Origin: Rhizobium sp. Q54
GTDB lineage: Bacteria > Pseudomonadota > Alphaproteobacteria > Rhizobiales > Beijerinckiaceae
Direction: 5' to 3'
DNA length: 63,121 nt
Assembly: GCA_945875875.1 (NCBI GenBank)
Contig: CAMCMI010000001.1
Location: forward strand, 1 to 63,121
Shown here: positions 1 to 63,121 of the stretch, in pieces
Layout of the letters: each line of letters starts with the position of its first letter
Numbering within the stretch: the first letter of the stretch is position 1
The notes under the pieces: model-generated
Seen by the model: only the letters and a program-made list of their open reading frames with translations
Told to the model about the DNA's origin: nothing
The model's database searches: none
Program-made: the position numbers and the translations under genes

Positions 1-1023
1 TTTTTCCGCACCGCACTCGTCGCTGGCGCTGCTTTTGGCGCCGGCCTCGGCGTGGTCTCGCAGGCGAACGCGCTCGACATCACAGGCGCTGGCGCGACCT
101 TCCCCTTCCCGATCTATTCGAAATGGGCTGACGCCTACAAGAAAGAGACTGGCATTGGCCTGAATTATCAGTCTATTGGCTCGGGCGCCGGCATCAAGCA
201 GATCCAGGCCAAGACGGTCGCCTTCGGCGCCACCGATGCCCCGCTGAACATTGATCAGCTCAAGAAGGACGGTCTCGTTCAATGGCCGCAGGTCATGGGT
301 GCGCTCGTCGCCATCGTCAACGTCGACGGCGTCAAGTCCGGGGAAATGGTGCTGGACGGCCCGACGGTCGCCGATATTTATCTCGGCAAGATCAAGACTT
401 GGGACGATGCCGCGATCAAGAAGCTGAACCCCACGCTGAACCTGCCCAAGGCCGCGATCACCGTCGTTCGTCGTTCGGACGGTTCGGGCACGACGTTCGT
501 GTGGACGAACTACCTGTCCGAGGTCAGCGAAGAATGGAAGGCGAAGGCTGGCTCCGGCACTGCCGTTGAATGGCCCGTGGGCGTTGGCGCACGCGGCAAT
601 GAAGGCGTGGCGGGCAACGTCGGCCAGACGAAGAACTCCATCGGCTATGTGGAATACGCCTACGCCAAGCAGAGCAAGCTCACCTACACGGCGCTCATCA
701 ATAAGGCTGGCAAGACATTGCAGCCGACGATCGCCACCTTCCAGGCGGCGGCAGCCAATGCCGATTGGGCCAAGGCTCCCGGCTATCGCGTGATCCTCAC
801 CAACCAGCCCGGCGACCAGTCCTGGCCGATTACAGCGGGAACCTTCATTCTGATGCACGCCAATCCGGCGGACAAGGCGCAGGCAAATGCAGCGCTGAAG
901 TTCTTCGCATGGGCTTTCGAGAAGGGCGACAAGATGGCTGAGGAGCTGGATTATATCCCCATGCCCGATTCCGTCGTCTCGCTCATCAAGCAGACGTGGG
1001 ACAAGGAAATCCAGACCAAGTAA
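1..1023 (+). CDS. pstS: Phosphate ABC transporter substrate-binding protein (5'-truncated by window; frame open from base 1)
   Basis: GAGATFPFPIYSKW, YQSIGSGAG, RRSDGSGTT, IGYVEYAYA motifs; signal-peptide-like FFRTALVAGAAFGAG upstream of ORF-track start; first gene of pst operon. Confidence 0.97.
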   Translation, partial: FFRTALVAGAAFGAGLGVVSQANALDITGAGATFPFPIYSKWADAYKKETGIGLNYQSIGSGAGIKQIQAKTVAFGATDAPLNIDQLKKDGLVQWPQVMGALVAIVNVDGVKSGEMVLDGPTVADIYLGKIKTWDDAAIKKLNPTLNLPKAAITVVRRSDGSGTTFVWTNYLSEVSEEWKAKAGSGTAVEWPVGVGARGNEGVAGNVGQTKNSIGYVEYAYAKQSKLTYTALINKAGKTLQPTIATFQAAAANADWAKAPGYRVILTNQPGDQSWPITAGTFILMHANPADKAQANAALKFFAWAFEKGDKMAEELDYIPMPDSVVSLIKQTWDKEIQTK

Positions 1024-1032
1024 TATAAGAAG

Positions 1033-1059
1033 CGGAGCGGGCTGATTGAGCCCGCTCCG
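1033..1059 (+). terminator. Intercistronic stem-loop after pstS
   Basis: CGGAGCGGGCT-gattg-AGCCCGCTCCG perfect 11-bp stem between pstS and pstC. Confidence 0.7.
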
Positions 1060-1115
1060 TCATTTCCTGTCGGGAGCCGTTCGTGACGTCCAGAGTATCG
1101 CCCGAAGGGGGGCCC

Positions 1116-2114
1116 GTGACTGACATCGCCATGAAACAGGCGCCCATTGGCGCGGAAACGGCTCAGCGAGCCAGGGCGCTTGCAGGCTTCAAGCTTGGAG
1201 ACCGCACCTTCTATTGGCTCACCCGCAGCGCGGCGATGGGTGTTTTGCTGCTGCTGGGCGGCATCATCGTCACCCTGTTCTCCGGCGCATGGCCGGCGAT
1301 GCAGGCCTATGGGTTCGAGTTTCTGTGGACAAGCCGCTGGGCGCCGCAGCTTGAGCCGCAGCCGATCCTTGGTGCGCTGGGGCCGATTTACGGCACTCTG
1401 CTGACCGCCTTCATCGCCATGGCCATCGCCACTCCGGTCGGCATCGGCGTCGCGATCTTCCTCACCGAATTGTGCCCCGTGACCCTGCGCCGTCCCATCG
1501 GCATGGCGATCGAGCTGCTGGCGGGTATTCCTTCGATCATTTACGGCATGTGGGGCTTCTTTGTGCTCGCGCCGTTCCTGACCAATCATTTCCAGCCCGC
1601 CATGATCTCGCTGTTTGAAGGAGTGCCGGTGCTGGGGACGATCTTTGCAGGTCCGCCCTCTTATCTCAGCCTCTTCAACGCCTCGCTGGTGCTGGCGATC
1701 ATGGTGTTGCCGTTCATCACCGCTATCGCGCGCGACGTTTTCGCCACCGTGCCGCCGATGCTGAAGGAAAGCGCCTACGGCCTTGGCTGCACGACGTGGG
1801 AAGTGATGAAGAACGTCGTCATTCCCTATACCCGCGTCGGCCTGATCGGCGGCGTGATGCTGGGGCTTGGACGCGCGCTTGGCGAGACGATGGCGGTGAC
1901 GTTCATCATAGGCAATTCGTTCCGCATCAACGGCTCGGTCTTTGCGCCGGGCACCACGATTTCGGCGGCCATCGCCAGTGAGTTCGCCGAGAGCGACGGC
2001 GTGCATCAATCCGCGCTGATCCTGCTTGGTTTGCTGCTGTTCGTTCTCACCTTTTTCGTTCTGGCCGCAGCCCGTCTGATGTTGCGGCGCCTTGAACGCC
2101 GCGCGGGGGGCTGA
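1116..2114 (+). CDS. pstC: Phosphate ABC transporter permease PstC
   Basis: [26 protein letters not shown] motifs; GTG start after GAAGGGG. Confidence 0.96.
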
Positions 2115-2116
2115 AA

Positions 2117-2962
2117 ATGAATGCTCTTTACGCTTCCCGTCGCCGCCGCGATTTCTCCATTCGCGTTCTCTGCTACGCAGCCACCGCGCTTGGCCTGATC
2201 TGGCTGGCGCTCATCCTGTTCTCGCTGTTCTCTAACGGCTTTGCGGGCCTGTCATGGGCCGTGTTCACGCAAATGACGCCGCCTCCGGGCTCCACCGACG
2301 GCGGATTGGCCAATGCGATCTTTGGCTCGATCGCGATGACCTCTCTCGGGGTTGCTATCGGCGCTCCCCTTGGCATGCTGGCGGGCGTCTATCTGGCCGA
2401 ATATGGGCGCTATGAGAAGCTCTCGGACGTTGTGCGCTTCATCAACGACATTCTGCTCAGCGCGCCCTCCATCATCATCGGCCTGTTTGTCTATATGGCG
2501 GTCGTGAAGCCTACGGGCGGCTTCTCGGGCTATGCCGGCGCGCTGGCTCTGGCGGTGATCGTCGTACCGGTTGTGGTGCGCACCACGGAAGACATGTTGT
2601 TGCTGGTGCCCAACACGTTGCGCGAAGCGGCCTCCGCTTTGGGCCTGCCACGTTCGCTCGTCATCAAGCGCATTGCGCTGCGGGCCGCCCGTGCGGGCGT
2701 CATCACTGGCGTGCTGCTGGCAACTGCGCGCGTTGCTGGCGAGACGGCGCCGCTGTTGTTCACCTCGTTGTCGAACCAGTTCTGGAGCGTCAACATGGGC
2801 AAGGCGATGGCCAATCTGCCGGTGACGATCAACGCCTTCGTGCAAAGCCCCTACGAGACCTGGCGCCAGCTTGCCTGGACTGGTGCGCTTCTCATTACGC
2901 TCGCGGTTCTCACCCTTAACATCGTCGCCCGCGTACTCGGCGCGGAAAGGAAACAGAAATGA
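2117..2962 (+). CDS. pstA: Phosphate ABC transporter permease PstA
   Basis: [32 protein letters not shown] motifs. Confidence 0.96.
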
Positions 2963-3774
2963 CCGACGTGATGACCAAGGATCCGCTGACCAGCGATGCG
3001 TCGCCGCCAGCAAGCGCCGTCGATGCAAAAGTGTCGATCAAAAATCTCGATTTCTATTATGGCGAATCGCGTGCGCTCAAGGACGTAAACCTGAAGCTCG
3101 AGGCCAATCGGGTCACCGCCTTCATCGGCCCCTCTGGCTGTGGAAAGTCCACGCTGCTGCGCGTGCTCAACCGCATGTATGATCTTTATCCCGGCCAGCG
3201 CGCCACCGGGCAAGTGCTGCTCGACGGCAAGAACATTCTTGATCCAGGCGTTGATCTCAATCTGTTGCGGGCGCGCGTGGGCATGGTGTTCCAAAAGCCG
3301 ACGCCATTCCCGATGACGATTTACGAGAACATCGCGTTTGGCGTGCGCCTGTATGAAAAGATTTCCAAATCTGAGATGGACGGCCGCGTCGAGGCGGCGC
3401 TGAAAGGCGCAGCGCTTTGGGGCGAAGTGAAAGACAAGCTGGACGCCAGCGGTCTTTCGCTGTCGGGCGGTCAGCAGCAGCGGCTTTGCATTGCGCGCAC
3501 GGTCGCCATTCGCCCGGAAGTGATCCTGTTCGACGAACCCTGTTCGGCGCTTGATCCCATTTCCACCGCGAAGATCGAGGAGCTGATCGACGAATTGAAG
3601 TCGCGTTACACCATCGCCATTGTCACCCATAACATGCAGCAGGCTGCGCGCGTCTCGGATCGCACTGCCTTCATGTATCTGGGCGAATTGATCGAGTTTG
3701 ACGACACGCCGCGCATGTTCACGTCGCCGGCGCAGCAGCGTACGCAAGATTACATCACCGGACGCTTCGGCTGA
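2959..3774 (+). CDS. pstB: Phosphate ABC transporter ATP-binding protein PstB
   Basis: Walker [32 protein letters not shown]-terminal YITGRFG. Confidence 0.98.
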
Positions 3775-3789
3775 CGCGGGAGAAAAATT

Positions 3790-4473
3790 ATGGCCGTTCA
3801 TACAGTCAAAGCCTACGACGCCGAGCTTGAAGTTATAGACCGCAAGATCGCGGAAATGGGCGGGATCGCTGAAAAGATGCTCGCGGATTCGATGGAGGCG
3901 TTGACGCGTCTCGATGTCGAACTGGCGCGTCGCGTGGTTGAAAGCGATCCGCGCCTTGATGCGCTTCAGCGCGAGATCGAGGAACAGGCCGTACTCACCA
4001 TCGCCCGCCGCCAGCCGATGGCGGTGGACTTGCGCGAGCTGGTCGGCGCCATCCACATCGCCGGCGATCTGGAGCGCACCGGGGATCTCGCCAAAAACAT
4101 CGCCAAGCGCACCATCAAGATTTCAGCCGACGCCCGCGTGCCGCGCGCCATCGTCGGCATCAAGCACATGGGCGAACTCGCCTCCATGCAGATGAAGGAC
4201 GTGCTCGACGCCTATTCGCAGCGCGACGTCGAGCGCGCCCGCGCAGTCTGGGGTCGCGACGCCGAGATTGACGCGCTTGAGGATTCGGTGTTCCGCGATC
4301 TTCTCACCTTCATGATGGAAGACCCGCGCAACATCACCTTCTGCACGCATTTGTTATTCTGCTCGAAAAACCTTGAGCGCGTAGGCGATCACGCCACCAA
4401 TATCGCCGAGACGATCCAGTATATGCGCACCGGCGAGACGATGCCGACCGAGCGTCCCAAAGGCGCGCAATGA
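3790..4473 (+). CDS. phoU: Phosphate signalling protein PhoU
   Basis: RRQPMAVDLR, LERTGDLAKNIA, LERVGDHATNIAE repeats. Confidence 0.97.
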   Translation: MAVHTVKAYDAELEVIDRKIAEMGGIAEKMLADSMEALTRLDVELARRVVESDPRLDALQREIEEQAVLTIARRQPMAVDLRELVGAIHIAGDLERTGDLAKNIAKRTIKISADARVPRAIVGIKHMGELASMQMKDVLDAYSQRDVERARAVWGRDAEIDALEDSVFRDLLTFMMEDPRNITFCTHLLFCSKNLERVGDHATNIAETIQYMRTGETMPTERPKGAQ

Positions 4474-4483
4474 GGATATTATA

Positions 4484-5188
4484 ATGAGCATAGCCAACGC
4501 GCCACGCGTGCTGGTCGTCGAGGATGAAGAATCTTTAAGCGTCTTGCTTGAGTACAATCTGAAATCGGAAGGCTATAGCGTCGAGCGCACGGCGCGCGGC
4601 GACGAGGCCGAGATTCTGCTGGCGGAAAACCCGCCTGATCTCGTGATCCTGGACTGGATGCTGCCTGGCGTTGCGGGCGTAGAACTCTGCAGGCGCCTGC
4701 GTGCGCGCGAGGCCACGCGGACGCTGCCGGTCATCATGCTGACGGCGCGCGGCGAAGAAAGCGAGCGGGTGCGCGGGCTTTCCGTCGGCGCCGACGATTA
4801 TGTGGTGAAGCCGTTCTCCGTGCCAGAACTCATGGCCCGCGTGCGCGCCTTGCTCCGTCGCGCCAAGCCCGAGCGCATCGCCTCGAAACTGACGCAAGGC
4901 GAGATTGAGCTTGATCGCGAGACCCGCCGCGTGCGCCGCGCCGGGCGCGATGTGCATCTGGGGCCAACCGAGTTTCGCCTGCTGGAGCATTTGATAGAGC
5001 GGCCCGGTCGCGTGTTCTCGCGTGCGCAATTGCTCGATGCCGTCTGGGGCCAATCAGCCGAGATCGACGAACGCACGGTGGACGTCCATGTCGGGCGCCT
5101 GCGCAAGGCGCTGAGCCGGGGCAACGAACCAGACCCGATCCGCACCGTGCGCGGCTCCGGCTATTCGTTCGACGAAACGTTCCGTTAG
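4484..5188 (+). CDS. phoB: Phosphate regulon response regulator PhoB
   Basis: Receiver ([16 protein letters not shown]) plus OmpR winged helix ([31 protein letters not shown]). Confidence 0.96.
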
Positions 5189-6174
5189 GAAGGACTTGTT
5201 TGCGCTGCAACTGGAGCAGCATGCACGCAGCGCACGGCGCGCTGTGGCGAAAGGCTGACGTTGGGCGGCAGGGCAATCTCGCAAGACTCCTGCTTCACCA
5301 GGCATCGCGGCGCGAATGAACAATTGTTCGGCGCCGTCTCCAGCGCAGGCGGGGCTCCCGGTATTGCCTGCAAACGTTCGCCCTTCACCGCGCCATGCAG
5401 ATTGGCGGCCAGCAACCCGCGCGTATAGGGATGTTGCGGATTTGCGATGATGTCGCGCACGCTGCCGGTCTCAACGACCTGGCCCGCATACATCACCGCA
5501 ATGCGATCCGACACTTCCACGGCCACGCCAATATCGTGCGTGACGAAGATCATGCCCATGCCAAACTCGGCCTGCAATTCGCGCAGCAATATCAAAATCT
5601 GAATCTGCACCGTGGCGTCAAGCGCTGTCGTGGGCTCGTCGGCCAGCAGCAGTTTAGGCCTGCACGCCAGCGCCAACGCGATCATCGCGCGTTGGCGCAT
5701 GCCGCCCGACATTTCGTGCGGATAGGCGTTCAAGCGCCGCTCCGGCGAGGGAATGCGCACGCGCGTCAGCATGTCGAGCGCACGCGCCCGGCCCTGCGCG
5801 CGGCTGGCGCCCTCATGGCGCATCACGGCTTCTGCAATCTGCTCGCCGATCGTGTAGACGGGATCGAGCGCCAGCATCGGATCCTGAAAGATCATTGACG
5901 CGACGCCGCCGCGATGATTGGTCAGAGCGCGCCCTTGCAACGCGTTGACGTCCTGCCCGGCTACGCGCACGTCGCCGCTGATCTGCGTGCGGTTTTCAGG
6001 CAGCAGCCGCAGTAAGGTTTTCAGCGTGACGCTTTTGCCGGACCCGCTCTCACCCAGAATGCCCAGCGTCTCGCCAGCTTTCAGATCAAGATCAATGCCG
6101 TTCACAGCATAAACATTGCGCTGCCCGTGGAAGCGCACGTGAAGATCGCGCAGCTCCACTAGTTTCTCGCTCAT
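5185..6174 (-). CDS. Peptide/nickel-family ABC transporter ATP-binding protein (DppD-like)
   Basis: [34 protein letters not shown]-terminal domain. Confidence 0.93.
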
Positions 6175-7181
6175 GCGCGCGCCTCCAGCCCGCTATGGCC
6201 TGAATGGGGAATATGCGCATGGCACGCGGCCATATGCCCGGCGTGCGGCAGAATGTGCAGCACAGGTTGCTCCTTTGCGCACACGTCCTGCGCAAACTTG
6301 CAGCGCGTATGAAAGCGGCACCCCGGCGGCGGGTTGATGGGGTTGGGCGGATCGCCCGCCAGCGGCGCCTCCATCGTGCGCTTGTCGGGGTCCATTGACG
6401 GCATCGCGGCCAGCAGCGCGCGCGTATAGGGATGGGCGGGCGAGGAATAGAGCGAATCGACGGGACCGATTTCCGCGACCTGTCCCAGATACATCACCAT
6501 CACGCGGTCGCTCATATGGCGCACGACGTTGAGGTCGTGCGAGATGAAAATATACGTAAGCGCCAGCTCCTTTTTCAAATCCGCCAGTAGGTTCAACACC
6601 TGCGCCTCAACCGATTTGTCGAGCGCCGAGACCGCCTCGTCGAGGATCACGATCTTGGGCGAAAACGCGAGCGCGCGCGCGATGTTGACGCGCTGGCGCT
6701 GCCCGCCGGACAATTCATGCGGATAGCGGCCTGCAAAACGTCGCGGCTCAAGCCCTACCCGGAACAGGAGATCATGCGCCAGCGCCAGCGCTTTCTGGCG
6801 CGCCATGCCGTTGACGTTCGGGCCGAACGCGATGGAATCCTCCATCGTCAGGCGTGGATTGAGCGAGGCGTAGGAATCCTGAAACACCATCTGCATATGG
6901 CGGCGCATGTCGCGCACGCTCATGTCGGCGCCGACGCGTTTACCCTCCAGAATGACCTGCCCGCTGTCAGGCTCGATCAGGTTTACAAGCAGCCGCGCCG
7001 TGGTGGATTTGCCGCAACCGCTCTCCCCAACAATGCCCAGCGTCTCGCCCGGCGCCACTTCAAAGCTGATGGAATCGACCGCGCGCACCACGCCCGCGCT
7101 GCGCCCGAAAAAGCCGCCGCTCAACGGGAAATGCTTGGTGAGGTCGTTCACTTGTAGAAGGGCTGCGCTCTCAATAGTCAT
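6171..7181 (-). CDS. Peptide/nickel-family ABC transporter ATP-binding protein (DppF-like)
   Basis: [37 protein letters not shown]; start MTIES overlaps permease stop (ATGA). Confidence 0.93.
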
Positions 7182-8059
7182 GACTTGATGTCCATGGCTG
7201 AACGCAATCCATCGGACAGGAGATTGAACGAAATCGAGGTGATGAAGATCATCAGACCAGGAAGTGCGGCGACCCACGGTTGCACATAAATCGCGTTGCG
7301 CAACGTGTTCAGCATCAGGCCCCATTCTGGCTCGGGCGGCTTCACGCCAAGGCCCAGAAACGACAGGCCAGAGGCGAGAATCAGCGACACGGAAATCAGG
7401 CCCGTCGCATAGACGAACACTGGGCCAATCACATTGCCCAAAACATGCACGCGCACGATGGTGAACGAGGACGCGCCGGACGCGCGCGCCGCCTCCACAT
7501 ATTCAATGCGCCGCACAGCCGTCGTCACGCTCTCGGCGATGCGCGCGATGGGGGGAATAAACACGACGGTCAGCGACAGCAGCCCGTTGAAAATGCCAGC
7601 CCCCAGCGCGCCCGAAAGCGCAATCGCCAGCAGCACGGACGGGAAGGCGAAGAACACGTCAATCGTGCGCATTAGCACGCTGTTGACCTTGCCGCCGAGA
7701 TAGCCGGCCGTAATGCCGATGGCCGATCCAATGAAGAAGGCGATGAACACGGGCGTCACGCCCATCAGCAGCGACAGGCGCCCGCCATGGATCAGGCGCG
7801 AGAGCATGTCGCGCCCCAGCTCATCGGTCCCAAGCGGAAAGCCCTCTGTCCCAATGGGCCGCAGCCGCCGTAGCATCGAAGCGCGGTATGGATCGGCGGG
7901 CGCAACCAGCGGCGCAAAAACGGCCATCAAGATTAAAGCCAGCACCACAAACAGCGCGATCATCGCGACGGGATCGCGCCGGAAGCGGCGCATCACGCCC
8001 GCCCAATAGCCGGGCGATTTTTCGATCTCGGCGATATGCTGAAAGCTTGCAACGCTCAT
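7178..8059 (-). CDS. Peptide-family ABC transporter permease (DppC-like)
   Basis: LGTDELGRDMLSRLIHG, YVEAARASGAS, LSFLGLG..PEWG. Confidence 0.93.
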   Translation of the reverse strand: MSVASFQHIAEIEKSPGYWAGVMRRFRRDPVAMIALFVVLALILMAVFAPLVAPADPYRASMLRRLRPIGTEGFPLGTDELGRDMLSRLIHGGRLSLLMGVTPVFIAFFIGSAIGITAGYLGGKVNSVLMRTIDVFFAFPSVLLAIALSGALGAGIFNGLLSLTVVFIPPIARIAESVTTAVRRIEYVEAARASGASSFTIVRVHVLGNVIGPVFVYATGLISVSLILASGLSFLGLGVKPPEPEWGLMLNTLRNAIYVQPWVAALPGLMIFITSISFNLLSDGLRSAMDIKS

Positions 8060-8063
8060 GACA

Positions 8064-9017
8064 TCAGGACCGCTGCACGCGCGGATCGAGCAGGGATTGC
8101 ACGATATCCACGAGAAGATTGAGGGCGACGAAAATCATGGCCAGCGTCAGAATGGCGCCTTGCAGCAAAGGCAGATCGCGCTGAAAGATCGCTTGGCCCA
8201 GCAGAAAGCCCGTGCCCGGCCACGAGAACACGGTTTCAATCAGGATCGAGCCGCCAAGCAAATAGCCCAATTGCAGGCCCATGACGGCAAGCGCGGTCGG
8301 CGCGGTGTTTTTCACCACGTGACGAAACACGCCTACGTCCAGAAGGCCTTTGGCGCGCAGGCCGGTGATGAATTCCTGACTCAAGATGTCAGCCACCAGA
8401 GCGCGCACCGTGCGCGCCACAATGCCCATCGGGATGACCGACATGGTGATGGCGGGCAGGATCAGATGGCGCACATGCGCCCAGTCCCAAACCCAATCGG
8501 CCGAGCCGCCCGGCCCTGCGCCCGTTGCTGGCAACCAGTTGAGCTGAACCGAGAAGATGATGACGAGCACCATGCCAAGCCAGTAATGGGGCACGGACAC
8601 GCCGACGATCGAGATCAGCGAGGCGATGCGGTCCACCCAGCTGTCGCGGAAATACCCCGCCACGAAACCAAACAGGCCGCCGAACAGAAAGCCGATCATG
8701 GTGGCGAGAACCGCCAGCATCAAAGTGTTGCCAAGCGCTCGGCCCAGTTCCATCGCCACCGGGCGACCGGTTGCGATGGACGTTCCAAAATCGCCCTGAA
8801 CAACTTTCAAAACCCAGAGGCCGTATTGCACGGGAAGCGGTCTGTCGAACCCGTAAATGCGCCGCATCTCCTCCTGCAATTGCGCGGAGGCGTCGGGCGG
8901 CAAAATCGACGTGAGCGGATCGCCCGGCGCAATATGCACCAGCATGAAACACACGATGCTGACGCCAAAGGCGACCGGCAAAGTGTAGAGAATGCGCTCG
9001 GCGATATATTTGAGCAT
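8064..9017 (-). CDS. Peptide-family ABC transporter permease (DppB-like)
   Basis: APGDP, GDFGTS, ETVFSWPG, RDLPLLQG, LDPRV motifs. Confidence 0.93.
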   Translation of the reverse strand: MLKYIAERILYTLPVAFGVSIVCFMLVHIAPGDPLTSILPPDASAQLQEEMRRIYGFDRPLPVQYGLWVLKVVQGDFGTSIATGRPVAMELGRALGNTLMLAVLATMIGFLFGGLFGFVAGYFRDSWVDRIASLISIVGVSVPHYWLGMVLVIIFSVQLNWLPATGAGPGGSADWVWDWAHVRHLILPAITMSVIPMGIVARTVRALVADILSQEFITGLRAKGLLDVGVFRHVVKNTAPTALAVMGLQLGYLLGGSILIETVFSWPGTGFLLGQAIFQRDLPLLQGAILTLAMIFVALNLLVDIVQSLLDPRVQRS

Positions 9018-9038
9018 GAAATGAACCGATCAAAGGAG

Positions 9039-9076
9039 TGCGGCTCTCCCTCCCCATGCGGGGAGGGAGAGCCGCA
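9039..9076. repeat. Perfect 17-bp hairpin between binding protein and permease genes
   Basis: TGCGGCTCTCCCTCCCC-atgc-GGGGAGGGAGAGCCGCA. Confidence 0.85.
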
Positions 9077-9081
9077 ATTTG

Positions 9082-10677
9082 TTACGGCGCCATGGTGATG
9101 GAGGAGAAGTTCTGGAACCAGTTCTGCGCCTGCACGAAGCCCTTGACCTTCGGGCTCATGGCGCGGGCGTTCACGTCATGCGTCACCATCAGGAACAGCG
9201 CGTCGTCGACGAACTTCTCATGCACGGCTTCGAGCACTTTGGCCTGCGCGACAGGGTCAAACGTATTGCGCACCGCTTCAAACAGCTTGTCCATTTCCGG
9301 CGTGCAATAATGGCCCCAATTGGTGCCGGCTGGCGGCTGGAGGCTGCATTGCAAATGGCGCATGAAACCGGTGAAGGGATCTTGAATGAAATAGCTGTAA
9401 TTCATGCCCGTGGCGCCGCGCGAGCTTTCATGCTTGGCGCCGGCGCGCCAGATGTTAATCAGCGTATTCCATTCCACCACTTCAAAGTCGATCTTCATCC
9501 CGGCTTCGGCCAGATTTTGCTGGATGAATTCGTTCATCGGCAGCGGCTGCATCTGGCCAGAGCCCGAGGGCGAGATCAGGATTTTGGTGACGAACGGCTT
9601 TGCGGGGCCGTAACCTGCTTCCGCCAGCAGCTTTTTGGCTTGCGCCAGATCGCGCTTGAGTTTGAACGTCGGCTTGCCGAACCATTGATGGCCGGGCGGC
9701 ATGAAGCCTTCAGCCGGAATCATCAGCCCGCCCAGCAGCTCTTTCAAACCCTCGCGATCAATCGCCAGATTGGCGGCCTTGCGCACGCGCACGTCGTTCC
9801 ACGGCGAGCCCTCAACGCTTGATAAATGCCACGTCCAATTATGCGGATAGGCGTTTGAGACGATCTGCATGCCGGCCGCTTTCAGCGATGGAACCGCATC
9901 AGGCGCCGGCGCCTCGATCCAGTCCACCTGGCCTGAGCGCAATGCAGCCACGCGCGCGTTGGTTTCAGGCATGGGGATCAGGATCATCTTGTCGAGCTTT
10001 GGCACGCGCGCCTTGTCCCAATAATCCTTGTTTGGGACCATCTCGGCGCGCTCGCGCGGCGTGAAGCCGGTGAGCTTCCACGGGCCTGTGCCAGAGGGGG
10101 TTTTAGCAAATTCCTGCCAGCTCTTGCCTACTTTCTCCCATTGCGCGGGCGATGAAATCGCGATCCACGCCAATTGATAGGGCAGGGTTGCGTCCGGCGT
10201 CTTCGTCACGATTTCCAGCGTCAGCGCGTCAACCGCGCGATAGGTGGCGATGGCTGGAATACGCGAGCGCCCTTGCGAGGCCTGACGCTGGTCAAATTGC
10301 GGCGCGTCCTGTTTCAGCAGCTTGTCGAAATTCCACACGATGGCTTCCGCCGTCAGCGTGCTGCCGTCGTGAAACTTGACGCCCTCGCGGATTTTGAACG
10401 TCCATTTGGTGCGATCCGCCGGATCGGCGCTCCAGCTCGCTGCAAGGCCGGGCTCCAGAATTGAGGGCTTGTCGGAGGCGCGCAAATCCCAATGCACAAG
10501 CGCGTCATAAACCGTGAGGCCCATGAAGCGCTGGCCCTCGCCGCCCTAATCGGGCTGGCCGGTGGTGAGCGGGATGTCGGAGGCGGTCATGCCGATGCGC
10601 AACGTGCCTTGCGCAAAAGCTGGCGCGCACAATGCGGACCCAAGGGCAAAGGACAAAGCAAGCGAAGTCGTCTTCAT
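9082..10677 (-). pseudogene. Family-5 ABC substrate-binding protein interrupted by an in-frame TAG at 10546-10548
   Basis: ORFs 10546..10677 (signal peptide + LRIGMTASDIP..GQPD) and 9082..10524 are in one frame: GQPD*GGEGQRF versus GQPDQGFEGNRF in the adjacent paralog. Confidence 0.85.
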
Positions 10678-10760
10678 GTAGCTACTCTTTCTGTGCGAGG
10701 ACAAATACGAGTTCATGAAAACGGCGCGCAATGCATTCGCGCGCCGTCGATGTTTCGGCT

Positions 10761-12413
10761 TTAATCTATCGACATCGGCGCTATGTCGATGAACCAGCTC
10801 TTGGGCTGCAAGACGCCTTTCACCTTCGCGCTCATTGCGCGCGGTCCAACGTCGTTGGCCACCCACACGAATGGGGCTTCTTCAACGACGCGCTTGTGCA
10901 GATTGGCGAGCGCGCCGTCGCGCGCCTTGTCGTCGAACGTCGAGCGGGCGGTGGCGATCAGCCCGTCGATTTCCGGCGTGCCGAAAAAGCCCCAATTGTT
11001 GGAGACGGGCGGAAACGTCTTGGTGGAGACGAAGCGCACCATCGCGAAGAAAGGGTCCATCGTGCCAAACGATACGTTGATCGCATTGGCGCCGCGCGCC
11101 GCGGGATCTTTCGCGCCCTGACGCCAATTGGTGAACACCGCGTTCCACTCAATCACGTCGAGTTCAACGTCGAAGAAACATTCCTTCAGCGCCTGCTGCA
11201 AAAACTCATTCATCGGCACTGGCTGCATCTGGCCCGAGCCTGATGCCGAGGTCAGCACTTTCACCTTCATCGGCTTGGCGGCGGTATAGCCCGCCTCGTT
11301 CATCAGCTTTTTGGCGCTGGCAGGATCATATTTGATATCGAATGTCGGATTTCCCCACCACGGATGATCGGGCGCAACCGTACCCTTGGGCACGCCCATC
11401 ATGCCGTTGAGCAATCCCTTCAGCTCTTCGCGATTGATGCACAGGTTGGCGGCATGGCGCGTGCGCTTGTCGAGCCAGGGGGAGCCTTCGGCAAATGAAA
11501 GCTGCCACGGCCAGACATGGGGCTGCGGATTGGAATAGATCGTGAAGCCGCGACTCTTGATCTGCGGCATGGCGTCGGGGGCGGGCGATTCAATCCAGTC
11601 CACCTGATTGGATAAAAGCGCCGCCGTGCGGGCGTTGGAATCGGCCAGCGGGATCAGCACCACGCGGTCGATCTTGGGCGTGCGCGCCGGGTCCCAATAG
11701 CTTTTGTTGGCGACCATCTCAAAGCGCTCGCGCGGTTGCAGGCGCACGCCTTTGAACGGCCCGGAGCCCGACGGATCGGAAGCAAAAGCGACCCAAGCCT
11801 GTTTGGCGCGCTCGGCGGGATCAGTCACGGAGGCGGGCACGGCTGCCAGCTTTGCGGCCCAATGGGCGGGCGAAGCCATGTAGAGATTGGTGAGGTTGAT
11901 GGGCAGGAAGCTGTCGGGCTCGCTCGTCGTCAGTTCAACCGTCAGGTCGTCGATCTTGCGGGCGGAGCGCAAGGTGGGCATGCGCGAAACTGTGAGCCCG
12001 ACTTGCGAGGGGTCAAAATGCGCTGCGTCTTTCTTCAAAACTTTCTCGACGTTCCACACCACGGCATCGGCGGTCAGCGCTGAACCGTCATGAAATTTGA
12101 CGCCGGGACGGAGTTTGAAAACCCATTTCGTTTTATCGGCGGCATCCACGGCCCATTGCGTCGCGAGCCCGGGGATGACGACGGAGGCTTTGTCGAACGA
12201 CGATAAATCCCATTGTGTGAGGCTGTCGTACATCGGGATGCCGGTGAAGCGATTGCCCTCGAAGCCCTGGTCAGGCTGGCCATGCGTGCGCGGGATATCT
12301 GCCGCCGTCATGCCGATGCGCAAAACCTTTTCCTGCGCGAACGCTGCGCCCGCCAGCATTGTGGAGGCAAGAAAACTTGTTGAAACGAGTTGCTTTATAC
12401 GATTGCGGCTCAT
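10761..12413 (-). CDS. Family-5 (peptide/nickel) ABC substrate-binding protein
   Basis: Signal peptide, LRPGVKFHDGS, SGSGPFK, SGSGQMQP; clear paralog of downstream gene. Confidence 0.93.
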   Translation of the reverse strand: MSRNRIKQLVSTSFLASTMLAGAAFAQEKVLRIGMTAADIPRTHGQPDQGFEGNRFTGIPMYDSLTQWDLSSFDKASVVIPGLATQWAVDAADKTKWVFKLRPGVKFHDGSALTADAVVWNVEKVLKKDAAHFDPSQVGLTVSRMPTLRSARKIDDLTVELTTSEPDSFLPINLTNLYMASPAHWAAKLAAVPASVTDPAERAKQAWVAFASDPSGSGPFKGVRLQPRERFEMVANKSYWDPARTPKIDRVVLIPLADSNARTAALLSNQVDWIESPAPDAMPQIKSRGFTIYSNPQPHVWPWQLSFAEGSPWLDKRTRHAANLCINREELKGLLNGMMGVPKGTVAPDHPWWGNPTFDIKYDPASAKKLMNEAGYTAAKPMKVKVLTSASGSGQMQPVPMNEFLQQALKECFFDVELDVIEWNAVFTNWRQGAKDPAARGANAINVSFGTMDPFFAMVRFVSTKTFPPVSNNWGFFGTPEIDGLIATARSTFDDKARDGALANLHKRVVEEAPFVWVANDVGPRAMSAKVKGVLQPKSWFIDIAPMSID

Positions 12414-12532
12414 CGTGTTTTTGCTCCGGCTTGTGACCGCAACCGTCGGCGCGGCGAAATTGCAGACGCATCGATCAGAAAAAATTTCAACGTCAGGTCA
12501 GAAAATTCATACGACCTTCGCTTGACCCAAAC

Positions 12533-12547
12533 GCAAAGCGCATGCCA
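12533..12547 (-). promoter_or_regulatory. sigma54 (-24/-12) promoter for the ABC operon
   Basis: Minus strand TGGCAT-GCGCT-TTGC matches TGGCAC-N5-TTGC, 120 bp upstream of the start codon. Confidence 0.75.
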
Positions 12548-12632
12548 GCTAATCATGCGATTGAATTGCGTAGCGGCAGCGTTTTGCGGAATGATTCATT
12601 CCTCATCGCGGGTGCCGATTTTGAATCCGGTT

Positions 12633-12649
12633 TGCGCTTTATGTGAGCA
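12633..12649. promoter_or_regulatory. Putative NtrC-type enhancer site
   Basis: TGCGCTTTATGTGAGCA = TGC-N11-GCA, about 85 bp upstream of the sigma54 element. Confidence 0.5.
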
Positions 12650-12693
12650 GGCGCATCAAACGTACGATGAAATTTTAAGCAACAGGGCGATAC

Positions 12694-13434
12694 ATGCACT
12701 TATTGGTCATCAATCCAAACACGACTGACTCCATCACGCATAAAGTCGCCGCTTGCGTGCGCGCGATGGTCCCGCAGTCTTGTGAGACGCAAGCCGTCAC
12801 GGCAGCTTTTGGGCCGCGCTACATCGCCAGCCGCGCCGCGTTCGCGATTGCAAGCCATGCGGCGCTCGATGCGTTCGCGCGCCATGGCGCAGGGGCTGAC
12901 GCAATTTTGCTGGCGTGCTTTGGCGATCCCGGCCTCGACGCCTTGCGCGAGATTGCGTCCGTTCCTGTGATCGGTTTGGTGGAGGCGGCGGCGCATGAGG
13001 CGAGCGCCAACGGACGCCGCTACGCCATCGTGACGGGCGGAGAGCGTTGGGGGCCAATGCTGGAGGAGATGTTGCGCTTGCGCAATCTCAATGGCCCGCT
13101 CGCCGCGATCCGCACCGTGGCGCCCAGCGGGGCGGCGATAGCAGCAGATCCTGACGGCGCCATCGCGATGCTGGCGCAAGCGTGCGAGAGCGTTGTGAAA
13201 GAGGACGGCGCGCAAGCCGTCATCCTCGGCGGCGCCGGGCTGGTGGGGCTTGCCGCACGCGTGCAGCCTTATGTGAGCGCCCCAGTCATTTGTTCAGTTG
13301 AGGCGGGCGTACGGGCTGCGCTGGCGGCTTTGACAAACGCCATACAATCAAACCAGCCGAAGCAGGCCGATAGCGTTGACAGCGTCGGCTTGTCGTCAGC
13401 GCTCGCCGCGCTGATGGCCAACGAGCAAGCCTGA
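12694..13434 (+). CDS. Asp/Glu/hydantoin racemase family protein
   Basis: INPNT, ACFGDPG motifs; second-site LGGAGL instead of LGCAG. Confidence 0.9.
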   Translation: MHLLVINPNTTDSITHKVAACVRAMVPQSCETQAVTAAFGPRYIASRAAFAIASHAALDAFARHGAGADAILLACFGDPGLDALREIASVPVIGLVEAAAHEASANGRRYAIVTGGERWGPMLEEMLRLRNLNGPLAAIRTVAPSGAAIAADPDGAIAMLAQACESVVKEDGAQAVILGGAGLVGLAARVQPYVSAPVICSVEAGVRAALAALTNAIQSNQPKQADSVDSVGLSSALAALMANEQA

Positions 13435-13519
13435 GCAAGAGTTGCTGCGCTTGTATTATCGCCCTGCGCGATTAGTGTTGCGACAATCGCCTGCGGGCGT
13501 AGCAGGCAGGGGACGCGCG

Positions 13520-14332
13520 TTGAGACTCGGGGTAATCGGCTACGGCGCAATCGTTCGGCAGGCGCTCGCCTGCCTTGCCAGCGAGGGCGCATCGCTGGAG
13601 GTTTTGATCTGCCTGACGCGCGAGGGCTCCGGCGGGCGGGCCGCTCAGGCGCTGGAGGCGTTCAGGGGCAGCCTCGCCCGCGAAGTTTTGATCGTCGACA
13701 GCCTCAGTCAGTTCATCGCCGCCCGCCCCGGTCTTGTGGCCGAAGCCGCCGGGCATGAGGCTGTTCGCGAATGCGCGCCCTCCCTGCTGATGTCCGGCGT
13801 GGACGTTCTGCTGGTCTCGGCGGGGGCTCTGGCCGACCAGAGCTTGCACGACAGCCTCAATGTGGCCGCCGGGCGCAGCGGCGCCAGATGGAGCGTCTGC
13901 TGCGGCGCCGTGGGCGGGCTCGACATCTTGGCGGCGGCAAAGCTGGCGGGCCTTGAGGAGGTCGTCTACGCCTCCCGCAAGCCGCCTTTGGCGTGGCGCG
14001 GCACGCCCGCCGAACGATTGGTTGATCTGGCGTCTCTGAAGCAGGCGCAGGTCTTCTATGAGGGCGATGCGCGCGGCGCCGCCCGCGACTATCCCCAAAA
14101 CGCAAACGTGGCCGCTACAATCGCGCTGGCGGGCGCCGGCTTTGAGCGCACGCGGGTGCGGCTGATCGCTGATCCTCTGGTGACGCGCAACGTCCACGAG
14201 ATTCGCATCCGTTCGGCCTGCGCCGATATTTCAATCGAGATCGCAGGCCATCCCGCGCCCGACAATCCCAAAACCTCCCTCACCACCGGCTTTGCGCTGG
14301 CCGCCGAAATCATCCGGACGCGTTTTTTGTAG
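13520..14332 (+). CDS. nadX: L-aspartate dehydrogenase family protein
   Basis: Rossmann IGYGAI, EAAGH, SAGALAD, GAVGGLD, RKPP, YPQNANVAA, NVHEI, NPKTS; TTG start after GGGGA. Confidence 0.88.
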   Translation: MRLGVIGYGAIVRQALACLASEGASLEVLICLTREGSGGRAAQALEAFRGSLAREVLIVDSLSQFIAARPGLVAEAAGHEAVRECAPSLLMSGVDVLLVSAGALADQSLHDSLNVAAGRSGARWSVCCGAVGGLDILAAAKLAGLEEVVYASRKPPLAWRGTPAERLVDLASLKQAQVFYEGDARGAARDYPQNANVAATIALAGAGFERTRVRLIADPLVTRNVHEIRIRSACADISIEIAGHPAPDNPKTSLTTGFALAAEIIRTRFL

Positions 14333-14350
14333 ATTGTTGACAATCTGCAA
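14327..14350. promoter_or_regulatory. GntR/FCD-type operator palindrome
   Basis: TTGTAGATTGT-tg-ACAATCTGCAA (11-bp arms, 1 mismatch) immediately upstream of the GntR gene. Confidence 0.7.
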
Positions 14351-14398
14351 TTCCGGCCGCAGTCTCGCGATCTGGGTCGCTGGACGGGGGAGGGTTGC

Positions 14399-15076
14399 GT
14401 GGACGATTTGACGATTCTGCGCACGCGCTCTTTGTCTGGCGTGCTGGAGGATGAGCTTGAGAAGGCCATCCTCGGCGGGCAGATTGCGCCGGGTGGGCGC
14501 GTCAACGAGAACGCGCTGGCGGCTCACTACGGCGTCAGCCGGGGTCCGCTGCGCGAGGCCTTGCGCACGTTGCAGGCAGCTGGCCTTGTCGTTTCCATTC
14601 CCAATCGCGGGTATTTCGTGCGGCAGGTGGACCCTGACGAGGCCACGCAGATCTATGACGTGCGCGCGGCGCTGTTTGGCCTTGCCGGACAGACGCTGGC
14701 GCGCTGTGCGTCCGATGAGCTGATCGGACAATTGCGCGAGCGCCTTGACGCAATGGATGCAGCGGCCAAAGCGCGCGATTTCGACGCCTATTATCCGCTC
14801 AACCTCGCTTTCCACGGCTTCATCGTCGAGGCGGCGGGAAATCCGGTGCTGGCTGCCCATTACCGCGATCTCGTGAAGCGGCTCAACCTGTTTCGCGCCC
14901 GCTCGCTGGTGCAGGGCGGCGGGCTTGCCGTCTCCAACGCAGAGCATCGCACCATGGTGGAAGCCGTGGCTGCGCGTGATCCCGATGCTGCGCGCGAAGC
15001 GTTTGCAGCTCACGTCAACCGTGCACGGACACGCTTGCTGTCCGCCGATTTCCAAACCGAAAAGGGTTCCGCCTAA
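14399..15076 (+). CDS. GntR family transcriptional regulator with FCD domain
   Basis: GVSRGPLREAL, PNRGYFV HTH; NLAFH and EH FCD residues. Confidence 0.93.
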   Translation: MDDLTILRTRSLSGVLEDELEKAILGGQIAPGGRVNENALAAHYGVSRGPLREALRTLQAAGLVVSIPNRGYFVRQVDPDEATQIYDVRAALFGLAGQTLARCASDELIGQLRERLDAMDAAAKARDFDAYYPLNLAFHGFIVEAAGNPVLAAHYRDLVKRLNLFRARSLVQGGGLAVSNAEHRTMVEAVAARDPDAAREAFAAHVNRARTRLLSADFQTEKGSA

Positions 15077-16492
15077 ATGTCACAGACCAGCGCAATCACG
15101 GCTGAAGCAATCGAGTTCGTCGAGAAGGTTTCCTATAACGATTTGCCCGCAGAGGCTTTGCGCATCGGCAAACGCTGCATGGTCGATACGCTGGGCGTGA
15201 TGATTGCGGGCTGTTCGGAGCATTCCGTGCATATCCTGGTCGACGACGCGCTGGAGCAGGGCGGGCGGGAAGATGCGTTGTTGCTGTCGGGCGGCGCCCA
15301 CAAGGCCCCCGCAGCTGTCGCCGCCCGCGTGCTGGGCACGGCAGGTCATGCGCATGATTGGGACGACACGCAGGTCTCGCATGACCCCGCGCACGTCTAT
15401 GGCTTGCTCACGCATCCCTCCGTGCCGCCGCTGTCGGCCTCCATCGTCATGGCGCAGCGCCTTGGCGGCGTGGACGGCAAGCGCTTCATGCTGGCGTTCC
15501 AGACCGGTTTTGAAGTTGAGTGCAAGATTTCCGAATGGATGTCGCATCGCCATTATCGTCGCGGCCATCACTCGTCGGGCACGGTCGGCACGTTCGGCGC
15601 CTGCGCATCGGCGGCCAAATTGCTCGGCCTCACGGGCGACAGGCTCGCCCACGCGTTTGGCATCGCCGCCTCGCTGGCGGCTGGCATCCGCGCAAATTTC
15701 GGCACGATGACCAAGCCCTTGCATGTGGGCCGCGCCGCAGAAAACGGCGTCACCGCGGCGCTTCTGGCGGCACGCGGCTTTACCGCCGATCCAACCGTGC
15801 TCGATGGTCAATGGGGATTCTTTGCCGTGATGGGCGAGGGCTTTGATCCATCCAAGCCCTCGCAAGGGTTTGGCCGCACGTTCACGATTGCGGACCCGGG
15901 CGTGAGCATAAAGCCCTATCCGTCGGGCATTCTGACCCATCAATCGATGGACGCGATGCTGAAGCTCGTTCTCGATCATGACCTCAAGCCTGAAGAAGTG
16001 GAGGCGATCCGCTTCTATGCGGGCAAGAACATTCTGGAGCCGATCCGCTATCCGCTCGCGGTCAATCATTTGCAGGCGAAATTCTCAATGCAGGCGCTGC
16101 TGTCGATGATGGTGTTGAAGCGCCGCGCCAGCCATCATGAATTTCTGGACGATTTCGTGTCATCGCCCGCGATGCAGGACATGCAGAAGCGCAGCCAGTG
16201 TATCGGCGATCCCGAAATCGACGCGCGCGGCTATGATCTCATTCGCTCGCGCATCGAGGTCGATACGAAGGACGGTCGCACGCTGGTGCAATGGGCGGAC
16301 GAGCGCTATCGCGGCGGCCCGCTCAATCCGCTCAGCGATTCAGACCTTGAGGGCAAGTTCCGCATGTGCGCGGAAGGCGCTCTGGGAGAAGCGCAACAGG
16401 CGCGCCTGCTTGGCGCGGTCGCGGGTCTGGAGGGCCTGGCTGACGCCGCCAGTATTGCTGACATGATGCGCTTTGAGGCTGGCAAGCACTAA
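15077..16492 (+). CDS. MmgE/PrpD family protein
   Basis: HAHDWDDT, THPS, GTMTKPLHVGRAA, KPYPSG, AKFS motifs. Confidence 0.92.
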   Translation: MSQTSAITAEAIEFVEKVSYNDLPAEALRIGKRCMVDTLGVMIAGCSEHSVHILVDDALEQGGREDALLLSGGAHKAPAAVAARVLGTAGHAHDWDDTQVSHDPAHVYGLLTHPSVPPLSASIVMAQRLGGVDGKRFMLAFQTGFEVECKISEWMSHRHYRRGHHSSGTVGTFGACASAAKLLGLTGDRLAHAFGIAASLAAGIRANFGTMTKPLHVGRAAENGVTAALLAARGFTADPTVLDGQWGFFAVMGEGFDPSKPSQGFGRTFTIADPGVSIKPYPSGILTHQSMDAMLKLVLDHDLKPEEVEAIRFYAGKNILEPIRYPLAVNHLQAKFSMQALLSMMVLKRRASHHEFLDDFVSSPAMQDMQKRSQCIGDPEIDARGYDLIRSRIEVDTKDGRTLVQWADERYRGGPLNPLSDSDLEGKFRMCAEGALGEAQQARLLGAVAGLEGLADAASIADMMRFEAGKH

Positions 16493-16622
16493 TCAGCCCG
16501 CATCCGTCAGTTAACAGGACGCCTGACAACAAGGCGCCTGCAAGGGAAGAAACGCCCGCTGGTCGCCACAAGGCGCCAGCGCCGACTGCAAAATCGGAAA
16601 CGATTACGAGAGGGAGAACATC

Positions 16623-17600
16623 ATGCGCAAACATATTATCAAAAAGCTTTCAGCAGCCTTCGTTTTTGCCGCCGTTTCAGCGTTTTTCGTCGCGCCTGCG
16701 GACGTGCGCGCGCAGCCTGCGCCCTACCCGCACAAAGTGGTGACCCTCGTCACCCATTCGAGCCCGGGCGGCGGCAGCGATGTGTTCCTGCGCGAGATGG
16801 TGAAATATCTTGGCAAATATATCGGCGCGACCTTCGTCGTTGAAAACGTCTCGGGCGGCAGCGGCGCGCGCGCGCTCTCAAAGCTTGCAACCTCCAAACC
16901 TGACGGCTCGATCTTCTACGCCACCACGCCGACTTATATTTTCACGTCGCTGCTTTCAAAGCCGCAACATACGTGGCGGGATTTGCAACCGCTGGCGGTT
17001 CTGTTCGCCGATCCTGAAGTGCTCTATACGCGCGCCGATGGCCCCCACAAAAGCGTCAGGGACGTGATCGAACACGGGCGCAAGGCGCGCGCGCGCTTCG
17101 GCGTCGCCAACCCTGCATCGCTTGAGCGACAGGCCGCCGAGCGTCTGAAGACGGCGGCGCAGATCAACGCCGCCGTGGTTTCACATGAGGGCGGCGGCGA
17201 TCTGATGATCAACGTGCTCAACGGCACGCTGGATGCGGGCGTTGGCGAGATCCAGGAATTGCGGACGCAATTGTCGGCTGGCAAAGTACGCTTGCTGGGC
17301 TCGTTCACCGACAAGCGCCTGAGCGATTTCCCCGATCTGCCGACGGTGAAAGAGCAGGGCTTTGACGTCGTGGTGCATAAATTCCGCGGCCTTGCTGGTC
17401 CCAAAGGCTTGCCCGCCGAAATCATAGCGGTATGGGAAAAGGCTCTGCCGCAGCTGCTCGCCGATCCCGATTATAAAAAGATCTATGGATCGGAAAGCCT
17501 GATCGTCGATTTCCGGGGCGCAGCGAAAGCTGGCGAACTGGTGGAGACCTTCGCACGCGAAGCCGAAGCCTTCCTGAAAGAATCCGGCGTCATCAAGTAG
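16623..17600 (+). CDS. tctC: Tripartite tricarboxylate transporter substrate-binding protein
   Basis: Signal peptide, SPGGGSD, ENVSGGSG, PDLPTVKEQG; adjacent to tctB/tctA. Confidence 0.9.
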   Translation: MRKHIIKKLSAAFVFAAVSAFFVAPADVRAQPAPYPHKVVTLVTHSSPGGGSDVFLREMVKYLGKYIGATFVVENVSGGSGARALSKLATSKPDGSIFYATTPTYIFTSLLSKPQHTWRDLQPLAVLFADPEVLYTRADGPHKSVRDVIEHGRKARARFGVANPASLERQAAERLKTAAQINAAVVSHEGGGDLMINVLNGTLDAGVGEIQELRTQLSAGKVRLLGSFTDKRLSDFPDLPTVKEQGFDVVVHKFRGLAGPKGLPAEIIAVWEKALPQLLADPDYKKIYGSESLIVDFRGAAKAGELVETFAREAEAFLKESGVIK

Positions 17601-17611
17601 GGATCGGCATC

Positions 17612-18088
17612 GTGAACGCTCACACACGGCGCGACATCACCGGAGGGCTGGCGCTATGCGCGCTGGCGCTGGCTTACTTGTGGGGCGCAACGCTCATTCC
17701 GCAAAGCACTTTGTCGGATGAAGTGGGCGCGCGCGGCTTGCCGTTCGCGCTCGGCTTTCTCCTTGCGCTGGTGGGCGCAGCTATCGCTGGCAAGGCGTGG
17801 CTCTCGCGTACAGCGGCCCATCGCGAAGAGCGCGGCGAAGGGCAGGCCTCCTTGCGCCGCGCGCTCGGGCTGCTCGCCTGCATTGCGCTTTATGTGCTTG
17901 TCGCGTGGCTTGTGGGCTACATCATCGCCAGTGCGGTTCTGCTTCTGGCCGTGTCGCTTTATGAAGGCGCGCCTTTGAACTTGCGCACGTTTGGAGTGGC
18001 GGGCGCAGGCGCAATCGTCTTCTGGCTGATCTTCGTCAAGTTCCTCAATGTCGAGCAGCCAATAGGCAAACTATTGGCGGGAAGCTGA
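17612..18088 (+). CDS. tctB: TTT small membrane subunit
   Basis: Small 4-5 TM protein with VGARGLP motif between tctC and tctA. Confidence 0.88.
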   Translation: MNAHTRRDITGGLALCALALAYLWGATLIPQSTLSDEVGARGLPFALGFLLALVGAAIAGKAWLSRTAAHREERGEGQASLRRALGLLACIALYVLVAWLVGYIIASAVLLLAVSLYEGAPLNLRTFGVAGAGAIVFWLIFVKFLNVEQPIGKLLAGS

Positions 18089-18089
18089 T

Positions 18090-19586
18090 ATGGAAATCGC
18101 GGCGCTGGTGGCTGCAATGCTGTTTGGAACCATGCTGGTTCCAGCAGCGCTCATCGGGCTTGTCTGGGGCGTCATCGGCGGTGCGATGCCGGGGCTTTCG
18201 GCCTCCGTCACGATGGCGCTGGTGTTGCCGTTCACCTATGGCATGGAGCCGATGACGGCCATTGTGCTGCTGGCTTCGGTCTACATCGGCGCCGAATATG
18301 GCGGCTCCATTCCGGCTATTTTGATCCGCACGCCGGGCACCAATTCAGCCGCCGCGACCGTGATCGACGGCTATGAGATGAAGCTGCAAGGGCGCGCTGG
18401 AGAAGCGTTGGGAATATCGCTCTGGTCCGGCGTTGTAGGCTCGCTGTTTGGATTGATCGCGCTGATCGCCTTCACCGAGCCGTTGTCGGAACTGGCGCTG
18501 GCGTTCAAGCCGATGTCGTATTTTGCGCTGGGCATTCTGGGCATGTCTATCATCGCCTCCATGTCGGGCGATTCGATCCTCAAGGGCATCGCGGCGGCGC
18601 TGGTTGGCATGATGATCGCCACCATTGGCATCGATCCCTTGTCGGGCGTCAACCGCTACACGTTCGATCTGCCCGATCTGCTTGGCGGCGTAAAGCCGAT
18701 CATGGTGATGATTGGCCTGTTTGCGGTCAGCGAATTGCTGCGCCAGTCTGGCGGCGCCGATCTTGGCTCGCAGGCGCGCATTGCGGTGCGGATCGTATTT
18801 CCTAATTTTGCAATGATGAAGCGCCTCGCCAAGCCGCAGGGAATCGGCTGTGGCGCAGGGCTTGTTGAAGGCCTGTTGCCCGGCGGCGGCGGCTCGGTGG
18901 CTGCGTTCTTTTCCTATAATGAAGCCAGGCGCTGGTCGAGCAATCCACAAGAGTTTGGCAAAGGCTCGGTGGAGGGCGTGGCTGCGCCCGAAGCCGCCAA
19001 CAACACTGTCGCAAGCTCTTCCCTGATTCCGCTTCTGAGCTTTGGCATTCCTGGATCAAATTCGGCGGCAGTGCTTTTGGGCGGCCTGCTGATCCATGGC
19101 CTGCTGCCTGGCCCGCGTTTGTTTGAACAAAACGGCGACGTGGTGACGGGGCTTTATGTCGGCTCGTTCATCGCCACCATGGCGCAAATTCCGGTTGGGC
19201 TTTTGATCCTGCCGCTGTGCATGTGGATGGTGAACCGCCCGCGCGCTTATCTCGCCGCCTTCGTGATGTTGCTCGTGATGAGCGGCGTCTACTCGCTCAA
19301 CGGCTCGTTCCTCGACATCGCTATCGTCGCGGCGTTCGGGTTCACCGGCTGGCTGATGCTCAAGGGCGGTTATCCCTTCCTGCCAGCGGTTCTTGGCGTC
19401 GTGCTGGGACCAATGGTTGAGTCCAATTATCGCCGCTCGCTCTTGTTGTCGGGCGACGATCACTCGATTTTCCTCGAAGACCCCATCGCAGTCGGCTTCC
19501 TTGTGACTGCGATGATCTTCGTGGCTTTCTCCATCTGGCGCGAACGCAAGGACGCGCTTGCCCGCTCGACTATGAAAGAAGTCTGA
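18090..19586 (+). CDS. tctA: TTT large membrane subunit
   Basis: GAMPGL, YGGSIPAILIRTPG, APEAANN, GIPGS motifs. Confidence 0.94.
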   Translation: MEIAALVAAMLFGTMLVPAALIGLVWGVIGGAMPGLSASVTMALVLPFTYGMEPMTAIVLLASVYIGAEYGGSIPAILIRTPGTNSAAATVIDGYEMKLQGRAGEALGISLWSGVVGSLFGLIALIAFTEPLSELALAFKPMSYFALGILGMSIIASMSGDSILKGIAAALVGMMIATIGIDPLSGVNRYTFDLPDLLGGVKPIMVMIGLFAVSELLRQSGGADLGSQARIAVRIVFPNFAMMKRLAKPQGIGCGAGLVEGLLPGGGGSVAAFFSYNEARRWSSNPQEFGKGSVEGVAAPEAANNTVASSSLIPLLSFGIPGSNSAAVLLGGLLIHGLLPGPRLFEQNGDVVTGLYVGSFIATMAQIPVGLLILPLCMWMVNRPRAYLAAFVMLLVMSGVYSLNGSFLDIAIVAAFGFTGWLMLKGGYPFLPAVLGVVLGPMVESNYRRSLLLSGDDHSIFLEDPIAVGFLVTAMIFVAFSIWRERKDALARSTMKEV

Positions 19587-19590
19587 ACCT

Positions 19591-20976
19591 ATGCATGACG
19601 CCCTTTCTTCTCCCGCAGCAAAGCCCGTCGCGCTCGCCGTCGGGCAATTTTCCGCCGCCGTAATAGCGGAGAAACTGCCTGCAAGCACGGCTAAAGTTTG
19701 CGCTCAATTGATGATTGACGTAGCTGGCCTGTGCGTGGCCGCGCGCAACACGGATTACGTGCAGGCCTGCCTTGCAAGCGTTTTATCGGATGGACCCGTC
19801 ACCGCCATTGGCCACACGCGCACCATGAACGCCTATGACGCGGCGCTGGTCAACGGCACGGCGGCCCATGGCGAGGATTTCGACGATACGTTTGAAGGCG
19901 GCCCTGTGCATGCCGGCGCCGTCATCGTACCAGCCGTTCTGGCGATTGCGCAGCAACGCGGGCTTGACGGAAATGCCGTGATGAAGGGCGTTGCAGCTGG
20001 CGTTGAAATCATGTGCCGCATGTCGCTGGTGACGCCGCAGGCAATGCATAAAGCGGGCTTTCATCCCACCGCCGTCATCGGCGCGCTGGCTGGCGCGGCG
20101 GCTGTTGGCGCAACGATCGGGCTGGATGGCCCGCGCATCGCCCGGGCCATGGGCATTGCGGGATCTTTGGCGTCGGGCATTATCGAATATCTGGCTGACG
20201 GCAGCTGGACCAAGCGTCTGCATGCAGGCTCCGCTGCGCAAGCGGGTATCCGCGCAGCCCTTCTGGCAGAGGCGGGATTTGTCGGCCCACCCACCGTGCT
20301 TGAAGGAACGCATGGCTTTTATAAAGCGTTCGGCCCTTCAAGGGTGCCCGATTTCTCGCACCTCCTCGACGGGCTTGGAACACGCTGGGTGACGGATGGC
20401 GTCGCCTTCAAGCCGTTCGCCTGCGGAACCATGACGCAACCCTATGTCGATTGCGCGATTGAACTTGCGCGCGAGGGCGTGCGCGCAGAGGATATTGTTT
20501 CCATCGTTTGCAATGTTGGCGAGGGCACGGTGCATCGCCTGTGGGAGCCGCTGGCGTTGAAGCAGGCGCCGCCGAATGGATATGCGGGCAAGTTCTCGAC
20601 GCCCTATTGCATCGCAGTCGGTTTCATCGACGGCGACGCAGGGCTTGGGCAATTCACCAATGAGCGCACGCAAGATGCCGCAATCCGCGCGCTGGCCGCA
20701 AAAATCTCGTTCGTTATTGATCCTGAAAACCCTTATCCAAATGAGTTTACCGGCCATATGCGCGCAACGCTGAAAGATGGCAGGGTGATCGAGAAACATC
20801 GCGCGCACATGCGCGGCGGGGCGCACGAGCCGCTGTCGGATGAGGCAATTCTGGCCAAGTTCCGCGCCAACGCGCGCTTTGGCGGCTGGGATGCTGGGCG
20901 CACAAACGCACTTGAAACTGCGCTGGCTGCAATTGCAGCTGGCGGCAAAGTTGATTTCACGAAAGTTGAGGGCTGA
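19591..20976 (+). CDS. MmgE/PrpD family protein
   Basis: NGTAAHGEDFDDT, GFHPT, WTKRLHAG, KPFACG, KFSTPY. Confidence 0.92.
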   Translation: MHDALSSPAAKPVALAVGQFSAAVIAEKLPASTAKVCAQLMIDVAGLCVAARNTDYVQACLASVLSDGPVTAIGHTRTMNAYDAALVNGTAAHGEDFDDTFEGGPVHAGAVIVPAVLAIAQQRGLDGNAVMKGVAAGVEIMCRMSLVTPQAMHKAGFHPTAVIGALAGAAAVGATIGLDGPRIARAMGIAGSLASGIIEYLADGSWTKRLHAGSAAQAGIRAALLAEAGFVGPPTVLEGTHGFYKAFGPSRVPDFSHLLDGLGTRWVTDGVAFKPFACGTMTQPYVDCAIELAREGVRAEDIVSIVCNVGEGTVHRLWEPLALKQAPPNGYAGKFSTPYCIAVGFIDGDAGLGQFTNERTQDAAIRALAAKISFVIDPENPYPNEFTGHMRATLKDGRVIEKHRAHMRGGAHEPLSDEAILAKFRANARFGGWDAGRTNALETALAAIAAGGKVDFTKVEG

Positions 20977-20978
20977 AC

Positions 20979-21731
20979 ATGCGCGAACTCGAAGGATATG
21001 TGGCGCTCGTCACCGGTGGGCCCCGCAACATTGGTCGCGCGATTGCAATGAGCTTTGCAAACGCAGGCGCAAGCGTCGTCGTCACTGCGCTGTCGGACAT
21101 TGCGGGCGCGCAAGCGGTGATCGACGAGATCAAAGCCGCTGGCGGACAGGGACTTGCCGTGTCCTGCGACGTGACCAGGGAAGAAGACGTTGCGCGCCTG
21201 CATGACGAGATCGCGGCAAATTTTGGTCGTCTCGATATTCTCGTCAACAACGCCGCCGTGCGCCATGAGACGCCGTTTGGGGAGATGACCTATGCGCAAT
21301 GGCGCCACGTGATGGGCGTCACGCTCGACGGCGCGTTTCTCACAGCGCGCGCCATGTATCCGCTGCTCAAGGCCAGCGGTCGCGGCGCCATTGTCAACAT
21401 CGGCGGCATGTCGGCTTATACGGGCGCCAAGAAGCGCTTGCACGTGCTGGCGGCCAAGTCAGGTCTGGGCGGATTGACGCGCGGGCTGGCGCACGATCTG
21501 GCGGAAGACAACATCACCGCCAATTTGCTCTCGCCGGGATTGATTGACACCGCGCGCGGCGGTCATTCCGCCAAAGAGCCCGATCATCACAAGCATCATA
21601 CAACGCTTGTCGGGCGCAGGGGCAGGCCGGAAGAAGTGGCTGGCATGGCGCTGTTTCTGGCCGGACCGAACGCACGTTACGTGACCGGCCAAACCATCCA
21701 CTGCAACGGCGGCGCCTATTTGCCGACGTAA
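20979..21731 (+). CDS. Short-chain dehydrogenase/reductase (atypical)
   Basis: VTGGPRNIG, LDILVNNAA, SPGLIDT, YVTGQTIHCNGG; usual YxxxK reads VLAAK. Confidence 0.9.
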   Translation: MRELEGYVALVTGGPRNIGRAIAMSFANAGASVVVTALSDIAGAQAVIDEIKAAGGQGLAVSCDVTREEDVARLHDEIAANFGRLDILVNNAAVRHETPFGEMTYAQWRHVMGVTLDGAFLTARAMYPLLKASGRGAIVNIGGMSAYTGAKKRLHVLAAKSGLGGLTRGLAHDLAEDNITANLLSPGLIDTARGGHSAKEPDHHKHHTTLVGRRGRPEEVAGMALFLAGPNARYVTGQTIHCNGGAYLPT

Positions 21732-21753
21732 CCATTTACCTGAGGAGGACAAC

Positions 21754-22737
21754 ATGCAGCGCACAAAAATAATTCTGTTGAGCTTGCTTGCGTCGACCTG
21801 GATGACACTGCCAGCACTGGCGCAAGCCTATCCCAACCAGTCGATCAACGTGATCGTACCCTATGCGCCCGGCGGCAATACGGATGTCGTGGGGCGTATC
21901 GTCGCCGAGCCGATGGCGGCGATACTGGGTCAAAAACTCATCATCGAAAACGTTGCAGGCGCCGGCGGCACAACGGGTTCGCAGCGCGCCTCGCGCGCAA
22001 CGCCCAATGGCTACACGCTGCTTGTGGGACAGATGGGAACGCACGCGGCCAGCGTCGGGCTGTATCCGAATCTGGGCTATGATCCGGTCAATGATTTCGA
22101 GCATATCGGGCAATTGTCGGATACGCCGATCGGCATTCTCGTGCGTAAGAACTTTCCCGCAAAAGATCTGAAAAGCTTCATCGGTTTGCTCAAGGCTGAT
22201 TCGCAGAAGTACAACAACGGCCACGGCGGCGTCGGCGCCACCTCGCATGTTTCGTGCCTGTTCTTCACCGCGTTGGTTGGCGCGCGCTCGCCTATGGTCG
22301 CCTATCGCGGTTCAGGCCCGGCGTTCAACGATATCCTGAGCGAGCAATATGATTTTCTGTGCGATCAGATTCCACACACTGTGGAGCACGTGAAAGCTGG
22401 AACCGTGCGCATGCTCGCCATCGCCACCCCTGAACGCTCTGACGCTTTGCCGGACGTTCCCACGACGATTGAGGCTGGCCTGCCGGAGTTTCAGGCGTCG
22501 GGATGGAATGCGCTGTTTGCGCCCAAGGGCACGCCGCGCCCCATCGTCGACGTTCTGAACGCAGCGTTGCGCAAGGCGCTCGACGATCCGGCGACTAAGA
22601 ACAAGCTCGAAATGATCGGCGCTGTTCTGCCGCGCGCTGAAAACCGCACGACGGAGGGAATGCGAAAGTTCGTGGGCGCCGAGATAGACAAGTGGACGCC
22701 GATCATGAAGGCGTCCGCAATCCCTACCGCAAAGTAA
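21754..22737 (+). CDS. Orphan TctC/Bug family substrate-binding protein
   Basis: VPYAPGGNTD, ENVAGAGG, YRGSGPA, LPDVPT. Confidence 0.92.
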   Translation: MQRTKIILLSLLASTWMTLPALAQAYPNQSINVIVPYAPGGNTDVVGRIVAEPMAAILGQKLIIENVAGAGGTTGSQRASRATPNGYTLLVGQMGTHAASVGLYPNLGYDPVNDFEHIGQLSDTPIGILVRKNFPAKDLKSFIGLLKADSQKYNNGHGGVGATSHVSCLFFTALVGARSPMVAYRGSGPAFNDILSEQYDFLCDQIPHTVEHVKAGTVRMLAIATPERSDALPDVPTTIEAGLPEFQASGWNALFAPKGTPRPIVDVLNAALRKALDDPATKNKLEMIGAVLPRAENRTTEGMRKFVGAEIDKWTPIMKASAIPTAK

Positions 22738-22749
22738 TGGCGTGAATCC

Positions 22750-23379
22750 TCAGGCGCGCTTGTCGCGCGCCTGTTGCAGCCACGGCGTATCCGCAAGGGT
22801 CTGCGCTTCCCATGCGCGGATTTCGGATGCGTGTTTCATCGTCAGCCCGATTTCGTCGAGCCCCTCGATCAGGCGCAGCTTGTCGGAGGCGCGCACGTCA
22901 AAACCAATCGCCTCGCCGCCGGGTCCGTCAATCGTCTGCGCTTCCAGATCGACGTTGAAATGGGCCGCGCCATTGGCCGCCAGAACGCGCTGCTGCAAAC
23001 CATCCATCGCGGCGCCGTCGAGCTCTATCGGCAACACGCCGTTTTGCAGGCAGTTCTCTCGGAATATATCGGCGATGCTGCGCGCGATCACACAGCGTAT
23101 TCCCACCGCATACAGGCACCAGACGGCCGATTCACGCGAGGAGCCGCAACCGAAGTTTGATCCGGCGACAAGGATTGACGGCGCGGTGAATTGCGGCTGG
23201 TTCAAAACATAATCGGCGATCAGCGACCCATCCGGATTTTGTCTGCGGCGCTTGAACAGAAGATCAGCGTAATCGGGCTTGAGGCCCTTGGCCAATTGCA
23301 GCGGCGCCATCTGGTCGGTGTTGAGATCGTCCTCAATCATCGGAACCGCGACGCCTGTAACATGCGTGAGGCTTTGCAT
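22750..23379 (-). CDS. leuD: 3-isopropylmalate dehydratase small-subunit-like protein (catabolic paralog likely)
   Basis: NTDQM, NFGCGSSRESA, IFRENC, GLDEIGLT. Confidence 0.85.
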   Translation of the reverse strand: MQSLTHVTGVAVPMIEDDLNTDQMAPLQLAKGLKPDYADLLFKRRRQNPDGSLIADYVLNQPQFTAPSILVAGSNFGCGSSRESAVWCLYAVGIRCVIARSIADIFRENCLQNGVLPIELDGAAMDGLQQRVLAANGAAHFNVDLEAQTIDGPGGEAIGFDVRASDKLRLIEGLDEIGLTMKHASEIRAWEAQTLADTPWLQQARDKRA

Positions 23380-24791
23380 CAGGCTTCTCCGGTGAGCTTG
23401 CGCACGTCAACGATCTTGCCCGCGATTGCGGCGGCTGCGGCCAGCGCCGGGCCCACGAGATGCGTGCGCACGCCGCGCCCCTGGCGGTTTTCAAAATTGC
23501 GGTTGGTGGTCGACAGCACGCGCTCCTGCGGGGCGGCGGTGTCGCCATTGGTGCTGGCGCACATGGAGCACCCCGATTCGCCCCACATGAAACCCGCGTC
23601 CGTAAAAATCTTGTCGAGGCCCCGGGCCTCGGCCTGACGCTTCACGGTGCTGGAGCCGGGGACCACCATGGCGACAAGCCCCGGCGCCACCTTGCGTCCC
23701 TTCGCGATGGCGGCTGCAATCTCAAGATCCGGCAGGCGGCTGTTGGTGCATGAGCCGATGAACACGCGATCAACTGCCAGTCCCTCAAGCGCAGCGCCGG
23801 GCGAAAGGCCCATATAGGCCAGCGCTTTTTGCGTGGCTGCGCGGCGCGTCGGCTCGACGTCGTCAAGCTCCGGCGCACGTCCGCCCACGCCAGTCACCTG
23901 ACTGGGCTCCGTGCCCCATGTGATCTGCGGATCAAGCTGCGTGCAATCAATCGTCACCTCGCGATCATAGAATGCGCCCTCGTCGCTGGGGAGCGTGCGC
24001 CAATGCGCAAGGGCCGCGTCCCATTGCGCGCCTTCGGGCGCCCACGGGCGGCCTGCGAGCCATTGAAACGTCGTGTCGTCAGGCGCAACGAGCCCCGAGC
24101 GAGAGCCCATCTCGATGGTGAGATTGCAAAGCGTGAGGCGCGATTCAATCGACATTGCACGCACGACGGGACCCGCATATTCGATGGCGTAACCCGCGCC
24201 GCCCGAGACGCCCAGATGCGCGATGATGTGCAGCGCCACGTCCTTGGCCGCCACATAGGGCTTTAGCTTTCCCTCAAGATTGACGCGCAAACGTTTGGGG
24301 CGGCTGAGCGCAATCACCTGCGTCGCCAATATGTGTTCCAGCTCGGTTGTGCCGCAGCCAAACGCCAGTGCGCCAAGCCCGCCGACCGTGCAGGCGTGAC
24401 TGTCTGGCACGGCGTGCGTCGCGCCCGGCAGCACCATGCCAAGCTCGGGCGCCACCACATGGCTGATGCCCTGTTCAGGATCGCCCAGATCAAACACGCG
24501 CACGTTATTGCGCTTACTGCCTTCGCGCATGGCGCGCACAAATGCTGCGCCTTCAGCATAGGTATCGTCGGTCCGACCAGGCAGAACGGAGACCGAATGA
24601 TCCTGCATGGAGAAGGTAAGATCGGGGCGCGAGACTGCGCGCCCCGCGTTGGCGAGTTTTTCAAACGCATGCGGCGCATGAAGGTCGTGCAGGACGTGCC
24701 GGTCGATATAGATCAATTCGCGCCCGTCGACCCTGCGGCCGACGAGGTGCTGGCTCCATATTTTATCGAACAGCGTTTTGGCGCCTTGCAT
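23379..24791 (-). CDS. leuC: 3-isopropylmalate dehydratase large-subunit-like [4Fe-4S] hydratase (catabolic paralog likely)
   Basis: KTLFDKIW, FIGSCTNSR, GCSMC, STTNRNFENRQG; DSHT motif reads DSHA. Confidence 0.85.
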   Translation of the reverse strand: MQGAKTLFDKIWSQHLVGRRVDGRELIYIDRHVLHDLHAPHAFEKLANAGRAVSRPDLTFSMQDHSVSVLPGRTDDTYAEGAAFVRAMREGSKRNNVRVFDLGDPEQGISHVVAPELGMVLPGATHAVPDSHACTVGGLGALAFGCGTTELEHILATQVIALSRPKRLRVNLEGKLKPYVAAKDVALHIIAHLGVSGGAGYAIEYAGPVVRAMSIESRLTLCNLTIEMGSRSGLVAPDDTTFQWLAGRPWAPEGAQWDAALAHWRTLPSDEGAFYDREVTIDCTQLDPQITWGTEPSQVTGVGGRAPELDDVEPTRRAATQKALAYMGLSPGAALEGLAVDRVFIGSCTNSRLPDLEIAAAIAKGRKVAPGLVAMVVPGSSTVKRQAEARGLDKIFTDAGFMWGESGCSMCASTNGDTAAPQERVLSTTNRNFENRQGRGVRTHLVGPALAAAAAIAGKIVDVRKLTGEA

Positions 24792-24853
24792 AACGATCCT
24801 CCCGCGCATTCGCGAACGAATGCGCTCATGTAAACAAACGCAGCGCCGCAGCG

Positions 24854-25948
24854 CTATTTAATGCCGGACATGTTGCCGATGCTGGCGCGCAGCGTCGTCA
24901 GCACCTGCGGCGACACCTCGCTCAGCGCCTTGAACACGCCCTGGCCGCGCTCCACGTCCACATAGTCAAAGGGCAGGCCGTTGCGCTTGGTGGATTCTTC
25001 GATGTAGGCCTTGTCGGCCATGGCGTCGGCGAACGCCTTGCGCAAAATTGCCAGTGCGGGCGCCGGCGTTTTGGGCGGCGTCAGTCCGATATAGCCGAGT
25101 TCGCCAAACTGCTGCACCATCCAGTTCAGAGCTTCCCAATCAGGCCCGGAAGGAAGCTTGCCATGGATCTCCCTGTAGAGATCCTGGAATGCGGGCATGT
25201 CGTCGATGTCTTTGCTTTTCGTGAACGCGCCCTTGGCGTCGGAAGGCGTGAGATAGGAATAGCCGATCCCGTCGCCCGACGTCACGAAAGCCTTGCTGCG
25301 CGTGCGGAAAGTCGCAAGACTTGTATTGTGGACATGCACCTCGCCGCGCTGAAGCGCCAGAAACACGTCCGCACCGCCGCGATAGCCGGTGACGACTTTA
25401 TGCTGAACCCCAAGGGTTTTCAGCGACAGGTGCGCGAGAATTCCGGCGACGTCCGTACTTGCGTAGGCGCCCACGGCGATGTCCTTGGCTTTCATGACGT
25501 CAGCGGGCTTTTTCATGCCGCCGGGCGCCGAATCGACGCGCATGTAATTAACGCGAATATCGCTGATGCCGCCCAGAAACTCATATTGATCGTAGCGCGC
25601 CCGCAAGCCCTGGCCGCCAAGCGCCTGCGCCAGCGGGTCCCACAGGCTGTAGATCATCGTCATACCGTCGGGCGCGGCTTTTTCGTAAACGTAATTGAAC
25701 GCCAGCACGCCGCCGGCGCCGGGCATGTTTTGCACCACGACATTGGGCTGTCCGGGAATATGGCGCCGGAAATGAGGCGCAAAGCCGCGCACCAGCGTGT
25801 CGGCGGAGCCGCCCGGCGCAAGGCCTACGATAATCGTCAGCGACTTTCCGGCGTAGAAATCGCCGGACGCCTGCGCCAGCGCGCCTTGCGCGCTGAAGGC
25901 CGTCAACGCTGCGCTGACGGACACAATCCTGCTGAATGTCTGCTTCAT
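24854..25948 (-). CDS. Orphan TctC/Bug family substrate-binding protein
   Basis: Signal peptide, FYAGKSLTIIVG, QNMPGAGG, GYRGG..LQRGEV. Confidence 0.88.
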   Translation of the reverse strand: MKQTFSRIVSVSAALTAFSAQGALAQASGDFYAGKSLTIIVGLAPGGSADTLVRGFAPHFRRHIPGQPNVVVQNMPGAGGVLAFNYVYEKAAPDGMTMIYSLWDPLAQALGGQGLRARYDQYEFLGGISDIRVNYMRVDSAPGGMKKPADVMKAKDIAVGAYASTDVAGILAHLSLKTLGVQHKVVTGYRGGADVFLALQRGEVHVHNTSLATFRTRSKAFVTSGDGIGYSYLTPSDAKGAFTKSKDIDDMPAFQDLYREIHGKLPSGPDWEALNWMVQQFGELGYIGLTPPKTPAPALAILRKAFADAMADKAYIEESTKRNGLPFDYVDVERGQGVFKALSEVSPQVLTTLRASIGNMSGIK

Positions 25949-25988
25949 ATGTTTCTCCCTCTTTTGGTTTTTCGGGTGCTGATAAAAA

Positions 25989-26879
25989 TCAGCCCTTGTC
26001 CGGAGCGATTGCATATTCGCCCTCGTATTTTTGCCAGTTCTGGAAGCCGAGTATATCAAGATATTCGGCCATCGTCGCTGCATTTGCGCCCGCCTTCGCA
26101 ACGTCGCCGGTCATCTTCAACGTTCGCAAAAACGATTGTATTCCGGGGATCGCCGCCAGAATCGGATAGACGGAGCAAATCAGGAGTTTGTATTTCATCG
26201 CCTCCAGCGCCTCCACATTGAGCGCGGGCACGCTGCCGGTGGGCGTCACGTTGTAGAGTAGCGGAATGTCGATGTTGCGCGCAACTTCCTGCGCTTCCTC
26301 TATCGTTCGCGGACCCTCGACAAAGATCACGTCGGCCCCGGCGCGCTGATAGACTTGGGCGCGGGCGATTGCTGATTCAAGCCCTTCCACTGCGCGCGCG
26401 TCGGTGCGCGCGCAAAGTACGAGATCGTCGTCAGCGCGCGCGTCCAGCGCCGCCTTGATCTTCATTTCCATCTCTGCGGCAGTCACAACTTGCTTGCCTG
26501 CAAGCATGCCGCAGCGTTTGGGCGTGACCTGATCCTCGATCATGATCGCAGCCACGCCCGCGCGCTCAAACTCCATGATGGTGCGGCGCACGCTCAGGGC
26601 ATTGCCATAGCCGGTGTCGGCGTCTGCAAAAGTCGGCAGTCCGCTTGCAGCTGCGATTCGCCCTGCGTTTTGCGCGTTTTCCATCATGGTCATCAGGCCG
26701 ATGTCGGGCAGGCCGAGCAGCGTCGCCGATGTCGCGTTGCCCGAACTCATGATTGCTTCAAAGCCTTCGCTGGCGACAAGGCGCGCAGAGAACGCGTCGC
26801 CCACCGATGGCATCATCGTCAGCTGCCGTCGCGCCAGCAGGGCGCGGAATCGAGCTGTTGGCTTGGCTGACTTTGACAT
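25989..26879 (-). CDS. Isocitrate lyase/PEP mutase superfamily protein
   Basis: GLPDIG, DADTGYG, IEDQ..KRCG, ARTDA, AGADVIFVE. Confidence 0.92.
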   Translation of the reverse strand: MSKSAKPTARFRALLARRQLTMMPSVGDAFSARLVASEGFEAIMSSGNATSATLLGLPDIGLMTMMENAQNAGRIAAASGLPTFADADTGYGNALSVRRTIMEFERAGVAAIMIEDQVTPKRCGMLAGKQVVTAAEMEMKIKAALDARADDDLVLCARTDARAVEGLESAIARAQVYQRAGADVIFVEGPRTIEEAQEVARNIDIPLLYNVTPTGSVPALNVEALEAMKYKLLICSVYPILAAIPGIQSFLRTLKMTGDVAKAGANAATMAEYLDILGFQNWQKYEGEYAIAPDKG

Positions 26880-27011
26880 GTTTTGTACTCTTCAGGGAAC
26901 TTGATTCAAGAATAGCGACCGTCTGGCTCTAGTCAACACATACAGGCCCGCCTTGACAAAACTGGCTTGCAACGGTCCTGATCGTCAAAATGCTAGCAGG
27001 GAGAAAACAAG

Positions 27012-27542
27012 ATGGACGACGGGAAAGCCATTGCGCGCCAGATCAACATTGCGACCGATGGGCCAGCGCTTTTCTCAATTCGCAATCTGCCCCTGCTTGA
27101 GCAGGGCACATCGTATGATCCGCTGGCCACGGCCGAGAATTTGTGGGTCAACGTCAAGGTCTACGCCAGCGGCGGCGAGAACGCGCTGCATGCCCATGCG
27201 GGCGAAGATCATGCGTTCATTGTATTGCAGGGTATGGCCACATTTACTTTTGGCGATGGCCGCACGTCAGTCGTGCGCCAGCATGAAGGCGTGATGATCC
27301 CAAAGAACGTGCAATACAAGTTTGAAGCCGACGAGACTGAAAATCTTGTCTTGTTACGCGTTGGCGGCGGCCAGCGTACAGCGCAGGGGCTCGATGATCT
27401 GACCCCGTTTGGAGCGCCGCGCGACATCAACAAAATGACGACGTTTGCAGACGGATCGCCCAAGGTCGGCAACGCCGTCCATAACGGCGAATCGTCAAAG
27501 GTGCGCGTCTATGCCAAGGGCAAGTATTTCGCGCCCGATTGA
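27012..27542 (+). CDS. Cupin domain protein
   Basis: GENALHAHAGEDHAFIVLQG cupin motif 1, IPKNVQY motif 2; RBS GGGAG. Confidence 0.85.
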   Translation: MDDGKAIARQINIATDGPALFSIRNLPLLEQGTSYDPLATAENLWVNVKVYASGGENALHAHAGEDHAFIVLQGMATFTFGDGRTSVVRQHEGVMIPKNVQYKFEADETENLVLLRVGGGQRTAQGLDDLTPFGAPRDINKMTTFADGSPKVGNAVHNGESSKVRVYAKGKYFAPD

Positions 27543-27553
27543 GGGCCAGGATA

Positions 27554-27681
27554 CCCCTCATCCGTCACGCGTTGCGTGACACCTTCTCCCGCAAGGGGAG
27601 AAGGAAGAGCCGCGATCAACAGTGCTCTTTCTTCCTTCTCCCGCAGGCGGGAGAAGGTGTCGCGTAGCGACGGATGAGGGG
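27554..27681. repeat. Alphaproteobacterial intergenic palindromic repeat (RIME/CIR-like), two inverted units
   Basis: CCCCTCATCCGTC...ACACCTTCTCCCGCAAGGGGAGAAGG and inverted CCTTCTCCCGCAGGCGGGAGAAGGTGT...GACGGATGAGGGG between convergent genes. Confidence 0.85.
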
Positions 27682-27692
27682 CTCTTGAAACC

Positions 27693-28733
27693 TCAGCGCC
27701 CCAGTACTTTCTTTGCACGCGCTATAATTGCGGGCTCAGTGGCGTAGAGCGTTTCCACCATCGCCTGCACCTCGGCGCCGGTTTGAGGCTGGATATCAAG
27801 CTTGATTTTCTTTGCGTCTTCCAGAAAGCGCTCGTCGTTCATGGTGGCGGTGAAGGCGTCGCGCAATGCTTTGACGCGTTCTGCGGGGGTGTCTGGCGGT
27901 GCCGCGAACGAGCGCCCCAAACCTTGCGGACCAAAAATAACATTGTAAACTTTGCGCTCGTCCTCGCCTTTGGCGAAGTCGAACACGTGCGGCACATCGG
28001 CAAGCGCGGGATCGGCTTTGGGGCCAAGTTGCAGCAACATCTTCACCAGTCCGGAATCCAGCACGTCCTGCCATTGCGTGCGCACAGTGGACAGCGAAAT
28101 GCCGCAAATGCCCTGCACTTCATTGCGCTCGGTCGCCAGCTTGATGCTCGCCGTGCCGACATAACCTTCAATCAGTTTCAGTTTCACGCCGCTCAGTTCA
28201 ATCAATGCGCGCGGCGCCTGGCTGATGGCGCCGGCGCGGCCCGCTGCGCCCACCGTCAATTCGCGCTCCATCAGATCGGACCATTTCGTCACGCCTGAAT
28301 CAACGCGGCCAAGGCAGACGCTGACGCCAGCGTCCATATTGCCGATCCAGTTTAATTGCTGGCCTTTGAACCGCGCGCTTTCATTCCCAAACATCGGCTC
28401 AAAAGGAACGGAGAACGAGGCCATCGCGAAGGTTGAGCCGTCTTTGGGGGCGACGTTGGCGAGCCAGTTGAAGGATATGAGCCCGCTGGCGCCGGGCATG
28501 TTGGTGACGATCATCGTTGGCGCGCCGGGAATGTGCCGGCTCATGTGCCGGGCAAGCGCGCGGCCATAGAGATCAAAGCCCGTGCCCTGCTCGATGCCCA
28601 CGACGACCGTGATTGTTTTGCCCTTGTAGAACTGCTCCACGCTTTGCGCGCTTGCGGGCGCAATTGCTGCGGGGGTTAGTGTTGCGGCGGTCAGCGCCAG
28701 CCCCAAGGCGGCACGTTTGATTGCGGACTTCAT
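27693..28733 (-). CDS. Orphan TctC/Bug family substrate-binding protein
   Basis: FYKGKTITVVVG, NMPGASG, NWIG, ERNEVQG. Confidence 0.88.
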   Translation of the reverse strand: MKSAIKRAALGLALTAATLTPAAIAPASAQSVEQFYKGKTITVVVGIEQGTGFDLYGRALARHMSRHIPGAPTMIVTNMPGASGLISFNWLANVAPKDGSTFAMASFSVPFEPMFGNESARFKGQQLNWIGNMDAGVSVCLGRVDSGVTKWSDLMERELTVGAAGRAGAISQAPRALIELSGVKLKLIEGYVGTASIKLATERNEVQGICGISLSTVRTQWQDVLDSGLVKMLLQLGPKADPALADVPHVFDFAKGEDERKVYNVIFGPQGLGRSFAAPPDTPAERVKALRDAFTATMNDERFLEDAKKIKLDIQPQTGAEVQAMVETLYATEPAIIARAKKVLGR

Positions 28734-28829
28734 GTAAGCCTCCCTTTATGCGCCTGCGTCTGGAGCGCAGTATGTTTTATAATCTATCGCCTTTGAGTCA
28801 GCAGGCAAAGCCCTCGCCATCCCTGCGTC

Positions 28830-29789
28830 TCAGGCTCGTTTCGCCATGAACTCGCGCGCGGCGGCGAGTTCCCGCATATAATCTTTCAATCCATCGCTGA
28901 GCGAAAACGCTGGCGCCCAGCCCAATTGTTCGCGCGCGCGCGTGATGTCCATGGCCTGCGCTTTTGATTTGGCCGCCCCGTCTTGTTCGATCTCAAAGCT
29001 TGCCGCCGGATTGATCTCCTGCAACGTCTCGACCAGCTGCGCAAAGCGCGTCACATAGCCGTTGCCGATATTGAAGATGTAATCCTTTTGCATGTCGATC
29101 ACGCTGGCGATACGCACGGCGCGTCCGATGTCGGCCCAGTGGACGTATTCGTTGTCGATGGTTTGCGATTGCGGAATACGCGCGGATTTTCCATCCATCG
29201 CCGCCTCAACCATCGCCTGCATTTTCATGCCGCCCGAAGAGCCTGCCGCAAAATGGCCAAAGCCATAGACGTTGGCGGGACGCAGCATCATCAATTCAAA
29301 TTTATACTCGTCCGCATAGGCCTCAAGGATCATCTCCTTGGCGGCTTTGTAATTGCCGTAGCCGCGCCGGGCCCCGCGCGGAAAGTCTTCGGCGACGCTG
29401 GCGCTGACCGGGCGGCGATTGTCGTAGACGCCCATGGTGCTGATGTGAACGAGGCGCTTCACGCCGGTGAGGCGCACGGCCTCGGCCACGTTGCGCGTGC
29501 CGCCCAGATTGATGTCAAACCCGGCAAAGAGCGAGTCCTGCACTTTTGAGCCGATAAGGCCTGCCGAATGAACGACGGTCTTCACGTCGTGAGCCTGCAT
29601 TGCGGCGATCAGGGCGGGCAGGTCACGGACGTCCTTGTTGAGCAGAGTCCAGCCGCTGCCGCCGAGCTTGAATTGCAAATAGGGCGCGCGCGGCGCGGGA
29701 TCGAGGAACACGACATGCTCGCCCGCCGCAATCGCTTCCCTGGCGAAAGCCGTTCCAACCAATCCTGCGCCTGTCACCAGAATGCCCAT
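28830..29789 (-). CDS. NAD-dependent epimerase/dehydratase (extended SDR)
   Basis: LVTGAGLVG, ISTMGVY, YGNYK, RPANVYG; RBS GGGGAG. Confidence 0.9.
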   Translation of the reverse strand: MGILVTGAGLVGTAFAREAIAAGEHVVFLDPAPRAPYLQFKLGGSGWTLLNKDVRDLPALIAAMQAHDVKTVVHSAGLIGSKVQDSLFAGFDINLGGTRNVAEAVRLTGVKRLVHISTMGVYDNRRPVSASVAEDFPRGARRGYGNYKAAKEMILEAYADEYKFELMMLRPANVYGFGHFAAGSSGGMKMQAMVEAAMDGKSARIPQSQTIDNEYVHWADIGRAVRIASVIDMQKDYIFNIGNGYVTRFAQLVETLQEINPAASFEIEQDGAAKSKAQAMDITRAREQLGWAPAFSLSDGLKDYMRELAAAREFMAKRA

Positions 29790-29939
29790 GTCGCTCCCCA
29801 TCTGATTTTTGTCGTCTGTCTATGGTCTTGCGGATGGAGGCGGCTTTCGTCAAGGCGCATTCCAGCTGGCGTATCGCTGCTTGAACCGTTCGTTCCTCTC
29901 GCATATCGTGCCCGCAAGTCATCTTATGGGAAGGGAATT

Positions 29940-30962
29940 ATGATGTCCGGGGCCTATTCCAAGTTTCTTCTGGGCTGCGCTGCGACGCTGTTAACTGCGG
30001 CTCCAGCTTTTGCGCAGGCGCCTTCGTTTGAGGGCAAGACCGTGCGCATCGTTGTGGGCTTTGCACCTGGCGGCGGGTATGATTCCTATGCGCGTTTGCT
30101 GTCGCGCTCCATGGGGGCGCACCTGCCGGGCAAGCCTAACATCGTGGTGGAGAACATGCCCGGCGCTGGCTCATTGACGGCTGTGCGCTGGCTGGACGGC
30201 CCTGCGCCCAAGGACGGCACGGCCATCGTCGCCTTCAATCCCGGCCTTATCACGCAATCGGTGCTTGAGCCTGAAAAGATCGGCAATGTGAACTTTCTCA
30301 ATTTCGCGTGGATCGGCAACATGGCCCGCGATCAACGCGTTTGCTATTTGTGGGCGGAAAAAGGCGTGAAAACGTTCGATGAGTTCCGCGCCAAAAAGGG
30401 CTGGAACTTCGGCACAACTGGCGTTGGCGTCTCCAATTGGGTGAATTTCAAAACCCTTCAGGGGCTATTTGACGTCGATATGAAAATCATTACCGGCTTC
30501 CGTGGTTCGGGCGAGCAGCGCATCGCCATCGAGCGCGGCGAGGTCGATGGCGATTGCGGCTCATGGTCTTCGATCTCGCAGGACTGGATCGACAACAAAA
30601 AGATCATCACGATCCTGAAATTGTCGAAGGAACTGCCGCCGGGCGCGCCCAACGAGGTTCCCTACGCCAACGACATCGCCAAAAACGACGCAGACCGCGC
30701 CGTGCTCAACGTCATCAACGGCGCTGGCGAAATTGGTCGTCCGATCATCGCCTCAAAGCAGGTTCCCGCCGAAATTCAGGCGGTTCTGCGCAAGGCCTTC
30801 AATGCGGCGCTGGCCGAAAAGGGGGCGCAGGACGAAGCCGCCAAAATGCGCCTGCCGCTGCAACCCATGCCCGCCGACGAAGTGGTGGCCGAGCTGAAGC
30901 AGATTTACGACGCGCCGGCGGAAGCGGTGAAGCGTGCGCGCGCGATCGTCTCCGAGAAATAA
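29940..30962 (+). CDS. Orphan TctC/Bug family substrate-binding protein
   Basis: FEGKTVRIVVGFAPGGGYD, ENMPGAGS, IERGEVDG. Confidence 0.9.
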   Translation: MMSGAYSKFLLGCAATLLTAAPAFAQAPSFEGKTVRIVVGFAPGGGYDSYARLLSRSMGAHLPGKPNIVVENMPGAGSLTAVRWLDGPAPKDGTAIVAFNPGLITQSVLEPEKIGNVNFLNFAWIGNMARDQRVCYLWAEKGVKTFDEFRAKKGWNFGTTGVGVSNWVNFKTLQGLFDVDMKIITGFRGSGEQRIAIERGEVDGDCGSWSSISQDWIDNKKIITILKLSKELPPGAPNEVPYANDIAKNDADRAVLNVINGAGEIGRPIIASKQVPAEIQAVLRKAFNAALAEKGAQDEAAKMRLPLQPMPADEVVAELKQIYDAPAEAVKRARAIVSEK

Positions 30963-30969
30963 AATAAGC

Positions 30970-31004
30970 AGAGCGCGCGGGAAGCAAAACCCGCGCGCTC
31001 TTTT
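30970..31004 (+). terminator. Rho-independent terminator
   Basis: AGAGCGCGCGGG-N8-CCCGCGCGCTCT followed by T run. Confidence 0.75.
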
Positions 31005-31040
31005 CAGACCCAGAGATGCGTGTGGTCCCAGGACGCTGCT

Positions 31041-31568
31041 TTATGCAGCCTCAACGATGCTGTCGCGGAACTTGCGGAAGCGATAGCGCGGCAACGCGTC
31101 AAGATCGGTTCCGGTGATGCGGATCACCCATGATTTTCCCGGATGTTCCGTCGAATGGATCATCCCCGGCCCATAGCCGCGCGTCTGGCCCGGCCCGATG
31201 TCATAGGCCTCGCTCACCTGTAAGGTGGCGGCTTCTTCGCTGATCGGATTCACGCGCACATATTCGGTCATTCGCGTCACGCCGGTCGCGTTTCCGTAGA
31301 TCGCCCATGAATCGCCATGGCTGTGCGGCGTACCCTTCTTGCCGCCCTCCTGCACATGAGCGAGCACATAGAAATCCAGCTCGGGATCGTGAAACAGCTC
31401 TTTCTTGCCAGCCGGGTCGTCGGGCGAAAACGCCGTTTGTACGAAGGTCGGATCATTGAGCAAATCGCGAAGGCGCGCTGCGATGGCGTCCAGCGCTTCC
31501 GACAGCGGCTTGCCTGATGTCAGAGCGTGGCGGGCGTCCTTGCAAAAGGCGTCTAGCGTGATGGTCAT
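31041..31568 (-). CDS. Cupin-fold protein, cysteine/thiol-dioxygenase-like
   Basis: PHSHGDSWAIYG and later IHS (3-His pattern); RBS GGGAG before MTITL. Confidence 0.7.
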   Translation of the reverse strand: MTITLDAFCKDARHALTSGKPLSEALDAIAARLRDLLNDPTFVQTAFSPDDPAGKKELFHDPELDFYVLAHVQEGGKKGTPHSHGDSWAIYGNATGVTRMTEYVRVNPISEEAATLQVSEAYDIGPGQTRGYGPGMIHSTEHPGKSWVIRITGTDLDALPRYRFRKFRDSIVEAA

Positions 31569-31760
31569 GTCGTTCTCCCTAATGGATTGAATTTGGAGCA
31601 TTGGTGCGTGCAATGCGGCGCCAAGTCAAATGAGCGCTTGTTCAATCTGCTCTCGCGCCGCCTTCGTTTCCTTAAAAGGAACGAGTTGCTTTAGTTTTGA
31701 ATATTGCTAGCTTGCATCAATAATCAACGCGGTTAACGGCGTTTTGTTGTACGGAACAGG

Positions 31761-32543
31761 GTGGGCCGATATATGGGCGAGCTTAGGCGGCCTTTCTCGA
31801 AGGCCATTGCAGTGTTGCGCTGGCTTGTCGATACGGCGCACGGATCTTACGGCGTGCGGGAAATATCTGCAGCCATGGGCGCACCTGTCACGACCACGCA
31901 CAGGGCTTTGAGCGCGCTGCTTCAGGAAGGTCTTGTCGAGAAAGACGAAGCCAATCGTTATGCGCTCAGCCTTGAGGCTTATCGCCTTGGCCTGGCGTTG
32001 GCGCCAAAATCGCCATGGCGCGAGGTCTGTCTCCCGCTGGTGCGCCGGGCTGCGCGCGAGACTGGCGAGACCTCGGCTTTCTCAATTCTCGATCCCGTCA
32101 GGCTGCAAAGGTTCACCGCCGCGCGCATGGAATCCGATCATGCGGTGACGGTGGTTGATCGCGGACATTGGAAGCCGCTGCATGCGGGCGCAAGCGGCCT
32201 TGCGCTGCTGGCGTTTCTGGATGAGGCCACGCAAGCCGAAGTGCTGGCGAGCCGCGAGATGGCGCGCGAAACTTCGCAGACAATTGTTGACCCGCTAGAA
32301 TTGCGCAACAGCATCGCCGCCGTGCGCACAAGGGGGTATGCAATCACGCGGGGCCAACGCATTCCCGGCGTTGTGGGCATCGCTGCGCCAGTGTTTTATC
32401 CCGACGGCGGATTGCTCGGCAGCATGTATGTCAGCGTTCCGGAGCAGCGCTTTGACGAGCACCGCGAGGAGCCGATCTCAACCGTGCTGCTGGCCTGTTG
32501 CAGCGCCTTCACCCGGCAATTGTCCAACCCGCTGCCCGGCTGA
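31761..32543 (+). CDS. IclR family transcriptional regulator
   Basis: N-terminal HTH (TTTHRAL), PLHAGASG, VRTRGYA, GIAAPVF. Confidence 0.93.
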   Translation: MGRYMGELRRPFSKAIAVLRWLVDTAHGSYGVREISAAMGAPVTTTHRALSALLQEGLVEKDEANRYALSLEAYRLGLALAPKSPWREVCLPLVRRAARETGETSAFSILDPVRLQRFTAARMESDHAVTVVDRGHWKPLHAGASGLALLAFLDEATQAEVLASREMARETSQTIVDPLELRNSIAAVRTRGYAITRGQRIPGVVGIAAPVFYPDGGLLGSMYVSVPEQRFDEHREEPISTVLLACCSAFTRQLSNPLPG

Positions 32544-32557
32544 GTCCCGCGCATGTT

Positions 32558-33055
32558 TCATGCGCCTTGCGGCAGCATCGTCCATGCGTCGAACGTCGCA
32601 GCCTGCCCCAGAGCGCGACCATCCGCGTCGCTGACGTTCCACACAATGGCGCGGGCGATTTTAAAGCGCCTGCCATTGGCGCTGATGCGCACGCCGGAAT
32701 AATTGTCGATATAGCCCTGCCGCGCGACAATCTCGAGCAGGGCTGCGCGGGCCTCGACCAGCACCGGCTCGGCGGTAAGGCGCGAGGGAATTTGCGTGAA
32801 AGCTTCAAAATCCCGCTCGCACAGCTCCAGTGCGACCCCATTGCCGAAATTCAGCACCGGATCGGCCTCGCATCCATGCGAGAGCACTGCGAACGGCGCA
32901 TCATAGAGCGCCATGGCCTCGCTTGCTGCGTCAGGTCCGGGCGGCGTCAGGTCGGTCCCGAGCAAAGCGTGAAACGAGGTCCGCAACGCACGGACATGGG
33001 CGGCCAATGCAGGGCGCTGTTGCAGAAGCTGCCGGGCCTCGAGCGAATGGAGCAT
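32558..33055 (-). CDS. Stand-alone MEKHLA (PAS-like) domain protein
   Basis: LYDAPFAVLSH, DPVLNFGN, PSRLTAEP, YSGVRISANGRRF, VWNV, GQAATF. Confidence 0.9.
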   Translation of the reverse strand: MLHSLEARQLLQQRPALAAHVRALRTSFHALLGTDLTPPGPDAASEAMALYDAPFAVLSHGCEADPVLNFGNGVALELCERDFEAFTQIPSRLTAEPVLVEARAALLEIVARQGYIDNYSGVRISANGRRFKIARAIVWNVSDADGRALGQAATFDAWTMLPQGA

Positions 33056-33172
33056 GCGAATCCTTCGGGGGCGAATCCGTTTGTGGTGTTGCGCGCTTAA
33101 GCTCCCTGATCGCACGCCTTGACGCAACCGGCGCCGGGACGTCGAATAGCTGACAGGTAAAACACAAACTAA

Positions 33173-33196
33173 ATCAATATCTTGTATTGATACAAG
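33173..33196. promoter_or_regulatory. Overlapping operator-like palindromes
   Basis: ATCAATA-N5-TATTGAT overlapping CTTGTAT-tg-ATACAAG in the AT-rich divergent intergenic region. Confidence 0.6.
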
Positions 33197-33265
33197 GACT
33201 GGCCCGTCGATTGCTACCTTTCCCTGCACGCACCTTTTCAGGTTGCGACAGGGAGCTGCCGGGCC

Positions 33266-33514
33266 ATGTTGATCGAGCCGTTGAAAGCCTTCCTCTTTGG
33301 AGAGATTCAGAAGGTGGACATTCACTGCCGATGTGAAATCGTCGGGCGGCGCCTGCATGAGCGCGTCAGTGCGGATCTTGGCCGGGTGCGCCGATCTGTT
33401 CCGGTCTCCATGCTGCCGGCTGGCGACGTGGATTATGCTTTGGTCCATTACACGGCGGGTTTGCTGCGCCCGGCGCACGCGGATGTAATGGTGTTTGACG
33501 CAGGAACCGCGTAA
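33266..33514 (+). CDS. Small hypothetical protein (82 aa)
   Basis: ATG preceded by GGGAG; fills an otherwise empty gap; no recognisable motif. Confidence 0.4.
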   Translation: MLIEPLKAFLFGEIQKVDIHCRCEIVGRRLHERVSADLGRVRRSVPVSMLPAGDVDYALVHYTAGLLRPAHADVMVFDAGTA

Positions 33515-33529
33515 CCAGCGCTTAACCAT
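33511..33529 (+). promoter_or_regulatory. CtrA-like binding site
   Basis: GTAA-ccagcgc-TTAACCAT resembles TTAA-N7-TTAAC with one mismatch. Confidence 0.55.
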
Positions 33530-33632
33530 TTTGCGGCTGCGGCCTAACCCAAGCTTGCCGCCGTCGCCCTGATATGAAATTCTGAAGGTCGATGAGGGCG
33601 TTCCCCGATTTTCGGGCTCTGGCGACTGTTAA

Positions 33633-34037
33633 ATGGGCAAGCACGGATCCAGCAAAAATCTGCCGGCGCTCGTGGGGCGATCGGATGACGTGGAATTTTA
33701 TTCCGCGCGCGCCGACTCGTCGCAAAATGAATCATTTCATCAGGAACCGCCGATTGAGATCGTTATCGATTCCCGGCAACTCAAAGAAAAGATCATTGAT
33801 TATCTGGGGGCCGTTCTCGCACAATGCTGGATCGACCGCAGCCTGATCGACCGCATCGACGCCGACCCGCACCGCGCCCTGCGCAGCCTTGGCATCCTTT
33901 TACCGGATGAGATCGACATCAAGGTCGAGCGCTCCAACAAGTCGCGTCCGCGTCTTGTGATTTATGAGTACAACCAGTCGCGCTCGTTCCGTCGGCGCAT
34001 CTGCTATCTCCAGCTCATCATGATGGCGGGCCAATAA
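33633..34037 (+). CDS. Hypothetical protein with nitrile-hydratase-leader (NHLP)-like segment
   Basis: LAQCWIDRSLIDRIDADPHRALRSLGILLPDEIDIKV resembles AW.D..F...L..DP..AL...G..LP....I.V; followed by a terminator. Confidence 0.7.
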   Translation: MGKHGSSKNLPALVGRSDDVEFYSARADSSQNESFHQEPPIEIVIDSRQLKEKIIDYLGAVLAQCWIDRSLIDRIDADPHRALRSLGILLPDEIDIKVERSNKSRPRLVIYEYNQSRSFRRRICYLQLIMMAGQ

Positions 34038-34093
34038 GCCCAGCTTCGTCGCTAATGGCCTGGCTGATCGGGCAGCTCTGACGTTTCTGGTCC

Positions 34094-34132
34094 ATGCCTG
34101 CGCGCAGATATGCGCGCAGGCATTCTTGTTTT
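34094..34132 (+). terminator. Terminator hairpin between convergent genes
   Basis: ATGCCTGCGCGCA-gata-TGCGCGCAGGCAT then TCTTGTTTT. Confidence 0.75.
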
Positions 34133-34145
34133 AGCCTTTCAGGCC

Positions 34146-36380
34146 TCAGGCGCCCAGACCCGCCTTGACGCGATCGGGCGTCAGCGGAAGGCGCCGGAAG
34201 CGCACGCCGACAGCGTCGAACGCAGCATTGGCGAGGGCGGCGCCAGTGGGGCCCTGCGAGGCCTCGCCGGTGCCCAGGAAAGGCGCGCCGGGACGGTCGA
34301 TCAGCGCGACCTCGATGGACGGCACTTCGTTGAAGGTCAGGATTGGATAGCTCGCCCAATCCTGCGACGTGACGCCCGTGTCGTCGAACTTCACTTCTTC
34401 CTTCAGCGTCCAGCTGAGCGACTGGATCAGGCCGCCTTCGATCTGGTTGCGCACGCCGTCGGGGCTGACGATGTGCCCGCTGTCGGCGGCCGCTGCTGCG
34501 CGCAGCACGCGGATGCGTCCGTTGCGCTTGTTGACCTCGACCTCAAGAGCCACCGCGCAATAACCCGCGATATTCTTGTACTTGGCGAAACCGATGCCGC
34601 GTCCCCGTCCCTCGCGTTTTTTCCACTTGTCCCAACCAAAGAGTTCAGCGGCTTTCACGATCACGTCGCGCGCGCGCTCGTCCTTCATGAAGCGCAGGCG
34701 ATATTGCACCGGGTCCACGCCTGCCGCCACCGCCAGCTCGTCGATGAAGGATTCAATCGCGAACACGTTGGCGTAGGCGCCAAGGCCGCGCGTCGAGGAG
34801 ACGCGCAGCGGCATTTCGGTAATGAAATGCGTCAGCACGTTGTGGCCGGGGAAATCGTAAAGCGCGATGGCGTTGCGGTCGGCTGCGAAGTTCGGCCCGC
34901 CATTGTTCTGGGGCGTTGGGATCGCGAACGGCTTTTCGAGATAGCGCGCCGACAGCAGATTGCCCGGGTTCTTGTTGGGCCGCGTGCCGTGCGGCGTCGA
35001 CCACAAATGCAGATCCCAATCAAGCACGTTGCCGTCCTTGTCGAGGCCTGCTTTTGCTTTCATCACCATGGCCGAGCCGTAGGGCTCCCAGCGATGTTCG
35101 CCCTCGCGGGTGTATTGCAGGCGGATGGGCTTGCCGGGCATGGCTGCGGCCAGCAGGGCCGCGTCGGCAGCTGCGTCGTCGGCCATGTTATGGCCGTAGC
35201 AGCCCGAGCCCTGAACGTGCTGGCAGCGGACTTTCGAGACTTCGAGCCCGAGCATCTTGGCGATGGCTTCCGCCGTCTCGAACACAGACTGGCTATGCGT
35301 CTGGATCGTCATCACGCCGTCGGCGCCCATGGTGGCGACAGCCGCAGACGTGCCGATGGAGGCATGCATGTGATAGGGGCGATAATAGGTCGCCTCCATC
35401 GTCTTGACGGCTGGATCGCCGCCAGCGCGCGGTTGTTTCTTTGTTTCGATGATGCGCGCGGGCTTGGTCGTCGTCAGCCAGTCCGGCATCCCGTCATTGC
35501 CGGGCAGGCCTTTCTCGACATCCCACTTGGCCGCATTGAAAAGCGCCTGCGCCGCAGCGTTGGCCTGCTCTTCGCGTTCGGCTATCACGCCCAGAAAGCT
35601 GCCCGAGCGCACGACCTTCACGACGCCGGGCATTTTCTCGACGGCGCTTGAATCAAGCGAGGCGAGTTTGGCCTTGTAGGTTGGCGGGCGCGTCACCTGC
35701 CCGTAAAGCATGCCCTTGGGGCGCAGCTCGTGGACGAAGATTTCCTCGCCCAGCATTTTGGCTGGAATGTCGAGGCGCGGCACGTCCTTGCCCACATAGC
35801 GATAATCTTTCGCAGCTTTGGGCTTCACCGCGCCAGTGGCTTCGCGCTCAAGCGCCTGTCCCACAGCCAGATCCCAATAGGACACGGAGCCCGCGCCCGG
35901 CGCTGATACGAGTCCGTCTTTCACGGTGAGCTTGTCGGCGGGAACTTTAAGTTTCTCTGCGGCCAGATCGAGCATGATCTTGCGCGCCTCGGCGGAAGCC
36001 TGCCGCACGGCGGGGCCACAATTGGGCATCGAGAACGAGCCCGCCGTCACGCCTTCATTGGGCACGAGCGCAGTATCGCCGGAGACGACCTTCAATTGCT
36101 TCCAGTCGATGTCGAGTTCATCAGCGCAGATTTGCGCGACGGCGGTCAGGATGCCCTGCCCGAGCTCGACCTTGCCGATCAGCAAAGTGACGGTCTTGTC
36201 GGCATTGATTTGAATCCACGCGCCGATCTTGCGCACGGAATTGAGATCGCCCGGCAGGCGCGGCTTGTCGCCTGCAGGCGCTTGCGCCAGAGCGTCAATG
36301 GCGGGAATTGAGAAGGCGAGCGATATGTAACCAGCGCCCTGCAACAGGCGGCGGCGATCCATCAGGAGGGTGTTGGTCAT
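34146..36380 (-). CDS. Xanthine-dehydrogenase-family molybdopterin-binding subunit (IorB/NicB-like) with Tat signal
   Basis: DRRRLLQG twin-arginine, GKVELGQG, VSGDT, GSGCYGHN, NQIEGG, GTGEA. Confidence 0.92.
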   Translation of the reverse strand: MTNTLLMDRRRLLQGAGYISLAFSIPAIDALAQAPAGDKPRLPGDLNSVRKIGAWIQINADKTVTLLIGKVELGQGILTAVAQICADELDIDWKQLKVVSGDTALVPNEGVTAGSFSMPNCGPAVRQASAEARKIMLDLAAEKLKVPADKLTVKDGLVSAPGAGSVSYWDLAVGQALEREATGAVKPKAAKDYRYVGKDVPRLDIPAKMLGEEIFVHELRPKGMLYGQVTRPPTYKAKLASLDSSAVEKMPGVVKVVRSGSFLGVIAEREEQANAAAQALFNAAKWDVEKGLPGNDGMPDWLTTTKPARIIETKKQPRAGGDPAVKTMEATYYRPYHMHASIGTSAAVATMGADGVMTIQTHSQSVFETAEAIAKMLGLEVSKVRCQHVQGSGCYGHNMADDAAADAALLAAAMPGKPIRLQYTREGEHRWEPYGSAMVMKAKAGLDKDGNVLDWDLHLWSTPHGTRPNKNPGNLLSARYLEKPFAIPTPQNNGGPNFAADRNAIALYDFPGHNVLTHFITEMPLRVSSTRGLGAYANVFAIESFIDELAVAAGVDPVQYRLRFMKDERARDVIVKAAELFGWDKWKKREGRGRGIGFAKYKNIAGYCAVALEVEVNKRNGRIRVLRAAAAADSGHIVSPDGVRNQIEGGLIQSLSWTLKEEVKFDDTGVTSQDWASYPILTFNEVPSIEVALIDRPGAPFLGTGEASQGPTGAALANAAFDAVGVRFRRLPLTPDRVKAGLGA

Positions 36381-36382
36381 GT

Positions 36383-36838
36383 TCAGGCCTCCCTGGCGGC
36401 GCGCAGCACGGCGCGCACGATGCGGTTATGAGCGCCGCAGCGGCACAAATTGCCGTTGAGCGAAGTGCGGACGTCTGATTCGGTGGGCTGGGGATTGCGG
36501 TCGAGCAGCGCCTGGGCCTGCATGATCATGCCGGCGGCGCAGAAGCCGCATTGGGCGGCCTGTTCGTCGATAAACGCCTGTTGCAGCTTGCTGGGCTTGC
36601 CGCCTTCGCGCAGGCCCTCAAGCGTCACGACCGAGCGGCCCGCCACGGCTGAAAGGGCGGTCTGGCAGGAGCGCACCGGCTCGCCGTCCACGATCACCGT
36701 GCAGGCGCCGCATTGGGATTTGCCGCAGCCGTATTTCACGCCGTTTACGCCAAGGTCATTGGCGAGAACGAACAACAGGGGAGACGTTGCGGGCGCATCC
36801 GTGCGAACGTCTTTCTGGTTAAGTTTGAAGGCGGTCAT
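36383..36838 (-). CDS. (2Fe-2S)-binding subunit (IorA/NicA-like)
   Basis: GCGKSQCGACTV, QCGFC, NLCRCG. Confidence 0.95.
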   Translation of the reverse strand: MTAFKLNQKDVRTDAPATSPLLFVLANDLGVNGVKYGCGKSQCGACTVIVDGEPVRSCQTALSAVAGRSVVTLEGLREGGKPSKLQQAFIDEQAAQCGFCAAGMIMQAQALLDRNPQPTESDVRTSLNGNLCRCGAHNRIVRAVLRAAREA

Positions 36839-37012
36839 TTTTCCTCCTCTGGAATTTTATTATGTTCAGACTATTTCAGCGGCAAAGTGCGAGCAAGAGT
36901 TAGAAATACGCTATTTGCAGCGTTTAGCGGTTATTAACCACAAACTTGTACCGTCCAACGATTCATGTCGTCGCTTTTGCGCGCCGCCGCCATTTTATTT
37001 TTGAAGAATGAC

Positions 37013-37705
37013 ATGCGCCTTTCCATCATCATTCCCTGTTTCAACGAACGCGCCACTATTGAGCAATTGCTTGATCGCGTCGCCGCCTGCCCGCACGAAC
37101 CCAAGGACATCGTCGTCGTCGACGACGGCTCCAGCGACGGCACGGGGCAATTGCTTCTCGAGCTCGCCAAGACGCGTGATTTCCGGCTCTTTTCGCATGA
37201 GAAAAATCAGGGCAAGGGCGCGGCCATCCGCACGGGCATTGCGGAAGCTTTGGGCGATATCGTCATCGTGCAGGACGCTGACCTTGAATATGATCCGCAG
37301 GAAATTCCCAAAGTCATAGCGCCCATTCTCGATGGCCGCGCCGATGTGGTCTATGGCTCGCGCTTCATCGGCGGGGAGGCGCATCGCGTTTTGTATTTCT
37401 GGCACCGTGTCGGCAATGGCGTGCTGACGTTATTGTCGAACATGCTCACTGATCTCAACCTCACTGATATGGAAACCTGCTACAAGGCGTTCCGGTCTGA
37501 CATCATAAAGAAGATCACCATTGAGGAAGAGCGCTTCGGCTTTGAGCCGGAAGTGACGACCAAGCTCTCACGTATCCCGGGCGTTCGCATTTATGAAGTG
37601 GGCATCTCGTATTCGGGGCGCACATACGCGGAGGGCAAGAAGATCGGCATGAAAGACGGCTTCCGCGCGATCTATTGCATGTTTAAATACCGCTTCCGGA
37701 CCTAG
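37013..37705 (+). CDS. Glycosyltransferase family 2 (polyprenol-phosphate sugar synthase-like)
   Basis: IIPCFNE, VDDGSSDG, NQGKG, QDADLEYDP, GSRF, TDMETCYK. Confidence 0.93.
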   Translation: MRLSIIIPCFNERATIEQLLDRVAACPHEPKDIVVVDDGSSDGTGQLLLELAKTRDFRLFSHEKNQGKGAAIRTGIAEALGDIVIVQDADLEYDPQEIPKVIAPILDGRADVVYGSRFIGGEAHRVLYFWHRVGNGVLTLLSNMLTDLNLTDMETCYKAFRSDIIKKITIEEERFGFEPEVTTKLSRIPGVRIYEVGISYSGRTYAEGKKIGMKDGFRAIYCMFKYRFRT

Positions 37706-37713
37706 GGCAAAGC

Positions 37714-39003
37714 ATGAATTTGTCCCAGCGCGACCGCGTTAACGTGGCGGCCATTGAGCGTTATGTTGGCGAGGCTTTGCGCGAGCTTTGTCATCCCTGG
37801 ACGGTATCGCTGGCACGCGCGGCGCTCTTTATTGTTGTCTTGCTGAGCCTGCTTCTGTGTATCGCCCTCCTTGGCCTTGTATGGTCCGTGAACGAGACCG
37901 GCGTCTCGAAATTCCACGGCAAGGCGCCATCGTGGGATTTCACCAATCTCTGGATGGGCGCGAGGCTCGCCCTTTCCGGCCTGATCGCAGTGTTGTTCGA
38001 CGTAGAGGCCTATCGCGCCGCCATTGATCGCGACGTCGTGAAGTTTTTAGCCGTCAGCGAATGGTCTTATCCGCCGCCAATGTTGCTTGTTGGAGCGCCG
38101 TTCGCCTATTTGCCGTTAAATGTGGCGCATGTTCTCTGGACAATCGTGACGCTGGCTCTGTTTATGGGCGTGTTTCGCGCCGCAGGCGGCTCTGTCGCTT
38201 TATGCGCGCTGATGGTCATGAGCCCGGCGGCGATGTTTAATATGGGTTTTGGACAAAATGGCGCTCTGACGGCGGCTTTGCTCATTGGTGGCCTCGTGGC
38301 GTCTGATCGACGGGCTCTTTTAGGCGGCGCGCTCATTGGCTTGTTGATTATCAAGCCCCATGCAGCGCTACTTGCGCCGGTGTGTTTTCTGGCGGCGCGC
38401 AATTATACAGCGTTTTTTGCAGCGGCGCTGTCCGTGTGCCTGATCGTGCTCGTCAGCATCGCCGCTTTTGGAATGGAGGCCTGGGTCGGATTTTTCAAGA
38501 TCACGTCTCCGTTGATGGTCTCCTATCTGGAGGAGGCGTATCTTTCCCTTTATCAACAAAGCGGCGTTTCGGTCTTTCTTTTCGCCCGTTCTCTGGGCGC
38601 AGATCTGCCGACCGCCTATGCGGTTCAGGCGGTTATTGCGATTGCGGCGATTGCCGTGACGTGGTTGATGTGGCGCCGCCCGACGCACGAGCCCTTGCTG
38701 CGCGCCGCCGCCACCGGCGTGCTGACCCTTCTCGTTACGCCCTACGGGTACACCTATGAGCTGTTTTGTCTGCCGCTTGCGGGCCTCTTGCTGGCGATGC
38801 GCACGCAATGGCGGTCAGTTCCCGCGATGCTGGTCTTGATGTTGAGCTGGGCCTGGCCGTCGATCTGTTCCATCGTAACGGTCAATTTCCTGCCGATCAC
38901 GCCTTTCGTCGTCGCACTCGTCGCATGGGCTTGCTGGCGGGCGTTGCAAGAGAACGAAGACCGGGAGAACGAAGACCGGGAACGAGATAAAACCAAAGCT
39001 TGA
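37714..39003 (+). CDS. Membrane GT-C glycosyltransferase (GT87/DUF2029-like)
   Basis: DF..LW, YPPPML, FGQNG, IKPH, TPY..YE motifs, many TM helices. Confidence 0.85.
   Translation: MNLSQRDRVNVAAIERYVGEALRELCHPWTVSLARAALFIVVLLSLLLCIALLGLVWSVNETGVSKFHGKAPSWDFTNLWMGARLALSGLIAVLFDVEAYRAAIDRDVVKFLAVSEWSYPPPMLLVGAPFAYLPLNVAHVLWTIVTLALFMGVFRAAGGSVALCALMVMSPAAMFNMGFGQNGALTAALLIGGLVASDRRALLGGALIGLLIIKPHAALLAPVCFLAARNYTAFFAAALSVCLIVLVSIAAFGMEAWVGFFKITSPLMVSYLEEAYLSLYQQSGVSVFLFARSLGADLPTAYAVQAVIAIAAIAVTWLMWRRPTHEPLLRAAATGVLTLLVTPYGYTYELFCLPLAGLLLAMRTQWRSVPAMLVLMLSWAWPSICSIVTVNFLPITPFVVALVAWACWRALQENEDRENEDRERDKTKA
38950..38979 (+). repeat. 15-bp tandem duplication in GT87 C-terminus
   Basis: GAGAACGAAGACCGG x2 (ENEDR-ENEDR). 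Confidence 0.85.
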
Positions 39004-39096
39004 AATGGGAGACGCCGCGCTGGACCGGCGGCCTCCGTGTGGCTATGTTCAGCCCTGAAGAGACGGCGAAACAGTCGTCCAAACGGGGAGGGCGGC

Positions 39097-40146
39097 ATGA
39101 AAAAGACAGGCCTGATGGCTATAATTGGACTTGCTGCGGCGATTGCGCCAGCGCAGGCTCAGGACGCGGGTGATTTCTATCGCGGCAAAACCATCACAAT
39201 CATCGCCGGATCGTCGGTTGGCGGCGGTCTCGATGTCTATGGCCGCCTGCTGTCGCGCCATATTGGCAAGCATGTTCCCGGCGCGCCGGGCGTTGTGGTG
39301 CAGAACATGCCCGGCGCGGGCAGCCTCACGGCGGCAAGGCATATTTATACAATCGCCCCCAAGGACGGGCTGCACATGGGCATCGTGTTGCCGGGCGCGC
39401 TGCTGGACCCTCTGCTGAGCGCGCAGGATTCCGGCGGCAGGGAGGCTGGCGCCTACGATCCCACAAAGTTTAATTACATCGGCAACGGCAATGCGGAGAC
39501 CATCGTTTGCGTGGTGCGCCGGGATGCGCCGGTCAAGCATTTCAGTGAGGTTTTTGACAAAGAGCTGCTCGTGGGCGGCACCGGTCCGGGGTCTTCGCTG
39601 GTTGATTATCCCGTCGTCACCCGCAACCTCATCAATGCGAAGATTCGCCTGATCGCAGGCTATAAAGGCTCGCGGGAAGTCAGTCTTGCGGTACAACAAA
39701 ATGAGGTGCAGGGCATTTGCGGCCTTGCGTGGTCATCAGCTAAAAATCAATATCCCGATATCTTCAAGCCCGATGGATATGTGAAAGTGCTGGTGCAGGA
39801 AGACAGCGCGCCGCACCCGGAAGTCGCGGCGCTGGGCGTGCCGCTGGCGATTGATTTTGTGAAGGACCCGGTGCAAAAACGCGCCCTGGAAGTGTTCTAT
39901 TCGCAAGGGGTCATGAGCCGTCCGTTCATCCTGCCGCCGGGCGTGTCGGCCGAGCGCGTCGCGCTTTTGCGCAAAGCGTTTCTGGCCGCCATGACGGATC
40001 CGGAATTGCGCACTGAAGTGGCCAAGCAGAAACTCGACGCCAATCCCAACACCGGGGAAGAACTTCAGGCGCTCATCAACAAACTTTACGCCACGCCCAG
40101 AGATGTTCTCGACCTCCTCCGCAAGGCGGCTGAAACCAAAAAGTAA
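39097..40146 (+). CDS. Orphan TctC/Bug family substrate-binding protein
   Basis: FYRGKTITIIAG, QNMPGAGS, GYKGS..NEVQG. Confidence 0.9.
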   Translation: MKKTGLMAIIGLAAAIAPAQAQDAGDFYRGKTITIIAGSSVGGGLDVYGRLLSRHIGKHVPGAPGVVVQNMPGAGSLTAARHIYTIAPKDGLHMGIVLPGALLDPLLSAQDSGGREAGAYDPTKFNYIGNGNAETIVCVVRRDAPVKHFSEVFDKELLVGGTGPGSSLVDYPVVTRNLINAKIRLIAGYKGSREVSLAVQQNEVQGICGLAWSSAKNQYPDIFKPDGYVKVLVQEDSAPHPEVAALGVPLAIDFVKDPVQKRALEVFYSQGVMSRPFILPPGVSAERVALLRKAFLAAMTDPELRTEVAKQKLDANPNTGEELQALINKLYATPRDVLDLLRKAAETKK

Positions 40147-40157
40147 CTGGAAACATT

Positions 40158-41024
40158 ATGACCGAGAGCATCTATCGCGGCTTCGCGCAGGCCGATCTTG
40201 AGCGCGAATACAACCCTGCCGCCAACATTGCAAACGTCGGCGAGCTTCATGCGCGTCGGCGTGCGCGCGCCGCTGCAGCGCAGGCCAATCTCTCCCGCGC
40301 GCTCGACGTGCCCTATGGCGGATCGGGCGGGCAGACGCTCGATATTTTCTTTGCCGGGCGCGGCGATGCGCCGATCCAGATCTTCTTTCACGGCGGCTCG
40401 TGGAAGGGGCAGGACAAGGCCAATTACAGCTTTATCGCCGAGCCTTTGGGCGCGCAGGGTATCATCTCGGTCAACGTGAATTACGATTTGTGTCCCAACG
40501 TCACCATCGATCAATTGATCGAGCAATGTCGTCGCGCCATTGCATGGGTGTGGGCCAACGCGCGCATCATGGGTGGCGATCCCAATCGTATTTCTGTTTG
40601 CGGCCATTCGGCTGGCGCACATATCGCGTGCCGTATGCTGGAGACTGACTGGTCGCAATACGGGCGCACGCCTGACGATGTTGTTAAAGGCGCGATGCTG
40701 GTGAGCGGCCTTTACGATCTCGAACCCATTCGCCTCACCGCGACCAATACCGACGTGCGCCTGACGCTGGATGACGTTGTACGCGAAAGCCCCATGAACC
40801 GGCCCTTGCGACGCCGCGCGCCTGTGTTCATCACCTGCGGGGCTGACGATAATTCAGAGTTCAGGCGCCAGTCCAAAGACTTTGCAGCCGCGCTGGCCGG
40901 CCGCAGTTATGGCGCGCAATATGAAGAGGCGCCGGGCCACAATCATTTCTCGATACTGGAGGCGCTCGCCGATCCCGATCATATGCTCGGGCGTAAGATG
41001 GTCGCGATAGCGTTGGGGGCCTAG
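40158..41024 (+). CDS. Alpha/beta hydrolase, arylformamidase (kynurenine formamidase)-like
   Basis: FHGGSW, GHSAGAH nucleophile elbow, SGLYDLEP, HNHF. Confidence 0.9.
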   Translation: MTESIYRGFAQADLEREYNPAANIANVGELHARRRARAAAAQANLSRALDVPYGGSGGQTLDIFFAGRGDAPIQIFFHGGSWKGQDKANYSFIAEPLGAQGIISVNVNYDLCPNVTIDQLIEQCRRAIAWVWANARIMGGDPNRISVCGHSAGAHIACRMLETDWSQYGRTPDDVVKGAMLVSGLYDLEPIRLTATNTDVRLTLDDVVRESPMNRPLRRRAPVFITCGADDNSEFRRQSKDFAAALAGRSYGAQYEEAPGHNHFSILEALADPDHMLGRKMVAIALGA

Positions 41025-41398
41025 CCTTTTCTTCCGCCCAGCATGCGCGCGATGAACGGGCGCAAAGGCAAAAATCCACGATAGGCGCGCTCCATGATCC
41101 AGAGCGCGCCCGGAATTGTGGAAAGCCTAGCGGCCCAGCGCCATTTTGGCAGCACAAGCCAGATGCGCACAAACGCGGCGGCGCCTGATTCAAGCGCGCC
41201 GGTGGAATCGCGCACATGAAAGCGGGCGAGAGCTTTGTCGCGCGGCAAGTCCGGCGCGGCCAGCTCGCCCGCTTTCGAGACATCAAGAAAACAGATGCGC
41301 TCAGCGCCGTTCTGTCCCTGATAATGGCTGATCTCCATGCGGCACAGCGGGCAGCCGCCATCGTAATAGACGGTGAGTTCGGGTGTCTGCTCGTTCAT
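41021..41398 (-). CDS. DCC family thiol-disulfide oxidoreductase (DUF393)
   Basis: YYDGGCPLC DxxCxxC motif. Confidence 0.92.
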   Translation of the reverse strand: MNEQTPELTVYYDGGCPLCRMEISHYQGQNGAERICFLDVSKAGELAAPDLPRDKALARFHVRDSTGALESGAAAFVRIWLVLPKWRWAARLSTIPGALWIMERAYRGFLPLRPFIARMLGGRKG

Positions 41399-42345
41399 GC
41401 GTTTTGGCCTTGTGAGAGGATCATCTCCGCCATCGCCCGCCCGCTTTCAAAAGCGGCCTCAACGCGCGGCCCGATGCACCAGTCTCCGCACGCGCCGATC
41501 TGCATGTCTGAATTCCACAGGCATGGCGCGCCAGCCGCTTGCTCCACGAGCGCATAAAGCCAGCGATGGGCGGAGGCGTAAACGGGCTGCGCCTCAATGC
41601 CGGTGATGGCGGCAAACCGCTCCAGCAGAGCGGCGCGCGCCTCGTCGGGGGTCAGTTTGATATACTCGCGCGTCCAGGCCGGGCTTGCGTGGATCACCCA
41701 TGTCTCGCAGGCTGTTCCGCGCCCCGGCTTGTCGCTGTCGCGCGCGATCCAGCTGATCGCTCCCTCATTGAGTTTGATCCGCGAAGAGACGTGTTCGTGC
41801 GAAGTCTCAAACGCCAGCATCAGCGCCCAGCAAGGGGCGTAACGCGCCTCGCTTACGCCCGGCAGGTCGGCGCCTGCGCTTACCAGCAGCGTTTGCGCCT
41901 GCGGCGCAGGCACGGCGACGATCAGCGCATTGAAGGCCCCATTGCCGGGAGCCTCTATCGGCCCCTCCGCATCTTCCACCCGCCACAAGCCGTTTGTGCG
42001 CACGAGCTTTGTAGCAGTCCGCGCAGTTACAAGGTCCAGACCTTCGCCCAAAGCGCGCGAGGGGGCAGTCATGCCCGGCGCGCCGACATAAGAATCGTCA
42101 AACCATGGCGCAGCGGCGCCGCTGCTTCGCCATGTTGCGACCTGCTCTTTGAAGGCGGCGCCTTTGGCGGTGAAATATTGCGCGCCATGGTCAAATTGCA
42201 GCCCGTCGACGCGCCGCGTGGACATGCGCCCGCCAAGGCCGCGGCTTTTTTCAAACAGCGTGACGCGCACGCCCGACGCACGCAGGCTTTGCGCCGCGCT
42301 GAGGCCCCCCATGCCCGCGCCGATGATGCCGATGTGTTGTGTCAT
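41395..42345 (-). CDS. FAD-dependent oxidoreductase, renalase-like
   Basis: IIGAGMGG, EKSRGLGGRMSTRR, FDHGAQYF, HRWLYA, CGDW. Confidence 0.92.
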   Translation of the reverse strand: MTQHIGIIGAGMGGLSAAQSLRASGVRVTLFEKSRGLGGRMSTRRVDGLQFDHGAQYFTAKGAAFKEQVATWRSSGAAAPWFDDSYVGAPGMTAPSRALGEGLDLVTARTATKLVRTNGLWRVEDAEGPIEAPGNGAFNALIVAVPAPQAQTLLVSAGADLPGVSEARYAPCWALMLAFETSHEHVSSRIKLNEGAISWIARDSDKPGRGTACETWVIHASPAWTREYIKLTPDEARAALLERFAAITGIEAQPVYASAHRWLYALVEQAAGAPCLWNSDMQIGACGDWCIGPRVEAAFESGRAMAEMILSQGQNA

Positions 42346-42378
42346 ATCCTGCTTACGCCGCTGGTCGCGCTTTGGACT

Positions 42379-42765
42379 TTAAAGCAGGGGCATCACAAGA
42401 AGCATCGCCGCCGTGATCCCGATAACGCTAAAGGTCAAGATCATGCCGCCAACACGCATGCGAAAATCTTCCCGCTCCCGTGACAGGCCATAGGCATGAA
42501 CGCAGCGACCAATTAAAAGTGCGCCCGCCAGCACATGTATGAGTGGCCCGTAAGCTCCCTGCATTTCCGCGAACGCCAGCAGGAGCAGGGCGAACGGCGC
42601 ATATTCTACAAAATTTGCATGCACCCGCATTGCGCGCTCCAGCGCCGCGTCACCGTTTGAGCCGAGGCCGATTTTCAGCGAGCGGCGAAAGCGGATGACA
42701 TGTGCCGAGAGGGCGATAAACACGAAGGCCAGCAATGCGGCGTAGACGGGGACAATTTTAATCAT
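42379..42765 (-). CDS. MAPEG family membrane protein
   Basis: RVHANFVEYAP, GRCVHAYG. Confidence 0.9.
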   Translation of the reverse strand: MIKIVPVYAALLAFVFIALSAHVIRFRRSLKIGLGSNGDAALERAMRVHANFVEYAPFALLLLAFAEMQGAYGPLIHVLAGALLIGRCVHAYGLSREREDFRMRVGGMILTFSVIGITAAMLLVMPLL

Positions 42766-42861
42766 GGGATTTCCTGTTGCAGGCGCACAAGCACTGGGAG
42801 CTTCATACCGCATTGACCGCGCGCAGCGAAGCGTTCAGGTTCTGGGCTAGAGGAGCCCGCC

Positions 42862-44028
42862 TTGACCGCACAGCCGACGACACCAGACGCCGTTTCCATT
42901 GCCCGCGATCTCATCCGCTGCCCGTCCGTGACGCCGGCTGACGCTGGCGCGCTCGGGCTGATCGAGTCTATGCTGGCGAGGGCGGGCTTCAAAACCGAGC
43001 GCGTTGTATTCTCGCAAGAAGGCTATCCCGACACCGACAATTTTTACGCCCGCTTCGGGACGCAGGCGCCGTGCCTGATGTTCGCGGGCCATACCGACGT
43101 CGTGCCGCCCGGCGATGCCGCGCAATGGCGGTTCGATCCGTTCTCGGCGCAGATCGCCGACGACATGATGTGGGGGCGCGGCGCGGTCGACATGAAGGGC
43201 GGACTGGCCGCCTCCATCGCCGCCGTTTTGGCCTTTCTGGCGCAAAACAAGGCGTTTGCAGGCTCCATCGCGTTTCTGATTACCGGTGATGAGGAAGGGC
43301 CTGCCGTCAACGGCACGGTCAAATTGCTGGAATGGGCGCACGCGAAGGGTGAGCGCTTCGATCATTGCATCCTTGGCGAACCCACCAATCCCGATGCGCT
43401 GGGCGATATGATAAAAATCGGGCGCCGGGGCTCGCTGTCAGGCGCCATTGAGGTTCAGGGCAAGCAGGGTCATGTGGGTTATCCCCATCTGGCCGACAAT
43501 CCTGTGCATCACATTCTGCGGCTGACGGGCGCCTTGCTGGCCAGGCCGCTTGATGCCGGCACGGCGCATTTCGACCCCTCCAACCTTGAGATCACGTCCA
43601 TCGACGTCGGCAATGCGGCGGTGAACGTGATTCCGGCAAAGGCGCGCGCGCAGTTCAACGTGCGGTTCAACGATTTGTGGACGCCGCAGACGCTCGCCGA
43701 CGAGCTTTCCGCCCGGCTCACTGCGACCGCCGGGAGCGCGCGCTATACGCTCACATTCCAGCCCACCAATGCGCTGGCCTTCCTCACGCAGCCCGGACCG
43801 TTCGTGGATTTGTTCGCCAGCGCCGTGGAGGCCGAGACCGGGCGCCGGCCTGTTTTGTCAACCACCGGCGGCACGTCGGACGCGCGGTTTATCTGCAATT
43901 ATGCGCAAGTCGTCGAGTTTGGGCTTGTGGGCCAGACCATGCATGCGGTGGACGAGCGCGTGAGCGTGGCGGACCTTCACAAGCTGTCCGCCATCTACCA
44001 GCGGGCGCTCGGCGCCTATTTCGCATAG
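42862..44028 (+). CDS. dapE: Succinyl-diaminopimelate desuccinylase
   Basis: [44 protein letters not shown]. Confidence 0.96.
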
Positions 44029-44092
44029 ACTTCTGGTCAGTGACGCGGCGCGTGCGCCCATGCTAAAACTGGCTGGAGCTTGAGAGGGTCCG

Positions 44093-44443
44093 ATGGGACG
44101 TTTGTCGACGCATATTCTGGACACGCATTCCGGTCGCCCGGCGGAGGGCGTGACGATTGATCTGGTGGCGATGCAGCCTGCGGGCGAGCGCGTGCTGAAG
44201 AACGTGCGCACAAATGCGGACGGGCGCACGGACGAGCCGCTGATGACCGGCGATTTGCCTTTGGGCGTCTACGAGCTGCGCTTCCACATCGGCGATTACT
44301 TTCGAGGCCGCGGCGTCGATCTGCCCGAGCCTGCGTTTTTGGACGTCGCAGTAGTGCGCTTTGGCATTGCGGATTCTGCGGGCCATTATCATGTGCCGCT
44401 GCTGGCCACGCCCTGGTCCTATTCCACCTATCGGGGTTCATAA
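44093..44443 (+). CDS. uraH: 5-hydroxyisourate hydrolase
   Basis: LSTHILDT, TNADGR, HYHVPLL, terminal YRGS. Confidence 0.97.
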   Translation: MGRLSTHILDTHSGRPAEGVTIDLVAMQPAGERVLKNVRTNADGRTDEPLMTGDLPLGVYELRFHIGDYFRGRGVDLPEPAFLDVAVVRFGIADSAGHYHVPLLATPWSYSTYRGS

Positions 44444-45855
44444 TGGATTACCCGCGCGATCTTATCGGCTATGGCGCAAAGCCGCCGCATGCAAACTGGC
44501 CCGGCGGCGCCCGCATCGCGGTGCAATTTGTCATCAATTACGAAGAGGGCGGCGAGAATTGCATTCTGCACGGGGACGCAGCCTCCGAAGCGTTTCTGTC
44601 GGAAATCATTGGCGCGCAGGCATGGCCCGGCCAGCGGCATATGAACATGGAATCGATTTACGAATATGGCGCGCGCGCAGGCTTCTGGCGCCTGCATCGC
44701 CTGTTTACCGAACGGGCCATGCCCGTCACCGTGTTTGGCGTGGCGATGGCGATGGAGCGCAATCGCGAGGCCGTTGCGGCGATGAACGAGGCTGGATGGG
44801 AGATCGCTAGCCATGGGTTGAAATGGATCGACTACAAGGATTACGCGCCAGCCGATGAGCGCGCCCATATTGACGAGGCGGTGCGGCTGCATACGGAAGT
44901 CGCGGGCGCGCGACCGCTCGGGTTTTATCAGGGCCGCACCTCGGTCAATACGCTTGATTTGACCATGGCGGAAGGCGGTTTTCTGTATTCGGCGGATTCT
45001 TATGCGGACGAATTGCCCTATTGGGTTGAAGGCCCGCATGGCCCCCATCTCATCACGCCCTACACGCTCGACGCCAATGACATGCGCTTTGCAACGCCGC
45101 AGGGTTTCAACAGCGGCGATCAGTTTTTTGCCTATCTTAAAGACAGCTTCGACGTGCTCTACGCCGAAGGCGTCGAAGCGCCCAAGATGATATCGATCGG
45201 CCTGCATTGCAGGCTCGTCGGGCGCCCCGGTCGCGTAGCGGCGCTGGCGCGCTTTCTCGATTATGTGGAGAGCCATCAACACGCATGGGTGACGACGCGG
45301 CTTGATATTGCGCGCCATTGGATCAAGCATCATCCGCCCGCTGGCGGCTATAGGCCCAGCCGCATGTCGAAGGTTTTGTTCGTTGAAGTGTTCGGCGATA
45401 TTTTCGAGCATACGCCGCAGATCGCCGCGCGCGTATGTGAGGCAGGTTTAACGGGCGCGCATGACACAGCGCCGGGCCTGCATGAGGCGATGGTCGCGCA
45501 GATGCGGGCGATGAACGGCGATGAAAAGCGCGCGCTGATTTGCGCCCATCCCGATCTTGCCGGGCGGCTTGCGCTGGCCAAAAAGCTCACCGACGATTCC
45601 GCCAAAGAGCAAGGCTCCGCTGGCCTCGACAAGCTCAGCGCCGACGAGCTGGCGCGATTTACGGCGCTGAACGAGACTTACAAGAAACGCTTTGGCTTCC
45701 CCTTCATCATGGCGGTGAAGGGCGCGACCAAAGAACAAATTCTGGCGGGCTTCGAGCGCCGCCTTGCGCATGAACCAGAAACGGAATTCAACGAGGCGCT
45801 GGCGCAGATTGAGAAGATAGCGCTGCTGCGACTTTCCGACAGGTTGCCGTCATGA
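44443..45855 (+). CDS. puuE: Allantoinase PuuE fused to C-terminal OHCU decarboxylase (UraD)
   Basis: YPRDLIGY, NYEEGGE, YEYGARAG, DANDMRF, GLHCR; C-terminal FEH.P, AHPDLAG, S..EQ.SAGL, FGFPFIMAVKG. Confidence 0.95.
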   Translation: MDYPRDLIGYGAKPPHANWPGGARIAVQFVINYEEGGENCILHGDAASEAFLSEIIGAQAWPGQRHMNMESIYEYGARAGFWRLHRLFTERAMPVTVFGVAMAMERNREAVAAMNEAGWEIASHGLKWIDYKDYAPADERAHIDEAVRLHTEVAGARPLGFYQGRTSVNTLDLTMAEGGFLYSADSYADELPYWVEGPHGPHLITPYTLDANDMRFATPQGFNSGDQFFAYLKDSFDVLYAEGVEAPKMISIGLHCRLVGRPGRVAALARFLDYVESHQHAWVTTRLDIARHWIKHHPPAGGYRPSRMSKVLFVEVFGDIFEHTPQIAARVCEAGLTGAHDTAPGLHEAMVAQMRAMNGDEKRALICAHPDLAGRLALAKKLTDDSAKEQGSAGLDKLSADELARFTALNETYKKRFGFPFIMAVKGATKEQILAGFERRLAHEPETEFNEALAQIEKIALLRLSDRLPS

Positions 45856-47078
45856 GCGGCGCTGCGCGGATCGTCGCGCGTCTGCATGAGCTGAATGGCG
45901 TCAGCGATGATGAGGCAGGGCTGACGCGCCTCACGCTGTCGCCCGCCCACAAGCGGGCGGTCGGTATGGTCTCAGGCTGGATGCAGGAAGCCGGCCTCGC
46001 CACGCGGCTTGACGGCGCCGCCACGCTGGTGGGCCGTCAGGAAGGCTTGAAGCCCAACGCTAAAACGCTGCTGCTGGGTTCGCACATCGACAGCGTGCGC
46101 AATGGCGGCATGTACGACGGACCGCTTGGAATCGTGATCGCGATTGAGGCGCTGGACCGCTTGCGCGCGCGCGGCGTAAAGCTCCCCTTTGCGGTGGAGG
46201 TTCTCGCGTTTGGCGATGAGGAAGGCGTGCGGTTTTCAACCTCGCTCACCGGCTCGCGCGCGGTCGCGGGCGTCTTTGACGAAGCCTGCCTGGAGACGCG
46301 CGATGCAGCTGGCGTTTCGCGCCGGCAAGCGCTGGAGGCCTTTGGCTGCGATCCATCCAGCATCGCGCAGGAAGCGCGCGATCCTGCTGGCGTGCTGGGC
46401 TATCTCGAAGTCCATATTGAGCAGGGGCCGGTGCTTGAGGCCAGGGGCTTGCCGCTGGGAATTGTCACCGCCATCAACGGCGCCTCGCGAGGCGAAATCG
46501 TCATCACCGGCGCCGCCGGACATTCGGGCACGTTGCCGATGAACATGCGGCGGGATGCTGCGGCTGCGGGCGCAGAAATCGTGCTGGCGGTCGAGGAAAT
46601 TGGCGCCGGCAAGCCCGATCTTGTGGCGACCATCGGGCGCTTTGAAATTCGCAACAGCGCCGTCAACGTCGTGCCGGGCAATGCAACACTCTCGGTTGAC
46701 GTGCGCAGTTCGCGCGATGAAGATCGCGCTGCGGCAGTTGAAGAGATCGCCGCCCGCGTGCAGGAGATCGCGTTGCGCCGCAGTGTAAAGGCGCGGATGG
46801 CAATCAATTACGACATGCCTGCCGCGCCCTGCGATTCCGGCATGATGGGCAGGCTGGATCATGCCTTGAAACGTGGCGGGCATGAGGCTTTTCGATTGCC
46901 GAGCGGCGCGGGTCACGACGCAATGTCGTTTCGTGATCGTATGCCGCACGCCATGTTGTTTGTGCGGTGTCGCGGCGGCGTGAGCCACCGCCCGGATGAG
47001 TTTGCGTCGGAAGCCGACATCGCCAGCGCGCTGGCGGTTTTGGAAGACTTTATCGAGACGTTTGGAGCAGAGGCATGA
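45852..47078 (+). CDS. allC: Allantoate amidohydrolase (M20 family)
   Basis: GSHIDSV, DGPLG, DEEGVRF, EVHIEQGP, SGAGHDA, GVSH; purine-catabolism context. Confidence 0.88.
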   Translation: MSGAARIVARLHELNGVSDDEAGLTRLTLSPAHKRAVGMVSGWMQEAGLATRLDGAATLVGRQEGLKPNAKTLLLGSHIDSVRNGGMYDGPLGIVIAIEALDRLRARGVKLPFAVEVLAFGDEEGVRFSTSLTGSRAVAGVFDEACLETRDAAGVSRRQALEAFGCDPSSIAQEARDPAGVLGYLEVHIEQGPVLEARGLPLGIVTAINGASRGEIVITGAAGHSGTLPMNMRRDAAAAGAEIVLAVEEIGAGKPDLVATIGRFEIRNSAVNVVPGNATLSVDVRSSRDEDRAAAVEEIAARVQEIALRRSVKARMAINYDMPAAPCDSGMMGRLDHALKRGGHEAFRLPSGAGHDAMSFRDRMPHAMLFVRCRGGVSHRPDEFASEADIASALAVLEDFIETFGAEA

Positions 47079-48721
47079 AAGCCAACACAGGCGCAGTCAT
47101 CATCGACGGCGCAAACCTCACCGGCGCGGACGTGATGGCCGTTGCGCGTCGAGATGCAAATGGCGCCTATGCGCAGGTGAGCCTTGAAAGCGCTGCGCGC
47201 CAGCGGCTTGTCGCCACACGCACATGGCTCGACGAGAATTTCATGAACGACGATGCGCCGCTGATGTATTCCTTCAACACCGGCGTCGGCCTGTTCAAGG
47301 ATCAGCGCGTGCTGATGAGGGACATGATCGAATACCAGACGAAAACCGTTTACGCGCACGCCACCGGCGTCGGCGAGCCGTTTAGCGAAGAGATTTCGCG
47401 CGCGACGATGCTGCTGCGCGCCAATGCGTTCGCCTCAAACTATTCTGGCCCGCGCGTGCAATTGCTTGAGCGGTTGATTGATTGCCTCAATGCGGGTCTT
47501 GCGCCCGTCATCCCGCAAAAAGGCTCTGTCGGCGCCTCCGGCGATCTGGCGCCTCTCGCCCATATGTCGGGCGCTGTTTGCGGCTTTGAAGAAGCGGAGA
47601 TGTTCTATCAGGGCAAGCGTATGCCTGCGCGCCAGGCGTTAAGCGTTGCGGGCCTGTCGCCGACGTTTGATCTGTCCGCCAAGGACGCCTCGTGCCTCAT
47701 CAACGGCTCGACGGTTTCGCTCGCGCTTGCAGTCCTTGCGCTGGAGGATGCGCGCAATCTCATCAAGCATGCCGACATTGCACTGGTGATGTCGCTTGAA
47801 TGTTTGCGCGGCGAGAAAGTTGCGTTCCAGTCTCGCCTGCACAAGGCGCGCCCGCATCGCGGACAGGCGCTGAGCGCCAGCAATGTTGCGCGCATGATTG
47901 AAGATTCGCAGCGTTGCTCCGAGCCCGCGCGCCATGTGCTGTTTCCCGACGAGGCGCGCGACCCTTCAAAGCCGCCAGCGCCGCGCGTGCAGGATGTTTA
48001 TTCGCTGCGCTGCGGCCCGCAAGTGCATGGCCCGGTGCGCGAAGCTTTGGACTACGCGGACGGCATCATCAACACGGAAATCAATTCCGCAACCGATAAT
48101 CCGCTGGTGTTCGACAACGGCGTCGGCGGCTATGAAATCTTATCGGGCGGGCATTTCCACGGGCAATATGTGGCGCAGGCGATGGACGTCCTCGCCATCG
48201 CGATGACGGATTTGGGCTCGATTTGCGAGCGCCGCCTTGCGCGCCTTGTCGATCCCACCATGAGCTATGGCCTGCCGCGCAATCTGCTGGCGGGCAAGCG
48301 CGGGCTCAACACCGGCTATGCCACCGTGCAATGCACGATGTCGGCTCTGGTGATGGAAAACCGCACGCTCTCCATGCCGGGCTCCGTGGATTCGATTCCT
48401 GGCAAATCGAACGCCGAAGACCATGTTTCGAACTCGACATGGTGCGGTCGCAAGGCGCGCATGATCGTTGAAAACGTCGAGCAGATCGTGGCTGGTGAAA
48501 TCCTGATGGCGGGACAGGCGTTGTCGCTGGTGGACAGCGTGGAGAAAGATCACCCCATCGGATCGGGCGCGCGCGCGGCGCTTGGCGCGTTGCGTGTTGT
48601 GGTTGAACCGGCGCTTGACGGCGACCGCTGGTACGCAACGGAAATGCGCGCGGCGCTTGATCTTGTGCGCTCCGGCGCCCTCGTTGCAGCAGTGGAAGCA
48701 AGCGTAGGCGCCCTCGATTAA
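47075..48721 (+). CDS. MIO-dependent ammonia-lyase (HAL/PAL family), divergent
   Basis: [14 protein letters not shown] (ASG/MIO), [20 protein letters not shown]. Confidence 0.92.
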
Positions 48722-48741
48722 TTTTATTCAGGAGATTCACC

Positions 48742-50904
48742 ATGGCTCGCGTAAATATCGAAGGCCTAAAGATTGATTCAGAACTGCACGCCTTCATTGA
48801 GGGCGAGGCGTTGCCGGGCACCGGCGTCACCGCTCAGGCTTTCTGGGCGGGCTTTGGCGCGCTGGTACGCGATCTGGCGCCGCGCAACAAAGCGTTGCTC
48901 GAAAAGCGCGACGCCTTGCAGGGCCAGATCGACGATTGGCATCGCCACAACGCAGGCCGCCCGCATGATGCAGCAGCCTACGAGGGCTTTCTGCGCGAGA
49001 TTAATTATCTGCTGCCCGCGCCTGCCGCTGTCGTCATCGCCACCGGCGCCGTGGATGACGAAATCGCGCGCATCGCGGGGCCGCAATTGGTGGTGCCCTC
49101 CAGCAACGCACGCTACGCGCTGAACGCCGCCAATGCGCGCTGGGGATCATTGTACGACGCACTCTATGGAACTGACGCTATCTCCGAAGATGATGGCGCC
49201 GAACGCGAAAAGGGCTTCAATCCCGTGCGCGGCGCGCGCGTCATCGCCAAGGCCCGTGCAGTGCTGGATCTGGCGGCGCCGCTTGCGATTGGCTCGCATG
49301 CGGACTCCACAGGCTATAGCGTTGAAGGCGGCGCGCTGATCGTCACGCTGAAAGACGGCGCCCGCGCAAGCCTGAAGGCGCCGGCGCAATTTGCGGGCTT
49401 CACCGGGGATACGAGCGAGCCCAAATCTGTGCTGCTCGTCAATAATGGCATGCACCTTGAGATCGTGGTTGATCGCAATCATTCCATCGGCAAGACGGAT
49501 GCGGCGGGCGTTGCCGATCTCATCGTCGAGGCGGCCGTCTCCACCATCATCGACATGGAAGATTCTGTTGCGGCAGTGGACGCGCAGGACAAGATCCTCG
49601 TCTATCGCAATTGGCTTGGCCTGATGAACGGCACGCTGTCGGCGAGCTTCCCCAAAGGCGACGGCGTCATCGAACGCCGCCTGCGCCCGGACCGCGTTTA
49701 CAACGCGCCCGCTGGCGGCGAGCTGCGCCTGCATGGTCGCAGCCTGATGCTGATCCGCAACGTCGGCCATCACATGTATACCGATGCTGCGCTTGACAGC
49801 GCTGACGCCGAAATTCCCGAAGGCCTGATGGATGCTGCAATCAGCGTGCTCATCGCGATGCACGATCTGCGCAGCGCCGGGTCGATCCGCAATTCGCGCG
49901 CGGCCAGCGTTTATATTGTAAAACCAAAAATGCACGGGCCGGATGAAGTTGCGTTCGCAGACGAGATCTTTGCGCGCGTCGAAGATATGCTTGGCCTCCC
50001 GCGCTACACCGTGAAAATGGGCATTATGGACGAAGAGCGCCGCACCACGGTGAATCTGGCCGCCTGCATTCGCGCCGCGTCCAATCGCGTCGTGTTCATC
50101 AACACCGGCTTTCTTGATCGTACCGGCGACGAGATTCACACCTCGATGGAGGCCGGGCCGATGGTGCGCAAGAACGACATGCGCGCCTGCCCGTGGATAA
50201 AGGCTTATGAGGACAACAACGTTGACGTGGGCCTGATGATGGGCCTGCCTGGCAAGGCGCAGATCGGCAAGGGCATGTGGGCGGCGCCGGACCGCATGGC
50301 CGACATGCTGGAGCAGAAGATCGGCCATCCCCGCTCAGGCGCCAACACAGCTTGGGTGCCCTCGCCAACGGCGGCGGCGCTGCACGCGCTGCATTATCAT
50401 GAGCTGGATGTGTTCGCGCGCCAGAAAGAGCTGGCAAGCCGCACGCCCGCAGCGCTTTCTGACATTCTCACCATTCCCGTCTCGCAATCGAATTTTGCGC
50501 CGGACGCAGTACAGCAGGAACTCGATAACAACACGCAAGGCATATTGGGCTATGTGGTGCGCTGGATCGACCAGGGCGTCGGCTGCTCGAAAGTGCCTGA
50601 CATTCACGACGTCGGCCTGATGGAAGATCGCGCAACGCTGCGCATTTCCAGCCAGCACATCGCCAATTGGCTGCGCCATGGCGTTTGCACGCAAGAGCAG
50701 GTGATGGAAACGATGAAGCGCATGGCGGCCATCGTCGATCGCCAGAACGCCGACGATCCGCTCTATCGCCCGATGGCGCCGGCATTTGACGGGATCGCCT
50801 TCAAGGCCGCTTGCGACCTCGTGTTCAAGGGCGCCGAACAGCCCAACGGCTACACTGAATTTGTGCTGCACGCGCGCCGCCGCGAGGCGAAAGCTGCGGG
50901 CTGA
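48742..50904 (+). CDS. glcB: Malate synthase G
   Basis: [56 protein letters not shown]. Confidence 0.97.
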
Positions 50905-50908
50905 CGTA

Positions 50909-50959
50909 TGCTCAAAAAACAGGCGGCAATTCTTGTTTCGATTGCCGCCTGAATAGGCA
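50909..50959. promoter_or_regulatory. Tandem NtrC-like sites overlapping a hairpin
   Basis: TGCTCAAAAAACAGGCG (50909-50925) and TGCCGCCTGAATAGGCA (50943-50959); CAGGCGGCAAT/ATTGCCGCCTG stem at 50920-50951. Confidence 0.55.
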
Positions 50960-51043
50960 GAAGAGCCGATCCATGCGCAATGTAATTGTTTCGCTTGAGC
51001 AGAAAAGACCTATGGCGCAGGCGAAAGCTTAGATTGTCTTCCG

Positions 51044-51058
51044 TGGCATACCCCTTGC
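51044..51058 (+). promoter_or_regulatory. sigma54 (-24/-12) promoter of urt-ure operon
   Basis: TGGCAT-ACCCC-TTGC about 40 bp upstream of urtA. Confidence 0.8.
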
Positions 51059-51099
51059 TCTCCCTGTAAGCGGCAATGATGCCGAACTGGGGTGTTTGC

Positions 51100-52392
51100 A
51101 TGAGCATCAATTTTGTAAGGCGCGGCGTTCTCGCCGGCATGGCGAGCGCGGCCATGATGTTGACCGTCGGGGCGCCTGCGATTGCGCAGGAAACCATCAA
51201 GGTCGGTATACTCCATTCACTTTCTGGCACGATGGCGATCAGCGAGACGACGTTGAAGGACGTCATGCTGATGCTGATCGAAGAGCAGAACAAGAAGGGC
51301 GGCGTGCTTGGCAGGAAGCTTGAGGCGGTCGTCGTTGATCCGGCCTCCAACTGGCCGCTGTTTGCTGAAAAAGCGCGCGAACTTATCACGCAGCATAAAG
51401 TCGCCGCCGTGTTTGGTTGCTGGACTTCGGTGAGCCGCAAGTCGGTGTTGCCGGTGTTCAAGGAACTCAACAACATCCTCTTCTACCCCGTGCAATATGA
51501 GGGCGAAGAGAGCGAGCGCAACGTGTTCTATACAGGCGCCGCGCCCAACCAGCAGGCAATTCCTGCGGTCGATTATCTGATGAGCAAAGACGGCGGCGAC
51601 GTTAAGCGCTGGGTGCTGGCTGGCACTGATTACGTCTATCCGCGCACGACCAATCGCATTCTTGAGGCCTATCTCAAGGCCAAGGGCGTCGCCTCTGAAG
51701 ATATTATGATTAACTACACGCCCTTCGGTCATTCCGATTGGCAGACGATTGTCTCGAACGTGAAGAAGTTCGGCTCCGCTGGCAAGAAGACCGCCGTCGT
51801 CTCCACCATCAACGGCGACGCTAACGTGCCTTTCTATAAGGAGCTCGCCAATCAGGGCGTGAAGGCAACCGACATTCCAGTCGTGGCTTTCTCTGTCGGC
51901 GAAGAGGAACTCGCCGGCGTCGATACCTCAAACCTCGTGGGCCATCTTGCGGCCTGGAATTATTTCCAGTCTGTGAAAAACCCTGCAAACGCTGAATTCA
52001 TCGCCAAATGGCAGGCCTTCACCAAGAACCCCAAGCGCGTGACGAATGATCCGATGGAAGCACATGTCGTTGGCTTCAACATGTGGATCAAGGCGATTGA
52101 AAAGGCTGGCACGACCGATCCCGACAAGGTGATCAGTGCATTGCCGGGCATTGAAGCGCCCAACCTCACGGGCGGCATGTCGAAGATGCTGCCGAACCAT
52201 CACATCACCAAGCCGGTGATGATCGGCGAAATCCGCGCCGATGGTCAGTTCGACGTCGTGTGGCAGACCAAGGGGCTCGTCGCTGGCGACGCCTGGTCCG
52301 ATTTCCTCGAAGGCTCTAAGGATCTCGAAGCTGACTGGGTTGGCAAGAAGTGCGGAAACTTCAACACCAAGACCAACAAGTGCGGTAGCTGA
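51100..52392 (+). CDS. urtA: Urea ABC transporter substrate-binding protein
   Basis: IKVGILHSLSGTMAISE, FGCWTSVSRK, YPVQYEG, TDYVYPRT. Confidence 0.97.
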   Translation: MSINFVRRGVLAGMASAAMMLTVGAPAIAQETIKVGILHSLSGTMAISETTLKDVMLMLIEEQNKKGGVLGRKLEAVVVDPASNWPLFAEKARELITQHKVAAVFGCWTSVSRKSVLPVFKELNNILFYPVQYEGEESERNVFYTGAAPNQQAIPAVDYLMSKDGGDVKRWVLAGTDYVYPRTTNRILEAYLKAKGVASEDIMINYTPFGHSDWQTIVSNVKKFGSAGKKTAVVSTINGDANVPFYKELANQGVKATDIPVVAFSVGEEELAGVDTSNLVGHLAAWNYFQSVKNPANAEFIAKWQAFTKNPKRVTNDPMEAHVVGFNMWIKAIEKAGTTDPDKVISALPGIEAPNLTGGMSKMLPNHHITKPVMIGEIRADGQFDVVWQTKGLVAGDAWSDFLEGSKDLEADWVGKKCGNFNTKTNKCGS

Positions 52393-52402
52393 TCGCACTG
52401 GC

Positions 52403-52426
52403 GGGCGGGCTTTTTGGAGCCCGCCC
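52403..52426 (+). terminator. Intercistronic stem-loop after urtA
   Basis: GGGCGGGCT-N6-AGCCCGCCC. Confidence 0.6.
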
Positions 52427-52521
52427 CTCTCCCGACGCAACTGCGAAGGCTTCGTGCCTTGCGGGCGCAGCGGTGCTATTCTATCAAGCGACTAATCGTA
52501 TCGATGCGCGTGGAGATAATC

Positions 52522-54132
52522 GTGATTCAGGTCAGGGCCTTTTGCGCCGCTGTTATCTCTCTCTTCGCCGTCCTCATGTTTGCGCCTGCGGCACAGGCGG
52601 ATTTTGCTTCATCTCTGGCGCGCTTTGCGCAGGATGAGTTTTCCGAAACGGCGCTCGCCATTGACGAGATTGCAGCTTCTGGTGATTCCCGCGCGCAACA
52701 AGTGCTTGAGGCGCTGGGCTCCGCGCGCCTGTTCGTTGATCCCGCCTCCAAAAAAGTCTATTGGCGCGCAGCCACAAGCGCCAGAACCATTCATGACGCA
52801 GCCAATGGCGAGCCTGTTGTCGATCCGCCCGCTGGCCTTCAGGTCGTGCGCATCAACAACCGGTTGCGCGGCGCCACGCTAAACGCAATAGGCGCGCTCA
52901 CCCTGATGGCGCCCGATCCGGCGCGTCGTCGCGCTGCCGCTGAATCAATCTTCAAGTCGCGTGACGCCAGTGCGCTGGCGCCGCTGGAGGCTGCGATTAA
53001 AGTTGAGAAAGACCCCTCAATAGCAACGTTATTTGCTCAAGCCCGCGCGGTGCTGATGCTTGCGGCCCCTCAGGCCACGAAAGATCAGCAGCTCGAAGCT
53101 ATCAGCATTCTGCGCATGCGCGCCGATATTGGCGCCATTGCAGCGCTGCGCTCCACTAACGCGTCGGCGGACGCCGACGTGAAGGCGCTGGCCGCCGACG
53201 CCGTCACCGCCATTGAGGCGCGCCTGAAGCTGATGAGCCACGTGCAAAACGTCTGGTACGGTTTGTCGCTGGGATCGGTGTTGTTGCTGGCCGCGATAGG
53301 GCTTGCGATCACGTTTGGCGTGATGGGCGTCATCAACATGGCCCATGGCGAGATGGTGATGCTGGGCGCCTACACCACGTTTGTGGTGCAGGAAGTCTTT
53401 CGCGCCTATGCGCCCGATTGGTTTGACTGGTCGCTTCCTGTGGCTCTGCCGCTGGCGTTTTTGTTCACCGGCCTTGTCGGAATCGCCATCGAGCGCGGCG
53501 TGATCCGCTTCCTTTATGGGCGCCCGCTTGAGACGCTGCTCGCGACCTGGGGCGTAAGCCTCATCCTGCAACAAGCGGTGCGCACAATCTTTGGTCCCAG
53601 CAATCGCGAAGTCGGCGCGCCGTCCTATATGTCGGGCGCGTTCGATCTGTTTGGCCTGTCGGTGACGTGGGGCCGGATGTGGATCATCGTCTTTACGCTA
53701 TTTGTGTTCGTCAGTTTGTTGCTGGCGCTCAAGCACACCTCCCTTGGCCTGCACATGCGCGCGGTCACGCAAAACAGGCGCATGGCTTCTGCCATGGGCA
53801 TTCGTACGCCATGGGTGGACGCAATGACGTTTGGCCTTGGATCAGGGCTTGCTGGAATAGCTGGCGTCGCGCTGTCGCAGATTGACAACGTGTCGCCCAA
53901 TCTGGGCCAGAGCTACATCATCGACAGCTTCATGGTGGTGGTGTTTGGCGGCGTTGGAAACCTTTGGGGGACACTGGTGTCCGCCTTTGCGCTTGGTGTC
54001 GCAAACAAGTTTCTGGAGCCAGTAGCGGGCGCCGTGCTTGCCAAAATATTCATTCTCGTTCTGCTGATCCTGTTCATTCAGAAGCGCCCGCGCGGTCTGT
54101 TCGCCCTCAAAGGCCGTGCGGTGGAAGCATGA
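52522..54132 (+). CDS. urtB: Urea ABC transporter permease with N-terminal periplasmic domain
   Basis: GVINMAHGE, RPLETLLATWG, IIDSFMVVV; GTG start after GGAG (start uncertain). Confidence 0.94.
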   Translation: MIQVRAFCAAVISLFAVLMFAPAAQADFASSLARFAQDEFSETALAIDEIAASGDSRAQQVLEALGSARLFVDPASKKVYWRAATSARTIHDAANGEPVVDPPAGLQVVRINNRLRGATLNAIGALTLMAPDPARRRAAAESIFKSRDASALAPLEAAIKVEKDPSIATLFAQARAVLMLAAPQATKDQQLEAISILRMRADIGAIAALRSTNASADADVKALAADAVTAIEARLKLMSHVQNVWYGLSLGSVLLLAAIGLAITFGVMGVINMAHGEMVMLGAYTTFVVQEVFRAYAPDWFDWSLPVALPLAFLFTGLVGIAIERGVIRFLYGRPLETLLATWGVSLILQQAVRTIFGPSNREVGAPSYMSGAFDLFGLSVTWGRMWIIVFTLFVFVSLLLALKHTSLGLHMRAVTQNRRMASAMGIRTPWVDAMTFGLGSGLAGIAGVALSQIDNVSPNLGQSYIIDSFMVVVFGGVGNLWGTLVSAFALGVANKFLEPVAGAVLAKIFILVLLILFIQKRPRGLFALKGRAVEA

Positions 54133-55280
54133 TTGCCAAGGTCTTTTTCGAACGCTACGACAGGGCGGGGCTGATCTTTCTGGGCGTCATGGCGACGATT
54201 GCGATCTTTGTGCCGCTGTCAAACCTGTTGCTGCCGACAGATTCGTTCCTGCATGTACCGACCTATGTGATGTCGCTGGTCGGCAAATATCTCTGCTATG
54301 CGATTCTGGCGCTCTCGCTTGATCTGGTATGGGGCTATTGCGGCATTTTATCGCTGGGGCACGGCGCTTTCTTTGCACTGGGCGGCTATGCGATGGGCAT
54401 GTATCTCATGCGCCAGATCGGCTCGCGCGGCGTCTATGGCAATCCGGATTTGCCCGATTTCATGGTGTTTCTGAACTGGAAAGAGATCCCGTGGTTTTGG
54501 TACGGGTTCGATATGTTCCCGTTTGCGCTGCTGATGATGGCGCTGGTTCCCGGCCTGCTTGCGTTTTTGTTTGGCTGGCTGGCGTTCCGCTCGCGCGTCA
54601 CCGGCGTATACCTTTCGATCATCACGCAGGCGATGACTTACGCATTGCTGCTGGCGTTTTTCCGCAACGACATGGGCTTTGGCGGCAATAACGGCCTGAC
54701 CGATTTCAAGGATATTCTGGGTTTCAACATTCAGGCGCAGGGTACGCGCGCCGCGCTGTTCTTCGCCACTGCGCTGTTGCTCATTCTCTCCTATATGCTG
54801 GCGCGCTGGATGGTGACGACGGCGTTCGGCAAAGTGCTGGTTGCCGTGCGCGACGCTGAAAGCCGCACGCGGTTTCTTGGCTATCGTGTCGAGCATTTCA
54901 AACTGCTGGTCTTTACGGTTTCGGCGGCGATGGCTGGAATTGCAGGCGCGCTTTACGTGCCGCAAGTGGGCATCATCAACCCGTCGGAATTTTCCCCCGC
55001 CAATTCGATTGAAGCGGTGATCTGGGTGGCGGTTGGCGGACGCGGCACGCTGGTTGGCGCAGCGCTGGGCGCAGTGGTCGTGAACTTCCTCAAGACGTGG
55101 TTTACGACGGGATTTCTGGCGCCCTATTGGCTGTTCATGCTGGGCGCGTTGTTCATTGGCGTTACGCTGGCGATGCCGAAGGGAATCGTCGGCACGCTGC
55201 AAGACTGGAGCGCGCGGCGCCGCGAACGTGCGACTTATACTGAAAAGTCTGCGCAGAAGATTGCGGAGCAGGGCGAATGA
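54129..55280 (+). CDS. urtC: Urea ABC transporter permease
   Basis: WGYCGILSLGH, FGGNNGLTDF, WVAVGGRG. Confidence 0.95.
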   Translation: MIAKVFFERYDRAGLIFLGVMATIAIFVPLSNLLLPTDSFLHVPTYVMSLVGKYLCYAILALSLDLVWGYCGILSLGHGAFFALGGYAMGMYLMRQIGSRGVYGNPDLPDFMVFLNWKEIPWFWYGFDMFPFALLMMALVPGLLAFLFGWLAFRSRVTGVYLSIITQAMTYALLLAFFRNDMGFGGNNGLTDFKDILGFNIQAQGTRAALFFATALLLILSYMLARWMVTTAFGKVLVAVRDAESRTRFLGYRVEHFKLLVFTVSAAMAGIAGALYVPQVGIINPSEFSPANSIEAVIWVAVGGRGTLVGAALGAVVVNFLKTWFTTGFLAPYWLFMLGALFIGVTLAMPKGIVGTLQDWSARRRERATYTEKSAQKIAEQGE

Positions 55281-56098
55281 ATCAGGATCAATCGCAATCG
55301 CAAGCACCCGCTGATATTGCTGCGTTTGAGGGCGGAACCAAAGCGCCGCCAGCTGTTACAAGCGCATTGCTTTATCTCGATGGCGTCAGCGTAAGTTTTG
55401 ACGGTTATCGCGCCATTCGCAATCTCTCGCTGTTCATTGAGCCGGGGGAAATGCGCGCCATCATCGGCCCCAATGGCGCGGGCAAAACGACGATGATGGA
55501 CATCGTGACCGGCAAGACGCGGCCTGACGAAGGCGACGTCTTGTTCGATCACGGCAAGCATGATCTGACCAAACTCGACGAGACCGCGATTGCGGAGCTG
55601 GGCATCGGGCGCAAGTTTCAAAAGCCGACGGTGTTCGAGAGCCACACGGTTGCCGACAACGTATTGCTGGCGCTCAGCGGCCCGCGCGGCCCGTTCGCGT
55701 CGCTGTTTGGCTGGCGCAACAAAGTGGCCCGGGAAAAAGTCGATGCAATCCTTGAAACCGCTGGCCTGCTGGAGCATCGCGCAAGGCTTGCGGGCGAGAT
55801 TTCCCACGGCCAAAAGCAATGGCTGGAAATTGGCATGTTGCTGGCGCAAGATCCTGCGATCCTGCTTGTGGACGAGCCTGTGGCGGGTATGACCGATCAC
55901 GAGACCGAGCTAACGGCGGCGCTGCTGCGGCAAATCAACAAAGAACACACAGTGATCGTGGTCGAACATGATATGGCCTTCGTGCGCGCGCTTGATTGCA
56001 AGGTGACGTGCCTGCATGAAGGCTCGGTGCTGGCGGAAGGAAGCCTCGACCGCGTGGCGGGCGACGAGCGCGTGATTGAAGTTTATCTCGGGCGCTAG
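55277..56098 (+). CDS. urtD: Urea ABC transporter ATP-binding protein
   Basis: GPNGAGKT, GRKFQKP, SHGQKQWLEIG, EVYLGR. Confidence 0.96.
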   Translation: MNQDQSQSQAPADIAAFEGGTKAPPAVTSALLYLDGVSVSFDGYRAIRNLSLFIEPGEMRAIIGPNGAGKTTMMDIVTGKTRPDEGDVLFDHGKHDLTKLDETAIAELGIGRKFQKPTVFESHTVADNVLLALSGPRGPFASLFGWRNKVAREKVDAILETAGLLEHRARLAGEISHGQKQWLEIGMLLAQDPAILLVDEPVAGMTDHETELTAALLRQINKEHTVIVVEHDMAFVRALDCKVTCLHEGSVLAEGSLDRVAGDERVIEVYLGR

Positions 56099-56139
56099 GC
56101 GCGCAGGAGTTTTTTATGTTGCGCGGTGAGGGTTTTTAG

Positions 56140-56841
56140 ATGTTGAAGGTCGAGAACGTCGATCTTTTCTATGGCGCCGCGCCAGCTTTACGCAGCGTCA
56201 GCGTTGAGGCGCAGGTCGGAAAAGTGGCTTGCGTGCTGGGCCGCAACGGCGTTGGCAAAACGTCGTTGCTGCGCGCCATCGTCGGCCATCAGCCCATAGC
56301 TGGTGGTGTAATCACGTTGGGCGGTACAGATATTTCAAAGCTTGCATCCTATGAGCGCGCGCGTCGCGGCATTGCCTATGTGCCGCAGGGGCGCGAGATT
56401 TTTCCGCTGCTCAGCGTGAAGGAAAACCTGGAGACCGGCTTTGCGCCCCTGTCGCGCAGCGAGCGTTTCGTGCCCGAGGAAATTTTTGAACTCTTTCCGG
56501 TGCTGGCTGAAATGATGGGTCGTCGCGGCGGCGATTTGTCGGGCGGGCAGCAACAGCAGCTCGCCATTGGCCGCGCGCTCGTCACGCGCCCCAAGCTTCT
56601 GGTGCTGGACGAGCCGACGGAAGGTATTCAACCCTCCGTCATCAAGGATATTGGCCGCGCGATTGATTACCTGCGTCGCAAGGGCGACATGGCGATCCTG
56701 CTGGTCGAACAATATTTTGATTTTGCGCGGGAGCTGGCCGACACTTTCATCGTGCTGGAGCGCGGCGAAGTCGTGATGGCGGGCAATGCGGATGATTTGA
56801 AGGGCGACGATGTCCGCTCACGCATTGCAATTTCAGCCTGA
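56140..56841 (+). CDS. urtE: Urea ABC transporter ATP-binding protein
   Basis: GRNGVGKT, PQGREIF, LSGGQQQQ, DEPTEGIQPS. Confidence 0.96.
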   Translation: MLKVENVDLFYGAAPALRSVSVEAQVGKVACVLGRNGVGKTSLLRAIVGHQPIAGGVITLGGTDISKLASYERARRGIAYVPQGREIFPLLSVKENLETGFAPLSRSERFVPEEIFELFPVLAEMMGRRGGDLSGGQQQQLAIGRALVTRPKLLVLDEPTEGIQPSVIKDIGRAIDYLRRKGDMAILLVEQYFDFARELADTFIVLERGEVVMAGNADDLKGDDVRSRIAISA

Positions 56842-57664
56842 GCGCGAGGGCGATCCGCTCGCCTCCATCCGCGCGCGCGGGCTTGTCTCGTTCAGCGCCG
56901 GAGAATTTCAAGGGGTCACGCGCCGCGTCAACGTGCGCGAGGAAGGCGCTCTGCGCGTGCGGTTTCCGCGCGAACAGACAGGGCGCCTTGACGCCGTGCT
57001 CGTCAATGTCGCAGGCGGCATGGCGGGCGGGGATCATTACAGGATTGAGATTGAAGCGCAGCCGGGCGCGCACATTGTCTTCACGTCTACGGCTGCGGAA
57101 AAAGTGTATCGCGCCTTGGGCGATGAAACCCGGAGCGACGTGCGCCTGACGCTTGGCGAGAACTCGCGCATCGCGTTCCTGCCGCAGGAAACCATTGTGT
57201 TTGATCGCGCGCGCCTGCGTCGCAGCAGTGAAATCGATATGGCGCGAGGCGCGCGTTTGGCTTTGTGCGACCTTGTGATCTTGGGACGCGCAGCGATGGG
57301 TGAGGACGTTCACACCCTCGACTGGTCCGATCAATGGCGCCTGCGCCGCGAAGGTGCGCTGATCTGGGCGGATGCCGCGCGGCTGCAAGGCGACGCGACG
57401 CAGATGTTGGCGCCCAAAGCGACCGGCGACGGCGCGCGCGCGTTCGGGACGTTGATTTATGCCGCGCCCGATGCGGAAACTTGTCTTGAGCCCTTGCGCG
57501 AAAGTCTGAACCGGGCCGATAATTGTCAGGCTGCGGCGACCGCGTTTGACGGACTGCTCGTGGCGCGCTTCATTGCGCAAGACGGGCAGGGCGCGCGGCG
57601 CGCTATCGAGCAGGCCTTGCGCGTCTTGCCGGACGCAAGCCCGCCGCGGTCTTGGGGTACATAG
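56810..57664 (+). CDS. ureD: Urease accessory protein UreD
   Basis: NVAGGMAGGD, TAAEKVYR, LPQETI, LGRAAMGE, PPRSW. Confidence 0.94.
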   Translation: MSAHALQFQPEREGDPLASIRARGLVSFSAGEFQGVTRRVNVREEGALRVRFPREQTGRLDAVLVNVAGGMAGGDHYRIEIEAQPGAHIVFTSTAAEKVYRALGDETRSDVRLTLGENSRIAFLPQETIVFDRARLRRSSEIDMARGARLALCDLVILGRAAMGEDVHTLDWSDQWRLRREGALIWADAARLQGDATQMLAPKATGDGARAFGTLIYAAPDAETCLEPLRESLNRADNCQAAATAFDGLLVARFIAQDGQGARRAIEQALRVLPDASPPRSWGT

Positions 57665-57692
57665 AACTTGGGCTACCTGATAGAGGCTGGTT

Positions 57693-57995
57693 ATGAATCT
57701 GACGCCGCGAGAAAAAGACAAATTGCTGATCTCGCTCGCCGCCATGGTGGCGCGCGGGCGACTGCAACGCGGCGTGAAGCTCAATCATCCCGAGAGCATC
57801 GCGCTCATCACCGATTTCGTGATGGAAGGCGCTCGCGACGGGCGCTCCGTCGCCGATCTGATGGAGGCGGCCGCCCATGTGGTGACGCGCGCGCAGGTGA
57901 TGGACGGCATTGCAGAGATGATCCACGACGTGCAGGTGGAGGCGACGTTCCCTGATGGAACCAAGCTTGTCACCGTTCACGATCCCATTCGCTAG
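57693..57995 (+). CDS. ureA: Urease gamma subunit
   Basis: [25 protein letters not shown]. Confidence 0.98.
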
Positions 57996-58004
57996 GAGCG
58001 CGCC

Positions 58005-58310
58005 ATGATCCCCGGAGAGATCCTTGTCCGCGAGGGTGAACTCATCCTCAATGAAGGCCGCGAAACGATTGCGCTGAGCGTGTCGAACACCGGCAATAGA
58101 CCAATACAAGTTGGCTCGCATTACCATTTCTTCGAGAGTAATAACGCGCTGCGCTTTGATCGCGAAAAAGCGCGCGGCTTCCGGCTCGACATAGCCGCAG
58201 GCACGGCGGTGCGCTTCGAGCCCGGCCAGACGCGCGACGTGACGCTTGTCGCGCTGGCGGGCGAGCGAGTGGTCTACGGGTTTCAGCAGAAAATCATGGG
58301 CCCTCTGTAA
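58005..58310 (+). CDS. ureB: Urease beta subunit
   Basis: [25 protein letters not shown]. Confidence 0.98.
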
Positions 58311-58343
58311 AACAGAACGCCGCCGCTTATAGAGGGCTGATCC

Positions 58344-60056
<1,713 letters not shown>

Positions 60057-60091
60057 AAGCGCAGATCAGACTTCAACATCCGGGGAAACGC

Positions 60092-60730
60092 ATGATCCGC
60101 GCGAATTTCATCAGCACCAAGGGCGCCTGGCAGGCGACCGCCGCCGACACCATTGTTCTCGACTACGAGGGGCGCCATCGCCGCCGTGTGACGATGACGG
60201 CCACGCGCGGCACGGAATTCTTGCTCGATCTGCCCGAAGCCGTCGTGCTGCGGGGCGGCGACGCGCTGATTTTGGAAGACGGGCGCCTGATCGAGATCGT
60301 GGCCGCGCCTGAAGAGCTGGCGGAAGTGCGCTGCGGCGATCCGCGCCAGCTTGCGCGCGTCGCCTATCACATCGGCAATCGCCATGTGCAGGCGGAGATC
60401 CTCGACAACCGGCTGCGCATGCGCCGCGATCATGTGCTGGAAGATATGGTGCGCGGACTTGGCGCCAAGGTCAGCCATATCGAGGCGCCGTTCGAGCCCG
60501 ACACTGGCGCCTATGAGCCCGTCGCAGAGGTAAAGCACGCGCATCATGGGCACGCGCATCATGGGCATGACCATCACGATCATAAAGCTCATGACCACGC
60601 TGCTCATGAGCACGGCGACGATTGCGGCTGCGATCATGAACATGCAGACCACAAAGACCACAAGCACGACAACAAGCCCACGCACTCGCACGATCACGCG
60701 CACGGAGCCCATGGCCATAAGCACGACTGA
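60092..60730 (+). CDS. ureE: Urease accessory protein UreE with long His-rich tail
   Basis: RHRRR, AYHIGNRH, PFEP motifs; His-rich C-terminus. Confidence 0.95.
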   Translation: MIRANFISTKGAWQATAADTIVLDYEGRHRRRVTMTATRGTEFLLDLPEAVVLRGGDALILEDGRLIEIVAAPEELAEVRCGDPRQLARVAYHIGNRHVQAEILDNRLRMRRDHVLEDMVRGLGAKVSHIEAPFEPDTGAYEPVAEVKHAHHGHAHHGHDHHDHKAHDHAAHEHGDDCGCDHEHADHKDHKHDNKPTHSHDHAHGAHGHKHD

Positions 60731-61391
60731 TCCATCGTTGGCGTTGTTTGCATGGCTCTCGCCGGCCTATCCGGTGGGGGCCTTCGCCTATTCGCATGGC
60801 GTGGAATGGGCGGCGGAATGCGGCGACGTCAGCGACGGCGCCAGCCTTTACGAATGGATCGACGCGCTGCTGGCGCACGGTTCAGGGCGCAACGATGCGC
60901 TGCTGTTTGCAGCCGCATGGCGAGCTGCGCAAACTAGCGAGCTGACGGACATTGCAGAGCTGGCCGTCGCGCTGGCGCCCTCGAAAGAACGCCGCCTTGA
61001 GACGCTGCAACAGGGCGGCGGCTTTTTGGCGGCCACGCAGGCCGCATGGCCCTGCGCGAAGCTTGATGATGCGATCAAGGCGATAGGCGCGCATAAAGCC
61101 TATCCGGTTTGTTTTGCCGCTGCGCTTGCGGCCCATGACTTGCCGCTGCGTCCGGCGCTGGATGGTTTCATCGCAGCGTTTGCAGGCAATCTTGTCTCTG
61201 CGGCCGTGCGCCTGAGCGTATTGGGACAGACTGAGGCGCAGGCGATTTTAGCGCGCTTGTCGCCGACCATTTCGCGTGTTGCGGACGAGGCCGAGCGCGG
61301 GACGCTTGACGATCTGGGCTCCTGCGCCTTTCGCGCCGACATCGCGTCCTTCCATCACGAAACCCAGTATTCAAGGCTGTTTCGATCATGA
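60711..61391 (+). CDS. ureF: Urease accessory protein UreF
   Basis: [16 protein letters not shown], terminal [11 protein letters not shown]; ATG 60711 after GGAG. Confidence 0.95.
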
Positions 61392-62002
61392 GCACAAACG
61401 GACCTTTGCGCGTGGGAATCGGTGGCCCTGTGGGCGCTGGAAAGACCGCATTGATGGAAGCGCTCTGCAAACGCTTCCGCGATCAATACGACATCTGCGC
61501 CATCACCAACGACATCTTCACCAAAGAAGACGCGCGCATTCTCACGCAGGCGGGCGCGCTGCCGGAAGAGCGCATCATGGGTGTGGAAACGGGAGGCTGT
61601 CCCCACACCGCTATTCGCGAAGATTGCTCGATCAATCTGCATGCGGTCGCTGAAATGCGCGCCAAATTTCCCAAGCTCGATCTTATCCTGATCGAGTCCG
61701 GCGGCGATAATCTTGCGGCAACGTTCAGCCCTGAACTCGCCGATATTACGATTTATGTGATCGACGTGGCGCAGGGCGAGAAAATCCCGCGCAAGGGTGG
61801 GCCGGGCATCACGCGCTCTGATCTTCTGGTCATCAATAAAATTGATCTTGCGCCAATGGTGGGCGCTGATCTGTCGGTTATGGAGGCGGATACGAAGCGC
61901 CAGCGCGGGCTGCGCCCTTTCGTGTTTACGAACATGCGCACCGGGACCGGACTCGACGTGATCGCAGCTTTCGTTCAAAATAGCGGAGGCTTAAGTAAAT
62001 AG
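61388..62002 (+). CDS. ureG: Urease accessory GTPase UreG
   Basis: [25 protein letters not shown]. Confidence 0.98.
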
Positions 62003-62139
62003 ACGGGCTTGGCGCAGCGAGTATAAAATCAATTTTTAATTTTAATTGGTAATAGCAATAGCGTGGTAAATTGCGTTCACGCCGGAACGGCTTCCAGCCC
62101 ATGCGCGCCTTTTTCTCATGCGCCAATGCGGAGAATTTA

Positions 62140-62895
62140 TTGCCGCGTCTCATCACATGGAATGTTCACCGATGCGTCGGGCGCGACGGGAAATGCTCGC
62201 CCGAGCGGATCGCGCGCATCATTGCCGAGCAAAATCTAGATATCGTTGCGCTGCAGGAACTGGATGTGCGTCGCTCGCGCACAGGCCGCGTCGATCAGGC
62301 GGAAGTCATCGCGCGCACGCTTGGCATGACGCATCATTTTCATCCCGCCTATCGCGTGATGGAGGAAGCCTACGGCGACGCTATTCTTACCGCGCGTCCC
62401 TCGCACATGGTGAAGGGCGGCGCGCTTCCCGGCGTCGGGCCCCTTTCCGGACTTGAGCCGCGCGGCGCCGTGTGGGCTGCCGTGCATCTTGGCGGCTATG
62501 AAGTGCAGGTCGTGAACACCCATCTTGGCCTGCGCGGGCATGAGCGCATCGTGCAGGTGGAGACGCTGCTGGGGCATGAATGGATCGGCGGCCCCAATTG
62601 CCGCGAGCCGGTCATTTTACTTGGCTACTTCAATGCAATCCCGCGCTCGCGCGTTTATGCCCGCATCACGCGCGCGCTGCGGGATGCGCAATGCACAGGC
62701 CTGCGCCGCAAGCCGCAGGCGACATTTCCCGCGCGTTTGCCGTTCTTGCGTCTTGACCATGTGTTCGTCAGCAAAGGAATTGACGTGTCGCGCGCCGAAA
62801 CGTTACGCACGCGCGAGGCGCGGATGGCGTCGGATCATCTGGCGCTCGTCGTCGATTTTACGCTTAAACCCGCGCCGCTGCGGCCGGTTTCCTGA
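62140..62895 (+). CDS. Endonuclease/exonuclease/phosphatase family protein (start uncertain; catalytic GDFN reads GYFN)
   Basis: TWNVH, ALQE, NTHLG, LDHVF, SDHL motifs. Confidence 0.88.
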   Translation: MPRLITWNVHRCVGRDGKCSPERIARIIAEQNLDIVALQELDVRRSRTGRVDQAEVIARTLGMTHHFHPAYRVMEEAYGDAILTARPSHMVKGGALPGVGPLSGLEPRGAVWAAVHLGGYEVQVVNTHLGLRGHERIVQVETLLGHEWIGGPNCREPVILLGYFNAIPRSRVYARITRALRDAQCTGLRRKPQATFPARLPFLRLDHVFVSKGIDVSRAETLRTREARMASDHLALVVDFTLKPAPLRPVS

Positions 62896-62904
62896 GCTGC
62901 TACG

Positions 62905-62974
62905 TCAGTCCGGCGTCCACTCAAACATGATCGTCGAGAGCGGCGGACACGTCACGCACAGCGCGCAGTCAAAG
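62905..62974 (-). pseudogene. Probable 3' remnant of a glycogen branching enzyme (glgB-like) gene cut by the IS
   Basis: Minus strand FDCALCVTCPPLSTIMFEWTPD* resembles GlgB C-terminal 'SL.LTLPPL.T' strand; begins exactly at the IS end. Confidence 0.45.
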
Positions 62975-63121
62975 TAGCCAGCCCCCATGAGGTGATCCGG
63001 TCTTTATGTTAGTTGACGATTTGGTTTGTAGCTAGCGCTGGGGTGGCCGGCGAAGCTGGTTGGGGTTGCGTAGCCGGCCATTGTAGAACCTCTGGTGCAG
63101 GCGGTTGATATCGCAGTGATG
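62975..63121 (-). mobile_element. Right end of an IS3-family insertion sequence (truncated by window)
   Basis: 63009..63119(-) encodes SLRYQPPAPEVLQWPATQPQPASPATPALATNQIVN*, like IS3 OrfB tails (SLGY.PPAPE); followed by IR-like TAGCCAGCCCCCATGAGGTGATCCGGTCTTTATGTTAG. Confidence 0.8.

What the first reader, a model, noticed from the sequence alone, without database searches (positions are those of the whole stretch)
44093..50904. Divergent MIO ammonia-lyase occupies the missing ureidoglycine-to-glyoxylate slot of a purine-catabolism operon
Seen: uraH, puuE-uraD, allC, a HAL/PAL-family gene and glcB are co-oriented and tightly coupled (ATGA overlaps at 45852 and 47075, 20 bp to glcB), followed by urt/ure. 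Established: UraH/UraD/PuuE/AllC convert hydroxyisourate to (S)-ureidoglycine; GlcB consumes glyoxylate and urease consumes urea. The link normally needs ureidoglycine aminohydrolase (AllE) plus ureidoglycolate lyase (AllA), or the PucG/HpxJ transaminase; none is in this window, nor are hutU/hutI/hutG. Inference: the MIO enzyme may deaminate ureidoglycine (or a related ureide/imidazole) to give glyoxylate + urea, which would be a new reaction type for MIO enzymes and an alternative purine-nitrogen pathway.
Basis: partly seen in the sequence, partly recalled or inferred. Interest (0 to 1): 0.8.

Follow-up and report, generated by a model that had tools for sequence, protein, structure and literature searches.

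The report
MIO lyase in purine nitrogen breakdown
A histidine-ammonia-lyase-like enzyme that travels with purine-breakdown genes in one family of Alphaproteobacteria likely strips ammonia from ureidoglycine, which would be a new reaction for this enzyme family and would fill a gap in purine nitrogen recycling.

Summary
In detail: uraH, puuE-uraD, an allantoate amidohydrolase (allC-like), an intact MIO lyase and glcB are tightly coupled. The lyase scores below every HAL/PAL/TAL/TAM cut-off and belongs to its own clade (65% identity or more), found in 42 of 200 genomes of the family.

Of those 42, 41 carry allC (55 of the other 158) and 40 carry puuE. In 18, allC lies within 2.5 kb; in 2 more the lyase follows urate hydroxylase. 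Several different purine operons end in it.

Only 3 of 42 carry allE or pucG, and none carries a second orphan, an M20 hydrolase that sits beside allC elsewhere. It is not the histidine-pathway enzyme: urocanase never lies within 20 kb, and all 11 genomes where it is the only HAL-family gene lack urocanase.

Best reading (about 0.7, untested): an (S)-ureidoglycine ammonia-lyase. Against it: 32 of 96 allC genomes have none of the four candidates, about half of the clade has no purine neighbour, glcB coupling is local, and among allC genomes the exclusion rests on the uncharacterised M20 gene. Nine paper searches found no such activity.

The parts
44093..44443 (+). uraH, 5-hydroxyisourate hydrolase
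   Evidence: TIGR02962 121.5 bits, cut-off 87.45
44443..45855 (+). puuE-uraD fusion (allantoinase + OHCU decarboxylase)
   Evidence: TIGR03212 545 vs 425; TIGR03164 198 vs 96
45852..47078 (+). allantoate amidohydrolase (HpxK-like AllC); predicted to make (S)-ureidoglycine
   Evidence: NF006775 515 vs 479; 45% identical to the K. pneumoniae gene following hpxJ; below ErtE cut-off (367 vs 520)
47075..48721 (+). MIO-dependent lyase of an uncharacterised clade (548 aa); proposed ureidoglycine ammonia-lyase
47267..47269 (+). codon of Tyr65, aligned with the catalytic Tyr of HAL
   Evidence: alignment to P. putida HAL; 182 of 182 clade sequences
47534..47542 (+). Ala154-Ser155-Gly156, MIO-forming triad
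   Evidence: invariant in 182 of 182
48320..48334 (+). A416-T417..C420, clade-specific pocket residues (HAL Met/Ile..Val; C420 aligns with ergothionase Lys384)
48404..48418 (+). K444..A447-E448, clade-specific Lys and Ala beside the conserved Glu
   Evidence: 182 of 182
48742..50904 (+). glcB, malate synthase G (consumes glyoxylate); coupled only in this sub-branch
   Evidence: TIGR01345 1106 vs 989
51076..62002 (+). urtABCDE urea transporter and urease genes (downstream context)
   Evidence: ORFs, named from sequence and not scanned against families; ureC is 81% identical to a TIGR01792 hit in G075
42862..44028 (+). dapE, co-oriented upstream neighbour, probably not part of the pathway
   Evidence: TIGR01246 414 vs 362

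Best explanation
The gene encodes an intact MIO-cofactor lyase of its own clade that likely removes ammonia from (S)-ureidoglycine, the predicted product of the allantoate amidohydrolase next to it, so that glyoxylate and urea would be passed on to malate synthase and urease. Shown: the family, the intact catalytic residues, the separate clade and the genomic link to allC. Inferred mechanism: ureidoglycine is an aza-analogue of asparagine, and by CIP reasoning its (S) form has L-amino-acid geometry. Its alpha-amine would add to MIO while Arg312 holds the carboxylate. Tyr65 would take the proton from the ureido N-H that stands where the beta-carbon is in His/Phe/Tyr. Elimination would give a C=N imine (N-carbamoyl-iminoacetate) instead of a C=C acrylate. 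Water would turn this into ureidoglycolate or directly into glyoxylate + urea. The invariant K444, H360, Y87, C420 and H95 would form the ureido pocket. The enzyme would speed up and channel a decay that also happens on its own.
For: Catalytic set Y65, A154-S155-G156, N210, Y309, R312, F361 and E448 invariant in 182 of 182 clade sequences, Q306 in 181. HAL fold, TM 0.83. Monophyletic: 65 rows, SH-like 100. In 200 family genomes at least 90% complete: allC in 41 of 42 lyase genomes vs 55 of 158; puuE in 40 of 42 vs 85 of 158; among puuE genomes allC in 39 of 40 vs 49 of 85. allC within 2.5 kb in 18 of 42, plus puuD directly upstream in G001 and G051. Different purine arrangements: guaD-8-oxoguanine deaminase-uraH-puuE/uraD-allC-lyase (L064, L162); uraH-allC-lyase (G103); puuD-lyase; allC-lyase in another family (G243); lyase-AtzG-like-AtzE (L036). 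Alternatives are rare in lyase genomes: allE 2 of 42, canonical allA 1 of 42, pucG 1 of 42, M20 orphan 0 of 42. Any of allE, pucG or M20: 2 of 40 vs 43 of 85 among puuE genomes; within-genus permutation observed 2, mean 5.8, p 0.003. The window's own genus splits cleanly: 1 lyase, 3 allE, 2 M20. Five relatives with the same operon lack allE, urocanase, pucG and M20. Urease in 37 of 42.
Against: No assay. 32 of 96 allC genomes have none of lyase, allE, pucG or M20 (57), so the step is often left to spontaneous decay or unknown enzymes. Among allC genomes the exclusion (3 of 41 vs 23 of 55) rests on the uncharacterised M20 gene, which I picked from lyase-less loci; counting allE and pucG alone gives 3 of 41 vs 8 of 55. 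22 of 42 lyase genes have neither allC within 2.5 kb nor puuD adjacent. 15 of the 18 allC neighbours are convergent and may be one inherited layout. In many genomes the lyase follows ugpBAEC. The within-genus test of the allC link is weak (p 0.049). His95 (HAL His83) is kept. The nearest sister group (49-51%) shares H360, K444 and N453 and shows no purine neighbours. 23 of 42 lack any PF04115 match, so ureidoglycolate would need to decay unaided. Urease is as common in M20 genomes (20 of 21), so it does not discriminate.
Confidence: 0.7

Rival explanations
1. The enzyme deaminates a different ureido- or 2-oxo/2-thio-imidazole amino acid (an oxidised histidine derivative, or an amino acid freed from a hydantoin) and merely shares PuuE and AllC as hydantoinase and carbamoylase.
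For: Sister clade B (44-47%) sits with ErtD and ErtE, which pass their cut-offs, or beside a urocanase homologue (G291). The clade shares V71, K75-D76, Y87 and small+Thr at 416-417 with T. denticola ergothionase. His95 is kept.
Against: The partner hydrolase scores as allantoate amidohydrolase, not ErtE. No ErtD orthologue in the genome (best 29%). No urocanase-like hydratase in 14 of 42 genomes and none within 20 kb (71, 111). Neighbours such as puuD, uraH and guaD are purine-specific.
Confidence: 0.13
2. It acts on an unrelated small amino acid (for example asparagine, giving fumaramate) and clusters with allC, urt and ure only through shared nitrogen-starvation control and an old chromosomal neighbourhood.
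For: 22 of 42 have no close purine neighbour; convergent layouts and the ugp link are common. Asparagine is the carbon analogue of ureidoglycine, so a C-H elimination would be ordinary MIO chemistry.
Against: Does not explain 41 of 42 co-occurrence with allC, repeated placement as the last gene of purine operons, or exclusion with allE, pucG and M20. No fumaramate-type partner recurs among neighbour clusters.
Confidence: 0.08
3. It acts on ureidoglycine by another route: expelling urea to give iminoacetate, or feeding an oxalurate branch.
For: Same genomic evidence as the best reading; no AllA-like gene in 23 of 42 genomes; one locus has AtzG-like + AtzE (HpxXY-like) genes directly downstream (L036).
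Against: An intact MIO plus catalytic Tyr is built for amine elimination; oxalurate formation needs an oxidation or transamination that MIO does not do (own knowledge).
Confidence: 0.05
4. It is an ordinary, divergent histidine ammonia-lyase.
For: Best PDB and family hits are HALs; His83-, Phe329- and Glu414-equivalents are kept.
Against: Six clade members score 461-490 against the HutH cut-off of 539, while hut-operon HALs of such genomes score 665-673. All 11 genomes where it is the only HAL-family gene lack urocanase. In 24 of 28 urocanase genomes hutU sits beside a second, canonical HAL and in 0 of 28 beside this gene.
Confidence: 0.04

Closest known systems
Histidine ammonia-lyase HutH (TIGR01225; P. 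putida 1B8F/1GKM, T. cruzi 6V6H)
   Same: Fold (TM 0.83), MIO triad, catalytic Tyr, carboxylate Arg, His83, Phe329 and Glu414 equivalents; about 35-43% identity.
   Different: Below cut-off; never near hutU; invariant pocket changes at HAL positions F59>V, L75>Y, L79>T/S, S82>A, N328>H, P333>Y, M382>A, V386>C, S410>K, Q413>A, M419>N (numbers counted from the alignments).
Ergothionase (T. denticola, 6S7J)
   Same: Shares V71, K75-D76, Y87 and small+Thr at 416-417.
   Different: Ergothionase lacks the Ala-Ser-Gly triad and needs Lys384 (bioRxiv 10.64898/2026.04.22.720169, Introduction); this clade has the triad and Cys at that position.
Ureidoglycine aminohydrolase AllE/UGLYAH and UGLYAH2 (TIGR03214)
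   Same: Proposed same net step: ammonia off (S)-ureidoglycine, after allantoate amidohydrolase.
   Different: Cupin-family hydrolase, unrelated in sequence and fold; present in only 2 of 42 lyase genomes.
Ureidoglycine-glyoxylate aminotransferase PucG/HpxJ (3ISL, 3NNK)
   Same: Uses the same substrate as an L-amino acid; follows allC/hpxK.
   Different: PLP transamination to oxalurate (product recalled); found in 6 of 200 genomes, 1 with the lyase.
PAL / TAL / aminomutases (TIGR01226, TIGR03832, TIGR04475)
   Same: MIO superfamily PF00221.
   Different: Scores far below cut-offs (239/519, 356/501, 328/800); no secondary-metabolite context.

Membership tests
MIO ammonia-lyase superfamily (PF00221) | Profile match and fold | tested here: met
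   Pfam 521 bits; Foldseek TM 0.83 to HAL
MIO ammonia-lyase superfamily (PF00221) | Ala-Ser-Gly triad, catalytic Tyr, carboxylate Arg | tested here: met
   182 of 182 clade sequences
MIO ammonia-lyase superfamily (PF00221) | MIO actually formed; tetramer; C=C product from an aromatic amino acid | not testable with these tools
   needs protein chemistry
Histidine ammonia-lyase HutH | TIGR01225 / NF006871 cut-off | tested here: not met
   479/539 and 473/524; four more clade members also below
Histidine ammonia-lyase HutH | Linked to or co-occurring with urocanase | tested here: not met
   0 of 28 within 20 kb; 14 of 42 genomes lack hutU
Histidine ammonia-lyase HutH | Imidazole-pocket residues (Ser82-His83, Met382, Glu414; roles recalled) | tested here: inconclusive
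   His and Glu kept; Ser>Ala and Met>Ala
Ergothionase / trimethylammonia-lyase | No Ala-Ser-Gly triad | tested here: not met
   triad present
Ergothionase / trimethylammonia-lyase | Lys384 | tested here: not met
   Cys420 in 181 of 182; mapped through an ergothionase-like protein, assuming a one-residue offset in chain numbering
PAL/TAL/TAM/PAM | NCBIfam cut-offs | tested here: not met
AllE/UGLYAH | Cupin family TIGR03214 | tested here: not met
   no match in the assembly, which includes this gene
AllE/UGLYAH | Works like it: releases ammonia from ureidoglycine | not testable with these tools
   inferred from context
Allantoate amidohydrolase (partner gene 45852-47078) | NF006775 cut-off and purine-operon context | tested here: met
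   515/479; K. pneumoniae gene after hpxJ scores 562 on the same model; below TIGR03176 and ErtE cut-offs
Allantoate amidohydrolase (partner gene 45852-47078) | Measured allantoate hydrolysis | not testable with these tools
   no assay; Arg213 does not separate it from ErtE

The most novel reading that the evidence does not exclude
A MIO enzyme that eliminates ammonia across a C-N bond of a non-aromatic ureide (ureidoglycine to a C=N imine, then glyoxylate + urea). It would define a third enzymatic fate of ureidoglycine beside AllE and PucG, with an uncharacterised M20 hydrolase as a fourth, mutually exclusive solution in the same family of bacteria.
Probability: 0.65. Interest if true: 0.85.

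Novelty: new variant of a known kind. Interest (0 to 1): 0.74.

Why it matters
Characterised MIO lyases act on His, Phe or Tyr and give C=C acids (bioRxiv 10.64898/2026.04.22.720169, Introduction). A member acting on a small ureide, with the proton taken from nitrogen, would widen the chemistry of a family much used in biocatalysis and bear on the amine-adduct mechanism. It would also close a gap in purine nitrogen recovery for Microvirga, Bosea, Salinarimonas, some Methylobacterium and relatives, where the protein is now labelled HAL or aromatic amino acid lyase. The claim is directly testable with cultured strains and a published coupled assay.

Tried and rejected
Papers: nine searches found no report of a MIO or HAL-like enzyme on ureidoglycine; most subscription papers are not in the library. 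Earlier scan notes: nothing relevant. ESM Atlas gave only generic HAL clusters. Promoter, terminator and sigma-54 scans were at chance level. Metatranscriptome runs gave only short near-identical contigs over the operon, which cannot show transcription. The allantoicase search had silent controls. One search used the wrong strand and was replaced. The first tree timed out; the FastTree run left out L040 (frameshifted), five duplicate or near-duplicate loci (L008, L017, L029, L035, L080), 112 of the 120 close homologues, and representatives past P0185 or outside 480-600 aa; it holds no characterised enzyme. No pucG was seen beside allC in 20 lyase-less or second-copy loci. The Arg213 motif does not separate AllC from ErtE. 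Any-strength AllA matches (19 of 42 vs 52 of 158) and urease do not discriminate. The plasmid collection held only sister-clade and HAL hits, at most 47% identity. The conserved allC-lyase-glcB triplet was rejected as a general feature.
Full report
Observation. Family scans give UraH, a PuuE-UraD fusion, an allantoate amidohydrolase of the NF006775 type, a PF00221 lyase and malate synthase G. The amidohydrolase is 45% identical to the K. pneumoniae gene that follows hpxJ (54, 56) and scores below the ErtE and E. coli AllC models. The assembly (76.7% complete) gave no AllE, AllA, urocanase, PucG orthologue or second HAL, and has xdhA/xdhB homologues elsewhere. Five relatives with the same operon gave no AllE, urocanase, PucG or M20 orphan and one marginal AllA-family match; their completeness is not given. 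G107, same genus and 100% complete, has the lyase directly after allC and lacks AllE, AllA, PucG, M20 and urocanase.

The protein. It hits eight NCBIfam models and passes none. Its model (pLDDT 86.6) has the HAL fold. Among 315 aligned sequences, 182 at 62% identity or more keep Y65, the Ala-Ser-Gly triad, N210, Y309, R312, F361 and E448 without exception, so this is a live enzyme. They also share a nearly invariant pocket unlike HAL: V71, K75, Y87, A94, H360, Y365, A416, T417, C420, K444, A447, N453. In a FastTree of 127 rows the clade is one branch (65 rows, support 100). Its nearest sister lies beside a regulator without purine genes; a further sister lies with ErtD/ErtE or a urocanase homologue. 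Mapping through an ergothionase-like protein shows several shared positions with T. denticola ergothionase, but Cys where that enzyme has its essential Lys384. The enzyme thus comes from a branch of histidine-derivative lyases and has been remodelled.

Distribution. In an even sample of 200 family genomes (at least 90% complete), identities fall into 65-75% (42 genomes), 44-47% (5) and 43% or less; I cut at that gap. The same genomes were searched for puuE, allC, allE, AllA family (27 at E 1e-45 or better) and PucG/HpxJ (6 at 53% or more). allC is in 41 of 42 lyase genomes against 55 of 158; the exception has the lyase 148 bases from a contig end on the side where its two congeners carry allC. 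puuE is in 40 of 42 against 85 of 158. Among 380 Alphaproteobacteria the clade appeared in only two genomes of other families: G243, with allC 75 bases upstream, and G378, where the gene carries a stop and no allC passes the cut-off.

Neighbourhood. allC lies within 2.5 kb in 18 of 42 genomes, 3 co-oriented and 15 convergent; two more have the lyase directly behind urate hydroxylase puuD. Co-oriented purine arrangements differ and fall on separate branches of the tree: the window's operon; guaD-8-oxoguanine deaminase-uraH-puuE/uraD-allC-lyase opposite xdhAB (L064, and L162 from a metagenome); uraH-allC-lyase near puuD and a xanthine permease (G103); puuD-lyase; lyase-AtzG-like-AtzE (L036). The other 22 genomes show no close purine neighbour (20 loci fetched, 2 fragmented ones not). 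glcB follows only in the window's sub-branch.

Exclusion. allE is in 2, canonical allA in 1 and pucG in 1 of the 42. Reading lyase-less loci I found an ArgE/DapE-like M20 protein beside allC; it occurs in 21 of 200 genomes, none with the lyase and none with allE. Among puuE genomes, 2 of 40 lyase genomes have any of allE, pucG or M20, against 43 of 85; shuffling within genera gives a mean of 5.8 (p 0.003). Kin are not independent and the M20 gene was chosen after the fact. The review PMC13751858 (passages seen) states that UGLYAH2 is an allantoicase exclusive with allantoate amidohydrolase, which fits allE here (7 of 24 with allC), so that part of the exclusion is indirect. Among allC genomes, allE plus pucG alone give 3 of 41 against 8 of 55, which is no clear signal; 32 of 96 allC genomes have none of the four (57).

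Not histidine use. Urocanase is missing in 14 of 42 genomes, including all 11 where this is the only HAL-family gene. Where it is present it lies within 5 kb of a second HAL in 24 of 28 and within 20 kb of this gene in none. Two such second HALs pass the HutH cut-off.

Mechanism (inferred). MIO lyases remove an alpha-amine while a Tyr takes the beta proton (bioRxiv 10.64898/2026.04.22.720169, Introduction and passages read). Ureidoglycine is the only alpha-amino acid between allantoate and glyoxylate (own knowledge); by CIP reasoning the (S) form has L geometry, and its ureido N-H stands at the beta position. Elimination would give N-carbamoyl-iminoacetate, then ureidoglycolate or glyoxylate + urea. 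Ureidoglycine decays on its own to glyoxylate, ammonia and urea (PMC4016543, passages seen), and ureidoglycolate decays to glyoxylate and urea (PMC3793230, passages seen). This explains both why AllA is not needed downstream and why many allC genomes manage with no enzyme. Which pocket residue binds what is a guess; no docking was possible.

Comparison and verdict. It is a member of the MIO superfamily, not of HutH, PAL/TAL/TAM or ergothionase by the tests run, and it probably works like AllE. The review passages list only aminohydrolase, aminotransferase and spontaneous routes for ureidoglycine; nine searches of the held library found no MIO route. The primary papers of the Percudani and Seebeck groups were not seen, and no supplements were read. 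I rate the ureidoglycine ammonia-lyase reading at about 0.7 and the finding as a new variant of a known kind.

Noticed in passing
L071:5242-6465 (-); also L070, L088, L094, L103, L106, L109: An uncharacterised ArgE/DapE-like M20 hydrolase beside allC in purine clusters; in 21 of 200 genomes, never with the lyase or allE. A second candidate for the step after AllC; best PDB hits are weak.
   Followed up: partly
L065-L069, L108, L125: Sister MIO lyase clade (44-47%) in operons with ErtD and ErtE but no urocanase beside it; in L066-L069 also a cucumopine-synthase C-terminal domain protein. Substrate unknown, perhaps a modified histidine or a hydantoin-derived amino acid.
   Followed up: partly
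L010-L038 (many), L048, L049, L053, L084, L087, L089, L093: The ugpBAEC glycerol-3-phosphate ABC operon is repeatedly co-oriented upstream of the lyase, or next to allC where the lyase is missing; unexplained.
   Followed up: no
L124:8579-10220 (G378): Clade member with an internal TGA in a genome without an allC over the cut-off; possible decay after loss of the partner, or an assembly error.
   Followed up: partly
L145-L155: Nearest sister group (49-51%) sharing H360, K444 and N453, mostly followed by a GntR-like regulator (named from sequence), no purine genes near; function unknown.
   Followed up: partly
L107:9001-10653: Burkholderia plasmid lyase (47%) lacking the His83 equivalent, upstream of a Rieske dioxygenase, cysteine hydrolase and dienelactone hydrolase.
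   Followed up: no
window 51044-51058: Sigma-54-like site (one mismatch) just before urtA; such matches are not above chance in the window.
   Followed up: no
window 15077-26879: Cluster with two PrpD-like proteins, an SDR, a LeuC-type dehydratase and an isocitrate-lyase/PEP-mutase family gene; looks like an uncharacterised acid-catabolic pathway.
   Followed up: no
32 allC genomes listed (e.g. G017, G020, G064, G133): allC present with none of lyase, allE, pucG or M20; further orphan enzymes or spontaneous decay.
   Followed up: partly
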